This document shows positions 1 through 64,000 of a stretch of 64,000 nt of DNA, in pieces. The notes below the pieces were generated by a model that made no database searches, was not told where the DNA came from, and saw nothing but the letters and a program-made list of their open reading frames with translations. The stretch lies in the NCBI RefSeq assembly GCF_001447785.1, contig NW_015168654.1, positions 1,748,031 through 1,812,030 of the forward strand, read 5' to 3'. The stretch's first letter is position 1, and the number at the start of each line of letters is the position of its first letter. A program made the translations under genes and the position numbers. Origin of the DNA: Gekko japonicus (lineage: Eukaryota).

Positions 1-850
1 GGTTGGATTGCTGGACTCGGACCTGGGCACAGAGTTGCCAGTCTCCAGATTACAATTCTGATCTCCAAACTACAGAGAGAAAATGTCTGCTCTGGTGGTT
101 GGACTCTATCGCATTATATGCCACAGAGGTTCCTCCCTTCCCCAAACCCAGGGTCAGCTCTCCCGCTAGGCCAACTAGGCACTCGCCTAGAGCGGGAGGC
201 CCTGGATGGGGGCGCCGAAGTTCGCCCCCCCCCGCCAAAAGCCAGCGCCGATCCCCGAGGCTCCCCTCCACATCCCTCCACATCCTTCCCGCCTGCCTGG
301 ACCCTCTCCAGAGACCCATGGCCAGCGGGGAAAGGCGCTGGCAGAGCGGGCGCATGAAGAGGGGAGCCCATGCCGGGTTGCGCTTGCTGCCACCTGCCGG
401 GGAAGCCAAGGCCGCTGGAGCTGGCGGGGGGGGAGGCGAACTTTGGCGCCCCCATCCAGGGCCCGCCGCCCCATCCAGGGCCTCCCGCTGGGTTCCCAAT
501 GGGGTGGTCTTCAGGCCCCACCAGGAGGTTGGCACCTGCAGCCTGCAGCCTCACCTAGGGCGCAGCCTCGCCTCGGGCCGGCCCTGCCCAAACCCTGTCT
601 TCCCTAAGTTCCACCCCCAAATCTCCATTAATTTCCCAACCTGCAGTTGGCAATTCTACCTGGGGACCCAAGTTCAAATCCTTGCTCTTCCATGAAAGTT
701 CATCAGTGACCTTGGGTCAGTCATTCTTCTGTGTATGAAATAGAATGTAATGAATGTATTGAGCTTGAGTCTGACAAGGTATTGTAAACCGACCTATCAG
801 AACAAAGGAAGTTCTGGAGGGAAGCAAAGAAGTTAGGCTGAGAGAGAGTG

Positions 851-1624
851 TGTTACATATGAGACTCGAGGCAGCAGGTGAACAGTAATAACGGCTTTAT
901 TTGAACACGAAGTCAGAAGAACCAGAACGAGACAAACAATGGAGCAACAGGCTCCTTTTTAAACAGTCCGGGCTTGGCAAGCCACGCCCACATGTCAGAT
1001 AAGATCCAATCAAATACAGTACATAAAGACCAATCACTTTGCTTCCCTCCAGAACTTCCTTTGTTCGGATAGGTCGGAGGTCCTGTGCTTGAGTTGGACC
1101 AGACTGGGGTTACAATACCTTGTCAGACTCAAGTTCAATACATTCATTACATTCTATTTCATACACAACAATCCTCCCCCCTAAGACAAGACAACCCTTG
1201 AACAGTCATAATCTTTCAAGTAAGCAGGACGCTGCTTGACCCGTTGGGGTTGTCTGATATTTACTGTTGGTGGGGTAGGAGGAAGGGCTTCGGGCTCCCT
1301 GTGAGTGAGCTTGGTTTGATTCCTTATGGGACTGAGTGTCCGATTACCATAGTCGTGGCTCTGCTCGCCCTCGACTATGCCTGAGGGTTCCAGTGCTTGG
1401 AAGCCCTCAGCCCGTTCGGAGTCTGGAGACTCTACCTGACTGTCTGAGTCAGGCACATCGGCCACCTGGGGAAAGGAATCAGGAACTGAGTCAGCCCACC
1501 GCTTGCGCAACTGATCGACATGGCGCTTCATTACTCTACCATCATTCACTTTTACCGTGTAATGGTGGGACCCGAGGACATGGGTTACTGTGCCTGGTAA
1601 CCACTTGTGTCCGCTGGTAACCAC
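851..1624 (-). mobile_element. Ty3/Gypsy LTR retrotransposon 3' fragment: integrase C-terminus, PPT and 3' LTR (851-1170)
   Basis: ORF 1181-1624 with ...KRHVDQLR...RPAYLKDY; polypurine GGGGGAGGA precedes TGTTG; LTR ends TAACA and contains TTTAAAAA and AATAAA. Confidence 0.8.
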
Positions 1625-1770
1625 TTGTGTCTCGTTCTGGTTCTTCTGACTTCGTGTTCAAATAAAGCTGTTATCATTGTTCACCTGCTGCCTCGAGTCT
1701 CTCTCTCAGCCTAACTTCTGTCATGACAATGGGCTTGGAGCTGTGGTGTGGGCCGGGCTGGCATGTTAGC

Positions 1771-1989
1771 TAGGGTTGCCAGCTCCAGGTTGGGAAATTC
1801 CTGAATATTTGGGGGTGGAACCTGAGGTGGATGGGGTTTGGGAAGGGGAGAGACCTCAGCAGGGTATAACGCCATAGATTCCACCCCTCCAGAGCAGCCA
1901 TTTTCTCCAGTGGAACTGATCTCCATAGTCTGGAGATCAGTTGTAATTCTGGGAGGTCTCCAGGTCCTACCAGGAGGTTGGCAGCTATA
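1771..1989. mobile_element. hAT MITE with TAGGGTTGCCA TIRs (one of more than 10 copies or fragments in the window)
   Basis: Shared internal sequence with copies near 17934, 19480, 20531, 29539, 39781, 41090, 46458, 62628 and 62930. Confidence 0.75.
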
Positions 1990-2379
1990 CTGAAGGCCTC
2001 AGGATGGTCTTTCACACACGCACAGGTCTCAGGCCTGGCTGCCAATTTTCTCGCAGTCCTCCGGGTCCCAGTCACCCTCCAAGCCTCAGGATATAACAAT
2101 GGATCTCCAGACGACAGGGACTCCTCATAAAAACCCCACTCAGACCCACCCTTTCCCATGACACTACTTCGCAAGATTGTTGTAGTGAGAAAAATAAGGG
2201 GAGAATGATTTTATAAATTGTTTCGTCTGCACTGGGGTGCAAATTGGGGTATAAATATCTAACTAAATAAACAAAATAAATGTTGGAAAGGTGGAGCCAA
2301 ATCCAGATGTAGTTCAGAGCTCCCTGGCAGTCAAGCCCTTCTTCCCTGTCACCATTGTGCTCATGAGTCAGGGCTTTCT

Positions 2380-3280
2380 GGCAACAATGCCTCATACAGC
2401 AAAGGGCTTGAAACAGCCTAGCCCACCTAGTAAAATAGATGGCCCTTTAGTAACTCTTTGTGACCAGTTTGCACTTTGTCCTTTAAGCCAACAAGAGTCA
2501 GATGCTGCTATAATACCTGGCCAAGGTTGCTGCTTGGTCAGTTGGATCAGTTTCACTTGGTATCTCCTGAGGATACTGAGAAGTGTTCATGGCTTGCTTG
2601 ATCAATGAGGCCTGTTACGGGTGGCACTGATCAGTACTCCTATCACTGAGGAGTCATGACCTTAGTTCTGAAGCAAGCTATCCAGCCAATTGTTTTTAAA
2701 AAATCTGCTTATCTGAGAGCTTTGAATAATTACAGGCCCATCTCTAATCTTCCATTCTGGGGTAAAGTCCAAGTGGGCAGTAATGGAACATCCCAGGTGG
2801 TCTTGGAGGAAACTGATTATCTCTCAAGGTTTAGGTCTGGCTGTAGGACTGAAGCTACTCTGGCAGACTGTCCTCATCCAGAGACAGATGGGTGAGCATA
2901 TTGCTCTTGATTCTTCCAAACCTCTCAGGGTTTTTGATTTGATTGCCCATCAGTTACTTCTGGATTGAAGGTATTGCTTTGCAGTGGCTTTATCCCTTTG
3001 TGTCTAGCCAGTTGCAGAAGTTTACATTGAATTACTATTGCTTAATCTCAGTGGAGCTATCCTGTACAGTGCCACAAGGTTCAGCCTCGATGCTGATACT
3101 TGGAGAGATCACCAGGCAATATGGAATGCAGGGAGGTGGGTGCCCCCCGCAAAAAAAAAGGCAGGGCCTTTTTTGCTGTGGCGCCTTGCCTTTGGAACTC
3201 TCTTCCCACAGTTGCTCACCTGGCACCTAGCTTGACTTGGTTTCGGTGGCAGACAAAAGCTTTTTAAAGGGCTTTTTCTT
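2380..3280 (+). mobile_element. Decayed L2/CR1-group LINE fragment
   Basis: NYRPISNLPFWGKV RT-proximal motif with multiple frameshifts; boundaries approximate. Confidence 0.6.
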
Positions 3281-3612
3281 TGGTCTGACCTGGATGGCCC
3301 AGGTAAGCTTGATCTTGTCAGTTTTCCAAAGCTAAATAGAGTTGGCTGTTGTTAGTACTTGGATGGGAGGCCACCAACAAAGTCCAGGGTTGCTATGCAG
3401 ACCACCTCTGTTCATCTCCTGCCTTGGACACCCTGTGGAGTCACCACAAGTCAGGTGCAACTTGATGGCACTTTCCAGCAGGGCTTTTGGGTTGAGGATG
3501 ATTGATTATACATTAGAATGAATTTTTAATCACATTATTAGTTTAATTACATTATTAGTGATTATTGCACAGGTGATGTTTTGAATGTTTTTAGCTGCTT
3601 TATGTTTTGGCT

Positions 3613-4480
3613 CCAGGGGATTTCCTGCGGCCTTGATGCGAGTGGAAACAGGACTCCCTTCTATTAAGGCAAGGGTGCACTTCGCAATTATAAAATACTG
3701 GAAGAAGATCGATTCGTCTAGATCTAACTCTCTAAGCCACCAATCTGTTAGATCATTATTAACAAAAGACCCTACGCATTCTGATTCTTTTAGCAATATC
3801 CTTAGTAGATACATCATACCTGATGACCTCCTCGGGGCCTCAGGTGACCATTCCCAACTCAGGGAATGGATTTTCAAATCAGATGCTGTGATAGATGGCT
3901 CACAAAGTCGAAAACAGCGCCTTGGTACAGCTCCTATTTATATAATATTTCCAATATAATATTATATAATATTTCCAACTATAGCCCTCAGGGTGTCTTT
4001 TACTGCCTTGTGTTTTCAAACAATGTACACAGCATTGTGGGAGGGTCGATATTTTCAAATTCCAACAGAACACAGTATATGTATTTGCGGTTTACTTGCC
4101 ATTGAGAACCTCCCTCAATGTCTGTATCTTAGTCTGCCTGTTATACAACGCACCCAGAGACAAATTCTTGACAGGAATTTTATTTACTATAAAAGCGTAT
4201 TCTGAAAATGAGAAGATTGTGTTTTTGTTATCAGATACTGATGAGTTCATATTTTATAGAGTCTCCCTTTTTGCCCTTGCGGCCAAAAAGATTAGACCCA
4301 GGGCAGCATCATAGGGGCCACTCTTATAAAACGTAGGCTATTTTAACCGATTCTCATTTTATGTATGTGATTTTAGGTTTTACTTCTTTATGTATTTTAT
4401 CATAATGTTTTACTGTTCTATTTGAATGTTTTGTAATTTTGTTGTGGCCTATGGCTAACACAATAAATCCTACTTACGAC
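3613..4480 (+). mobile_element. 5'-truncated non-LTR retrotransposon 3' end (RTEX-like) with 10-bp TSD
   Basis: Frameshifted ORF2 C-terminus (ETGL...KYW; GRY...C.C), AATAAA near the end, TGTTTTGGCT at 3603-3612 and 4481-4490. Confidence 0.65.
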
Positions 4481-5612
4481 TGTTTTGGCTTTCGATTCTT
4501 TTTACTGACTGTCTCATTAATGATTATTCATTACTTTTAGGGGTTGTTTTTCATTGAGGATCGTTTTTTTATTGATTTATGTAAGATTCCCCAGAAGCCT
4601 CGGGAGTTATGTGGGATATAAATTATTTTAAATGAACAATAGGCGGATGACAGCACAGTTCTGTTTTCCATTAGGTCCAGGAGCAGTTGTAATGCGTATG
4701 CCAGCACCCGAACTAGATAAGGAAGAATAACTGTCAGCTGAATGCAGATAAGCTTCAGCCTAGAGAATATTTAATAAATCGAATCAATTGAGGATGGTTG
4801 AAGGATCCCTGTGATGCCAGGTAGGTGAGTTTGTTTACACGAGATGGGGTTCACACTCCCCCAAGGGATCAGATTAATAGTTTTAAGGATTTCTTGGCAT
4901 CCTGCTTTGCAGATTGATCTGCAGTGGCCGGGAGTGCCATTCATCAACTTTGGCTGATAAACTGACTGATAAACTGGCTGATAAAAGTCATCCACCTTTT
5001 ATGTTTTGGTAATGTCATCCGGACTACTGCAATGAGCTGCCGTTAAAGGGAACCCCAAAGCTGTAATTGATACTGTCTTCTGTGTCCTGCTTTTTGTTTA
5101 GCGAAATAGAGCAAAGCTTTCCAAGCATAATGGGATAGATTGACAACTGCCCGTACATGTGTTCTCTGTTATGGCTCCCACCTTGTGGAACAGCCAGCCT
5201 CAGGAAGTCAGACTGCAAAATGTTCAAACTAGAAATGTTCAGGAGGGCATTTTAATAAAGGGAATAGAAGTGTACTGTAATTCAGGAGGGTGCTTTTATA
5301 ATGGAATTGGAGTCTATTGTAGTGTTTATTATATGTAACATCTTCCTTTTACGGCATTGCCTTCTACTTTTCTAACAAACTTTGTGGTATGTCGTGCCTT
5401 TGACAGGTTTTTCTTTTTGTATTGTTTTCCAGTCCTGTAATCCTAGTTCTGGAAGGAAGGCGGTATGATATAGCCCAGTCTTGTCAGATCTTGGAAGCTA
5501 AGCAGGGTCAGTACTTGAAAGGGAGACCACCAAGGAAGGCTCTGCAGAGGAAGACAATGGCAAATCACCTTTGCATCTCAGGCTGCGAGTATACATACAA
5601 TTAGACCCAACA

Positions 5613-5753
5613 TACCCTGTTTTCCCAAAAATAAGACCTACCCCAAAAATAAGCCCTAGCAGGATTTCTATGCATTTGTGGTATAAGCCCTAGTGTGTCT
5701 TCTTGAGAAAAAATAAATATAAGACAGTGTCTTATTTTCGGGGAAACACGGTA
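5613..5753. mobile_element. Tc1/mariner (Tigger-like) MITE
   Basis: TIRs TACCCTGTTTTCCCAAAAATAAGAC / GTCTTATTTTCGGGGAAACACGGTA with terminal TA; nested in another repeat. Confidence 0.7.
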
Positions 5754-8700
5754 GGTGTGAATGCTGGGCAGATTTAAAGGGTGCAATCAGACAACAACAT
5801 CTGGGAAGTGCCCCACAGCCATTGGCAACCCGTTCTGCTTTGCCGCAGAAGTGGTGTTAAAAGACACCGGGGAAACTCTGGTAGTAAACAGGTTGCAATG
5901 GGCCACGGACGGACTTTCCTGTGTCTGATCGCTCCAGCGCGCTCTCATGGAGTCAGGATGATCTAATCAGGCCATCCCAACTCCATGCTGTTCCTTCTCA
6001 GTATGCGCATCATCGCAAACTCCATAGGGAGCCTTCAGTGTGGAGGTGTGATTCATTAATCCCTCGGGGGGGGGGGGGAGGCCCAACACAAAACCCGATG
6101 TCTGATCACACACTGACGGACTGCGCCCACAGCTTCAAAGGGAGGTGTGATCATGCAACTGCGGGTCAAATTCCTCTGGAGGAAATAGCCTCACCCCCCC
6201 CCCCCCCATTTTTCCTGGTGAGTGTGACCACAACTTCACTTGCCTTAAAAGCCCCTTGCTGGAGTCACCATAAATTGCCTGCAACTTGACGGCACTTTAC
6301 GCACACAGTCTTAGTCCTATTTCCTTGTTTATTGGATGAGTTATGCTGTCTGAACTGCTTTTTGTAATCTGACTTTATTCTCCACAAGAAAGGCAGGCTA
6401 TAAAGAAAGTGAAAAAATAATATTTTCTTGCTCATCTGTACTGGATACCAGTTACCTTCCAGACCCAGTCAAGGTGCCTACATGACCTGGGTCATATGTA
6501 TCTAAAGAGCATCTGCTCTTGTACTATTCTCCACCAGCACAAACAGGAGAGGCTGCAGTGCAGATTCCTCAGCAGTTCAATTGATGGCACTGCTTCTCTC
6601 TTGATACTGTTCTCTTGGTAAAAGTTCCAATCCTGAGGAACTCCTTGCCCTCCTAGTCAGGGTCATAGACTTCTCAATTTCCCCCTTGGGGGGGGGCATG
6701 GGGCTGAACCTGGTCCAGGCCCACCCTTAGTAATCTATATTATTTAAATATAAAATTATTTATATTTCCAAAACCCACATGCCATCAACAATTAATCATG
6801 TGGTTTTAAAAATATAATTTTTCCCACTCATAATAGTCTGAATCTCAATAAAAGAAAGAGGACTCTGTGAGAGGAAAGATGTCAGAAACTCCTTCACTAA
6901 GACAATTTGAGTAAATATTTCATTCATGTATGAAAGGAAATACTTCCTCTCTCTCTCTTTTTCTCACAACTTAGCCTGAGTTATGTGACTGGCCCAAAAC
7001 CTTGTAGTGTGCTTTGTGGCTAAGTGGGGATTTGCGCTCTGGTCTCTCCAATCTTAGACCAGAACTCTAACTATACCACTCATGTACTGGATACTCTAAA
7101 TGCATCTCAGAATCCACAGTAAACCCACAGTAAATACAGGCTTTTCAAATGCTCTGACCTGAAATTATGGGAGCATTTGTTCGGCTAAAGTAGGATCCAG
7201 GACAGCAGAATCACCTCACTTTCTATGTTTGATGTTACCAATTTTATCTCCTCCCCCACACCATGTACAGACACAAAGAGACAAAAAAGGCTATTCCAAT
7301 ATCATCCCTTTTTTTTTGCAGTTTCATTTTTTTATTATTAAAAAAAACCCCAAACAGCAAACGACATAACAGATATACACCATACAGATAAGAAAGGGGG
7401 GGGGAAGGCTTCCAATTTTCTCTATGACAAATATAGGCTTAATTACATAATTTTCTCTTACTCTATGAATACAATAAAGAGCTCTCTTTTTCTATTATCT
7501 AAATTTCTTATTCCTGAAAACCATAAATCATCAAATCATTGTAGAGAAAACCCAAAGGTTCAAATAATCTATTGATTATTATTGGGTTTCCAGAGGGCCT
7601 CTGAGAAAGGACTTTGGGGTGTTGTTTTTTTCTCTAGAAGTAAGCTGACAAAGTGTTAACCACTAAGTAGAATTGTAGAAAACAGATGTTTTAAATCAAA
7701 TTTAATTGTCATACAAAGAATATTTTAATGAGCAGCTGTTCTTACCCCACCTTTTTAATTAGACTGCCATGAACCATCCCAGCTAGACCTGTCAAAGATT
7801 TATAGTGGGACTTTTGGCTTCAAAGGAGTTAATTACAGCTTATGAAGTTTTGAGTAATTTTAAATGAGGAAAAATCAACTAGGCTTCTCTATCCTTAATT
7901 TTAGAATGCTTTAACATATCGATATTGAACTACTGGAGTCTATAAGCAATATATATATATATATATATGCCTTTTTCAGCCTCTTTTAAAAAAGTTTTGT
8001 ACAATCCTGTTGCCAAAACATCCTTATTGGGCTGCCTCCCCACACACACCCCACACTCCGGGAATGGTGGGGGTGGGGAAGAAGTGTCTGCCGGTTGAAT
8101 TTCCATGGTTGCCAACCTCCAGGTGGGGCCTGCAATGAACTGAACTGGTGTGATGCCAGTGAAAGAAATTTTAATTGGAATAACAGGAAGCACCACTGCC
8201 AACATTAGAGATCTATGGTGGGATCCTTTACTTTGAAGGATCTAGAAATAATTGGTCAAGATGTTTTTAGAAAGGCCTAATTGAGGTGAATGAAAGGGTA
8301 ATTGTATTGTAACAGAGAGCATAATCCTTCTTCTGACTTGCTATGTGTTTCTAAAAAAGGAGATCAGCCCCCCCTGGAGAAAACGGCTGCTCGGGAGGGT
8401 GGTTTCTCCCCTGCCTGAACCACGACCTCCCCAGCCTCTGCCCTAAACCTCCAGTTGCAGAACAGACAGAGAGTCCAGGAGCACCTTACACAATTTGAGG
8501 CAGCAGGTAGGGTTGCCAGCTCCATGTTGGGAGCCCCACAACTTTATATTTTAAAGCCCATTTTATCATGTATTCTTTTACTTGTTCTTCCTCTCAGTCT
8601 CAAATTTCAACAATAAGAACATAAGAACATAAGAGACCAGTGGGGTACAATGCCACAGAGACCACCAGTGTTCCCTCTGAGCTGAATCAGTGTGAGCTAG

Positions 8701-10562
8701 CTTACAGTCTTTTAGCCGGCTCACCCATTTTTGCCTTCGCTCGGGAAGGGTGGCTCCAGAGCAAACGAATGTATGCAGCAACCAATTCGGATCACTCACC
8801 ACTTTTAATGCCAGTAGCTCACAAAGCAGCATTTCTGCTCACAAGACTCCACAGCTTAGAGGGAGCACTGGAGTCCACCCTCCAAAGCACCCGTGTTCTC
8901 CAGGGGGAACTGATCTCTGTAGTCCGGAGATGAGCCGTAGTTCCGGGGGATCCCCAGGTCCCACCTGGAGGCTGGCATTCCTAGCAGGGGATGCGCTTTC
9001 GTGAGACACCAGTTCTGAAGAAGTGAGCCGCGACTCACGGAAGCTCCTCCCCTGCCACAAATCCCATTGGTCTTCTTTAAGGTGCTCCCGGACTCTTTTT
9101 TCTACCATGGCCTACCTTGCTTTAAATCTCCAGGAATTCCCCCCCTACCGGGGCGGATTAAGGTTCACCTGTGCCCTAAGCGCTGACCAATCTTGGTGCC
9201 TATGTTTTTTGCTATATGCTCCTCATATTCCCTTTTTGCCTGACTGATCACAGACTTGCATTTTATTTGTCACAGCCTGTGTTTATACATTTAATAATTT
9301 ATACATTTTAGTAATAAGATATTTTTTGTTTGTACATAATTCTTTTTCAAATTCAGACTTGAATTGTTCAAATTCAAAATACCTTTTGTCTTTTTCAAAC
9401 CTTTCCAAGATTTATAAATACAAAAACCAATGACAGGTATAACCTTCTGTTAATAAATTTCCTCTAGATTTGAAATTTATATTCTCCTTGTTTTTCTAAC
9501 ATATCACGATATGGTGACCATTTATGCAAACTGAAGATGTTAGGAGATGGGAAGAACTTGCAGCTAAAGATTGTAGGGAGTCCCAGGTTCAATCCCCTGA
9601 TATTTTCTGTTTTTAAAAAAATATCTGGTGGCGGTCACACGGGTGAGATAAACTGGGGGGGAATTTGACCCGCAGTTGCACGACCACACAGTCCTTTGAA
9701 GCTGCGGGGGCAGCCCACCACTGCGTGATCAGACGCAACTGCGGGTGAGTCAGGGGTTGTTGTTTTGTTTTTTTGCCATTTGTTTCCGATTCGCTTAAAC
9801 GGGGAATCGATGAATTGCATCTCAGCACTGAGGGCTCCCTATGGAGTGTTGCACATACTGAGAAGGGGGGAAAAAAACAATGGCACGGAGTCAGGATGGC
9901 CTGATCAGACCGTCCCGACACCATGAGAGCGTGCTGGAGCAATCGGACATGGGAAAGTCCGTCCGTGGCCCATAGCAACCCGTTTGCTACCGGACTTTCC
10001 CTGGTGTCTTTTTACTCCACTTCTGCGGCAGAGCAAAATGGGTTGCTGAAGGGTGCGGGGTGCTTCCCAGATGTCCGTGTCTGATACCACCCTTTAAATC
10101 CACTCGGCATTACGCGGCTAATTGTGCGTGTGATTGCAACCTTTGAGAGAATCACCTGGAGAAAGGAGCAGTCTCTGCCTTAGACCTCAGCGGTTTATTT
10201 TTTTCAAAGCACCACAAGCCGGAATAAAGATGTCAACAGCCTGATTAAAGGCTGGCTCCAAAAAACAAGGCCGCAAGGCAGAAAGAACATCAATCCTCAT
10301 CCTCATCCTCCTTCTTCTCAGTCAGTGTGTCACAATGGTTAAGAGTGTCAGAGCAGGATCTGGGAAGCCCAGGTTTGAAACCCCACTTGTGCCATGAAGC
10401 AGTCACACTCTCTCAGCATAACCTACCACACAGGGTTGTTGTGAGGTTACAATGGAGGAGAGGAGAATGATGTAACCTGCTTTGGGTCCTGTTTAGTGAG
10501 AAAAGGCAGGATATGAATGAATTAAAATATATATATATTAAAGTGGTAAGAGAAAGCCTCTG

Positions 10563-12122
10563 AACATACGAACATAAGCGAAGCCAATGTTGGATCAGGC
10601 CGATGGCCCATCCAGTCCAACACTCTGTCACACAGTGGCCAGAAATACCAGGTGCCATCAGGAGGTCCAGCAGTGGGGCCAGGACATTAGAAGCCCTTCC
10701 ACTGTTGCCCCCCCAAGCACCAAGAATACAGAGCATCACTTGCCCCAGCCTGTGATTTCCTATCTATACCTTGTGGCTAATAGCCACTGATGGACCTCTG
10801 CTCCATATGTTTATCCAATTCCCTCTTGAAACTGTCCATGCTTGTAGCTGCCACCACCTCCTGTGGCAGTGAATTCCATGTGTTAATCACTCTTTGGGTG
10901 AAGAAGTACTTCCTTTTATCTGTTCTAACCCGACCGCTCAGCAATTTCATGGAGTGCCCACAAGTTCTTGTATTGTGGAGGAGGAGGAGGAGGAGAGGAG
11001 GAGATTGGATTTATACCCCGCCCTTCACTACCCAAAGGTGTCTCAGAGTGGCTTACAAACTCCTTTCCCTTCCCCTCCCCACAACAGACACCCTGTGAGG
11101 TAGGTGGGGCTGAGAGAGCTCTGATAGAAACTGTTCTTTTTCAAGTACAGCTCTTATCAGAACTACGGCTTGCCCAAGGTCATCCAGCCAGGTGCAAGTG
11201 GAGGAGTGGGGGATCAAACCCGGTTCTCCCAGATTAGAGTCTGCGCACTTAACCAATACACCAAACTGGCACCAAACTCACCAAATTGTGAGAAAGGGAG
11301 AAAAGTACTTATTTCTCGACCTGCTGTATTCCATGCATAATCTTATAAACCTCAGTCCTGTCACCCTTCAGCTGTTGTTTCTCAAAGCTAAAGAGCCCCA
11401 AGCGCTTTCCCCTTTCTTCATAGGGAAAGTGTTCCAACCCTTTTATCATTCTAGTTGCCCTTTTCTGCACTTTTTCCAATGCTATAATATCCTTTTTGAG
11501 GTGTGGTGACCATAACTGTACACAGTACTCCAAACGAGGACGCACCATCGATTTATACAGGGGTATTATGATACTGGTTGATTTGTTTTTGATTCCCTTC
11601 CTAATAATCCCCAGCATAGTAGCCTTTTTTATTGCAGTCACACACTGTCTTGACATTTTCATTGAGTTATCTACTAGGACTCCAAGTTTCTGCCAGTTCG
11701 GACCCCATCAACGTGTATTTATATTTACGATTTTTTGTTCCAATGTGCATCACTTTGCACTTGGTCGCATTGAACCCCATTTGCCACATTGACGCCCACT
11801 CGCCCATCCTCAACAGATCCCTTTGAAGTGCCTCACAATCCTCCCTGGTTGTCACCACCCTGAACAACTTTGTGTCTTCCGCAAATTTAGCCACTTCACT
11901 GCTTCCTCCCAACTCCAAATTATTAATAAACAAGTTAAAAAGCATCGACTGAGTACTGATCCCTGATGTACCCCACTGCTTACCACCCTCCACTGAGAAA
12001 ATTGCCCATTTATACTCTCTGTTTCCTATTAATTAGCCAGTTTTTGATCCACAAAAGGACTTGACTATTGAGCTTACTTAGGAGCCTTTGATGAGGAACT
12101 TTATCAAAAGCTTTCTGGAAGC
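10563..12122 (-). mobile_element. CR1 LINE 3' portion interrupted by a SINE
   Basis: RT C-terminal motifs (KFAEDTKL; LYKSMVRPRLEYCVQLWSPH; EKVQKRATRMI); TTATGTTC-type tail. Confidence 0.9.
10977..11270 (-). mobile_element. tRNA-derived SINE (Squam3-like) inside CR1
   Basis: A/B-box head and L2-like tail; near-identical to copies at 30708, 31672, 46111 and 47715. Confidence 0.8.
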
Positions 12123-12568
12123 TCTCTACCAGCGCTCTTAAAACGCCTGAGTGTCTGAAACTGGAATGGGGACTGAGCCTGGCCTTTTAATCCTTAATCC
12201 TTGCGCTGATTGCCTCCTCTTCCTAGCGACCTAGCCCCTTCACTCCCCCCCCCTCCAACCCCCCCCCCCAAACGTCCGCTGTAGATGAGACCAGAAAATG
12301 TATTATTTATTTATTTATTGGACTTCTATCCCACCCTCCCCGCGAACGGGATCAGGGTGGGTCACAACAGAAAAACCAATACAAAATTCAACATTAGAAC
12401 TCTAAAGCATCATATTAAATGAAGGCAAGAAGGTAAGGCAAGGCAGCTAGTCTGAAGAACGGGCGGGAGTGCGCGCAGCTTGCCTGTGCGGCCGGAAGGC
12501 TGGCATGGTAACCCTTTCCCCGAAAAAAGCCTTTTCCAGCCTCATGAAGACTATCATTGCACGCATTC

Positions 12569-12570
<2 letters not shown>

Positions 12571-12619
<49 letters not shown>
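12571..12619. repeat. (AGCC)n microsatellite
   Basis: About 12 tandem units. Confidence 0.95.
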
Positions 12620-12620
<1 letters not shown>

Positions 12621-14257
12621 TGAAGGGTGGAGTATAAATCCAATCTCCTCTTCTCCTCTTTTTCTTTCTTCAACAGGAAGACTGACTGGCTTGGGCTGGC
12701 AAAGTTGCTGCCATTTGGGTAGCGGGCAGCAAACTAATTTGGGGTAGTAAGTAACTGCACTGTCATGGAGTGGACCAAGGGGGAAAAAGCCCCCATCGGT
12801 CTCCCCTGCTGTGAAGCACGTATAGGTTTCTGACTCTTTTCTAGTACCCTGTGGAATGGACCTCTCAGGACAGCCTCCAAAGGAATATTTAGGGTAGTGG
12901 TCATGGAATGAATTTCCTTCTGGGGTCATCTCTTCCCTTAAAAGCCATCTTGAACCAAGAGGAAAGGTGGGATGTAAATGTTTTAATAAACAAGTTAATA
13001 ATAAATTGAACCTTCCTCGTTCTTAGCACCTTTCCCCCCCTCTGCTGTCCTGCCAGAACCCTTGTTTCTTCTTTGTGGGGATGTTCATGACCCTGGAACG
13101 GAAGCATGCCTCGGTCTGCAGCTGGGTCAGTTAGCAAACATGCCAAGGATAACATGAGCTTCAGACACCAAGGGTCAGCCCTTCTCTCTAGTTCTGGCCG
13201 TGCCTACCATTTGCTGCTTAAGAGAGAGGAAGAGCTCTGGTGTGTTGCTGGCCTAGTGGGAAATGACAAGTCCTGCTGGGTCTCACCAGTCGCAGATGCC
13301 TTGCATGGTTTCCAGATCTTCCTTTGGTTTTGTCAGTGCATTCAGGAGCCCATTTTAAATGGCAGGGGTTGGCCTTAGAAGATGTAAAAACGGAGCAAGC
13401 AAAAATAGATACGAGAGCATCTCTGCACATGTGCACAGTTTATCTGAGCCATGGTCTTTTTAGAAGAGTGGGAATGAACCCTGGAACATGGGACATGATG
13501 AAGCCTGTGCCTCCGAACATGGGCAGAATGCCTTTAGTCATCACTAGGTAGATACAGTTTGTTGATTTATTTCCTTAATCTCTAGCCTGCCTTTCAAACA
13601 TGCTCAGATTCACTCCACAAAGTCTAGATTAAGGAATGGGTCTGCCTTCTAGGTGAGAGCATTCAAGCAGGTAGAGCCCAGGGCTCCTTTCATTTTTTAG
13701 TAACTAACTACAGTTATTTGGGAGTGAGATTTTGTGCCACTTAAACAGTAAGAAATACCAAGGTATTAAATTCACAATTTTTCAGCATGCAAGAAATGGA
13801 CTCCTTTAAAGCAGCTCAAACTGTCAAAAAAGAAAAGAAGAAAAGCAACTGTCAAAGGAAGGGCAACATACAGATCCTCATTCATCCCCTTCAAAGCTGC
13901 CTACTTGTTTCATTCCCTGCTTAGGGTAGAAGAGGTCCTATCTGTTTGCATCTGTTTTGTTTGGGGAAGGGGTGGAGTGAAGAGTATGACACTCTGTTGC
14001 CCTCTATGGTAAGGAAAATGGACTAGACTGGAGGAGAGAGGCTTGGGTTCACTGGATGGATTTAAGCCCCCTTGCCACGAGGACCACGGTCTCCCTTGAA
14101 TGTTTGCTGTAGCTCTGTAGTTCCAAGCACGCTTGTGGGGGCTAGTTCCTGTTGGATGCCAGGAGTGGCTGTTCTGTTTGGGAACCAGGGCTTCTGGCTT
14201 CTGTTCCATCCCTACAGAGAGCCCTCTCCAAGACACTCCTGTTCTCTGCACATCCAG

Positions 14258-14392
14258 CTTTGTCCGTGATGATTTCAAGCGCTACAAGGTGGACCTTGCC
14301 CATGTGGCCGAGCACCCGGCATGTGCGTTGCCCATCTCGGTGGTGATCAGCAACACGACGACAGGCACCCGCACCATCCTGCACGCCGCTAG
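14258..14392 (+). CDS. KHK: KHK exon 3a (KHK-A type)
   Basis: catccag|C...GCTAG|gtgcgt; 135 nt; [44 protein letters not shown]. Confidence 0.9.
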
Positions 14393-17300
14393 GTGCGTAG
14401 GCAGAGTGTTCCTTGTTTTCGGCTCTAACCCTCCTCTTTCTCTCCCCCTTCCCTGGCCCCAAGATTCATCCTGTCCGATTTCCAGAACCGCAACGTGAAT
14501 GTGGCCCATGTGGTCTGGCAGAGCCAGGGGGAGACGCCGTGTGCCTGCTGCATCGTCAACAGCTCCAATGGCTCTCGGACAGTCACTCTCTTTGACACGT
14601 AAGGCCCAGCCTGGCTGCTGCTTCTAACTCCCCCTGCCAATGGGTGGCGCCAGAGGGCACCCTGCCACTTGCCTTAGGGACCAGGCCTGCTCTAGCAAGC
14701 TCCTTTCCTCTTTCAACCAGCCACTTCCTCACATGGGACACTAGGGCTATGATGGTATTAACAGTGATTTCACCAGTTTCATGCTTTCATTCCATTTCCC
14801 ACAAGGGAGGAGATGTGCACTCCCAAGTATATCAGCCTGTTCCTCCCATCCTTATGGAGAGATTCTCTGATGCAGAGCAGAGCTCACGTCTGCCTGAATT
14901 CTCAGTATTTAGCATCAGGAAGCGCAAGGTGATGTGACCTGCACTTCAGGCATATTTGCATTGCACTGCACTGCACATTCAACTGCATAGCTGAATCTGT
15001 TTCTTTAGTGTTTTGGATTTTTAAAAAATTCTGCTGATCTTGAGGGAGCAGAAGGAAAATAGGCTGTCCATTGAGAAAATCTTATTCAGCAATCCTATTG
15101 CCTTCTCCGATTCTACCAATATTGCCTTTGCAGAAGGATCAAAACTCCAAAAGCAGAGGCTCTTGGGAATGGTAACTTTGGGGCCAAAATTGTGTTCTGC
15201 TGGTTTTTTGGCTCTTGTGTAGAATTGCCGCATAGCTGGATATAAGAAGTTGCCAATATGAAATCAGATTATTTGATCAACAGACTTTCTCTGGTAGAAA
15301 AAAAAGACTTCTCTCAGCACCAGCTATCTGGGCTTCTTTAGGTGGAGATGCCAGGGACCTTGTGCATGCCAGACATGTACTTTCTCACTGAGCTCTGGCC
15401 CTCCCCTTAAACAAAAGCAAAACTGCCATTGGGCCCAGCATTGTCTGATTTGCCTGGCAACCATTCTCTAGAGTATTTCCCAAGAGGCCTTGTAACTGGA
15501 GATATGAGGGATTGAACCGGGGACCTTGTGCATGCAAAGCACGTCCTCAGTCACTGGTCTGCGGGTCTTCCAAAGGAGAGAGGTGGTCAGAACCCATCCC
15601 TCACACAGCAGTTCCAACTACAGCCCCAGGAGCAAACTAATGCAGGGGGGCTTGGGCTTCTTGTATTCCTTGTGTAGGGAAACTGAAGCCAGTGGAGAGA
15701 TGAAGTTCAAACTCCTGAATAGGCCTGTCCATCCCGTCACAGTGCTGTGCACCCCCCCCCCCCCCCCCCGGCAGCACTCTTGTGCTTTTATTAATTGAGC
15801 TACAAACCAAAATATAGTAAGTGAAGCATGGGTCAGAAGCCCTGCCAGAACTTCTGAGCCTTATTTCTGCACATCTGTTGCACTCTGGGACCAGCTGCAA
15901 AGGAAGACTGGACTCCTGCCCTTCAAATAGTCGTTGAAAGAGAGAATTTTGGGAGGAACAGCTTTTCTTAACCTTGAATTACAAAGTTGCATCTCCCAAA
16001 GAACAAGCATATGTATCTCATTTTCAGAAGGCCAAAGCTCTTCATACATCTTGTTTTAATCAGTACTTACAACACCCCTGTAAGGTAGGGCTGTGTTGTC
16101 ATCGCGCATTGCAGAGGAGCTGAAAACATACAACTTGCCTAAGGGAAGTGAGTGTGTGGCAGAGGGGATATTTAAACCAGGATCCTCCTAGATCACAGTT
16201 CATTCTCTTAGCCACTGTGCTAGATGCTTCAGCATAACTATGGAAGGCACAGCCTCATCAATATCAGTTGCTTCTGGTTGTGCAAATGCTGCTTGGAAGC
16301 TGGGAACTGGATCCCTAGGTTCTCTGGAAAAGAAGTAGAATCTCACAAGGAGAAGAAACATGGAGTTTCTGGACTTTTGCCCTGACCTGGTAGGAGCTCC
16401 TCTGGATTCCTACTTTTCTAACTTGTCCTGCCTTTATGCGAAATATGGCAAACAGTGTGAAGAACAGAGCTCTGTAGGGTGTAGCTTTATTCTCTCTCTC
16501 TCTTCATCTCTTATCAGTAATGACTAATATTAATTATCCATCGAGTACACTTGATGTACAAAGTGCTTTTTGATTGCTATCTTGTTGGTCATTGTGACGT
16601 TTTAAAGTTTCCGCTTTTGACAACAAGTTCAGCAGGCAAAGCTTGGCATGCAGAAAATCTGCTGAATTTCTTCTTACTATGCAGCTTTTAAAAGACAGTT
16701 GGCAACCCAACATGCTGGTTGATGCTCGCATTTTACAACTTGGGAGAACCGAGGCTCAGGTGGAGGGATGCCACTCTGTAAGTCAAGTGATTCAGATGCC
16801 AAGACTTGCAAGGGCAGATCCTGTTCTTCATCCTCTCATCCATAGCCATGGCTGTGTTAGAAGGTACAAGACAAAAGTTGCGGGGTTCTGTAACCTCTAG
16901 CTTATGGTGCTAGGGCTCAAAGACGATGCTCCCAATCAGGATTTGTGTAGGGGCTTGCCTGAGCAGGTCGAAAGAGTCCCCACCACCTGACCCAAGCAGG
17001 TTCTCAGCATGGCGCCACCCAGTGGGAGGGGAAATACCATCTGTGCACGGTCAAGAAAGATCTGACTCACTTAATTCTTGGTAGATTCACCTACTAATCC
17101 TACACAATGCAGCCAATCATCTTTGCCAATGCTAATTCCTGATCGTCCTTCTTGGTAATTGCACACCACTGTTTCTCTCCTTGTTATATCCCCCCCCCCC
17201 CCCTCTTTCTGACTCATGGATTGAGAGTTGCAGGTGGGACGGCTTCTTGACCAGAGCAGGGGGGCACACCTGGAATCTGGACAGTGGAAGGTGAGAGGCT

Positions 17301-20300
17301 GTGGGCTTGCAAAGAGGCTCACCTGGGCCCAGTGATCCAAGACAGAAGGGAAGGCCACCATTGTGCAGTGGGGAAATGCTTTCTGTGACTTGGGAGGGGG
17401 TCTTCCCTTCCATGTGCTGAGACAGTGTCCCCCTATTTTGATACACTTCCAAGGGCTTTCCATGGTCCCCTTTTCACTCCTGTCCCTTAGGCAGCACTGC
17501 TAGCAAATGTTCAGCCTTACCATTTAAATATGGGGTTGTGCTCAAGTGAACTCCTCCCGAGGGGGTTTCTTAATCTTTATAGGGGATGGGCACAAAACTC
17601 CCCTCCTGCTGCCAGTGGAGCGGCAAGACTTGGTTAATGATTCCTCTGGGCCGGCACAGGCCTGGGAATGTCTTCCGGGTGGCCTTTGTCCCAGGGGCAG
17701 GTTTTGAGGGTTAATAATTGAAATGGGGTAGAGTCCAGTTCCCCATCATGGGGGCTGAGAGCCAGTTAACCCTTGGCCTACCAAGCACCCCAGATTACAG
17801 CCCTTGACACCTCACTGGGGCGTGGTACTGTTCTCAGGAGTAGGGGCCCATGAATTAAAAAGACGATCGTTCTAGAAGTGTGGGTGGGTGGGTGAAATTT
17901 CTTTTCCATTGGAATGGAATAACCACAGTTAGGCCTAGGGATGCCAGCCTCCACGTGGGTCTTAGGGATCCCCTGGAATTACAGCTCATCTCCAGACTAC
18001 AGAGATCAGCTTCCCTGGAGAAAATGGATGCATCGGAGGGTGGACTCTATGGCAGTGGGCCCCACTGAGGTTCCCTGTCCTCCCCAGGCTCCGTCCCCAG
18101 ATCTCCAGGAGTTTCCCAGCCTGGATCTGGCAACACTTACCCAGTGGCCAGTGGCCAGTAGCCAGGGGAACCTAGTGACTCTAATTAGGTCCTATATGTC
18201 TGGGTTTTGGACGGGCTTGCCTGATCAACGTAAACCTCAACCTATCTCTTATGGGAAATGGAGCCTCTCTTGGACACCAGTGAATGCAGCAGGCTTAAGG
18301 TCAGAGGTTTCCTTGCAGATACCTCCAAAACGGCCAAAGGCCAAGCAATTTCCGCAACAGCCTAGAAAAGGCAAGGTCAAGCAGGTGGTGATGCCTTTTG
18401 GTATTGCTTAAGGCTGGTTAACTGCCCATTTGGGGGTGTCTGGTCTGATACATTGCATGCTGGGATGTCTAATAAGGTGGGCTACCCTCCAGCATCAAAG
18501 TGATTTAAATTTCTTACCAGTACTACTGTCCCTCTCAAGGGGCTCAAAGCACAAGGTGGGTGGTGTCCACTAACTAATTTCTTACAGGTACTATGTGCTG
18601 GCCCATACCAGCTTCCTTTCATGCCTGGCTACTCTCCTCTTTGGAAATTGCAGAGTAGAGAGTGAGAGAATTTAGTCCTTGTTTTTATTTGGGGAGAGGG
18701 GTTGAGGCCCCTTCCAGTCATTCATACTTCTATAAACTACAGTCTACTCTTCCATAATGTAAGAAACATAAAGAATTGCCCTGCTGACCTACCCAGCACT
18801 GCACCCTCTGCCAGAAAGCCAGTCCAAATGCAAAGGTCTTACAGCATTTCTGGAAGATGCTCAGGCTCAGACTTTGACCATCTCCGAGGGAAACAAATTT
18901 CTGCGGCAGCTCCCTAGAACACTTCTCCCCATGTATTTTATGTTTAATTTTTATTTTACAAAATGTATATCCTTTCTTTCTGCCCTCACAAGGGCTAGCA
19001 GGGGGGCTAACAAACTAAAACGTACATAATAAAATCATGTTGTAAAACCATTAAAACCAACTCAACCCCCCCCCCACACACACATAATTAAAACCAGAGC
19101 TAAAACACAAAGACATAAAACCAACAATTAAAATGTTGGGCAGGAAGATGGGATCTCTGAGGGAACACCAAATCAAATGAAAAAGTTTTCACCTGCAGGT
19201 GGAGGATGGCAACAAAGAGGGACAGACGAATTTCATTGGAGAGAGAGTTCCAGCGTTTTGATGCTACGACTGAGAAGGCCTTCTCATGGGTTGCCACCTG
19301 CCTAGTTTCAGGAGGTGAGGGCACCCAAAGCAGGGCCCCTGAAGATGGCCATAGAGGTGGCCCTTCAGGTATGGTGATCCCAAACCATATAGGGCTTTAA
19401 AGGGCAACACCAGCACCTTGAATTGCACCCAGAAACAGCTGGGAAGCCAGTATAGATGGGCCAAGATTGGGGTGATAATTAGGGTTGCCAGCCTCCAGGT
19501 GGGGCCTGGAGATCCCCTGCTTTTACAACTGATCTCCAGCTAACAGAGAGCAGCTCCCCTGGAGAAAATGGCTGCTTTGAAGGGTGGACTCTGTGGCATT
19601 GTGCCATGCTGAGGTCCCTCCCCAAACCCCACCCTCTCCCAGATTCACTCCCAAAGTCTCCAGGTATTTTCCAACCCAGAGCTGGCAACCCTAAGTGATA
19701 GGGTTCCTATGACCCACTCCAGTCAACATCCTCGCAGCAGCATTCTGCACCAGTTGAAGTGTCCGAACACTTCTTAAGGCAGCCCCATGTAGAGCGCATT
19801 GCAGTAGTCTAACCCAGTGCTAGGCCTGGGTCCAAGAGCCCTCCGGTGTTCTGTTCAGATTTTCAGGCATGGATTTAAGAGGCCAGGCATCTTGGGCACA
19901 TTGTCAGGACATTTTCAAGACTGTCAGGAGCAAACTCTTCAGGGCTTCGTAGATTATAGCCAACATTTAGACTTGCTCTCTGCATACTGCTGGGAAGGGA
20001 GGCTGCTGCAGTGTTTTCCGACTCAGCCCCACGTGCAACACATAAATAGAACCTCCATATTCAGGAATCTGCCTCTGTTTGCCGGCTTCTGAGAGCAAAC
20101 AATAAGGATGGCTGGCTTCTTAATGCCTTGGCTGTGAGCGGCCCAGAAGCACTGGATGGGTGCCATGGAAACACAAAAGAGTTCAGTTGGCTTCCAGACA
20201 GGGAAGGCAGAGTCAAACAGTTTAAGCGGAGGTTTTAGGGTTGTTCTCTGTCAATTATTTTTTCAACAGGTATGCATTTTAATCACAGTTGCCTGCGCTC

Positions 20301-23300
20301 CTGCTCTTTGAAGGCAGGCTGTCGATTTAAATAATCTGAGGAGGGGGAGGCCCCGCAATAGCCTGCGTCCTCTGCTGTCTCACAGATTTTGTCCCCTCTG
20401 CATCTCTTCCACCCCTCTCTGCAGCAACCTGCCAGATGTGACAGATGCTGATTTTGAACAGGTTAACCTCTCTCAGTACAAGTGGATTCACTGGGAGGTG
20501 AGTGAGACTACAAGCCCTAAGCGCAGTGAGTAGGGTTACCAGCTCTGGGTTGGGAAATAACTGGGCAGAGCCTGAGGAAGGCGGGGTTTGGAGAGGGGGG
20601 GGGCAGGGCTTTTTTTGTAGAAAAAAACCAGCAGAAACTCATTAGCATATTAGGCCACACCTCTGATGCAACATATTAGCATATTAGGCCACACCCCATG
20701 CCTTCCCTTGGCTTGCCCAGGCAAGCCGGGCCTTGGACAGTCTGGGGGAGACATTTAAATACCTCCCCAATCCTTCCAGGCCCCCCACCGGGGCCCCCAC
20801 CTCGGAGTCGCCAAGGGGGGGGGTTACTCTCCAGGCCTTCCCTCTGTAGCCACGCATGCAGTGGTTTTGGCTGTAGTGGGCGTGGCCAACTCTGAAGCCA
20901 GCCAGAACGCCGTTCCTGTGCGTTCCTGCCCAAAAATAGCCCTGGGGGGGGGAACTTCAGTGGGCTATAATGCCATAGAGTCCACCTTCCAAAGCAGACG
21001 TTTTCTCCAGGTGAACTGGCCTGTCAGCTGGAGGTCAGTTGTAGTAGCCGGAGATCTCCAATCATCACCTGGAGATTGGCAACCCTAATAGTAAGTCATA
21101 AGTATGTTCACTGAATCGAATGGGGCTTGCTCCCCAGTAAGACTGCAGCCTGGGATGGTGACCTTTCCTGTCTCTGTCTGCCTGTGGCATATGGGATGGC
21201 AAAGCCCTTTGAGAGAACCGTCACTTGATAAATCTCACCGGTGGGTGCTCCTTTGCAGTAGTGAAGTGCCTCTTGCTGCTTAGGCCACCAAGCCATGCTT
21301 CGATCTGTGGCTATCCTCCTTTGCCTCCCCAGCTGCTTTGCCAGTCCTCTTGCCTCTTTGCCTCCCGTCCCCATTGCTGTTCCCCATCCCTACCCCTCCC
21401 TGTGGTTGGTGTTCCATATCTCGCCTTCTGCTCTTGTGCCTGGGCCGGTTAAAATCTCAGCTCAACCAAGGTGGCCGTAGGCATGCCAAGGAACAGCTGT
21501 GGCTCAGCAAGAGAGCTTTCTTTCTTTCGTTCCTTCTTTCCAACCCAAATGTGTATGCTGCCTTTCTGCCCCCAGGTGGCTAACTGTGAAACCGTTATAA
21601 ACACGTACCATAAAACAATTGATAAACAAAGCAATTAAAACCAAAACTAAAATGTACATTAAAATATAGAAAGCAGTAATTAAAGCACACAGCAGAAAGG
21701 AGGGGACGTTGAGGGAACATCAGATGAAGCACAAAATGTCTTCAACCACTGATGGAAAACAGTTGACAGAGGAGGAGAGATAAATATCCCCCGGGAGAGA
21801 CCTTTTGTGAGTCACTGCTCACTACATTTAGTTAGTCTTTAAGGTGCTACTGGACTCTTGCTCTTTTCTACTGCTACAAAGAGACTGACATGGTTGCCAA
21901 TCCTGCTCTATCCTGAGAGAGTGTTTTTATTGGTTTTGTTTATTTAAACATTTGTTAGCGACTTTTCTATCTTGTGGGACTCAAGGCGGCTTACAAAGTA
22001 AATTAAACAACAATTATCAAAACACATCAAAAACTCACAAGTGCTATTGCTATAGTTTTGGTGCTATGACCAAAAGGGCCCTCTCTCAGGTTGCCTATTG
22101 GGGGGGGGGGGGGGGATGTCCCAAAGCTGGGCCTTGGAAGATAACTTCAGCAGTTGGGTAGGTTTGTATGGGAATACGTGGTCCTTCCTTTACATGTAGG
22201 TGGTTTGGTTTTGGTCCCTTGGAAAGACTCCTGCCTATGCCACTGCCAGTGAGAGGGCACAGTCCTAGGCCTGACAGGTCAATGGTCAGACACTATAAGG
22301 CAGCTTCATATAAGCAGCTGCTGCCTCCAACTTGGTCGCAGGGCTGGTTTCCCAGGGTGGTCAGGTTGGGCATTTCCAAAGCCCCAAGACTAGAGAAAAG
22401 CTTAACACTCCCTTGCCTTGCATGGGACACCTGAGAAGAATTGGGGGGGGGGGGTGGATGATAAAACTATCCTGCATTACAGGACTGTTATATTATCCTG
22501 ATTGGGGGCCTGGAGACCAAGCCCTATGAGGAAAGGCAGAGGGACTTGGGAATGTTCAGTCTGGAGAACAGGAGGTTGAAGGGGGAGATGATTGCTCTCT
22601 TTAAGCATTTGAAGGGCTGTCCCTTAGAGGAGGGCAGGGAGCTGTTCCTGTTGGCACCAGAGGAGAGGACTCCCAATAATGGGTTTAAATTAAGGGCGGG
22701 AAGGTACCGGCTGGATCTTAGGATAAACCTTTTTACAGAAAGAGTTGTGCAACAGTGGAATCAGCTGCCTAGGGAGGCGGTGAGCTCCCCCTCCCTGGCA
22801 GTCTTTAAGGAGCGGCTGGACAAACACTTGTCAGGGATGCTCTAGGCTGATCCTGCATTGAGCAAGAGGTTGGACTAGATGGCCCGTATGGCCGCAACTC
22901 TGTGATTCTATGTTAAGTGTTATGAAAATGCCAAGTGTTTCCTGTGGGCAGGGTGCTTGCAGCCACTGCTAGATAAATGGGAAGGAGTGGGACCCATCCC
23001 TGCAATTCTCAACAGCTGTTCAGAGAAGTGGGTTGGGCAGAGGTGTCTGAGCAGAGAATCTGAGCGGCCTACCCCACTAAGAGCAACTCTCTTCAACAGA
23101 AATGCCTCTGAACAGGTGAAGATGATGCGACGGGTAGAAGAGTATAACGAAACCTGCCCTGAATCTCAGCGAGTGGGCACATCCGTGGAGGTGGAGAAGC
23201 CACGGCAAGAATTATACCAGCTCTTTGGCTATGGAGATGTGGTAGGGAACCCCCAAAGGTGGGAGCTGTTGAGAATCTAAGGGGGGGGGGTACCTTGGCT

Positions 23301-25806
23301 GAACTTGGGGAGGATGTGGCTAGTGAAGAGCAAGCCAAAGACTGGCATCCCAACCTGGATTAGGCCACGCCAGACAGCTGCTGCCCCATGAGTGGTTGTA
23401 CTGCAAGGCCAACTGTTGAGTCCCACATCCTTTGCAATGTTTTTGATCAGCAACAGCTATAGAGACCTGCAATTGTAGCACAACAGAAAATTCCCCTTGG
23501 AAGAATCCGTAATGCTGTAGATACTTGGGAAAGTCAAAAAGCAGTTCAGTGGCCCATTTGGCCTTCTGCTGTTGACTGGCGCACCAGTTTATTCAGCTAC
23601 AAGTTTGGCAGCCAGCGTGTTCAGATACCGTTGAGCTAATTCTAGCAATAATATAGTTGAGAAGAGCCACAGGAGGGGTTGTGGCTCAGTGGCAGAGCAG
23701 GCAGAAGGTCCCAGGTTCAGTCCCCAGCATCTCCAGTTAAAAAGGATCAGGTGATGTGGAAGAGCTCTAGCTGAGGAGAGCCCCCACCAGTCAGAGTAGG
23801 CAGTACTGACCTTGGTGGAGCAATAGTGCAACGCAGTAAAAAGCAGCTTGCTATGTGTCCAACATTCCCTTCATGCCTGCTTAGGAAGCCCCTGCACCCC
23901 AAGCCTCTGGCAGACAGTCAGCTGAGCTGGGCTAGGCAAAGTGGCTTGAAGCAATGGTGATTTTGCCGCTGTTCTCTCCCTCCAGGTGTTTGTCAGCAAG
24001 GACGTGGCTAAAGATCTTGGTTTCTGTTCTGCCTCTGAAGCTGTGAAGGGGCTATACAGGCGTGTGAAGCCAGGGTAGGTGGAGGCCACAAAGTCAGGTG
24101 GGGTGGTTAAGCTGGAATTGTTCCATAGAGTCCCTTAGCCAGTGCTTGAGGGAGAGGGGAGTGTATGAAATGGAACACTGGGTGGGATGGAGTCAAAGTG
24201 CAGAGAAACAGCACGGGGCCCCTATCAGCAGCAGGAGAAAGCCCCTGAAAAACTGTACTTGACAGGTGCCCTTAAGAGAGCCAGTGTGGTGTAGTGGTTA
24301 AGAGCGGCAGACTCCAGTCTGGAGAACCGGATTTGATTCCCCATTCCTCCTCCTCAGGGGTCATTTCGTAGAAAAAGAGCTAGGGGAACTCATTAGCATA
24401 ACTCATTAGCATATGCCACACCCCCTGACATCAGGGGCCCGGCGGTGGACCTGCAAGGCCAGCGGGAGAAAGCCCCGCCAAGGCCCTCCCTGGCCCCAGG
24501 CAGGCAGGGGTGGGGAGAGGCGGGGAGGAAGCAACTTACCCTCCCTCTTCTGCCTCCTCCTGGCTGAATGAGGGCTGGAAGCGGGGTGGCCGGAAGCAGG
24601 GGGCGGGGCTTCGTCATGTGCCCCGCCCCCCTGCACCTCACCCGGGGGAACTGCATTCCCCCGCGTTCCCCCCCGAAATGACATCTGCTCCTCCTGAAGC
24701 CTGCTGGGTGACCCTGGGCCAGTCACAGTTCTCTCAGAACTCTCTCAGCCCCACCTGCCTCACTAGGTGTCTGCTGTGGGGAGAGGAAGGGAATGTGATT
24801 GTAGGCCGTTCTGATAGGCCGTTCTGAGACTCCTTAAGGTAAAGAAAAGCATGGTGTAAAAACCTACTCTTCTCCTTAGTGCTCTTCATTGAGCATGCCA
24901 GAGAATGAAGCTCATTGGCCCTGTGGCAATCCCCCCCCCCAATTTGTCTAACTGGTCTGGAACTATTTCTTGATCCCAACCTAAATCTGCTTCGTGGGTT
25001 ACAGCTCGAACTGGTGGTTTCTCACCTGTGTCTGGTGAGCATTGAGGGCAGGTGTATTCGCACTGCAAAGCACTTCTGCAGCACAGGCTGCCATTGAAAT
25101 ACTTATTTTCTTTAGTTCCACCTTACCAAGCTAGCTCAGGGCACACCATTTTGTGACTCCCATCCACATGCGTATTGGGGTGGGGGGCAGCTATGGGGTC
25201 ATCCATCCTACTTTGAACGGCAAGGCATCTGGCTCCCGCTCTGCCCCTTTGGGTCACTTTGATTGTGTAGGATGCACTGTTCGCAAGTGGAGAGTGCATT
25301 GAGAGGGGGCTCTTGGGTCCTAACCCCACAAACTCCCTGCTTTCCACCCAGGGCCACCTTGATCTGTGCTTGGGCGGAGAATGGGGCTGATGCGATGGGA
25401 CCAGGTGGGCAACTGCTGCACTCGGATGCCTTCCCCCCCGACAATGTCGTGGACACGCTGGGGGCTGGGGACACGTTCAACGCTTCTGTTATTCTTGCCC
25501 TCAGCAGGGGTGAGTACATCAGTCCTCCTCCCCCCTCCCACACATCAGTCCTGTCCAATTCCGCATGCCTTGTCAAATGGCGGCAGCACTAGGGGCACAG
25601 GGCAGAGGCGTGAGACGTCTCCCTCTGCCCACTGACCCTTCAAGTCTTAGCAGATCCAGAGTGGCTGCTGGCCGTGCCTCCGTATGGCGGAGAGAGTTGA
25701 CACTCTGCTTTCTGCGGCAGGGAGACCACTTCAGGAGGCCATCACCTATGGGTGCCAGGTGGCTGGCCGGAAGTGCGGGGTGCACGGCTACGATGGGATC
25801 GTGTGA
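14258..25806 (+). CDS. KHK: Ketohexokinase gene span (exons 3a/3c-8; exons 1-2 not in window)
   Basis: Spliced exons translate to the PfkB-family fructokinase, including [13 protein letters not shown] and C-terminal [10 protein letters not shown]. Exon sizes 135/135/73/142/89/158/86. Exon 5 acceptor anomaly described in findings. Confidence 0.95.
14464..14598 (+). CDS. KHK: KHK exon 3c (KHK-C type)
   Basis: ccccaag|A...GACAC|gtaagg; 135 nt; [45 protein letters not shown], similar to human [30 protein letters not shown]. Confidence 0.93.
17630..17830. promoter_or_regulatory. Candidate HNF1/HNF4 enhancer in KHK intron 3
   Basis: GGTTAATGATTCC 17632, TGGCCTTTGTCCC 17680 (DR1), GGTTAATAATTGAA 17709, GGGGCGTGG 17817. 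Confidence 0.45.
19480..19693. mobile_element. hAT MITE, full length, inserted in an L2 fragment
   Basis: TAGGGTTGCCAGC...GCTGGCAACCCTA. Confidence 0.8.
20425..20497 (+). CDS. KHK: KHK exon 4
   Basis: ctgcag|C...GAG|gtgagt; 73 nt; [24 protein letters not shown]. Confidence 0.93.
20531..21087. mobile_element. hAT MITE carrying a nested second MITE (20604-20944)
   Basis: Outer TIRs TAGGGTTACCA / TGGCAACCCTA; inner CAGGGCTTTTTTTG / CAAAAATAGCCCTG flanked by G8 on both sides. Confidence 0.8.
22505..22911 (+). mobile_element. CR1 LINE 3' fragment
   Basis: [20 protein letters not shown]...[13 protein letters not shown]...LDKHL; GATTCTAT tail. Confidence 0.85.
23100..23241 (+). CDS. KHK: KHK exon 5 (5 nt shorter than expected at the 5' end)
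   Basis: [47 protein letters not shown], donor GTG|gtaggg. The acceptor caacag| gives 142 nt, out of phase with exon 4. Confidence 0.85.
23986..24074 (+). CDS. KHK: KHK exon 6
   Basis: ctccag|GTG...CCAGG|gtaggt; 89 nt; [29 protein letters not shown]. Confidence 0.93.
25352..25509 (+). CDS. KHK: KHK exon 7
   Basis: acccag|G...AGGG|gtgagt; 158 nt; [52 protein letters not shown] (PfkB GAGD motif). Confidence 0.95.
25721..25806 (+). CDS. KHK: KHK exon 8 (terminal coding part)
   Basis: cggcag|GG AGA...GTG TGA; [27 protein letters not shown]. Confidence 0.93.
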
Positions 25807-26060
25807 GCTGCATTCCGGAAGCCATGTCTGCTGGGTCTGGGACCCTTCTCCGAGCCAAGGACCAAAATCTTCTGCGCTGCTGCACTGCACGCGCACCATG
25901 GACGCTGGTGCCACCCCTGTGCAACTCACAGCTGGTGGGAGAGGGATAGGCCAAGCCTGACTTGCCACCCTGCACGCAGTGTGCCGTCTGCTCTGGCTGG
26001 CCCTGGCGCTCTTGTCCCCAATGGGGACTCTCTTGTGTTGCCATTTCTAGAGTAAAGATC

Positions 26061-26066
26061 AATAAA
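26061..26066 (+). terminator. KHK polyadenylation signal
   Basis: AATAAA 255 nt after the stop codon. Confidence 0.65.
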
Positions 26067-26294
26067 AGTGTTCAGATTTGCAGATCATGGCTGGCTCTGT
26101 GTGCAAGTCCCACATGAAAGGTTTGCAGAGCAAGCCCGTCTGACACTTGAATGGTCTGGAGGAGCAGCGCAGACTATAAATTGGAGAAGACCCCAGGACG
26201 GGAGTACGGAGCAGGAATCCAGATAACTGCTGTGGCATTCTGCGTCTTTCAGAATGAGCAGCGGAAGAAGGGAGACGTTGCAGCCAAGGGGACG

Positions 26295-26476
26295 TAGGGC
26301 TCTTTTTGTAGCAGGAACTCCTTTGCATATTAGGCTACACACCCCTAATGTAGCCAATCCTCCAAGAGCTTACAGAGCTCTTCTTACAGGAGCTACTGTA
26401 AGCTCTTGGAGGGTTGGCTACATTAGGAGTGTGTCGCTTAATATGCAAATGAGTACCTGCTACAAAAAGAGCCCAG
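26295..26476. mobile_element. Near-perfectly palindromic MITE
   Basis: Arms of about 80 bp complementary from GGGCTCTTTTTGTAGCAGG to CCTGCTACAAAAAGAGCCC. Confidence 0.8.
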
Positions 26477-26584
26477 TTAGGCACTTTTCCCCCCCTCCAC
26501 AGGCCCTGGGAGGGAGGATGGGAATTCTGGGCTTATAATAAGCAAGTATTTTTAAGAAGTACTATATAAACATGTACAGATACT

Positions 26585-26920
26585 GCGGACCACCAAAAAG
26601 ACAAATCAGTGGGTTCCAGATCGAATCAAGCCTGCACTCTCCCTAGAAGCTAAAATGAATGAACTGCGGCTATCATACTTTGGTCACATTATGAGAAGTC
26701 AAAAGTCACTGGAAAAAGACAATAATGCTAGGAAAAGTTGAAGGAATGCTAGGAAAAGTTGAAGAGAGGAGGACCCAACATGAGATGGACTGACCCAATC
26801 ACAGCCCTCAGTTGGCAAGAACTGAGCAAGGCTGTTAATGATAGGATGTTTTGGAGGTCATTAATTCATAGGCTCGCTGTAAGTTGGAAGCAACTTGATG
26901 GCACTAAACACACACAAACA
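26585..26920 (+). mobile_element. RTE/BovB-like LINE 3' fragment
   Basis: LSYFGHIMR...MLGKVEG..KRGGPNMRWTD; CA-rich tail. Confidence 0.75.
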
Positions 26921-27272
26921 CACGGAGAATGGGTGGCTATTAACCCCAAGGCTACATCCATAAGATCTACAAATGGTGGTGACTCATGGTGGGCCATATG
27001 TTGCCACTGGAGGTGGGATTAAGGGGTGGTTACAATGAATAGAAATAGTGCCAAGCGGCATGCTCTGTTGATCTGATCCAGCATGGCAAATCTTGAAATC
27101 CTGAGCACTGCTGGTTCTCTTCTGCTTAAGGATAGCCTAGATTTCTTGTGGACAGGGCCTGGCATCAAACACAATCCAGGCTGCCCTTGTGTTCTGGGTG
27201 GCTCCCTCCAAGATGTTGTAGGGCCACTGGTTTCCCCCTTCTGCGATAAAAACACATGAAGTTCAAAGACAC

Positions 27273-27278
27273 TTTATT
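27273..27278 (-). terminator. Probable CGREF1 polyadenylation signal
   Basis: AATAAA on the minus strand about 940 nt after the stop codon. Confidence 0.55.
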
Positions 27279-28217
27279 GTCAGGGCAAAACACAGAGAGT
27301 TTACCAAAGTACAGGAGATCGAGAGATGTTAACCAGGGGCAATGCCATCAGCATCCTTCCTCTTAGGGCACCTACAAGGAAGAAGTGGGTAAACAGCAGC
27401 TGCCTACTCGGGACAGATGTCGTGGTTCAGTGGTAGAGCATCCGCTTTGCATGATTAAAGATCCCAGGTTCAATTCCAGGCATCTCTATTTAAAAGGATC
27501 AGTTGGTAGGTGATGTGAAAGACTTGAGACCCTGGAGAGTTGCTGCCAGTCAGAGTGGACAATGGCTGACCTTGCTAGACCAAGGGCTGCCTTGATAGAA
27601 GGCAGCTTCATGTGTTGGGAGGAGCCAAGACAGATGCTGACCAGTTCCCTAGCACGGAGTGAGTGGGAGGCATTGTGATTCTGTACTTCACATCCTGAGA
27701 GTCTAGAGGGTGGGAATGGGAAATGGTTCTCTGCCTACTTGGCAGAGGGGGTGGCACTTGGGGGCGGAGAGCACCACTGGCACTGCAGCCCTTGGAGCTA
27801 CTTGCATGGTACCCAGCGAGCTGGATAAGGCCTTCTTTGCAAAGAGATGTCCTAGGAAGGATACCAAGCTCTGGTCCTGGGCTCCTGATCCAGGCTAAGC
27901 CAACTGTTATCCATCCAGGGGACAGCATGTTTGGGATTCTCAGTTGCATGTTGAACGGGATGGTATCTGGAGCAGGCAAGAAAAGCAAGGATTTGTGCAC
28001 AGAGCCCTAGAGCAGCACAGATGACTGAAAGGGTGAGAAATCTGGGTGGTTCCAGGGACATGGGCATGACAGGAAGTGGCAGCAGCAAGCTCAGACTGTT
28101 TCTGGCTTCCCACCTCCCTGCAGCCCCTTCTGGAAACTGCCCTGGAGTCATTCTGTTCCTCTGTCCATAGGGCCAAGTCATCCACCAGACTTCTTCCTCT
28201 CCTGAGCAGAGTAGGTA

Positions 28218-28592
28218 TCAGTTGCCGGGAGCAGGAGGCATCTCAGCCCCTTGTCCCTGTGTGTCTGGCGATGCTTCCTGGCCATGATCCCCTTTGTGCA
28301 TTTGTGCTCCAGGGCTCAGGGAAGGGGCCTCCATGACTCCCTGCTCCTGAAAAGTCTCTGGGGCAGCCGGGGGCTCTGCTGTACCTTGCTGGACTGGGAG
28401 GTCTGAGAGCCCAACGCTTTGTTCATCCGGCTCTAGAGGGGCCCACAACACTGTCCCATCTTCTCCACTGGGGGCAGCAAGCAGAGCTGGGGCCTGATCC
28501 TGCCAGGGGCCAAGAAACAGCTCCGAGGGCTCCAGCAACCCGTCCCGGTTCAAGTCCTGTGTCTCCAGGATGCTGTCCACCATCAGTACCAG
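28218..28592 (-). CDS. CGREF1: CGREF1 last coding exon (EF-hand 2 plus low-complexity tail)
   Basis: ctgcag|CTG; LVLMVDSILETQDLNRDGLLEPSELF...PAPGN*. Confidence 0.9.
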   Translation of the reverse strand: MVLMVDSILETQDLNRDGLLEPSELFLGPWQDQAPALLAAPSGEDGTVLWAPLEPDEQSVGLSDLPVQQGTAEPPAAPETFQEQGVMEAPSLSPGAQMHKGDHGQEASPDTQGQGAEMPPAPGN

Positions 28593-31500
28593 CTGCAGGA
28601 GCAGACGAAGAGATCAAGTCAACACTTTGGTTATTAACAAAGAAACATCCATGGTCACTGATTTCCCCCCCCCCCCCAATCCCCGGAGCTTTAATCCTGT
28701 ACTTGCATTTCTTTAGTCTTATTAAAATCATGGAATTAATTTAAACTATACTTAACAGATGCCTTGGGTGCCTTCTAAGTATACCCAACTTTGCATCTTC
28801 CTTCTGAGCCTTAAAATAACAAAAAGTTCCGCAGTATATGTGCGGTCGTGTGATGAGCCCTGCTGGATGAGACCAGTGGTCCATCTAGTCCAGCATGCTG
28901 TTTCACATAGCGGCCAACCAGGTGCCGTAGAGGGCCAAACAAATGGGGCACGGAGGATAAGGTCAGTGAAGCTGCACACTCTCTAGGCATAAAGTTTAGA
29001 AGAACAGACTTAGACCTCAATGCAGAGTGATTACTTCACGTGAGGGTCCAACTGCGCCCACCTTCTGGATGATTAAAATAAGGAAACTGACGACAGCTAA
29101 GAATACTGAGTGAGCCCTGACCTGGATAGCCCAGGCAAGCCCAGTCTCGTCAGATCTCGGAAGCTAAGCAGGGTCGACTCTGGCAAGTATTGGATGGGAA
29201 ACCTCTTTGGAAAACCAGCAGTTGGGAGGCGGGGGCAGGCTTTATTCAGCCACCTCTCTGAATATCCTCCAGGCCCCCAGTAGGGGTCAGTCACCAGAGG
29301 TCGCTGTGACTTCCAGGTGCGCATGCACATGCACAAAAATACACCCCCCCCCAAAGAATACCTAGGGAGAGGTGTTGCAATATTCACACCCTTTTTATAA
29401 GAAAACTGTGGCAACCAGCCTTTGAGGCTAAAGGAAGACAAGAGCCCTTAGGGGGTGAGCGGTCTACAAATCGAAATAATAAATAAATAAATAAATAAAC
29501 AAATAAGAGAGAATGCCTCAAGACCTGTTCTGGTGGCCTAGGGTTGCCAGCCTCCTGGTGGGGCCTGGAGATCTCCTGGTTCCCCTGTCGAAAATGACTG
29601 CTTTGGAAGATGGACTCTATGGCATTATACCTGCTGAGATCCCTCCCCTCCTCAAACACTGCCGTCCCCAGGCTTCACCCCCCAAAGTTTCCAGGTCGCT
29701 CTGGGCCATGAGCAGAGATCTTAGAGGGGTTTTTATAGAAGAGGCATAGAGAGCAAAGAGGTCCAGCTGACTCAACTGATCAGTCTCCCCAAGGGAGATC
29801 CTCCCACTTCCAATCTGAGGTCTAATTCACAGGTGCCCCAAGAATGAGGCAAAAAAGCCCTGAGGCAGTAGAGACTGTTCCACTTCAAACTGCGGGTAGA
29901 TTTCAATGTGCCTTCAGATGGAAGGAATACCATGAAAATTAGTCCAGCATGGGGAAAGGCTCAGCACTCTTGCCTTTTGTTTGCTGTGCTGGTTTTCCAT
30001 CTGCCAGTTTTTAAGCAAAGGGAAATATGCTAAATTGTAATCTTCTACCTGCAGTCTGAAATGGTGCAGTCCACGCTGCATGTCATTGTAGCCATCCCTG
30101 AAACTCAAGGGAGCTTCACTGAGGAGAAAAATGAAAAATAGCAGGAGCAGGAGAGGAACGATTTTAAGCAATTAGAGCTTTGTCAGGGGACCGTCACAAA
30201 AATGTGTAGGTAGTTATGCTGCCTTCACATGAAATCAGGGAAAATAATAAAACACACTGCGTTCTTGAATTATTTCTATATAGCAAAAATTTTATTGCAT
30301 GCAAATGCAGTATGGTATCATGAGTTACATATTTTGTTTTGTGATAGTCACCTGTTGAAGACCTAATGGCTCGAAAAAGCTGCTTCCATCATAGCTGCTC
30401 CCTTGGTACCTCCTAACATTTTGTGTAACTTTTAAATATTTTGTGATTGACCTGGGGCAGCCATTTTCTGACTGGCCCCAGCCCCCAGGATAGCTGTTTT
30501 GCCACTGGTTCCAACTCCATGGCGGCCATTTTATTGTGGCGGCCACTACCTCTTCTTTAAAAATTCCAGAGTGCTCACTGGTTCAACTACATGAGAAGCC
30601 CCTGCTCTTGAGAGTCAAGTTATGACAGAGACCCAAGGGGGCAGGCTCAGGGGAGCAACAAGAAACGGGATCCAGAGGTTACCGCCTAACAAAGGAATGG
30701 AGGCAACAAGAAGAAAAAGAAGAGATTGGATTTATACCCTGCCCTTCACTACCCAAAGGTGTCTCAGAGCGGCTTACAAACTCCTTTCCCTTCCCCTCCC
30801 CACAACAGACACCCTGTGAGGTAGGTGGGGCTGAGAGAGCTCTTGACAGAAACTGCTCTTTTTCAAGGACAGCTCTTATCAGAACTACGGCTTGCCCAAG
30901 GTTGTCCAGCCAGGTGCAAGTGGAGGAGTGGGGAATCAAACCCGGTTCTCCCAGATTAGAATCCGCGCACTTAACCACCACACCAAACTGGCTCTCAGTC
31001 TCCCAGGACAGGCTGGCAGAGTGTATGTTTCTCCTAGGGCTGGCAAGGGTGCCAACGCGCCTGACACAAAGAAGGCCAAGGAATTAAAAAGCACCTACCA
31101 AGTCAGGCAAGGGCTGCCTTTTGGCCTGTTCTTCCGCCAGCTCACTAAGCAACCGCATGAATTCCAGGCCATCCAGTCGACCGCTCTTGTCATAATCATG
31201 GAGAACAAAGAGAAGCAAGAGAGCTGCAGATACCGGGAGAAGATTGTGTCAGCCAAAGGGAAAGTGTTGGGGAAATGAGAGGTGCAGAAACCTTTTCATG
31301 CACTCCCATCTCCATTGTGTTCGTTTTGTGAGGGAGAGAAGCTGGCTTCCCAATTGCATCAAAACAGAGAGAGAGACAGTTGTTCTAAACCAAAACTCAA
31401 TTTATTCCATTACACACTCTTAAGTCAGAAAACACTTGTAGCATTTCAGAATATTTCAACACAACCCCAATACATAAATAGTGCACTTCTATAAGTCCTA

Positions 31501-34500
31501 AGTTCTATAAAGGACATCCTTGGTTGCTCTGTCAAGACCCATAATGGAAGGGTAGTTGGCCAGAACAGGGAACAAAACTAAATTCAGACATTAAGCACAC
31601 TTTTCCAACCAGAGGGGCTAATGTAACTGTCAGTCAAGTCTGTGACAAGCATTTGACATATGTCTGACGTATAGAAAAAGAAGAGACTGTATTTATACCC
31701 CGCCCTTCACTCGGAGTCTCAGAGCAGCTTACAAATTCCTTTCCCTTCCCCTCCCCACAACAGACACCCTGTGAGGTGGGTGGGGCTGAGAGAACTCTTT
31801 CAAGAACTGCTCTTTCAAGGACGGCTCTTGTCAGAATTATGGCTTGCCCTAGGTCATCCAGCCAGCTGCAAGTGGAGGAGTGAGAAATCAAACCCGGTTC
31901 TCCTAGATTAGAGTCCACACACTTAACCACTACACCAAACTGGCTCTATATACAACAAAGTCAGCCCTTTCTTTCTGTCCCTGGGTTAAGGAAAGTCAAG
32001 GAAAGCTGGGTTAAGCTAGGTTGACTGAGAGTTAAGGTTGACTAAGAGAGTCCCAGGAAGCTAGGTTCAGATACACTATCTATTTAGAATTTTATAATGT
32101 ATAAACATTCCAAAAGGCAGAAGTCATGTAAGGCAGAGATCATGTACAGGGTTATTGGTACCAGAAGGCCACAGCACCAGCAAAGTTCTGAAGCATCCTG
32201 GGAAACAGAACCAAAGATTCAACTATAGAGGCTAATTGCTATAGAAGTTAAAATATCATAGGTTTATCAGAGGCTCACTCCAGGCCCTAATTCTGCAACA
32301 GAAAGCAACTGGGGACCCACTGTGGGAATAATGATGGTGGTGATGGATTTTCATTTATAGTCCCCCTTTCTCACTGGGACTCAAGGCAGATCACAAGTAA
32401 TGATGCTTCCTTCTGGCTCAACACACCTATTGCACTTGAGTCCCAATGAGAAGGCGGACTATAAATGAAAATACATAAATAACTTGGTCTGCCCACAGAG
32501 ACTACCAAGAGATCACAAAAACCAAACTATTATGGTCTAATGGGACAGAGCTGTCTTTCCTGTGCAGCATGGAGGGGCCCACTGGCTAAAGGAAACAAAT
32601 CTAGATCAGTTTAGTAAGGTGGCCGCCAACCTTCATGCTAGGTCAAATGCAGAGGTGACTCTTGAGCTGGGATTGGGAAGCACGTGTGCGCATCTGGCTG
32701 TAAAATGCTTGATGCTGAGGCTCAACACAGGCAGCTGGATGCTATGCATGGAGCTTGCTGGCCTTGGGGGTCTATGGGTTGCTTCCAGTGAGGCACAAAC
32801 GGAATGGAAATTTACTCAGCACAGTTCCACTTGCGCAAGCGGTAACATATGGGTTCCTCCAACACAAAACAGTTCAATATAATTTTCAATATACATTTTA
32901 ATGAGGGGTCATGGTTCAGTGGTAGAACATCTGCTTGGCATACAGAAAGTCCCAGGTTCAGTCCTCAGCATCTCCAGTTAAATGATCTGGCAGTACGTGA
33001 TGTGAAAGACCTCTTCCTGGGACACCGGAGAGCTGCTGCCAGTCTGAGTAGACAGAACTGACCTTGATGGGCGGAGTGTCTGATTCAGTATAAGGCAGCT
33101 TCCGCACTATGTACAAGGAGCAATCAAATGTACAACACATGCTTTGCAAGGTTTAATTTGCTTTAGAAATTGTATCAGAAGAAATAGCTTGTGTGGTGTA
33201 TGTCTTGCACTCCCAAAAAAGGTGCAAGGACTGTTGCATATGTGGAAGTTTTCCATGGGATGCAACCCAATGTGTCTTCGTGGGGTCTACTCCTATGGGA
33301 GGACCGCTGCTAAGTTGCCACGACCGGGAAATGCTTGCAAACAGCATTTGTAAAGAGAGAGATATTTCCTCTTCATCAGAGTCAGAAGAATTGTCCTTAG
33401 GGATACTTGTTAAAGCACTCTAAAGACCACCCTAACGTGAAGGAAGGAGGAGCAAAAGAATGTGATGCATGACAGCTGGGAGTGCGGCAGCATCCTCAGC
33501 CTCCAACAGTGCAAGGCATTGTAAGCTGCAGCCAGCTAATTTCTTATTTTAGGTCTCGGTTATGCTATGTAATTTTATGCCTGGCTTCTATTGGTCAAAG
33601 CTGACCACAAGGCAGCAGGCTGGAGAGAGGGATGGGCCACATCAAATCAGTTCACGTCTCAAGGCAGAGGCGGAATGGACATCTTTTAGTGTGGAATAGT
33701 TGCCACCAGGCATTACAAACTCCAAACATTTCTCATCTGAGGGTCTTTTCCAACTTCATCATCATGAATATGATTTTGCTTTAGAAGAGCAGGTGAGAAA
33801 TCTGAGGGTCTGCCTTAGAACAAGTTTCTCTCTCTCTCTCTGTAGAAGGCTCTGAACAGAATTAGGGTGGGTAAGAATCACACTTTCAGCCTAGCTAACT
33901 GAATTAAAAAGAGAGCCAGTGTTATATAGTGGTTAAGAGTGTCGGACTGGGAGACCCTGGTTTGATCCCCCACTTGTGCATTGAAAGCTCGCTGGGTGAC
34001 CTTGGGCCAGTCACACTCTCTGAGCCTAATCTAACTCACAAAGTTGTTGTTATGATAAAATGGAGGAGAGGAGAAGTATGTAAGCTGCCTTGGGTCCCTA
34101 TTGGGAAGGAAGATGAGGTATAAATGAATAAAACAAACAAATAAATCTTCTGTACAAGCCTTCGCAGGGCCACTCCAGTCTAAACCAACTGAAAAGACTG
34201 TCCCTTTCATTAGCTGAAAAAAAAATCCTAACCTCTTTTTAATTTGCTTCCTGATTTTTATCATAATGTGCATTCACACAGTCTGCCTCCTCAGATACTG
34301 TCCAGCCCGCCACTCAAGGTACTCTCCCCAACCCTTGTTCTCTGTGTCTTCAGCTGCAGATGTGAGGCAGATGGCAATCAGAGACAAGGCTTTTTCAGTG
34401 GTGGCACCTCACCTTTGAAATACCTTTCCTTACTGCTCTTTAAGTGCCAAGCCAAAACATTTTTATTTTCACTAAGGCTTTTAATGGAGGGTTTTCATAT

Positions 34501-37127
34501 TTTAAAGCATTTTAAATGGTCTGCTTCTAGCCTGAGGATTCTTTTATAAATATCATTTTAGGTTGCTCAGTGTTTCTTTTATGCAGGGTTTTTATATCCC
34601 TGGCTTGTTTTTAATGGCTTGTTTTACTACTGATAACTTTTATGTTGTAGTTTTAATGATTTTATTGTATTTTGTTTGTTTGGGGAGCTGCCTCAAGCAG
34701 GTCTCTGGAGAGTTGGCATATCAATTCTCTAAATAAATCAATAAAATACACCTCTGTGCACAGTCAGGTGATATCTTTAGCAGGACTAACTCAAACATCA
34801 CAATGTCAAGAGGGAGCTTTCTCTGTGATTCTTCCTCAAACTGGGAGCCACTGTTCTTCAGCAAAGGCAAAGGGTGACTCCAGTGTGAAATGGCTGAGCA
34901 GAACTGAACAATAGGCTTAACTGTATTAATCATACCATAAACAGACACGACACCTTTCTGAATCAACTGCAGGTGTGTGTTAAGTGCCATCAAGTTGCTT
35001 CCCATTTATGGCGACCCTATGAATTACAGAGCAATCCTCTGTTGCGCCTGTGCTGCAGCAGCTGCCCATGGTGCAACAGTGGTGCCACCAGTCGCCTCCC
35101 TAAGGGGAAAGTTACACAATGGCCACATGGGGGGGGGAGATGCTCTGTCAGTGTTGGCAGGCACTGCCACGGTGGCATCCATTGCGTTTCCACAGCAGCA
35201 TTCTGTCCCAGCATTGCTGCTACGTGGAGGCAGCAAGATAGACAGGGCAGGCAGGACAGACCGCACAGGACTCCCAAGGGTCATGATAGATAAGAATGTG
35301 GATGTGCCCTCTGCTCACTGGCAGCCGTGCCATCCAGCAGGGCACTCAAGCTGTCAAGGGTGTTGCTGTGGCAACCGCCGTGTAACCCCCACTGGAGGAT
35401 GAGCAGGAGGGGGGCAGGGAGTGCAGGGGGTGCCATGTCATTCAGTAAAGTTTGTTCAGATATATTCTTCGTATCTCTCTGTTACCTAGAATATAAATTG
35501 GACTAGAGAGCTAAGGGATAAAATCCCAGTTTTGGGATTCCCTGACTACTGATCCACTCAAAACAACACCAGGCATCGAAGGCAGATCACCCACTCAGTC
35601 GGCCCCAACTCAGAGCAACCAACTAGACCCTAGACCCTTTAGATATGAGATCAGGAGCTGCCATCGACCGCCAGCCTCTGGCATCAAACAGGAATGTGGT
35701 TCTTACCCTGCTCCCTTGTCATGGTGTCAGCATCCTTCTCAACCTGACCAACATTCTTCAAATAGTCTTGGAGCATCCTATTGACAAATGGAACCACCAG
35801 TTGGTCCAGCCAGGGCTGGGACAATGCAGAACACAGGGAAAGGCTGATAGGGACTGAAATGAAAAGGTATCACAGGAAGGGACCTAGCACTTAGCCTTCA
35901 GATCTGGACAATTCACTGAGAAAGGGCCCTGTGTAGCCTGATAAATTTCAGGAAAAAGACATCTCAGGACTCAGGTTTGCCTGGAATGGGAACAATGTAC
36001 TGGAAGCTTTACCTTAAAATCCCATAGGCATGCAAAGTTCACCCATCACCACTCAGCAGTGAGGAAAAAGCATTCAGCACATGTTCAGAGGTGTACGTGG
36101 AGTGAATCCAAGCTTTAAAAACAGACTCTGCGGCCAGCATCTTGCTGAGATATACACTCAATTGGGAACTTCCTGTCTGGGGGGAAGAGGGTCTCTTTTC
36201 CACTTGGAGAGGAATCAGGGCTGAACAGCTCATCTTGGAGATTGGAGGGAGGGAGGCTCTGCACTTAAGGCTCGTTGTTTAGTTATACTAGTTAGACGGG
36301 CATGAATTTGTGGGAATCACAGCAGGATGGGAGAGAGCTTTTACCTATCAATCGCCATCTCTTCTCTCTTCCCCTGCATCCTCTGGCTTCCCTCTCTCCT
36401 CCAGCCAAAAGGTGAGCAGAACAAGACTAAACAATCTGGAAGCAAACCTGGTATTGGACGTGTGTGTGTGTGCATGCATGCGGACACATGCATGTATGGG
36501 ACAGGCACTCACCTCACATTCTCCTTCCCTGGATGCAGAGGGTTAAGGATGGGATGATCCCTAGGATCACTGAGAGTCTCCAGCCTAGAAAGACCAAAAC
36601 GAAGGGTGTGAGATGCAGACTAGCCATTTAACTGACAGGGAAATCTCCCAGTGGGCCACTGCCCTAGATGGCCACTGGCAGCCAGGAGCCAATTACTCAG
36701 GGGCCACTTGGCTCAGATACTCTGAGCCAGACTGTTCATCAGCAATGGTAGTTGGCATCTTCTCCTGCACTGCTTCCAACTTGGGGGATGATGCAGTGGG
36801 GGAGCAGATGCACTGAGCGACTCTTGCAGCACGAGTGCTGGCTGGTAGCATAGCTTGACTTGCTCCAGAGCCATTTTCACTTCCCAGTCCACTTGGGGGG
36901 GGGGGTTGCTCTTGTGAGCATTGGAAACAGGGCAACGCAGAAGCCCCCACCCCCACCCCACCCCCCTAGTGGGCTTGATAGGACCCCAGTACCTTCACCA
37001 TCCCTGGTTTAAAAAAGCAGTTCGAGGCCCCTTCCCCACCTTGGTACCTCTTACTGCCATCCTTTGGTGCTGCCCAGCTGACTGGCAGAATGAGTAGCAG
37101 AGTGGCTAAAAAAATCTCCTCCTTCAT
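28218..37127 (-). CDS. CGREF1: Cell growth regulator with EF-hand domain 1, gene span (5 coding exons, 240 aa)
   Basis: Exons 80+72+71+125+375 = 723 nt in frame. Signal peptide plus AAPKDG, two EF-hand loops (DYDKSGRLDGLE, DLNRDGLLEPSE), syntenic between KHK and ABHD1. Confidence 0.92.
29115..29330 (+). mobile_element. 5S rRNA-derived SINE (best of about 9 copies)
   Basis: CTCGTCAGATCTCGGAAGCTAAGCAGGGTCG matches the 5S box A region, followed by a non-5S tail. Confidence 0.7.
30708..30996 (-). mobile_element. Squam3-like SINE
   Basis: Full-length copy of the same family as 10977. Confidence 0.8.
31099..31223 (-). CDS. CGREF1: CGREF1 coding exon 4 (EF-hand 1)
   Basis: ctgcag|CT...TTG|gtaggt; 125 nt; LLLLFVLHDYDKSGRLDGLEFMRLLSELAEEQAKRQPLPDL. 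Confidence 0.92.
31672..31947 (-). mobile_element. Squam3-like SINE
   Basis: Full-length copy of the same family. Confidence 0.8.
35707..35777 (-). CDS. CGREF1: CGREF1 coding exon 3
   Basis: caatag|G...CAGG|gtaaga; 71 nt; MLQDYLKNVGQVEKDADTMTREQ. Confidence 0.88.
36513..36584 (-). CDS. CGREF1: CGREF1 coding exon 2
   Basis: ttctag|G...AG|gtgagt; 72 nt; LETLSDPRDHPILNPLHPGKENV. Confidence 0.85.
37048..37127 (-). CDS. CGREF1: CGREF1 first coding exon
   Basis: MKEEIFLATLLLILPVSWAAPKDGSK; donor AG|gtacca; acceptor ttccag| puts the exon start at 37151. Confidence 0.9.
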
Positions 37128-37559
37128 CCTGGCACCATTCAGGGGAGTAGCCTGGAAGGAAAATGAAGGACCAGCATCAGTGAGTGCCCTGTTTGGGGTT
37201 GGTATAGCAGGGAGACCTCTAGTGCTTGCTCCCTGCAGTGAAATGTGTGTGTTGTTATTACTCCAGCAATACCCACACAGCCCTGACCTGAATAACCCCA
37301 GGCTTGTTTGATCTTATCAGATGTGGGAAGCTGAGCTCAGCCCTGGTCAGTCTTTGGATAGGAGGAGACCACCAAGGAAGTCCGGGGTCTCTGTGCCAAG
37401 GCAAGCAATAGTAAACAACCTCTGAACGCCTCTTGCCTGGAAAACCCCATGGGGTCTCCATATCTCGGCTGCAACTTGATGCCAAAAAAGGGGGGTTTAC
37501 AAAGGATGCATTTCACACATTTAGTGGCAGCAAAACAAGTCAAGGACAGATGTTATAAG

Positions 37560-37743
37560 CAATGTTCCCTCTAAGCTGTGGAGTCTTGTGAGCAAAAATT
37601 CTACTTTGTGAGCTACTGGCATTAAGGTTGTGAGCGAGCAATTTGGCTACTGCATCAGCGAATGTGCTCTGGAACCATCCTTCCTGAGCAAAGACAAAAA
37701 TGTGTGAGCTAGCTCACACTAACTCAGCTAAGAGGGAACATTG
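37560..37743. mobile_element. hAT MITE (CAGTGTTCCCTCTAAGCTG family)
   Basis: TIRs plus perfect 8-bp TSD GTTATAAG. Confidence 0.85.
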
Positions 37744-38089
37744 GTTATAAGTTGCCTTGGGTCCATGGGGGCAAAAAGCAGGGTATAAATATAAATAAAT
37801 AAAAAGTGCAAACCCCCACCCACCCATCCCAGCACCACTGGGACACACAAGATAGTGAGCTGCTTTATCAGGTGTCTTTCTGGTCCACCCTGCATTCTGT
37901 TTCCAACCCTAGTCTGTCAGAGTTTCACATGCACATTGGTGCCCTCTTATGGATGCCCCAGACAGGCAGCCCGGCCACAGGGTCCCCAAAGGCAGACGCC
38001 ACACAACAACATTCAGCCAGGTAAACCCTGCTGCGTCTCATTCACACAGGCCTTCTTCCACACGCAGAGAGGAGGCGCTCAGAGGGCTC

Positions 38090-39140
38090 TTGCCCATTCA
38101 TCCCACTGCCAGCTACGGAGGCGCCCGCCTCTCCGACGGGAAAGCACAGCCGGCCTGCCAACCATCCTCCGCCGGCGGCCCCACTCCTAGCAGACCGCAG
38201 CTCTCTCTCGGGGCACGATCTAGGCACACACACACGTGCAGCAGGTGCCCGCGCCTCCCAGCCAGACCCTCCGGCGCGCCTGCAACCCCTCCCCCTTCAG
38301 CACTGCAGTGCGGCGCCGTCCACGGCTGGCCACGCTCACGCGGACGGAACGCTCCGGCTCCTGGCCACGCACCGGACTGGCTGCGGCCGCCCCCGCTCGG
38401 CTTGCAGATCACCGGGGGNNNNNNNNNNNNNNNNNNNNNNNNNNNNNNNNNNNNNNNNNNNNNNNNNNNNNNNNNNNNNNNNNNNNNNCGCTGGCAGGCA
38501 CTAGGCCGGGCCCGCCCTGCGCCCCACCGCGGCCCCTCCCCAGGCACCCCCCCTATAGGGGGTGGTGCCCCAGCCCCCTTACTAGATCTCCCCGCCCTCC
38601 GGTCGCGTCGCGTGTCAGAGGAAGCTTCCTGCGGCGGCTCTTCCCACCCCTAGTCTTTGTTTCTACCCATTCTTCCAGTCGGCGACACAAGGCGAGGATC
38701 GAACCGGAGGCTTTGTGCATGCAGCTCAAGGGGATTTCGCTTACTGGGGGGGGGGGGGGGGGGGGGAAGTCTTCATTTCCCCTTGATCTCACAGCCAAGA
38801 GTGCGCACAACGACCCCGCAGGGGGACTACAAAACTAGGGTTGCGGGGTTTTTTTGGGGGGGGGAGCTCCTTTTTGGCTTGCTTAGGGGAGCGCTGGAAT
38901 GCCGGCGTGAGCTTTCGGCTTCCACAGATCTCTTCCGACCATCGCCTCGGGCAGCGGCTGCTGTTTTCCTTCCGGCTCCATCCTCTGCCTTTGAACCCAG
39001 CCCCTCTCGGGACGTGGCCCTCAAACAGGCGGCCGGCAAGAATCTAGCCGGAGGCATACGGATTATGTCCTGCAAGGAGCGTTTATATGTGTTTTTGATC
39101 TCAAACATTCGCCTAAGGAAGAGGGTCGAAACACGCCGGG
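38090..39140. promoter_or_regulatory. CpG island, likely CGREF1 promoter and non-coding first exon
   Basis: Dense CpG and GC boxes about 1 kb upstream of the CGREF1 ATG exon, which has its own splice acceptor; contains an N gap. Confidence 0.6.
38419..38488. other. Assembly gap (others at 56064-56113 and 59606-59646)
   Basis: N runs. Confidence 0.99.
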
Positions 39141-41749
39141 ATTTGTGTTTATGTTTTTGATACAAAAGGGATTTTACAAAATGAGATCTTCTGTCATGTT
39201 TTTTAAAAAGAGGTGGTACGCTATAGTGGTTAGAGGAAACGGAGAGTTCCAGGTTCGAATCCCCACTTTGCCAGGGACGCTCACTGGGTGACTTTGAGCC
39301 AGTCACGCACTTTCTGTCTAGCTTACCTCACACAGTTGTTGTGAAAATAAAGAGGAGAAAACGATTTCAATAGCTTTGGGTCCCCATTAGAGGAAAAGAT
39401 GGGATATGAATGACATAAAAATAAATGAATAAACTGAATCCTTTGTCTTGTTTCCCTTAAAATTTTTAGTAATGCTGAGAGAAGGGGGTGATGAGATGGC
39501 CAGTGACTCCTCAGCTCTGAGGCTATTGAATTGATGCTACAATGCACCTGTCAAAATCCTTTGCAAGATCTTGGTTGTCCAGCAACTCAGGTTTAGCACA
39601 GTTTCCTCCTTGTAAAGGATTTTCTACTTATAAACAGTGTGGAAATACATGACCCCTTAAAAGATGGACTCTGGTTCTTAATAGGGAAAGGATAATATGC
39701 ATAACATTGTTAGTAGGGGGTTTATTTTTCAAAGTTTATCTCAGTCATGGGACAAGTGCTGAGGAAAGGGAGGTGTGGACCAGGGGTTGCCAACTCCAGG
39801 TAGGGTGATTCCTGGATATTTGGGGGTGAAGCCTGGGGAAGGAGAGAGTTTGGGAAGGGGAGGGAGCTCAGAGGGGATGTGGGGCCATAGAGTCCACCCC
39901 CAAAGAAGCCATTTTCACTAGGGGAATTCATCTCTGTGGTCTGGAGATGGCATAATTTCAGAAGAGCTCCCCCATCCTGAGGGGTGTGTGTGTCTTCCCA
40001 TTTAGGCCTGGCTAACAATAGCAATGCGTGTAGACTGGAGATTTGCGTTGAAATCTCCACACAGCCACAGTGGCTGAGCTACTTTGTGGCTTTGGGCAAG
40101 TCTAATCTACCTTGCTGGGTTGTTGTCAGTGTTCTCTCTAAGCTGAGTTAGTGTGAGCTAGCTCAAAGTTTTTTAGCCTCCTGCTCACACATTTTTGTCT
40201 TAGCTCAGGAAGGATGGCTCCACAGCAAACTAATTTATGCAGTAGCCAAATTGCTCACTCACAACTTTAATACAAGTAGCTCACACACTACATTTTTTGC
40301 TCACAAGACTCCAGAGTTTAGCAGGAACATTGGTGTTGTGTAGACAAAATGAGACAACTGCCATGTGTGCCGTCCTCTGCCCTTTGAAGGAAGCAGTGGA
40401 TGCAAAATGTCCTCATACCTACAGCCTCAAACCAGCTAGCAAACCCCGGAATTGGGAGCGAAGGTTGCTTATTGATGAGAGGAAGAATATTTTATACATG
40501 CTCAGAGGCACTCTCTGCTCACCATGTGTTTCAAGCAGCTTTGAACATTTAAATTCTTACCGGTCAGGGGAGTAAAAGGCAAAAGTCTTCCAGATTCTGG
40601 TGGGTGATTCCCTTTCCGGGCTCCAGATCATGTTTGGCAGGTTCCCCAAGGGGTGGGTTAGTAAGCCACATTGAGCCCTGGGGAAATCTGGAAGTGTGTT
40701 TATTTTTAAAGAAAGAAAAAAAGTCTTCGGGCTGTTGGGGAAGGCGACAGTTACCATGTATCAGTCGGAGGAGTCAACCATTGCAAAGAAAAAGTGTTAG
40801 AAAAAGGAGGGGTCTTGTAGCACCCTAGAGAGTAACAGAATTATCGTGCCAGGAGCATTCTGGGCAGCAGTCCCACTGGGTCAGATGCACCGCATGCATT
40901 TTTGCCCTTTCGATGAAGCGAGCTTTAGCTGACGAAAGCCTCTGACTGAGGCAGTAAATCTGTTAACCGTTCCAGAGGGATAGCAAAAATACAATGATCA
41001 GGATCCTTTTTCGGCCAACCACATTTTATTGCAGTACAAGCTTCTCCGGACTAAAGCCCGCTTCTTAAGGTGCTATGCACGGATGCTTTAAGGTTGCCAA
41101 ACTCCAGGTGAGGCCTGGAGATCTCCCGGTATTCCGACTGATCCCCGGACGGCAAAGATTGGTTCCCCTGGAGAAAACGACTGCTTTGGAGGGAGGCATT
41201 ATATACCCCGCTGAGGTCCCAATCCGCCCCAAATCCCGCCTTTCCCAAGATCCACCTCCCAAATCTTCAGGAATTTCTCAATCCGGAGTTGGTTTTAGGT
41301 AGTCTGCAGTAGAAAGACAAGATTGAACTACTTAGCACTTTAGCAAGATCACCAACAGGAAGAGAAGAACAGGAAATTGGATTTATACCCCGCCCTTCAC
41401 TTGGAGTCTCAGAGTGGTTTACAATCCCCTTCCTCTCCCCACAACAGACACCCTGGTATCTGACCAAGGGAGCTCTGACCTTTGAATGTTTATATACTGA
41501 TAACCTTGTTGGTTTTTAAAGTGCTCCTGGACTCGAATCTCGCTCAGGCATACATAGAACTGTTAGGGAGAAATCAATCTTTAGAGGGTCTTCCCAAAAT
41601 AAGTCCAATATTATTTAACAGCGCTTGCTCCCAGGAAAGTGTCCTTAAGGATTGCAGCCTCTCTGTCTCGAAAGGTGCCGCAAGACTCCTGTTGTGGTTT
41701 TTGGGGCTACGACGACAGAACTATTGGGGCTGGGACCTGGCTGACAGCA

Positions 41750-42320
41750 ACGCCTTCTCTCGTTTCGGTTCTGCCCCTCCGGCTGGAATGAATGGCAGGC
41801 AGAGGCACGGTGCCCGTCACAAAGATGGCCGCGGGTGGGCGGGGATTTGCGTCAGCCCAGCCCAAAGAAGGCAGCCCAGCTGGGGAGGTGGGCGGTGCTT
41901 GCTCCTTCCCGGCAGGGCAGTGATCGGTGCTAGCTCAGGGGTTCGCGGCGGGGCGCGCTGCTTGCCTGGTCTGGCGGGCGCGGGACTGGACGGAAGATGT
42001 TGGGACTGTCGCTGCTGGTGGGCTTCAGCACCGGGTTGCTCGCCTATTACTGGGCTCGTGTCCCCAAGGTCAGTGCTTCCGCCTCTCCGAGCGCCCTGGA
42101 CTGGCGGGAGGAAGCCGGCAAGTTCATCTTCTACGGGAACCAGGGGGTTGGAGGACGGATGGAAAGGGCTCTTCTGCCCCGAAGCCCCTCCGGCTGTTGC
42201 CAACAAGCTCCTAGGGAAAACAAGACGTGTGGCTCAGCTTTTATTCCTCTCTATTGCTTCTGCTTCCCGTGCCTTCGTCCGTCCTTTCTGCGGCTGAGCG
42301 TGTGCAGAGTGCCTTATGAG
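41750..42320 (+). promoter_or_regulatory. CpG island / ABHD1 promoter
   Basis: CpG-rich, GGGCGG boxes, AAGATGGC (YY1-like) upstream of ATG 41997. Confidence 0.6.
41997..42068 (+). CDS. ABHD1: ABHD1 exon 1
   Basis: [24 protein letters not shown]|gtcagt; hydrophobic anchor. Confidence 0.85.
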
Positions 42321-45300
42321 ACGGGAAGCTTTACAAGGTCGAAGGCGCAGGTTTAGGCAGAGGGGAGATTGCGGGTCCTTCGCTTTTAACGAGACTGAAC
42401 CCTGCCCAGCTCCTTCCTCTACTTACTTCCTTGGTCGGGAATCGGGGATATTGAGGCCAGGCCTGGCAGGCTTGCCAGGGTGGTGGTGTAGTACCCATCT
42501 GCTGACACATCCGGCCGCTTGTGCTGGCTCCCTTCTCCTCCTGTGTCTGTCTATTGGATGCCCAAGTGGTTAATTGTTTTAAGTGGTGGGGGTTTCCAGA
42601 AAGTTAGAAATTCTGTTTGATACGATCCCAGATGTTTTCTCACAGCTGCAGGAAAACGGACTCCTGTCCAGTTGTATCTTAGAGACCAACAAGAGTTTCA
42701 GGGCAGAAGCTTCCAAGAGTCAAAGCTTCCTTTGTCAGAGGTGCTCTTTCTTGTGAAAGGAAAAAAGATGCTTTGTACATACTGGGATGTATTCTTTCCT
42801 TTATTATTAAGTCACATGTTTAAGGCTGATCCCTGCTGCTGCAGAATACAGGTCTTGGAACTCTAGCTGGGAACCTGATAGCAGTTATTAGGTATGGAAA
42901 CCAACACCCTATTTCTCACCTCCCACCACTGGCTGCTTCTGTGTGTTTCTCTTGGGTCACTTTCCTTCTGCGATAATGCCTTTCCTTACAGATGTTATTT
43001 TCCAGTCCCCTCTAGAATATGCAGCTCCCTCTACCTTAATGCCTCCCTATGACTACACTTTGCCCATGAAACAAACAAAACCAACCATAAAGCCAAGGGT
43101 GTTTTAGTATAAACACCTTTGCCCTGGAGTCAGGACTGACTGTGGGTGGGTCAGGAAGTGCCTGCTTCTACGGGCAGCTGATCCAATTTATCACCACTTG
43201 TTCCTGCTGTGTAGGCTCTGTTACTGTTCATCCCGGCAAAGATGCCTACTTTGGGAGGTGTCACATGAAAGGACATAAGGAGAAGTGCACACACAGGGCA
43301 GTTCCTGTGGTTTTTTGGGGGGGGTGGGGGGACTTGGCTCAGGTCTTGACTGGGGCTTAATGACAGGCTGGGTTCCAAGAATCTGAGACCTGTGTACCCA
43401 GGCAGATCAAGTGAGAAATTAGTCTTGTATCCCCCCTTGTAAAATGCTTAGCTGGGGAGACCCAGGTCCAAACCTTTTCTCAACTATAAAGCTTGCTGGA
43501 TGACCTTAGGCCAGTCACCACCATCATCTCCCTCTGTGTAATCTACCTCAAAGGGTTGTTGTGAGGTTAAAATGGAGAAGAGCAGAGCTTTCCTTCACTG
43601 GAACTCACCTTGTCAGATACACAGCTCTTTTTTTAGAATGAGTTGCATTGACTTGGGCTTTGGGATGCGGAACAAGGGGTCTACATCTTGAACAAAGAGC
43701 CATCTTGACTGCCAGTCGATTAGTTGCCTGTGGGTGTTGGACAGAACCACAGAAGCAGTGGTCTGCTGCACCCTTGTCAAGAAGCCCACAAAAACTATTA
43801 GCCTGCTTCCCCGCACACAACTGTGAGTAGTCATTTACAGAATATAGACAGTAGCATATAGTAAACAAAGAATCTGTTAACAGTTTCCTTCCTGGTTGCC
43901 TTACAACAACTATTACTCACTCCAGGCGAGTGACTTACAAATCTCCTGTTGTGCAATTTCCTGCAAGGAGGCCTGTGAGTATGGGGCAGGTCATCTGAAA
44001 CTGAAGCCGGGATGGCCCTTTCTCTCTGTACAGCGCCCCCTGCTGGTGGCTTGTCAGCCATTCCGTTCCTTCCTGGAGAAGCACTGTCCTATAGTGGATG
44101 AGACGTTCTACCCCACACCGTGGTGTTTTGATGGCCGGCTCCAGACCATTGTCCGTGTCTTCCTCAAATCGCGCCCACCTGTCCACTACCGCAGGTAGGA
44201 CTGGAGACGAAGACTGGGAATGGCTCGGGGGCAATTATTTTTCCTTATGCTGCGTGAGCAGCTGTTGACATCTGATTAGGCAGGTGGACACCAAGTTTTG
44301 ATCCCTTGCATCTTGTTAATCCATGCTAGGCCTCTGTGCCACAATATCCTGTTTTCTAGTTCATCTAACTTTTGGGCATTTGAGTAGAGGTCACTGGAGG
44401 CGAGGTAGCTGTAAATCTCATGCGTTGTGTAGGGTGTTGGACTAGATGACCGTTGGGATCATTTCCAGCTCTATATTTCTGTGTTTCTACCCTATCTCCT
44501 TGTTCCTCCATTTCCCATTCAGTGAGGTGCTGCGAACTAAAGATGGAGGGCAGCTGTTACTGGACTGGGCCGACGATGAAGACAGGGATACAGGGCGCCC
44601 TGACCCAGAGAGCTGTCCCATTGTCTTACTCCTGCCAGGGCTGACAGGAAACAGTGAAGAGACCTACATTCTGCACATGGTGCGCACTGCCCGACAACAG
44701 GGCTACAGGTGAGAAAGCTCCACTAGGTAGCCTGTGCCAGTCTCTGCAACTGTGGAGCAGGGATAAAGAACCGTGTGTGGAGTAGCTTGCTGTATGTAAA
44801 TTTCAAATAGACCCCCTTCGTACCTCTATGACCAGTCTACTTGAAGAACAGCCTCTTCTGACAAGAACCTGTGAACACACCTCAGAACCCCTTAGAGAGT
44901 AATTAAAATGTGGGATTCGGTGCCCGAGTATGTAGTGATGGCCACAGTAATAGACTCGTGGAGGATAAGTCTATCACTGGCTACTAGCCATGGTGACTGA
45001 GGGGAAACCTCTGAATTTCAGAGCCAGGAGGCAACATCAGGGGAAGGCCTCGGCCTCTATGCCCTGTTGTTGACCCTCCAGAGGAACTGGTTGGCTGCTG
45101 TGTGAGACAGGATGCTGGACTAGATGAATCACTGTTCTGATCCAGCAGAGCTCTTATTTTGTTCTTAATCTGCTTCAGTTGGAGCCATTCATCCAGCTAC
45201 CACCCAGTCTTGCTCGTTGACAACAGGAACTCCAATTTTCTAAAATGGTTAACTGGAGAAAATGTGGAAGGCCCCTACTTGGCCTACTTCCACAGATAGG

Positions 45301-48300
45301 CCTTTGATGGGTATTAAGTGGTGGGTCATGTCTGCAGATATTATAAGAGGCTGGCTGCTGGCATTTGAAAACCAAAAGGTTCACAGAAATCTACTGTCTA
45401 GCTTTGGCTAGCTTTGTATGGGGCCCGGAGTCACCATTTAGGGTGGAAAAGGTGGGGTAAAATATTTTAACTTGTGGGAGAGAGCATCCTTGCCAATTTG
45501 GGCCAGATTTGATGTAGTGGTTGGTGTAGTGGTTTGATATAGTGGTTAAGTGTGCGGACTCTCATGCTGGATGCTGCAAAAACAACAATTGCATCCTTTT
45601 GGAAAGATATAAGGGCCCCAGCAATTGACACCTGGTTCCGTAAATTATGGAACCACTATCTTATAGATGCAGTTACCAATAAAATGTCTTATAACTCTCG
45701 TGAATCAAACCAATTGTCATTCACAGGAAAATGGTATCCAATCTTAGACTACCTGTCTCAGCAGCAGTTTGTATCCTCTCAGTGGTCCCAATTTCATAAA
45801 TGGATCTGAAATACTGTTTATTTTTCTTTTAAGATACTTCTAATGTCTTGGTTCTGGATCTTGTCTATATGCCGTCTTTAAGCTAGTGATCTCAATGTTC
45901 AAAAATAATAGCACTAATTCAATGAAAAAAATGATCTATGGTAAATAGGAAAATCTGTATTTAAAATGTTGGACTAGAGTTAATGTTATGTCAACATAAG
46001 TTCTTAGTTTACAGTAACATGTTTGCTTTGTACTTTTTGTATTTACATTTGTAAAAACTGTTATAAATGTGCGTTGTTAATATGAATAAAAAATTATAAA
46101 TGTTCAAAAAAAGTGTGCGGACTCTAATCTGGGAAAACCGGGTTTGATTCCCCACTCCTTCACTTGCAGCTGCTGGATAACCTTGGGCAAGCCATAGTTC
46201 TGACAAGAGTTGTCCTTGAAAGGGCAGTTCTTGAAAGAGCTCTCTCAGCCCCACCTATCTTGCAGGGTGTCTGTTGTGGGGAGGGGAAAGGAAAGGAAGT
46301 TTGTAAGTTGCTCTGAGACTCCAAGAGAAGGGCGGGGTATAAATCCAATCTCCTCCTCCTCCTCCTCCTCCTCCTCCAAATGACTACATTTAGAAAACTG
46401 TCTGAGGGCAAAGGCTGACAAGAGTGGGGGATGGGGAGTGCTGGGGGCTGAGGTAAGATTGCCATTTCTGGGTGAGGAATTACCTGGAGATTTTAGGGGT
46501 GGAACCTGGGAGAGTGGAGTTTGGGGAAGGGAAGCACCTCAGCAGGATACAGTGCCATACTGTCCACATTACAAAGGAGCCATTTTCTCCACAGGAACTG
46601 ATCTCTGTCATCTGGAGACCAGTTGTAGTAATGGGAGGTCTCCAGGCCCCACCAGGTGGTTGGCAACCTTTGGCTGAAGCCTCATGGGCAGGGTGGAGGG
46701 AGATGGTTTTGGCAATCAGCTCATCTTCCTTCTGTTTCCCTTCCAGGGCAGTCGTGTTCAATAACAGAGGTTGCAAAGGAGAGGAATTGCTGGTGCGTAC
46801 TGCCACGGTCCACAGTTGCGTCCCCCCTTTCCCTGCCCTTTGCTTGTCTGTCCCCGGGTATGGTGGATGTTTGCAGTGACAGGGAAGAGGTACTTACCAT
46901 GCCCAGGGGTAATTCCATAGAAAAAGAGGTGCAGGAGCTCATTAGCATAACTTATTTGCATATGCCACACCCCCTGACATCACCGGAAGTGTTTCAGAAG
47001 GCAACACCCACCGCTCAGGCTCCACTGGACTGTTCTGGATTGCTAGCTATTGGGTGGGGGAACATGCAGATCTGTCCTCACAGAGGAGGGAGAGCTTGTA
47101 CCTGAAGGGGGGCCGGGGAGGGGGCTCTGCAACTTACCTGGCTGCTTCTTGCTCCTCGTGCCCTGGCGGGCCTTGTTGCATGTGCCCGCCCCCTGGGTTC
47201 CTTACTGCTGGAGCCCCGCTCCTGTGCGCTCCCGCAGGAAATGACCCCTGACCATGCCCCTTCCAGACTGGGCAGGTTGCTTCTCTCTGCAGAAGGGGAT
47301 GGCCTTTCATCTGTTCTCTGCCGGTGGGCTGAAGTCTCCCAGTCCTACTTCCAGGCTTTCACACCCGCTTCTCTCCCTCAGACCTACCGGGCTTTCTGTG
47401 CCAACAACACTGAGGACTTGGAGCTGGTGGTGGCCCACATCAAGAGCCAGTTCCCTCGGGCACCGCTGATGGCAGTTGGCATTTCACTGGGCGGGTGAGT
47501 TTCAGCTTGGGCAACAGTTTGTGTGGGAAGATGTACTTGCTCAAGGGAACAGGGATAATTAATAATAATGTATCGTATGGCAATGTATGTGGTATAGCCA
47601 GGAGAGCCAAAGATTGTCTGGCAGCCTTAAGTTTAGCTCTTTAGCGTTAGGCACCACTAAAGTGGCAACCTAGACTTAGTTTTTGGACTGAGAGAGCTCT
47701 GAAAGACCTGTGAAAGAGTTTGGTGTAGTGGTTAAGTGCACGGACTCTAATCTGGGAGAACCGAGTTTGATTCCGCACTCCTCCACTTGCACCTGGCTGG
47801 ATGACCTTGGGCAAGCCGTAGCTCTGATAAGAGCTGTTCTTGAAAAAGGGCAGTTTCTGTCAAGAGCTCTCTCAGCCCCACCTACCTCACAGGGTGTCTG
47901 TTGTGGGGAGGGGAAGGGAAAGGAGTTTGTAAGCCGCTCTAAGACACCTTTGGGTAGTGAAGGGCAGGGTATAAATCCAATCTCCTCTTCTTCTTCTTCT
48001 ATCAAAAAGAAACCGGCAACTAACAGTGCAATCCTAAGCAGAGTTACCCCCTCCGAAGCCCACAGTGCACTTAGAAAGGTGTAACTCTGTTTAGGATGGC
48101 ACTGCAACAGAACAAGTTGTTTCTGTGTTGGTAGCTCCGGGAGGTCTTCTGTCAAAGAATGGGACAAAGTACCTTGGGAGCAAACAAGCAACTCCCCCTT
48201 CTTTCTTTCTTGCCATCAAATCACAGCTGATTTCTGATGATCCTGTGAGGTTTTCAAGGCAAGATATGTTCAGGGGTGGTTTGCCATGAACTGCCTCGTG

Positions 48301-51300
48301 ACCCTGGACTTCTTTGGTGGACTCCCATTCAAATACCAACCAGGGCTGGCCCTGCTTTGCTTCCAAAATCTGACAAGACTGGGCTAGCCTGGACTACCCA
48401 GGTCACAGCAGAGCAGACCACCTTTCTAGGGAGCAGCTAAAATCCTAGACAGTGAACTTTTACTTCTCACACGGGATTCTTTCTCTAGTGGGCAATAAGA
48501 GCAAAATACTCAGATCCTGTCAAATGGGTAGCAGCCACAGCAGGCAGAATCAGTATGGGGGTTACAGTGTGACTCCAGGCTCTGGGTTCAAATTGGATGG
48601 TCATCTATTTCATATGACGGGGGCAAATAATGGGGGGGGGGGAGTAGCAGTTACACCAGAATAATCCCACAAAATGTAATCAACTACAGCGTGATTCAAC
48701 TGGCAAAAACTGTGTTTTAGTTTAAAGAACAGAACAGGCACACCCTGGAGGTTCTTTTAATAGATCTTTAAAATCATCAGGACCATCCAGATAAAATGTA
48801 CAAATACATCTAAGCAGCTTTTTGGGCTGTGACTACAGCATTTTCTGAGCATTTATAAGGAGGCTCAGGTCTTCAGGGATTTTGCCAGTTATAGTTACAG
48901 ACCCAAACTCCCTCCATCCACACCAGATAAAGTTGACAGTACCCCTCTATGTTCAGAGTCTCCTCCAAAAACTCTTATCCCTGTCTTACAGGCCCCCTTT
49001 TTTTTTTTTTGGTTTTCAAGGCAAAAGACATTCAGAGGTGGTTTCCCATTGCCTGCCTCTGCGTCCTGACCCAGAGCTTCCTTGGAGGTCTCCCATCCAA
49101 ATGCTAACCAGGGCTGACCCTGCTTAGTTTTTAAGAGATCAGGCTAGCTTGGGCTATCCAGGTCAGGGCCTAATAGGCCCGAGGAAAACAAATGTGCAAC
49201 TGGCCACTTAATTGGTCACTTCCCTTTCAACATCCTAGCCCCTCCCCTCAGACTTCTGTCTCAATGAACATGCTGCAGCTCCCTGATCATAATGCCTGCT
49301 GATGTGGATGACCTAGTAGCAACAGCCTGCCTGTTTGTATGCATGACGGGTACTCCTGAATGACTCAGAAGCCTGCTGTCAGCAACACCAGTGCTCCTAG
49401 CTGAACCAGCTGGAATTTCCTTGACCAGTGCTTTGTGGGGTGAGAGCATTCCCAATGCTAGCAGGGAGAAGTTGCAGGTTTTGGCAGAAACCCCCTTCCC
49501 AGTTAATTTGCGCAGCCATCCCTTGCATTTTGGCACCTCTTGAGCCACTGGTGTTGTGGCTAGAGGAGTGGACGCAGGGAAACTCAAGTTCAAATCTCCA
49601 CTTGGACACATGAAGCTCCCTTATACTGAATCAGACCACGGGTCCATCAAGGTCAGTGTTGTCTACTCAAACTGGCAGCAGCTGTCCAGGGTCTCAGGCA
49701 GGGGTCTATCACATCACCAATGACCTGGTCCTTTTAACTGGAGATGCCGGGGACTGCACCTCAGACCTTTCTGCCATAAAACATACCTGGGCCAGTCCTT
49801 CTGTCTCAGGTTAACCTCCCCCACGGGCTTGTTGTGAGGATAACAGGGGAGAACCAGGCAGTCCACGCTGAGTCCGTTGAAGGAGCTATGGGATTAAAAA
49901 TGCACTAAATAAACAGAGGTGGAAATTGCAGTGACAACAGAAGGGACTGGCTGACATTACAGTTCTTGTACACGAAAGTCTCAGGGCCTCGGCTGTCTTT
50001 CACCATCAGAATCGGCACAAAACAAACAAAGAGTGTGGCTGGTGTCTCAGGAAGGCAGCCCGCAGCTCTCACAGCTCCATGTGACTTGCTGCACCTTAGC
50101 ATCTGCTGCCCACGGGGCAAGGACGCTAGGGCTGCCGTGGGTTCAGGTGGTCCAGTTTTGCTAGGGTAGCCAAATGCAATGGGCTTGCCTTGTTAGCGCC
50201 TTTACCCTGACCTAGCCTCTTGGGTCCCCGAGTCAGGCTACTGTTGCACTGAAAACCAGCACCTAGAGTGGGGGATAGCATCAGGAAAAGGAGAGGATCA
50301 CTTAACCATCTTTGGCTCCCAGCTGCTAATGGAAAACTCTCTGGGCCCTTAAGAGAAGGTTAAGTAAGAGAAGGTCAACACCCTGACCTGGACGGTCCAG
50401 GCTAACCTGATTTTGTCAGATCATGGAAGATAAGCAGGGTCAGCCCTGGTCAGTATTTGGATGGGATCGCTACGCAGAGGCAGACAATGGCAAGCCATCT
50501 CTGAACATCTCTTGCCTTGGAAACCCCTAAAGGGTTGGCATACGTTCACTGCAACTTGACAGCACTTTCCACCACCACAACCACCACCACAGGTCACGGC
50601 GTTGCAGCCAGACTGGCAAGGCAGCTGGCAGGGGGGGGGGCACAGAGGCTGGGAGGGACAACAATCTAGAGGGGAAGGGGCACACCCAGCCGCATGCCCA
50701 ATGGCTAGCTGTTCCCATGAGGCTACTGGGGGGAGGCAGCTCCACCACCCTTCCCTCCCACTGATGCTTTACCTCCTCTCTGGCAGGATTCTGGTGCTCA
50801 ACTACCTGGGGCGGAAAGGCCGTGAGGCTGGGCTGGTGGCTGCTATGACCTTCTCTGTGACCTGGGATTCCTTTGAGACCACCCACTCGCTTGAGAGGCC
50901 CCTCAACCTGGTGCTCTTCAACCAGAGGCTCACAGCCAACTTGCGGCAGCTCATCCAACGGTGTGTTTTGGAGGGGGAGGGGGAAGAAACGCAGGACTGG
51001 ACTTGCATGGTTCAGGACAGAGGCTGTTCAGGACGGAGCTTATCAGAGGGAGGGAGAGGATATGTGGATCTCCAAAGTAAGGAGAGCCTCTCTAGATGAC
51101 CACCCCCAGAGCAAATGTGATCCTCCCTCCCTCCTGCCATGAGACCCCAAGAAAAGTCTTCCCTCCCCTCCTCCTTTCCTCCTGGCTCCCCCACTGACTT
51201 CCTATCATATTCCAGGCACAGAAAGGTGATTGCTGAGAAACTGGATGTGGATCATGTGCTGAAGGTACCATTTCCCCCAATCCCAACATCACCTTTTCCT

Positions 51301-51888
51301 TCGCCCCTTGCTCTGACCTTGCAGTGCTCTGATGCTTTCGTGTGATCTCCTTCTCTCTCTCCTTCTCTTCCTCTCCCCCCCCCACTAGGCTCGTAGCATT
51401 CGTGAGTTCGATGAGCGCTACACAGCCGTGGCCTTTGGTTACAACTCATGCGAGGAGTACTACCAAGCAGCCAGCCCGTGTCACAAAGTGCACCGCTTCC
51501 ACGTGCCAGTGTTGTGCCTTAATGCCTCCGATGACCCCTTCTCCCCTCAGCATGGTGAGTCCTGGCCGCACCCCGTCCTGCCCTCCCAGGCTGTTCTCCT
51601 CCTGGTGGAGAGCTATCTGGATTTGACTTTGTCGTTGTTGTTGTTGCAGCTATTCCTCTAGATGCTGCTCAGTGCGTGCCCACATTGGCCTTGTTGGTGA
51701 CATCCCACGGTGGCCATATAGGCTTCCTGGAGGGCCTCTTTCCACGCCATGAGAGTTACATGGACCGTGTCTTTGCCCAGTTTGTGGCCGCTGTCTTTGA
51801 GCACCAGGAAGAACTGCAGGCTGCAGTGGCAGCCGAGGGAGGCAAAGAACTTGAACGAGACCAGAGTCCTCCACTGCTGGATCAGTGA
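41997..51888 (+). CDS. ABHD1: Abhydrolase domain-containing protein 1, gene span (9 exons, 401 aa)
   Basis: Exons 72+161+186+46+113+174+49+166+239 = 1206 nt in frame. Triad motifs GISLGG, ASDDPF, GGHIGF. Synteny between CGREF1 and PREB favours ABHD1 over ABHD3. Confidence 0.92.
44034..44194 (+). CDS. ABHD1: ABHD1 exon 2
   Basis: gtacag|[38 protein letters not shown]...|gtagga. Confidence 0.92.
44523..44708 (+). CDS. ABHD1: ABHD1 exon 3
   Basis: attcag|[15 protein letters not shown]...[16 protein letters not shown]...GY|gtgaga. Confidence 0.92.
45563..46110 (+). mobile_element. 5'-truncated L1-like LINE inserted in a SINE head
   Basis: ORF2 C-terminal-like [11 protein letters not shown]...F..KW; AATAAA plus A tail; 15-bp TSD AAGTGTGCGGACTCT. 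Confidence 0.8.
46747..46792 (+). CDS. ABHD1: ABHD1 exon 4
   Basis: ttccag|[15 protein letters not shown]|gtgcgt. Confidence 0.9.
47382..47494 (+). CDS. ABHD1: ABHD1 exon 5 (nucleophile GxSxG)
   Basis: cctcag|[13 protein letters not shown]...AVGISLG|gtgagt. Confidence 0.92.
47715..48000 (+). mobile_element. Squam3-like SINE
   Basis: Full-length copy with (TTC)n tail. Confidence 0.8.
48024..48104. mobile_element. 81-bp hairpin MITE
   Basis: CAGTGCAATCCTAAGCAGAGTTAC...GTAACTCTGTTTAGGATGGCACTG. Confidence 0.7.
50787..50960 (+). CDS. ABHD1: ABHD1 exon 6
   Basis: tggcag|ILVLNYLG...[19 protein letters not shown]|gtgtgt. Confidence 0.9.
51216..51264 (+). CDS. ABHD1: ABHD1 exon 7
   Basis: ttccag|[16 protein letters not shown]|gtacca. 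Confidence 0.9.
51389..51554 (+). CDS. ABHD1: ABHD1 exon 8
   Basis: cactag|[18 protein letters not shown]...[12 protein letters not shown]|gtgagt. Confidence 0.92.
51650..51888 (+). CDS. ABHD1: ABHD1 exon 9 (terminal coding part)
   Basis: ttgcag|[28 protein letters not shown]...PLLDQ*. Confidence 0.9.
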
Positions 51889-52307
51889 GAAGACACCACT
51901 GAAGACTGGGCCAGGAGACTCCAAGCCCATCTTGCCCACCTGTGGCTTTGATCCTACACCCCCTCCCAGGTGGAAGGCTTGAATTTACCTCTAGAGAGAT
52001 GGACAGTTCACAGCCAAGACGCATGCCACCATGCTACTAACCCATCTGTCCTTGTTTCCCAGAATGATTTGTCTTACATGAAAGGCTGTGCCTTGAAAGG
52101 GTGTCCCAGTCCATCCTCACCAGCATCAGCTGCTGGCACCAGAGACTTCATGCATTTGGGGAGGAAACAGTGCGATGCTGAGTTGAATACAGAGCTATTT
52201 TTTCAGTGCCATAGAGTTATATAGTTTTTCACTTCTGAATATGAAGGAAGCTGTAGGCATCAGGACTACAGTGGCATCATTGCACCAAGGAGGGTTGTTC
52301 CTTTTTC

Positions 52308-52313
52308 ATTAAA
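52308..52313 (+). terminator. Possible ABHD1 polyadenylation signal
   Basis: ATTAAA 420 nt after the stop codon. Confidence 0.4.
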
Positions 52314-53264
52314 CTTTCCTTCTCCTTCAGTTAAAAAAGGCAACTGGCTTCAGCCAAAAAGGACTGTGTGCCAAGTTTGCAGTGTGAGTTGCTCCTAAGG
52401 GGAAAGGGTATGTACACTGAACATGTGCTGTTGAAAATATATATATACATTTCCCCATGAGGCCAAGGAGAGCCTAAAAAAAATCTCATTCCTGCACAAC
52501 CAAGTGAGCTGGTTCCTTCCAGGCAGCCAAACGCAGCACCCCACTGAAGCGTGTTCCACACTTGCACATATTTCAGCTGTGATGTCACAGTGTGATTCTT
52601 ATCGGAGATGATGGCGCACTGCTTGCTACCTACCCTGAGAAGAACCCACCGCCAGTACTCTGCCTTGTTCACAGTAAAGACGATGTCAGGAAAGCTTTCT
52701 TAACAGAAAATTTCACCATGAGGTCAGAGGCTCTGAGTGCAGACACCTCATTATAAAGCCTTGACTTTGTAAGGCTAGCTTTCAGTGGGAGAACTGCAGG
52801 TGCTTGGAATATTTAGCTGCTCTGTGCTGCTGCCTCAAGGGGTGGCAACACTGAATAGCAGCACATCACCGTTGGCTGTTCAAAATTTCACACAGCAGAT
52901 GGTGGTGAAGCAACAATTTTCACCTTCTCTGTCCTTCCTTAGATGCACTTTTAAGATCGCATAGGTGTGATATTCCCCACTTCAGTAACGGCTCACACAA
53001 ATCGGCTTTCAGACATTCATTGCTGCTGGGGACGGGTAACCCCAGCAGAGAAAGCCACAGGACTGGGGACAGCAAACATAGATTTCAACCCATCATGCAC
53101 CTCTACCTGTTTTGATTTCCTTCATATGCCAGGGCAGGGCCAAGGACACCCATAATCTTCCTGGGCATCTCCCTGAGCTGAAGGAAGGTCACCTTGGACC
53201 CTACCCCTAATCCTTAGTTGTGAGGAGGATGAAACACAAGAATGCCGCACTCTCAGGTCCAGAC

Positions 53265-53471
53265 CAGTGTTCCCTCTAAGCTGAGTTAGTGTGAGCTAGC
53301 TCACAGATCTTTAGCCTCCGGCTCACACGTTTCTGTCTCAGCTCAGGAAAGGACGGCTCCAGAGCAAACTAATTCATGCCGTAGCCTAATCGCTCGCTCA
53401 CCACTTTAATGCCAGTCGCTCACAAAGTAGAATTTCTGCTCACAAGACTCTACAGCTTAGAAGGAACACTG
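53265..53471. mobile_element. hAT MITE (CAGTGTTCCCTCTAAGCTG family)
   Basis: TIRs plus perfect 8-bp TSD GTCCAGAC. Confidence 0.88.
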
Positions 53472-54061
53472 GTCCAGACTAGCTGTGGCTCTGGAGGAAA
53501 GTACCCTTGAATACAGCTATGTAATCACTGGGGTCTCAGTGGGCACCTTTTGCAGCCAAAGGGGACTTCCACTTGGAGACAAGCTAGCTGGGTGCTTGTT
53601 GCACAAGGCGGGGGGGGGGGGGGAGGGGGGGAGGGGGACAGCGGCAATACTGCAGTGGAGTGACCCACTGGTACTGAGTGATAGGATGATCTGTGAGGCC
53701 AAAAATAAGCAATCTTTAAACTCAAGTTCTGGGTTAGTGGCTGCCCCAAGGGGTAAAAGAGGGAAACGTTCAGAAGCTGCACCTGCTGCCAGTTGAAGCA
53801 AGCGGGGGCATTCATTCTTACTTCCAGAAGTGTTAATGCAAACAGGTGCAGGTAGCTTGGAGTAGCACAAAAAAGACATATCTGAATGACTGCAGTGAGT
53901 TTCTTGAGTCCCTTGTTCGACTGGGCAGAGGCTGTCAGAACCCCGACACTGATGGCACAAGGAACGTGGGAGGGTGCATGCGACCTCCCACCCATACACT
54001 TACTTGGGACACGTGAAACCGCCTTATACTGACCCAGGCTACTGGACAGTACTGTCTAGCC

Positions 54062-54328
54062 CACCGGTCCCCAACCGTTTTGAACCTGTGGGCACCTTTC
54101 GAATTCTGACATGGCGGGCAAAGCAAGCCACAGAATGGCCGCTGCAGCTTACCTTCAGTCACTCAGTGAAGATCCTAGTGCTGCAGTAGCGGCTGCCACC
54201 AAAGCACAGCCAATCAAATCTCTAGTCGTCAATCAGAAGTCTTGCTGGGCAGAAGTCCCACCCACTTTCTAAAAACATTTTGCAGGCACCAGACAAGGTG
54301 CCCACAGGCACCACATTGGGGACCTCTG
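54062..54328. mobile_element. hAT (Charlie-like) MITE
   Basis: TIR GGTCCCCAA / TTGGGGACC; TSD GTCTAGCC / GTCTACCC; related copy near 58950-59293. Confidence 0.7.
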
Positions 54329-55057
54329 GTCTACCCTACCGAGCTATCAGAGAGTTGCCACAGCACCTGCTACTTGATCCTTTCAAGGGGAGCCGCTGGG
54401 CCTTGAACTTGGAAACGTCTGCATGCAAGGCAGGCGATCTACCACCAAGCCACAGCCCCCAACCCTTCTGCCCGCACCACCAATGGTAGAGCAGGAAGGG
54501 GCGGCTCAGCTCCACCTTTCCAAGCCCAGCAGGATGCACTGCTGTCAGTAACACCACAGCACACGCTGTAGTCATGCTGGGGCAGCTCCCCCCCTCATTC
54601 AAACGCAGCCCTGCACAAGCTCCCAAAGGAAAGGAAGAGGGCAACAGACAATCAGGGAAGAAGGCAGGGAGGAGAGATTTTGCTTCATTGTCCTGTTTAA
54701 TTGTAGCTGCGAGACTTTCTCCGTCAGATGGAATGGGACTTACCCGCTCAGAGGCTGGAATGTTTCAACCGAACAGTCAAGAAAAACGGAGGGGGTGTGT
54801 GTCCTCCCCCAGGGGATGAGACAAAGAGGGCCGAAGTTCATGCCCGGGACTCAATCCAAGCGAGGCCCTGCCCCCCGTCTCAGGGCAAGCAGCTCTCAGC
54901 CGAGCACATCTGAGCAGACGTTCAAGCAGAGTGACTCTTGTCCGGCGTTCTGAATCACTCTCCAGTCTGCGAGCCCAGGAATGGGGTCAACGCAGCCCCC
55001 CAGGGAGGCCAGAGCAGAGTCCAAGCTTTCCCAACGCTCGATCCGGCACAAGGAGGG

Positions 55058-55152
55058 CTAGAGGAATCCGGGGAAGGCCAGCTGTAGCAGCAGGACCGTG
55101 CCCACCAGCAGTCCGGCACACAAGAGCAGTACCAGCCACACCGGGAAACTCC
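55058..55152 (-). CDS. PREB: PREB exon 9 (TM anchor)
   Basis: ttccag|[30 protein letters not shown]. Confidence 0.9.
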
Positions 55153-58100
55153 CTGGAAGAGACACGAGCATTTGAGCTGCCTGTGCTGTGTGCATGCGCA
55201 TTCCCCTGCACTTTGCTCTGAAACAGGAAGGGTGGCTCCATGCCCCTCTCCCCAGGAAGACCTGCTGCCAGAAGAGCGCGCTGGCAGAGTGAAATCGCCA
55301 ACCTTGGCATCGGTGTGCTTCAGCCCTGGCACCCCCAATTTCCACCCTCCCATCCCAGGACGTACGCCGGCAGGGGATCCGGTGCAGACGGCAGCGACTG
55401 TCCACAGCCACGCTCAGCAGGGCCGCCTCGTTGTCCTTCAGCAGCTCAGGGGTCTCGGGCAGGAAGGCCACAGCGGTGACCACAATGCCATGCGCCTCCC
55501 GTACATAGTACAACCTCTGTGGGTGCAGACAAGGGTTTCTTTAGCAGAGGCTCGGCAGGGCCCCCGGGTTCCCAAGCAAGGGCTAGACCCAATACTATTA
55601 CCCCAGTGCTCTGCTGAGTCCCTGGAAGGAAAATGCATCAGATTGCCAACCTGATATTCAGTCCATAGGGACCCTGGCTTGCAAGCTTGCCCGCTGGCTA
55701 GTCCAGCCCCACGCGGCAAGCCCCCTGTGCCTGCTCCAAAAGACAGCCACCTGGGGATCTCGAAGCACAGAGGCCTCTCTACTCCTAGGAGGTCCCAGCT
55801 GGTCTGGCCCAGCCTAGGGTGTGAGCTGAAGACCATACCTGCAACGAGAAGGCAACAAAGATGGCAACGGAGCCCGTCACAGTGCCCAGACCCAGGAACG
55901 TGCCAGTGTCGCTGCAAGAGACCAAACAGACACAGTTGTGAGCTTCAGAGCCAGGCAGACAGGTGCTAAAGCAGACTGGAATTGCTTGGTGGACAATTTC
56001 TAAGGCAGACAGTGCCTCTGAGCACATGGAGAGTGCCTTTCTTTAGTCAATAATTACACCTTGNNNNNNNNNNNNNNNNNNNNNNNNNNNNNNNNNNNNN
56101 NNNNNNNNNNNNNCAGAAATAACCTACTGCCACTTACCAGCGGCACAGTTTGTTTTCTGTCCTCCTCCAACCTTTCAGGAGGAGGGGGGCACAGAAAAGA
56201 AGTGGAAGAACAGGTAGGCTTACCTGATGGAGAGGCAGGAGATGACCTCGTTGCCGCAAGGCCGGGTGAGCAAGGGCAGGAAGCTGTGCCCATCCCACTT
56301 GGTAATGTAGCAAGGGGGTGGTCGTCGCTCCCGCTTGTAAGGGATCTGCACCGTGTACAGCCGCAGAGCCTTGGCTTGGTCTTCCACTGTCCCAAACCTG
56401 CGCAAAAAGGAGAAAGCATCACAGCAAGCATAACGGAGCTCACGCAAGGCCCAAGTCACCAACCCAACCCAGCTTATTACCTGCAAGCCTGGTAGCGGTA
56501 GGCCTTATCCGGGATGCCTGGAAGGTTCTCGTTCCAGTGCAGCCCAGTCACCAACTGATCCCTCTGCCACACGCAGCATTGGAAGTCCCGGCCCACCGTC
56601 ACGACCTGCGGCGCCACAAGTGGACAGTGCTAAATACACTGTAAGGACACTCGACATCTGCCTACACAATCCCACCCGGGGCATGCAGAGGTCTGAAGTA
56701 GTGCTCAGCCCCTTTCTGCCTCTAGCCTTGCCTTTTCTGTTTTCTGCTTCCTCAAAATTTCTGCAAGACACGAATGAGATGGTAGTGCTAGAGTTACAGA
56801 CTGTCCCAGATTGCTGTACCGCCACAGGAAATGGAGATTTTTCTAAGTAAGTAAAGTGTGCCATCAAGTCACAGCCAACTCATGGTGACCCCGTGAAGTT
56901 ACACATCCTGGGTTCCAAGGCGAGAGATGAGCAGAGGGGGCTTTTGCCGTTGCCTTCCTCTGCTCAGCGGCCCCCGTCTTCCTTGTGCTCCCTCTCCCAC
57001 CCAAGTGCTGGCCCTGCTTAGCTTCTAAGCTCTGATGAGATCCAGCCTGTCAGGGCTATAAAGGATCTATGGATATTTTCCTATCCACTAAATTATCTCT
57101 GAGAGAACATTCCACCATAGGAATCCTGACACACGCGCACACATGTCTTCTTATACTGGAACTAAACAACGGCTAGGAAATTCCTAGTTATCAGACTCTG
57201 GGGCAAGGAGATTTGGAATACTGTTCCAGTCCTGAATGGTGTATGCACACAGATACAGATGGAGACTGTTAATGCCAGGCAGGGCAAAGTGGATTCTTTG
57301 ATCCTTTTTTTTTTTTTTTTAAGATTTCTCCTCTGAACACCTGGCCTGAGAAAGAGCTAGGCCTGAGAAAGAGCTAGGTGCAACTCTAAACCTTCATGTA
57401 TATTTAAACCACCTTGGCCTAAAGACAGTAAAAAAACACCCTTTGCCCTCTTTCCCCCCCAAATGCTGGGGTGCTGCTCCCTTGCTCCAGAAAGTCAAGT
57501 TGCTCCACACTATCCAAATAGAGGCAGACTCCTTAACCCAGTGAGGGCATCTGCCTTGGCTGGGGGCAGAAAGGCACATAGTTCCCACATATTCTCCCGG
57601 GCCCCTTTTGCCCATGAAAACTGCTCCTGGTTAGAAACAGGCAACTCTCTTGAAATTATAAGATTATGCATGGGAAAGAGCAGGTAGAGAAAGCGGTACT
57701 TTTCTCCCTTTCTCACAATACAAGAACTCATGGGCACTCCATGAAACTGCAGAGCGGTCGGGTTAGAATGGATAAAAGGAAGTACTTCTTCACCCAAAGA
57801 GTGATTAACACTTGGAATTCACTGCCACAGGAAGTGGTGGCGGCTACAAGCATGGACGGCTTCAAAAGGGAATTAGATAAGCATATGGAGCAGAGGTCCA
57901 TCAGTGGCTATTAGCCACAAGGTATAGATAGGGGCTCTGGGGCAAGTGATGCTCTGTCTTCTTGGTGCTTGGGGGGGGGGGGTCAACAGTGGGAAGGCTT
58001 CTAATGTCCTGGCCCCACTGGTGGACCTCCTGATGGCACCTGGTATTTCTGGCCACTGTGTGACACAGAGTGTTGGACTGGATGGGCCTTTGGCCTGGCC

Positions 58101-61100
58101 CAACATTGGCGTCTCTTATGTTCTTATGTTAATTCTGAGCTGGCACACTAGCAGCTCCGATCACCAACCCTAATGGGCCTCTAGGTTGCTTAAGGAGAAA
58201 GGTTCATACAGCAGGAAAGGCAGCTTGAATCACACAACTCCATATAAATCTTAAGCGCAGGCTTAGAGCCCTTGGGAATAACCTATGGGCACTCGGGAAC
58301 AGGAAAGGGTAGGGGTGGTGTTCCAGACAGTGAGGGGATGAGGGACAACAGCTCTCCATGCAGCTTCCAAATCCCACTCCACCCACTCAAGTGTCCTGTC
58401 CTGCAACATTTCATAAAACCCAGCTTTTGCCTCCTCCTTCACTCTTCCATTTCATGACACAGAGTCCCCAGTCCCTCCCAAAAATGCCACTAGAGTGATG
58501 CCAACATCTGCAGGATTTGGCTTCAGGGCACAGAGTCTGGCTTTTCAGAGGGCTCAATGCAACAGCCAAGCCCATTCCACAAGCTCTCTTCACAGGTATC
58601 TCTGCTGACCTGAAGGGCCAACCCCATTTCTCAGTGTAGCCATTTATGATTATGGATGCTAATCAAATTCCCTGCACAACACAGGTTGCAGTCCTACACT
58701 TTCCTGGGAGAAAGCCCCATTGACTAAGATGGGACAACTTCGGAGTAGACCTTTTTAGGATTGCTCCCACCATTATTTTTTTAGTAGTGTCAAGGTTCTG
58801 TAGCAAATTGCATGCAGACGTAAGAAAGAAAGTGCTAATTTCTGCAAATGACTCACTGTATACGATAGAAACATACCGGCCAATCTTTACAGAGTAGACA
58901 GATGATGAAGAATTTTCATTTTGCTGACTGCACATACTTGTACTAACAGGAGCAGGAAACCCCAAGTTTTTTCAGGCCATGGCCACCTTTGGGGTTCTGA
59001 GACAGGGTGGTGGGCACAACTGGAAAATGGCTGCTACAAAGTGGAGGTGAAGCCAGCCACAAAATGGCTGCTACAGCTTACCCTCAGGACATGGTGAAGA
59101 TCTGTTTGCTGTGGAGACAGTGGCTGCCAAGGCAATGTTTTTAAAAATCTGCACAGCCAATCCAATCTCCAATGGCCAATCAGAAGCCCTGCTGGGCAAA
59201 AGCCCCACTCACTTTCTAAAAACACTTGGTGGGTGCAAGGAAAGGTGTCGGCAGGTGCCATAGTGCCCACGGGCACCATGTTGGGGAACCCTGGACTGGA
59301 GAATCTCCAGCAGAAATTATTTTGTGTTGCTCATGACAATAACACACAGTTCACACTATTCCCCACTGTCCAGGGCGCGAAGAGGGAATAAAGGTGTTCT
59401 TGTTGGGTAAGGCAGTGGGAAGCCTAGCAACTAACCTCTCTTCTCCAATAAATACAGCCTTTCATAGCAGGAACACTACAGACCAATCTGGTCTTGACCA
59501 AGACTACTCCCTCACCTTATTATCTGGACTCAGCGTTATGTCCTCAATCTCCCCATTGTGGGCCTGGAACTCGAGGGTTTTCTTCATGCTGGGAAACTAC
59601 AGAAANNNNNNNNNNNNNNNNNNNNNNNNNNNNNNNNNNNNNNNNNGCTAATTTGGGCAACAGGGAGGGAGCACTTCCTCCAATTTCACGTACAAAGAGC
59701 CCATCTTTGCTGTCCATAACCTCAGCACCCTTTTGTCCCTGTTCCCAGTTGTATAGGCCATCTCCCCCAGCTCTCCCCCCTAGACCAGAGCCGCTTGTAC
59801 CTCCCAGACCCGTAGGAATCCATCCACGCCACCAGTGGCCAGGAGGGTGTGGTCATCACTGAAGCACACAGCCTTCTGCAGGGCGTCAGGACTGGTATCC
59901 GTCTGGACACGGTGCAGGGTTTCCACAGTCACTTCATTTGTCTCCTTGCGTGTGTCACTGGTGCTACCAGGCCCACTGGCCGGGGGGGCCTTGCGCCTCC
60001 TGGGACCCTTCTCATCGCCACCTGCAGGCAGAATGAAATTGGTAAGACGGTTCTAGGCCCATCTAACTACTCCCTGCCAAACTACTGACCCAAATCACCT
60101 TGCTAGGCTTTTCAACCCCATTTATTTGGCCCATAGCAAACTGTTCAGAGAACACTGAACTAAGCTGAGAGGGCACTCCGGACCCTACCAGCTGTGCCCT
60201 ATAGCCCTGCACACAGGCCTTCTGTAAGTTCACCTTCCTATCCTGCAGTTCTGCTAAGATCTGAAGAAACTGGAGCGTCTTCAGGAAGCACTGCAGGATC
60301 GTCTTCTCTGGGGTGGTATTTAATCACTGTGGGGAAATGTTTATCTATTTCTGTAGACTGCATATTTTAACAAGCATTCTATACATGATGGTGGAAAGTG
60401 CCGCCAAGTCACAGCCGACTTCTGGCAACCCCGTATGGTTTTCAAGGCAAAAGATGTTCAGAGCGGGTTTGCCATCACCTGCCTCTGTGTTGCAACCCTG
60501 GTCTTCCTTAGTCTTCCAGCCGAATACTGATCAGGGCCAACCCTGCTTAGCTTCTGAGATCTGATGAGATTGGGCTAGTCTGGGCCATCCACATCAGAGT
60601 ATTTTATACACAGGAGTTTTCTTTAAACCTTCTTGCGTGCCCTGGGCTCTCTGGGTGGGATGACTTACAAGATTTTTTTTTTTTTTTAAAAGGTAACTGC
60701 TAAGCTCTCACTTGCTTTACTGGGGGCAGAATCACCAGTACCCCCTTTCTGACTGGGTTGCTGCAGGTGGAAGTTCAGGATGTGGCAGGTGGCATCCTGC
60801 CCTGCGGCAATGATGTTCCCTGCCAATGCCATGGTCATGGTGGCCCGTGTCTCTGTGTCATGTGCGTGCAATAGTGAAGCAGACAGGTCACCTCCCCTCC
60901 AGTCCAGTTGCAAGAAATGCTAGGAAAGAGAGATGGAGAAGAGATTTAGGGGAACAGCTCGCAAAACACACCAAAAATAACTTCCATAACCAACCCCTTT
61001 GTATTTCCAGGGATTTCCAATTTTGCCCTGTTCCCCTCAGTCATAATGGGGAAGAGGGCTTGTACCACACAACTGCCAGCCCCTCCCCCACCGCCACTAC

Positions 61101-61903
61101 GGCACTATCCCAGCCTCCTGCTTCTGGACCCTGAAACTAGAAGGGCAGCAGCAGGGAATCCACACGTCAATGGCCTTTGGGGAGAACAGCAGTTTCAAAG
61201 CACTGCAGTCAGAATCTCTGAAACTGCCAAAGGCAACGTTTCGCTTTCCCCATCCCAGAGCACAAAGAAGCAAGGTAACTTCTGCGGAACACCATTTCCA
61301 GAAAGGTAGCTGTCTTAGTCTATAGAAGCAAAATAAAACAGCAGTGGCACTTTTAGAGACTCTGAAAATGTATTCCAACATAAAGGTTTGTGTATCAGAG
61401 GTCATTTCATAAGATGCATGAAGTGTCCATCCATAAATCATTTTTAAACCCCCGCATCTGATGAAGTGAATGCTGACACATGAAAGCTGTGGCTAGATAA
61501 ATCTTTATTCCATGGAGTACTACCAGACTCCGTTTTCTTTCTCTGGAGAGTGCCAGGTAAATATGGTGCAGCGTGTCCGTTCCCTGGACAGAGGCCAGCT
61601 ACATCTCGCGCTGCTCCAACCTGTCTCAAGACACAGCCACGATGCGGCTTCTACCCGATGGCCAGGTAACAGGACAGAACTGGCACTCTCCATTCTAAGC
61701 CGTGCCTAGGACTCATGGGCACGTTGACAGGTGCAGCGCCAGCCTGACTGTTCCTTCCCTCTCCTTACCAGGCCATTCTTGATGCCGGTCTTGGCAGCTC
61801 CGCCGCCACCCCCGATCAGAGCCAGACCAGCCTCGCGATGCACGCGCAGGGCATAGAGGGGGAAGGGAGCCCGGTAAAGCTCCGGGGGCCGCCGGGGGGC
61901 CAT
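55058..61903 (-). CDS. PREB: Prolactin regulatory element-binding protein (Sec12 orthologue, Sar1 GEF), gene span (9 exons, about 420 aa)
   Basis: [14 protein letters not shown]-loop, WD40 repeats, C-terminal TM ending AFPGFL*. Exons 135+208+221+81+125+174+73+151+95 = 1263 nt. Confidence 0.95.
55366..55516 (-). CDS. PREB: PREB exon 8
   Basis: ccacag|[21 protein letters not shown]...[16 protein letters not shown]|gtacgt. Confidence 0.9.
55839..55911 (-). CDS. PREB: PREB exon 7
   Basis: ttgcag|[24 protein letters not shown]|gtatgg. Confidence 0.92.
56224..56397 (-). CDS. PREB: PREB exon 6
   Basis: gcgcag|[19 protein letters not shown]...[11 protein letters not shown]|gtaagc. Confidence 0.92.
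56481..56605 (-). CDS. PREB: PREB exon 5
   Basis: ccgcag|[24 protein letters not shown]...YRYQAC|gtaata. Confidence 0.92.
57650..58130 (+). mobile_element. CR1 LINE 3' end
   Basis: Closely similar to the reverse complement of 10563-11345 without the SINE; tail TCTTATGTTCTTATGTT. Confidence 0.85.
59516..59596 (-). CDS. PREB: PREB exon 4
   Basis: ctgtag|[27 protein letters not shown]|gtgagg. Confidence 0.92.
59801..60021 (-). CDS. PREB: PREB exon 3
   Basis: ctgcag|[10 protein letters not shown]...[17 protein letters not shown]...[11 protein letters not shown]|gtacaa. Confidence 0.92.
60712..60919 (-). CDS. PREB: PREB exon 2 (3' end uncertain)
   Basis: tcctag|[28 protein letters not shown]...; several phase-1 donors possible. 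Confidence 0.8.
61769..61903 (-). CDS. PREB: PREB exon 1
   Basis: [45 protein letters not shown]|gtaagg. Confidence 0.93.
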
Positions 61904-62300
61904 GGCCTGGGCGACAGAAGGGCCAAAGGTCAACTCATGCCAACCCCAGGGAAACTGTCCCTTCACTTAACCCTCCCTCTGGCACGACCTCTGACCCTTT
62001 TCTTGCCCGCCCCCCGATGTTCTCCTTTCCTCTTCCTCTCCGTTCCAGCCCGTTCCCGGTAGCCGCGGCTCTCACACCCCTACTAGGCATGCGCACACTT
62101 CTCAAGCTTCTTCGCTGCGCAGGCGCAGACGTCTCGGTACACGTCAGCATAAAAGCTTAGCCGGCCGGCACTCGGTGCCTCTTATCACGTGACCATCTCA
62201 TGGACTTCATATACTTGTACGCGCCATTTTTGACAAGGGCGGAAGCTAGGCAGTGCAGAGCCCTTTTAAAAAGGCGCGGCAGTTAGCCGCTGCCTCGCTC
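61904..62300 (-). promoter_or_regulatory. PREB CpG-island promoter
   Basis: NRF1-like TGCGCAGGCGCA 62116-62127, CACGTCA 62140-62146, TCACGTGAC 62185-62193, YY1 CGCCATTTT 62222-62230. Confidence 0.7.
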
Positions 62301-64000
62301 AGTCAGAAGAGGGCAAAGGATATGGACATGTAAATACACGTTTATACAGGCTTGCTTGTGGGGGAAGGGGGGCTGCCTGCGTGCTCTAGCAATTTCCTTT
62401 TGTCCAGACTAGGTCGAGTTACATTTCCACATCTGACGAAGGGAGCTTTGACTCTCCAAAGCTTATATCCCCACAATCTCGTTCGTCTCTAAGGGACTAT
62501 TGGACTCGATTCTAGCTGTATTCACACGTGCCTGCCATTGAAAACTATCTGGAAACTTCAGTTGGTCAGAAATGAGGCAGTCAAGCTGGCGTCGAGGCTG
62601 GATACACGGATAAATCATAGCTATAGCTAGGGATGCCAGCCTCCAGGTGGGACTTGGAGATCCCCCCAGAATGACAGCTCGTATCCAGACTACAGAGATC
62701 AGTTCCCCTGGAAAAATGGATGCTTTAGAGAGTGGACTCTGTGGCATTGCACCCCACTGAGGTCCCTGTCCTCCCCAGATTCCATTCCCAATCTCCCAAG
62801 AATTTCCCAACTTGAATCCTGCAACACCCCCCCACTCCCGCTGGTGGCCAGGGGGGATCTGGCAACCCTAGGATGCATGCTTATTTTCAGGCACAATGCA
62901 ATATGCTGGTTTCTTACCTTTAACACTAGCGTTACCAACCTCCAGGTGGCACCTGGAGATCTTCCACTATTTTAATTGATCTCCAGATGACCAGGTTCAG
63001 TTCCGCTGGAGAAAATGACCACAGGGATGCCAGGCTCCAGGTGAGACCTGGGGATCCCCTGGAATTACAGCTCATCTCCAGACTACAGAGATTAGTTCCT
63101 CCGGAGGAAATGGATGATTTGGAAGGTGGACATTGTATTCCACTGAGGTCCTTATTCCGAGGCTCCACCTCCAAATCTCCACAGGTTTCCCAACTAGGAT
63201 CTGGCAACCCACCCACCCCCATACCCCACTGGTGGCCAAGGAGGACCTGGCAACCCTCCTATGGCAGTATAGCATGCTGAGGTCCCTCTCCTTGCCAAAC
63301 CGCACCCCCCACACTCCATCTCCAAAATCTCCAGGTATTTCCCAACCAAGAGCATACTCAAAAAAATAATGTCTCCTCTCATAGTGACCATCCTGCCAGT
63401 TAAGAGCCTGCTCTCTGTGCCACACCTGCAGATATGGGGTGGGTGGCAGAGACAGGGCTTTTTCAGTAGTGGTCCCCTTGCATTTGGAAGTCCCCCCCCT
63501 CACCACAATGTTTATGCAACCCCTGCTTTACTGTCCTTTATGTGCCAGGTTAAGACATTTCTGCTTACCCAGCCTTTTACCAGAAGCGGTCCATTTTTAA
63601 AGCTGTCTTTTAATGCTCTGCTTCTAGCCTGAGGGATGTTCTATGGATATAATTTCTGTTTCCTTAAAGTTTTTATGGCTTGCTTTGATATAATTTTACA
63701 GTTATTGGTTTAATGATGCTATTGTACATTTTATTTATTTTTAGCTGGCTTGAACAGGACTTTGGAGATGTGGCACGCCACCTTTCTAATAAAATAATAA
63801 ACTAAACGATAGAGTATGCCAGGCAAGCACACCCTGTTTGGCCCAGACTAGAAGAGGGCTGCCACCGAGCTGGGTACTTGCATACTTCTTCCTCTTTAAA
63901 GTTGCCATAGCATTACCAATTGTCTAGGTGCTATATACAGCCTCTGGGAAACACAGCCCATCTCTCCATAGTGCTTCATTTTGTGCTAGCTGACCAACTG

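What the first reader, a model, noticed from the sequence alone, without database searches (positions are those of the whole stretch)
14258..14598. KHK-A/KHK-C mutually exclusive exons separated by only 71 nt with a donor-proximal branch point
Seen: two paralogous 135-nt phase-2 exons. The intron 14393-14463 is 71 nt and has a strong branch site CTCTAAC (A at 14428) only 35 nt from the 3a donor, followed by an approximately 30-nt pyrimidine tract. Known: donor-to-branch distances below roughly 50 nt sterically block splicing, as in alpha-tropomyosin exons 2/3. Both exons are multiples of 3, so NMD cannot remove double inclusion. Inference: exclusivity is hard-wired by geometry, and the A/C switch studied in mammals is shared with squamates.
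Basis: partly seen in the sequence, partly recalled or inferred. Interest (0 to 1): 0.7.

Follow-up and report, generated by a model that had tools for sequence, protein, structure and literature searches.

The report
Gecko fructokinase exons excluded by spacing
A gecko fructose-metabolism gene carries the two known alternative exons of ketohexokinase only 71 bases apart, which likely leaves too little room to splice them together; the exon pair is ancient and already known, but this tight spacing is likely special to geckos and some relatives rather than the general vertebrate arrangement.

Summary
Its only plausible branch adenosine is intron nucleotide 36, and no adenosine follows before the terminal AAG. 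That is below the ~50-nt donor-to-branch minimum, so a steric block is likely here. All 5 RefSeq geckos have A-only and C-only models as their two longest isoforms, and 12 of 13 squamates whose longest model I saw have no A+C join. Two elapid snakes join 3C to a donor 50 nt further upstream, as a distance limit predicts.

The pair dates to the jawed-vertebrate ancestor, which is published. The intron is 188 nt in human and 164 nt in a fish, and A+C joins are annotated in turtles, frogs, fish and mammals and seen at low level in mouse. The geometry is therefore likely lineage-specific. No usable RNA evidence was obtained for this species, so junctions, branch point and tissue switch are untested. 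New member of a known kind; interest 0.35.

The parts
14258..14392 (+). KHK exon 3A orthologue, 135 nt, phase 2-2
   Evidence: matches only the 2HQQ/9P6Q/2HLZ-type sequences; groups with first exons of 22 vertebrates, 100/99
14343..14348 (+). Position of the internal donor (GT) in 3A that elapid RefSeq models join to 3C; here weak (4 of 9 to consensus), 85 nt from the branch A; use would shift frame
   Evidence: use in this gecko not shown
14393..14398 (+). 3A donor, TAG|GTGCGT (6 of 9 to consensus); predicted inside a local hairpin with the end of exon 3A
   Evidence: hairpin p=0.16 against intron shuffles
14393..14463 (+). 71-nt intron between 3A and 3C; not a multiple of 3, retention reaches a TGA at 14496
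14423..14429 (+). Predicted branch site CTCTAAC, A at 14428 (intron nt 36); last adenosine before the acceptor AAG
   Evidence: predicted, not mapped
14429..14460 (+). Polypyrimidine tract (30 of 32 pyrimidines, no A)
14464..14598 (+). KHK exon 3C orthologue, 135 nt, phase 2-2
   Evidence: (E 3e-17 to 8OMG-type, 3e-14 to 3B3L/3NBV)
20425..20497 (+). KHK exon 4 (73 nt), common downstream partner of 3A or 3C
23100..23241 (+). KHK exon 5; the expected phase-0 acceptor 5 nt upstream is missing in this sequence
23986..24074 (+). KHK exon 6
25352..25509 (+). KHK exon 7
25721..25803 (+). KHK exon 8, coding part up to the last sense codon

Best explanation
These are the 3A and 3C alternative exons of gecko ketohexokinase, and they are likely kept mutually exclusive by spacing: the predicted branch point for 3C lies only 35 bases after the 3A donor, which would leave too little room for one spliceosome to use both. 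Shown: the exons, the 71-nt intron, the single candidate branch site, the absence of later adenosines, and orthology to the vertebrate A and C exons. Inferred: U2 binds at 14423-14429 for any splice into 3C, so exon 2 can join 3C but the 3A donor cannot, and the 3A donor must skip to exon 4. Leaks would be intron retention or an internal 3A donor, both out of frame and predicted NMD targets. Which exon is chosen would still be set by trans factors, as in mammals. The ancestral intron was likely longer and leakier, and squamates (possibly also birds) shortened it.
For: Geometry. Threshold: Keiper 2019 passages, splicing abolished in vitro at 46 nt and assembly abolished at 35 nt; mapped OGDH branch points at 25-41 nt enforce exclusivity. 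Internal control: 5 of 5 other short introns (95-328 nt) mapped in this window have their best candidate A at intron position 52 or later and an A at 72 or later; the 3A-3C intron has neither (small sample, crude score). Annotation: 5 of 5 RefSeq geckos with numbered isoforms have X1 and X2 as single-exon 298-aa A and C forms; X numbers fall with length in 35 of 35 pairs; 12 of 13 squamate species whose X1 was in hand have a single-exon X1; an exact A+C RefSeq model was seen in 1 of 22 squamates against 6 of 6 turtles, although the query was a gecko A+C sequence that ranks squamate joins first. Pseudonaja X4/X5 and Notechis X6/X7 join 3C to a donor 50 nt upstream of the normal one.
Against: No direct RNA evidence: three raw RNA runs covered the exons at under 1x. 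The branch point is predicted only; a non-A branch in the tract at 50 nt or more from the donor is not excluded. Human introns of 43-65 nt are spliced in vivo, one of 56 nt as a lariat. Zootoca RefSeq X1 is A+C, and non-RefSeq models of Vipera, Crotalus horridus and Gekko kuhli join both exons; their introns were not seen. X1 was not seen for 9 of 22 squamates, and joined forms can hide in clusters I did not list. Absence from annotation also reflects read depth. The intron lengths of the five other geckos and of the elapids are unknown.
Confidence: 0.6

Rival explanations
1. Exclusivity is mainly regulatory and leaky, as it appears to be in mammals: splicing factors favour one exon, the 71-nt intron can be spliced at low rate through a non-A branch or short-intron helpers, and its length is incidental.
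For: Mammalian control by SF3B1, hnRNP H1/2 and A1CF (review passage). A+C junctions at low level in mouse. A+C models in nearly all vertebrate groups and in Zootoca. Ultra-short human introns are spliced.
Against: 35 nt is well under the in vitro limit. No A+C model in 5 of 5 RefSeq geckos. Elapid use of an upstream donor. No later adenosine in the intron.
Confidence: 0.25
2. A hairpin that buries the 3A donor does much of the work by weakening 3A, with spacing secondary.
For: The 3A donor is predicted paired in the gecko (-19.2 kcal/mol) and, with the same stretch of exon, in fish locus L001 (-18.6).
Against: Gecko p=0.16 and fish p=0.049 against shuffles of the intron part, 5 donors tested, so not significant. 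Whole-region z=-0.38. It would not explain why 3A joins exon 4 but not 3C.
Confidence: 0.08
3. In this species one exon, or the gene, is dead, so there is nothing to exclude.
For: The only RefSeq protein found for the best-matching species uses 3A alone (P0120). Exons 1-2 were not found in the assembly. The normal exon 5 acceptor is missing in this sequence.
Against: Both exons are open, with intact splice sites and Arg108. 3C is 100% identical to Gekko kuhli and 91-93% to three other geckos. The assembly is in 191,500 contigs.
Confidence: 0.07

Closest known systems
Mammalian KHK exons 3A/3C (KHK-A, KHK-C)
   Same: Orthologous tandem 135-nt exons in the same order and phase, Arg108 in both.
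   Different: Human intron is 188 nt, not 71. A+C joins occur at low level in mouse. The A exon's Ser80 is present in 5 of 5 mammals and Lys in this gecko (its role as a phosphorylation site is recalled).
Alpha-tropomyosin (TPM1) exons 2/3, ACTN1 and OGDH 4a/4b: steric exclusion by a donor-proximal branch point
   Same: Donor-to-branch distance under about 50 nt, followed by an adenine-poor pyrimidine tract.
   Different: Those use a distant branch point in a longer intron (OGDH 118-131 nt in birds and mammals) and have mapped lariats. Here the branch site is at an ordinary -36 and the intron itself is near minimal size; nothing is mapped.
CALU mutually exclusive exons
   Same: A 73-nt intron between mutually exclusive exons (figure legend of PMC7969005): the same short-intron layout.
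   Different: A different gene. I saw no branch mapping for it.

Membership tests
KHK 3A/3C exon pair | Two tandem 135-nt exons of the same phase between exons 2 and 4 | tested here: met
   exon 2 itself not found in this assembly
KHK 3A/3C exon pair | First exon orthologous to vertebrate A, second to vertebrate C | tested here: met
   tree split 100/99 over 22 species plus the window. The labels A for 2HQQ and C for 3B3L are recalled.
KHK 3A/3C exon pair | Catalytic Arg108 kept in both exons | tested here: met
   (23 of 23 pairs); residue named in PMC9741552 passage
KHK 3A/3C exon pair | Each exon used singly in mRNA | tested here: inconclusive
   Met by annotation in 5 of 5 other geckos; for this species only an A model was found and RNA depth was under 1x
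KHK 3A/3C exon pair | Tissue-specific switch (C in liver, kidney, gut) | not testable with these tools
   Runs are coded without tissue and barely express KHK
Sterically enforced mutually exclusive exons (TPM1/OGDH type) | Donor-to-branch distance under about 50 nt | tested here: met
   35 nt to the predicted branch A, no later A; prediction only
Sterically enforced mutually exclusive exons (TPM1/OGDH type) | Branch point distant from the acceptor in a longer intron | tested here: not met
   Branch A is at -36 in a 71-nt intron; typical range 19-37 nt in PMC7969005 passage
Sterically enforced mutually exclusive exons (TPM1/OGDH type) | No exon-joining reads | tested here: inconclusive
   uninformative; annotation proxy agrees for geckos, not for Zootoca
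Sterically enforced mutually exclusive exons (TPM1/OGDH type) | Branch point mapped by lariat, and block relieved by a spacer | not testable with these tools
   Bench work

The most novel reading that the evidence does not exclude
KHK exon exclusivity changed mechanism during vertebrate evolution: leaky, factor-controlled choice across a 150-190-nt intron in fish, turtles and mammals became a hard physical block when squamates and birds each shrank the intron (71 nt in this gecko, 51 nt read from a hummingbird model), giving a natural comparative test of the 50-nt rule in vivo.
Probability: 0.3. Interest if true: 0.55.

Novelty: new member of a known kind. Interest (0 to 1): 0.35.

Why it matters
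KHK-C against KHK-A choice sets fructose breakdown and is studied in liver and heart disease. The papers I could read address which exon is chosen, not why both are not included. A lineage in which spacing alone forbids the join, beside lineages that leak A+C, would test the steric rule in vivo and show whether the joined protein is selected against. It changes neither what KHK is nor how steric exclusion works, hence a modest score.

Tried and rejected
RNA test: three raw RNA runs on 13600-26000 gave under 1x on the exons and were swamped by intronic repeats; no joint at these exons among the 15 rows shown of 167. No other read or contig evidence for the junctions was obtained. Exons 1-2: not found by two whole-genome searches or in the 100 kb before the window plus the window. 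A 5-nt micro-exon to explain the exon 5 acceptor: no candidate in 20498-23099. Donor hairpin as main mechanism: not significant. Metagenome scan for orthologous introns: 2 loci from 90 pattern matches, one useful (L001); L002 was a 16-residue match and was not used. KHK's absence from the PMC7969005 supplement was rejected as evidence, because its Table S6 covers only a subset of the 41 introns. The scan's own notes held nothing. Pfam on 36 long window frames: 35 blank, 1 weak hit. No structure or complex prediction was run.

Full report
Observation. All coordinates check out. Exon 14258-14392 and exon 14464-14598 are each 135 nt and phase 2, separated by a 71-nt GT-AG intron. CTCTAAC places a candidate branch A at 14428, intron nucleotide 36. 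The intron has adenosines only at positions 7, 11, 13, 35, 36, 69 and 70, so nothing between the candidate and the terminal AAG can serve as an A branch. The two peptides are 13/44 identical (0 of 100,000 shuffles). The exact join is in frame without a stop. CTAAC arises in 2% of shuffles of the intron and yUnAy in 66%.

Identity. The first exon matches only three PDB ketohexokinase sequences, of the 2HQQ type. The second matches the 3B3L/3NBV type at E 3e-14 or better and the 2HQQ type at 2e-5. That 2HQQ is KHK-A and 3B3L is KHK-C is recalled; PMC4465641 lists them as the isoform pair (passage). Exons 4-8 lie at 20425-25803. The exons match a Gekko japonicus RefSeq protein, P0120, so the source is a Gekko. 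In a tree of first and second exons from 22 species I picked to span the groups, plus the window (44 columns), first and second exons separate at 100/99, and each gecko exon falls with its positional counterpart, from chimaera and sharks to mammals. This age is published: PMC9741552 dates the KHK event to Chordata (supplement row), and PMC4465641 finds all 60 homologous-exon events it detected in at least one of lamprey, gar, fugu, zebrafish or coelacanth, with KHK in its table of peptide-identified pairs (passages).

Is the distance blocking? PMC6692369 (passages) reports splicing abolished in vitro at a donor-to-branch distance of 46 nt and cites abolished assembly at 35 nt, with a limit near 50. 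PMC7969005 (passages, section 25 and supplement passages) maps OGDH branch points 25-41 nt from the donor, counts 41 predicted human cases, and mentions a 73-nt intron between CALU exons. PMC5740500 (passages) counts 57 of 629 human clusters under 50 nt. Against an absolute rule, PMC4463651 (passages and section 9) confirms 15 human introns of at most 65 nt and reports a 56-nt intron excised as a lariat. As a local control I mapped 5 other introns of 95-328 nt (one in KHK, four in a neighbouring alpha/beta-hydrolase gene). All 5 have their best candidate A at position 52 or later and an A at 72 or later. The score is my own rough one and the sample is small.

Is the join used? Direct evidence failed: runs X21-X23 cover the exons at under 1x, and no further read data were obtained. 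As a proxy I used annotated isoforms. A search with a gecko A+C region gave 268 hits, 120 listed; I listed members of 30 clusters and labelled 150 of 199 named or unnamed database proteins by hand, leaving out unnamed rows, repeats of a species and many non-RefSeq models. RefSeq X numbers fell with length in 35 of 35 pairs, so a 343-aa A+C model would be X1. All 5 geckos with numbered isoforms have single-exon A and C forms as X1 and X2. Of 13 squamate species whose X1 I held, 12 are single-exon and Zootoca is A+C; for 9 more X1 was not seen. Exact A+C RefSeq models were seen in 1 of 22 squamates, 0 of 10 birds (X1 seen for only one), 6 of 6 turtles, 8 of 8 amphibians, 29 of 29 ray-finned fish, 5 of 5 cartilaginous fish and 16 of 17 mammals (the script's motif missed Manis, which is A+C by eye; platypus and Hemitrygon have an altered A part). 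The non-squamate figures show presence only, because the search selected for joined forms. That such RefSeq variants need transcript support is recalled. Non-RefSeq models of Gekko kuhli, Crotalus horridus, Vipera and four birds also join both exons.

A telling detail. RefSeq X4/X5 of Pseudonaja and X6/X7 of Notechis begin with exon 3A in a shifted frame (14 of 27 identical to the window's shifted frame) and pass into 3C at a donor equivalent to 14343, 50 nt upstream of the normal one and 85 nt from the branch A in gecko spacing. A distance limit predicts this kind of escape. The elapid introns were not seen. In the gecko this route and retention of the intron both give early stops and would be NMD targets.

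Other lineages. Human coordinates in the supplement of PMC7771076 (rows and passages) give a 188-nt intron and two skipping events defined on a 3A-3C join, which may come from annotation rather than reads. PMC6464065 (passages) finds mouse A+C by junction counts in a handful of tissues at low level. KHK is absent from the 1,400-row table of validated exclusive exons in PMC5740500, where PKM, TPM1 and ACOX1 are present; one in-frame joining read rejects a cluster. Its main dataset and appendix were too large to read, so rejection of KHK is inferred. Locus L001, a fish sequence 89% identical in 3A to Dicentrarchus, has a 164-nt intron. Read-through models imply 147 nt in an eel and 51 nt in a hummingbird, if they retain the whole intron. 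Whether human or fish use a distant, donor-proximal branch point is open: L001 has CACTAAC at intron position 26, but six AGs lie between it and the acceptor.

Mechanism. Shown: anatomy and orthology. From established work: the distance limit. Inferred: that A14428 is the branch, that the join is blocked in vivo, that leaks are cleared by NMD, and that the short intron is derived. Choice between A and C would still need trans factors; in mammals SF3B1, hnRNP H1/2 and A1CF (review passage, PMC10835012). Confidence 0.6; leaky regulation 0.25; hairpin 0.08; dead exon or gene 0.07.

Novelty. Ten literature searches turned up no paper proposing steric exclusion for KHK or describing reptile KHK splicing; for most hits I saw only the listing. 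The library lacks most subscription papers. The primary KHK splicing papers asked for were not held, the original gene-structure and tropomyosin papers are recalled only, and any of these may discuss the intron. PMC13408352 and PMC5378181 (passages) added nothing. Verdict: a real feature, a known exon pair, a known kind of mechanism, probably a new and lineage-limited example. Interest 0.35.

Noticed in passing
window 23080-23100: Exon 5 lacks the expected phase-0 acceptor and first Gly codon; the only good AG is 5 nt downstream and out of phase with exon 4. The RefSeq model P0120 bridges this with an unusual insert. Single copy in the assembly; no micro-exon found. Could be an assembly error or a real lesion.
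   Followed up: partly
window 1-14257 and L003-L012: KHK exons 1-2 are not in the 114 kb upstream of 3A nor found elsewhere in G000; P0120 uses an unrelated first exon at 1520-1594. Likely an assembly dropout.
   Followed up: partly
window 14363-14417 and L001 329-383: The end of exon 3A is predicted to pair with the donor and first ~19 intron bases in both gecko and fish, using the same stretch of exon (p=0.16 and 0.049).
   Followed up: partly
L001, intron between the two exons (about 359-522): Near-perfect branch-like CACTAAC at intron position 26 in a fish, far from the acceptor and followed by several AGs. It may be a decoy branch site or a QKI/SF1-type binding motif (motif recalled).
   Followed up: no
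window 14286-14288: Residue 80 of the A exon is Ser in 5 of 5 mammals and Lys in the gecko; among 17 other non-mammals only Xenopus laevis has Ser. Ser80 is recalled as a phosphorylation site needed for KHK-A's protein-kinase activity. The squamate A exon also sits on a long branch (0.62).
   Followed up: no
protein P0112 (not in window): A hummingbird RefSeq X1 reads through 51 nt between A and C in frame, suggesting an even shorter intron in a nectar-feeding bird.
   Followed up: partly
proteins P0121, P0170 (not in window): Two geckos have models that join 3A directly to exon 5 at the downstream AG, skipping exon 4 in frame.
   Followed up: no
window 44007-51837, + strand: An alpha/beta-hydrolase gene (Pfam Abhydrolase_1/Hydrolase_4); ABHD1-like by recalled synteny with KHK.
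   Followed up: partly
window 17740-24777, KHK introns: Several intronic repeats attract thousands of RNA reads from other loci, for example 19480-19618, 20604-20700 and 24355-24433; there is also a 79-nt-arm inverted repeat at 26297-26474.
   Followed up: no

What the first reader, a model, noticed from the sequence alone, without database searches (positions are those of the whole stretch)
23070..23241. KHK exon 5 lacks 5 nt at its acceptor: apparent frameshift and null allele of fructokinase
Seen: exon 4 ends in phase 0 (TGG GAG|gt). The only good acceptor (branch-like CACTAA 23075-80, pyrimidines, CAACAG 23094-99) opens onto A AAT GCC TCT GAA, giving a 142-nt exon. Read from exon 4 this gives AAA TGC CTC TGA, with the stop at 23109-11. 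Known: human KHK reads WIHIE|GRNASEQ with a 147-nt exon, and KHK loss causes benign essential fructosuria. Inference: cag|GGCAGAAAT may have collapsed to cagAAAT by loss of GGCAG between two CAG repeats. All other exons are intact, so this is either a very recent or polymorphic loss in a low-fructose-diet lizard or a consensus error; the N gaps indicate a draft assembly. An in-frame downstream acceptor (exon start 23116) would delete GRNASEQ.
Basis: partly seen in the sequence, partly recalled or inferred. Interest (0 to 1): 0.8.

Follow-up and report, generated by a model that had tools for sequence, protein, structure and literature searches.

The report
KHK frameshift is an assembly error
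The fructokinase (KHK) gene looks broken only because about eight letters of this genome assembly are wrong; sequencing data from three other samples of the same species show an intact, normally spliced exon, so the finding is ordinary.

Summary
KHK exon 4 ends CAC TGG GAG|GTGAGT in phase 0. The only good acceptor (CAG, 23097-99) opens a 142-nt exon 5, which is out of frame with a stop at 23109-11.

That text is not what the animal's DNA reads. Contigs of two DNA runs (X1, X2) and one RNA-like run (X3) of the same species all read TCTTCCCAGGGCAGGAAT where the window has TCTTCAACAGAAAT. This gives cccag|GGC AGG AAT: a 147-nt, in-frame exon encoding GRNASEQ.

- X1 and X2 each cross the site in one contig at the same depth as its flanks, with no depth left for the window's version.
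- Elsewhere in about 4-5 kb of unique sequence, X1 and X2 show no single-letter differences from the window, only two more small gaps.
- Differences that are only gaps or clusters, with no substitutions, point to residual consensus error, not natural variation.
- Exons 3C to 8 match solved ketohexokinase structures end to end; only residues 140-141 (Gly-Arg) are missing.
- Genomic fragments from other species all read Q|GRNASEQ...GYGDV, which is 49 codons.
- X3's depth suggests the gene is expressed.

Verdict: assembly artefact (about 0.92) and an intact gene. The exon 4-5 RNA junction itself was not displayed. The scan holds 30 other "frameshift" notes on this genome, all unchecked.

The parts
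14258..14392 (+). KHK exon 3A (alternative, 135 nt)
   Evidence: The stop-free frame reads ...[13 protein letters not shown].... The boundaries ...AG|GTGCGT were read. This exon was not searched on its own.
14464..14598 (+). KHK exon 3C (135 nt)
   Evidence: It matches solved ketohexokinase residues 65-115 at E=5e-18. The match to KHK-C-type chains is better than to 2hqq (E=5e-6). Splice sites aag|A...AC|GTAAGG.
20425..20497 (+). KHK exon 4 (73 nt), which ends in phase 0 with TGG GAG|GTGAGT
   Evidence: The translation [24 protein letters not shown] matches KHK 116-139.
23093..23100 (+). Mis-assembled stretch at the exon 5 acceptor. The window has T-C-A-A-C-A-G-A; the runs read TCCCAGGGCAGG, which is 4 letters more plus G at 23096 and 23100.
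   Evidence: tables 3, 4 and 8. X1 carries the run version at depth 87 of 87, X2 at 57.5 of 57.5 and X3 at 6.5 of 6.5 (69.6 of 69.6 at 23100). The two descriptions of the difference give the same string.
23100..23241 (+). KHK exon 5 as printed in the window (142 nt, out of frame). In the runs the exon starts 5 nt earlier in exon terms: 147 nt encoding GRNASEQ...GYGDV.
   Evidence: Fragments from other species carry a 49-codon exon.
23986..24074 (+). KHK exon 6 (89 nt)
   Evidence: [13 protein letters not shown]... matches KHK 189-218. Splice sites.
25352..25509 (+). KHK exon 7 (158 nt), with [12 protein letters not shown]
   Evidence: It matches KHK 218-273 at E=9e-25. Pfam PfkB scores 34.8 bits against a cut-off of 25.8. 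Splice sites.
25721..25806 (+). KHK exon 8 coding part and the TGA stop (25804-06)
   Evidence: It matches KHK 269-297. Boundaries.

Best explanation
The frameshift at the KHK exon 5 acceptor is a local consensus error in this draft assembly. It is not a feature of the animal. The real sequence at 23090-23103 is TCTTCCCAGGGCAGGAAT. That gives a strong pyrimidine-rich acceptor (ctctcttcccag) followed by GGC AGG AAT GCC..., a 147-nt phase-0 exon encoding Gly140-Arg141-Asn-Ala-Ser-Glu-Gln. It joins in frame to exon 4 (...WIHWE) and exon 6. KHK is therefore an ordinary, intact and apparently expressed ketohexokinase gene. Shown: the run sequence, its depth, the exon-by-exon matches and the 49-codon exon in other species. 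Inferred: that the assembled animal is the same individual or line as X1/X2, and that splicing uses the first CAG.
For: tables 3 and 4: X1, X2 and X3 come from three samples and two studies, and all carry the same 4 extra letters and two A-to-G changes within 23093-23100. No depth is left for the window's letters., table 8: the site is crossed by single contigs of 869 nt (X1, depth 87), 604 nt (X2, depth 57.5) and 290 nt (X3). Each is otherwise identical to the window, at the same depth as its neighbours, so this is the same locus and there is no half-depth bubble. Every other listed piece of X1 and X2 on unique sequence has 0 other letters; only X1 piece 4 has 2 gaps, and it spans the G16 and G12 runs. 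X3 shows 7 substitutions away from the acceptor site, 6 of them in its listed pieces (about 2.6 kb). So X1/X2 share the assembly's haplotype, and their only differences from it are gaps or clusters; the run version gives 147 nt translating to [11 protein letters not shown]...GYGDV without a stop; exons 3C to 8 cover KHK 65-298 and only residues 140-141 are missing; genomic ORF fragments of other species read ...Q|GRNASEQ...GYGDV|V..., 49 codons, with the Q being the acceptor's CAG., table 2: X3's depth is about 31-38 in bins holding exons 5-8, against 0.5-11 in unique intron bins. Two further X3 contigs (about 63 depth in total) cover 23100 with G but not the intron side. Published background: residual long-read errors create frameshifts and premature stops that falsely pseudogenise genes (PMC12007338).
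Against: I could not show that X1 or X2 is the individual that was assembled, and run identities are coded. Logan contigs show presence, not absence. The exon 4 to exon 5 joint in RNA was not displayed, because table 5 was filled by joints from interspersed repeats. The one raw-read RNA run (X22) had almost no KHK reads. The error is not a simple homopolymer slip: CC and GG are lost and there are two G-to-A changes, which is an unusual pattern.
Confidence: 0.92

Rival explanations
1. A real but private or rare null allele. On this reading the assembled animal truly carries the complex change (four letters lost, two G-to-A), while the three sampled animals carry the intact allele.
For: The window text is unambiguous. 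The identity of the assembled individual with X1/X2 is inferred, not shown. KHK loss is benign in humans (essential fructosuria; general knowledge).
Against:: X1 and X2 are identical to the window over about 4-5 kb of unique sequence apart from this spot. They therefore share the haplotype, yet they lack the lesion at full depth. The change needs at least three mutational events within 8 nt. All other exons are intact. Differences that are only gaps, with no single substitutions, are not what natural variation looks like.
Confidence: 0.05
2. The window sequence is real and splicing rescues it. The rescue would use the in-frame acceptor at 23114-15 (deleting GRNASEQ) or a shifted donor and acceptor pair.
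For: An AG at 23114-15 gives an in-frame start at 23116. A donor 4 nt downstream of exon 4, paired with the AG at 23082-83, would also be in frame (read).
Against: The premise fails, because the DNA of three samples does not have the lesion. Deleting N-A-S-E would remove the conserved NXXE motif of the ribokinase family (my own knowledge, not tested). In X3, exon-level depth already covers 23100, upstream of 23116 (table 3).
Confidence: 0.01
3. The run contigs come from a paralogue or another organism, and the window is correct.
For: Contig depth sums everything that aligns (tool caveat).
Against: The contigs of 869, 604 and 290 nt are identical to the window in the intron on both sides of the 8-nt stretch (table 8). 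They have single-copy depth equal to the flanking contigs.
Confidence: 0.01

Closest known systems
Vertebrate ketohexokinase (KHK, fructokinase; PfkB/ribokinase family), as in the solved human and mouse structures 2hqq, 3b3l, 3nbv, 8omg and 6p2d
   Same: Exons 3C to 8 match residues 65-298 collinearly. The 135-nt alternative exons 3A and 3C are both present. The DTLGAGDTF motif is present and the exon 7 ORF hits Pfam PfkB. With the run-supported sequence, exon 5 is 147 nt and starts GRNASEQ, as in the genomic fragments from other species.
   Different: There are ordinary substitutions, for example WIHWE against WIHIE. Exons 1-2 were not located in the 14 kb upstream. Arg141 is AGG here, which places a second CAG 5 nt inside the exon.
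Spurious frameshifts from residual consensus errors in long-read or draft assemblies (for example PMC12007338; Merfin preprint 10.1101/2021.07.16.452324)
   Same: A small localised gap cluster breaks an otherwise intact conserved gene. It is absent from short-read data of the same haplotype. The only other differences nearby are two gaps in a contig that spans long G runs.
   Different: It is not a plain homopolymer-length error. It combines the loss of CC and GG with two G-to-A changes. The sequencing platform and polishing history of this assembly are unknown to me.
Human essential fructosuria alleles of KHK (for example G40R and A43T; general knowledge)
   Same: The same gene. The window text, taken at face value, would predict a null allele.
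   Different: No lesion exists in the sampled animals' DNA, so there is no evidence of any loss of function.

Membership tests
Ketohexokinase (KHK), PfkB carbohydrate kinase family | Collinear sequence similarity to solved KHK across exons | tested here: met
   Exon-by-exon phmmer against PDB sequences gave: 65-115, 116-139, 142-188, 189-218, 218-273 and 269-297.
Ketohexokinase (KHK), PfkB carbohydrate kinase family | PfkB domain with the GAGD catalytic-loop motif | tested here: met
   PF00294 scores 34.8 bits against a cut-off of 25.8 on the exon 7 ORF. [12 protein letters not shown] aligns to the same residues in KHK.
Ketohexokinase (KHK), PfkB carbohydrate kinase family | Mutually exclusive 135-nt exons 3A and 3C | tested here: met
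   Both are present at 14258-14392 and 14464-14598. The second matches KHK-C-type chains better than it matches 2hqq.
Ketohexokinase (KHK), PfkB carbohydrate kinase family | In-frame exon 4-5 junction encoding E|GRNASEQ (147-nt exon 5) | tested here: met
   It is not met by the window text (142 nt). It is met by the sequence in runs X1, X2 and X3. Other species have a 49-codon exon.
Ketohexokinase (KHK), PfkB carbohydrate kinase family | N-terminal exons 1-2 with the GGNASN sugar-binding segment | tested here: inconclusive
   Motif and degenerate-codon scans of 1-20000 on the + strand found no candidate. The exons may lie upstream of the window.
Unitary pseudogene or null allele | The lesion is present in the organism's own sequencing reads | tested here: not met
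   there is zero depth for the window's letters at 23093-23100 in X1, X2 and X3.
Unitary pseudogene or null allele | Further lesions or loss of expression | tested here: not met
   Exons 3C to 8 are intact with canonical splice sites. In X3, bins holding exons 5-8 have depth of about 31-38 against 0.5-11 in unique intron bins.
Assembly consensus error | Absent from independent short-read data that otherwise match the assembly haplotype exactly | tested here: met
   table 8: the listed X1 and X2 pieces on unique sequence have 0 other letters, except at this site and 2 gaps across long G runs.
Assembly consensus error | The raw reads used for the assembly disagree with its consensus at the site | not testable with these tools
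   The assembly's own reads are not identifiable because run names are coded.

The most novel reading that the evidence does not exclude
The assembled animal truly carries a private, complex KHK-null haplotype while the rest of the species is intact. That would be a natural 'essential fructosuria' lizard.
Probability: 0.04. Interest if true: 0.3.

Novelty: not a real feature. Interest (0 to 1): 0.04.

Why it matters
There is little here for biology. KHK in this lizard is an ordinary intact gene, and there is no evidence that fructose metabolism was lost. The practical value is for the scan. This assembly carries small gap-type errors that can fall exactly on splice sites and mimic null alleles. 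The other "frameshift" notes on this genome (30 so far, including HOXA13, GTF2H5 and DIO1; all unchecked) should be tested against reads before anyone interprets them.

Tried and rejected
- **AT-AC (U12-type) intron.** I considered whether one could use the AC at 23096-97 so that AGA AAT reads R-N in frame. I rejected it: exon 4 has a perfect U2 donor (GAG|GTGAGT), and Gly140 would still be missing.
- **Shifted donors and acceptors.** I listed them all by eye. Only 23116, or a donor shifted by 4 nt paired with the AG at 23082-83, are in frame. Both became moot.
- **Literature on KHK loss in reptiles**: nothing found. **KHK with NXXE**: no paper found.
- **Word search with the 47-aa exon**: it returned only three short genomic fragments from other species and none from this species.
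- **P0003.** Its exon part is identical to the human protein, so I take that contig to be human or close to it. After listing it I did not compare it, save it or search for more of it.
- **Exon 4-5 splice joint.** Read laying did not display it, because repeat joints filled the table and 490 rows were not shown. Run X22 (raw RNA) had almost no KHK reads.
- **The large representative-protein search** was not used. The protein's identity was never in doubt.
- **Exons 1-2** were not found by motif scans.
- **Pfam on neighbouring ORFs** gave nothing.

Full report
**What the window says.**
- Exon 4 of a ketohexokinase gene on the + strand runs 20425-20497. It ends CAC TGG GAG, followed by a perfect donor, GTGAGT.
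- The next coding block starts after CAACAG (23094-99) and runs 23100-23241, which is 142 nt, with the donor GTAGGG.
- Read in phase 0 from exon 4 it gives AAA TGC CTC TGA, with the stop at 23109-11.
- The +1 frame gives NASEQVKMM...GYGDV.
- By phmmer against the sequences of solved structures, exon 4 matches ketohexokinase residues 116-139 and the in-frame part of exon 5 matches 142-188.
- Exactly Gly140-Arg141 have no in-frame coding. The deficit is 5 nt.

**The rest of the gene.** I searched exon by exon, always by reference.

| Exon | Window coordinates | KHK residues matched |
|---|---|---|
| 3C | 14464-14598 | 65-115 |
| 6 | 23986-24074 | 189-218 |
| 7 | 25352-25509 | 218-273 |
| 8 | 25721-25803, stop at 25804-06 | 269-297 |

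- Exon 7 contains [12 protein letters not shown], and its ORF hits Pfam PfkB above the cut-off.
- Exon 3A lies at 14258-14392.
- All splice sites are canonical and the phases fit.
- With a 147-nt exon 5 the coding length from exon 3C to the stop is 685 nt. That fits a protein of about 298 residues.
- Exons 1-2 were not found in the 14 kb upstream by motif scans. I leave that open.

**The decisive test.** The look-up of sequencing runs listed 24 runs, 23 of them labelled the same species. I laid four on 20350-26300:
- X1 and X2 are DNA contigs from two samples of one study.
- X3 is an RNA-like contig run from another study.
- X22 is raw RNA reads.

All three contig runs disagree with the window in one place only, 23093-23100. 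X1 and X3 are described as CC put in behind 23093, GG put in behind 23095, 23096 A>G and 23100 A>G. X2 is described as 23095 A>C, C put in behind 23095, GGG put in behind 23096 and 23100 A>G.

Applying either description to the window gives the same string. Where the window has TCTTCAACAGAAAT, the runs have TCTTCCCAGGGCAGGAAT. That reads ctctcttcccag|GGC AGG AAT GCC TCT GAA CAG. It is a better acceptor, followed by a 147-nt exon that translates without a stop to [49 protein letters not shown].

**Why this is the same locus and not a second allele.** The site is crossed by single contigs of 869 nt (X1, depth 87), 604 nt (X2, depth 57.5) and 290 nt (X3). Each is identical to the window on both sides of the 8-nt stretch (table 8). 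The depth carrying the run version equals the whole depth at the site: 87 of 87 in X1, 57.5 of 57.5 in X2. It also equals the depth of neighbouring unique sequence. There is no half-depth bubble, as a heterozygote would give.

**Why an assembly error and not a private allele.** All other listed pieces of X1 and X2 on unique sequence, about 4-5 kb, show zero other letters against the window. X3 shows 7 substitutions away from the acceptor site, 6 of them in its listed pieces (about 2.6 kb).
- X1 and X2 therefore share the assembly's haplotype. They are the same animal or line, although I cannot prove this because identities are coded.
- Their only differences from the assembly are of gap type: this cluster, and two gaps in a contig that spans G16 and G12 runs.
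- Natural variation is dominated by substitutions. Residual consensus error in draft long-read assemblies is dominated by small gaps, and it is known to create false frameshifts (PMC12007338; Merfin preprint 10.1101/2021.07.16.452324).
- The window version also needs at least three events within 8 nt: loss of CC, loss of GG and two G-to-A changes.

**Other species.** A word search with the 47-aa exon found three short ORF fragments called on genomic contigs. All read ...Q|GRNASEQ...GYGDV|V.... The Q is the acceptor's CAG read through, and the trailing V is the donor's GT. In P0001 (38 of 47 residues identical to the window) and P0002, the exon part is 49 codons, or 147 nt.

The exon part of P0003 is identical to the human protein. 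I take that contig to be human or close to it, so I did nothing further with it.

**Expression.** In X3, bins that hold exons 5-8 have mean depth of about 31-38, while bins of unique intron have 0.5-11 (table 2). At 23100, three X3 contigs (69.6 depth in total) carry the G. Only one of them (6.5) extends into the intron. Exon-level depth therefore starts within a few letters of the acceptor.

This fits a spliced, expressed KHK mRNA. However, the exon 4-5 joint itself was not displayed, because the joints table was filled with joints between copies of interspersed repeats. X22 had almost no reads on the gene.

I put 0.92 on assembly error with an intact gene and 0.05 on a real private allele in the assembled animal. 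The remainder goes to splicing rescue or a paralogue artefact. Interest is low.

**One lead for the scan.** Its notes list 30 "frameshift" observations on this genome, including genes such as HOXA13, GTF2H5 and DIO1. They are unchecked. After this result each should be tested against reads first.

Noticed in passing
window 23097-23100 (run-supported sequence cccag|GGCAG|GAAT): In the true sequence Arg141 is AGG. This puts a second CAG 5 nt inside exon 5. Using it as an acceptor would give exactly the frameshifted 142-nt exon that the window shows. Whether a minor unproductive isoform uses it is unknown.
   Followed up: no
window 25792: Run X3 reads A instead of G at full depth (31.4 of 31.4). 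That changes GAT to AAT, Asp to Asn, in the C-terminal GYDGIV of KHK. X1 and X2 agree with the window. It is probably a polymorphism.
   Followed up: partly
window 1-14300, + strand: KHK exons 1-2 (residues 1 to about 64, including the GGNASN segment) were not found by peptide-motif or degenerate-codon scans. They may lie upstream of the window, or be damaged in the assembly.
   Followed up: partly
window 20549-21145, 21743-21941, 22340-22936, 23534-23931, 24131-24926: The KHK introns hold very high-copy interspersed repeats. Summed contig word depth reaches 7.5 million in X1 against about 90 for unique sequence. The repeats are also covered in the RNA runs, and their copy-to-copy joints swamped the joints table.
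   Followed up: no
window 22100-22115 and 22443-22454: These are G16 and G12 runs. The X1 contig over 21857-22528 is 2 letters shorter than the window (table 8). This is probably homopolymer-length error on one side or the other.
   Followed up: no
same genome, other windows (scan notes): Thirty first-reader notes on this genome mention frameshifts, several in genes that are normally indispensable (HOXA13, GTF2H5, DIO1, AP5B1, ABHD3). Given this result, they may share one cause in assembly quality.
   Followed up: no
window 14258-14598: Exons 3A and 3C are each 135 nt and are separated by only 71 nt (14393-14463), as another note of the scan says. I confirmed the boundaries and the 3C identity.
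   Followed up: partly
window 44446-44709 (+) and 28221-28613 (-): By eye these long stop-free stretches look like exons of neighbouring genes: one of alpha/beta-hydrolase (ABHD1) type and one of CGREF1 type, which would match the human KHK neighbourhood. Pfam found nothing for them, so this rests on memory only.
   Followed up: partly
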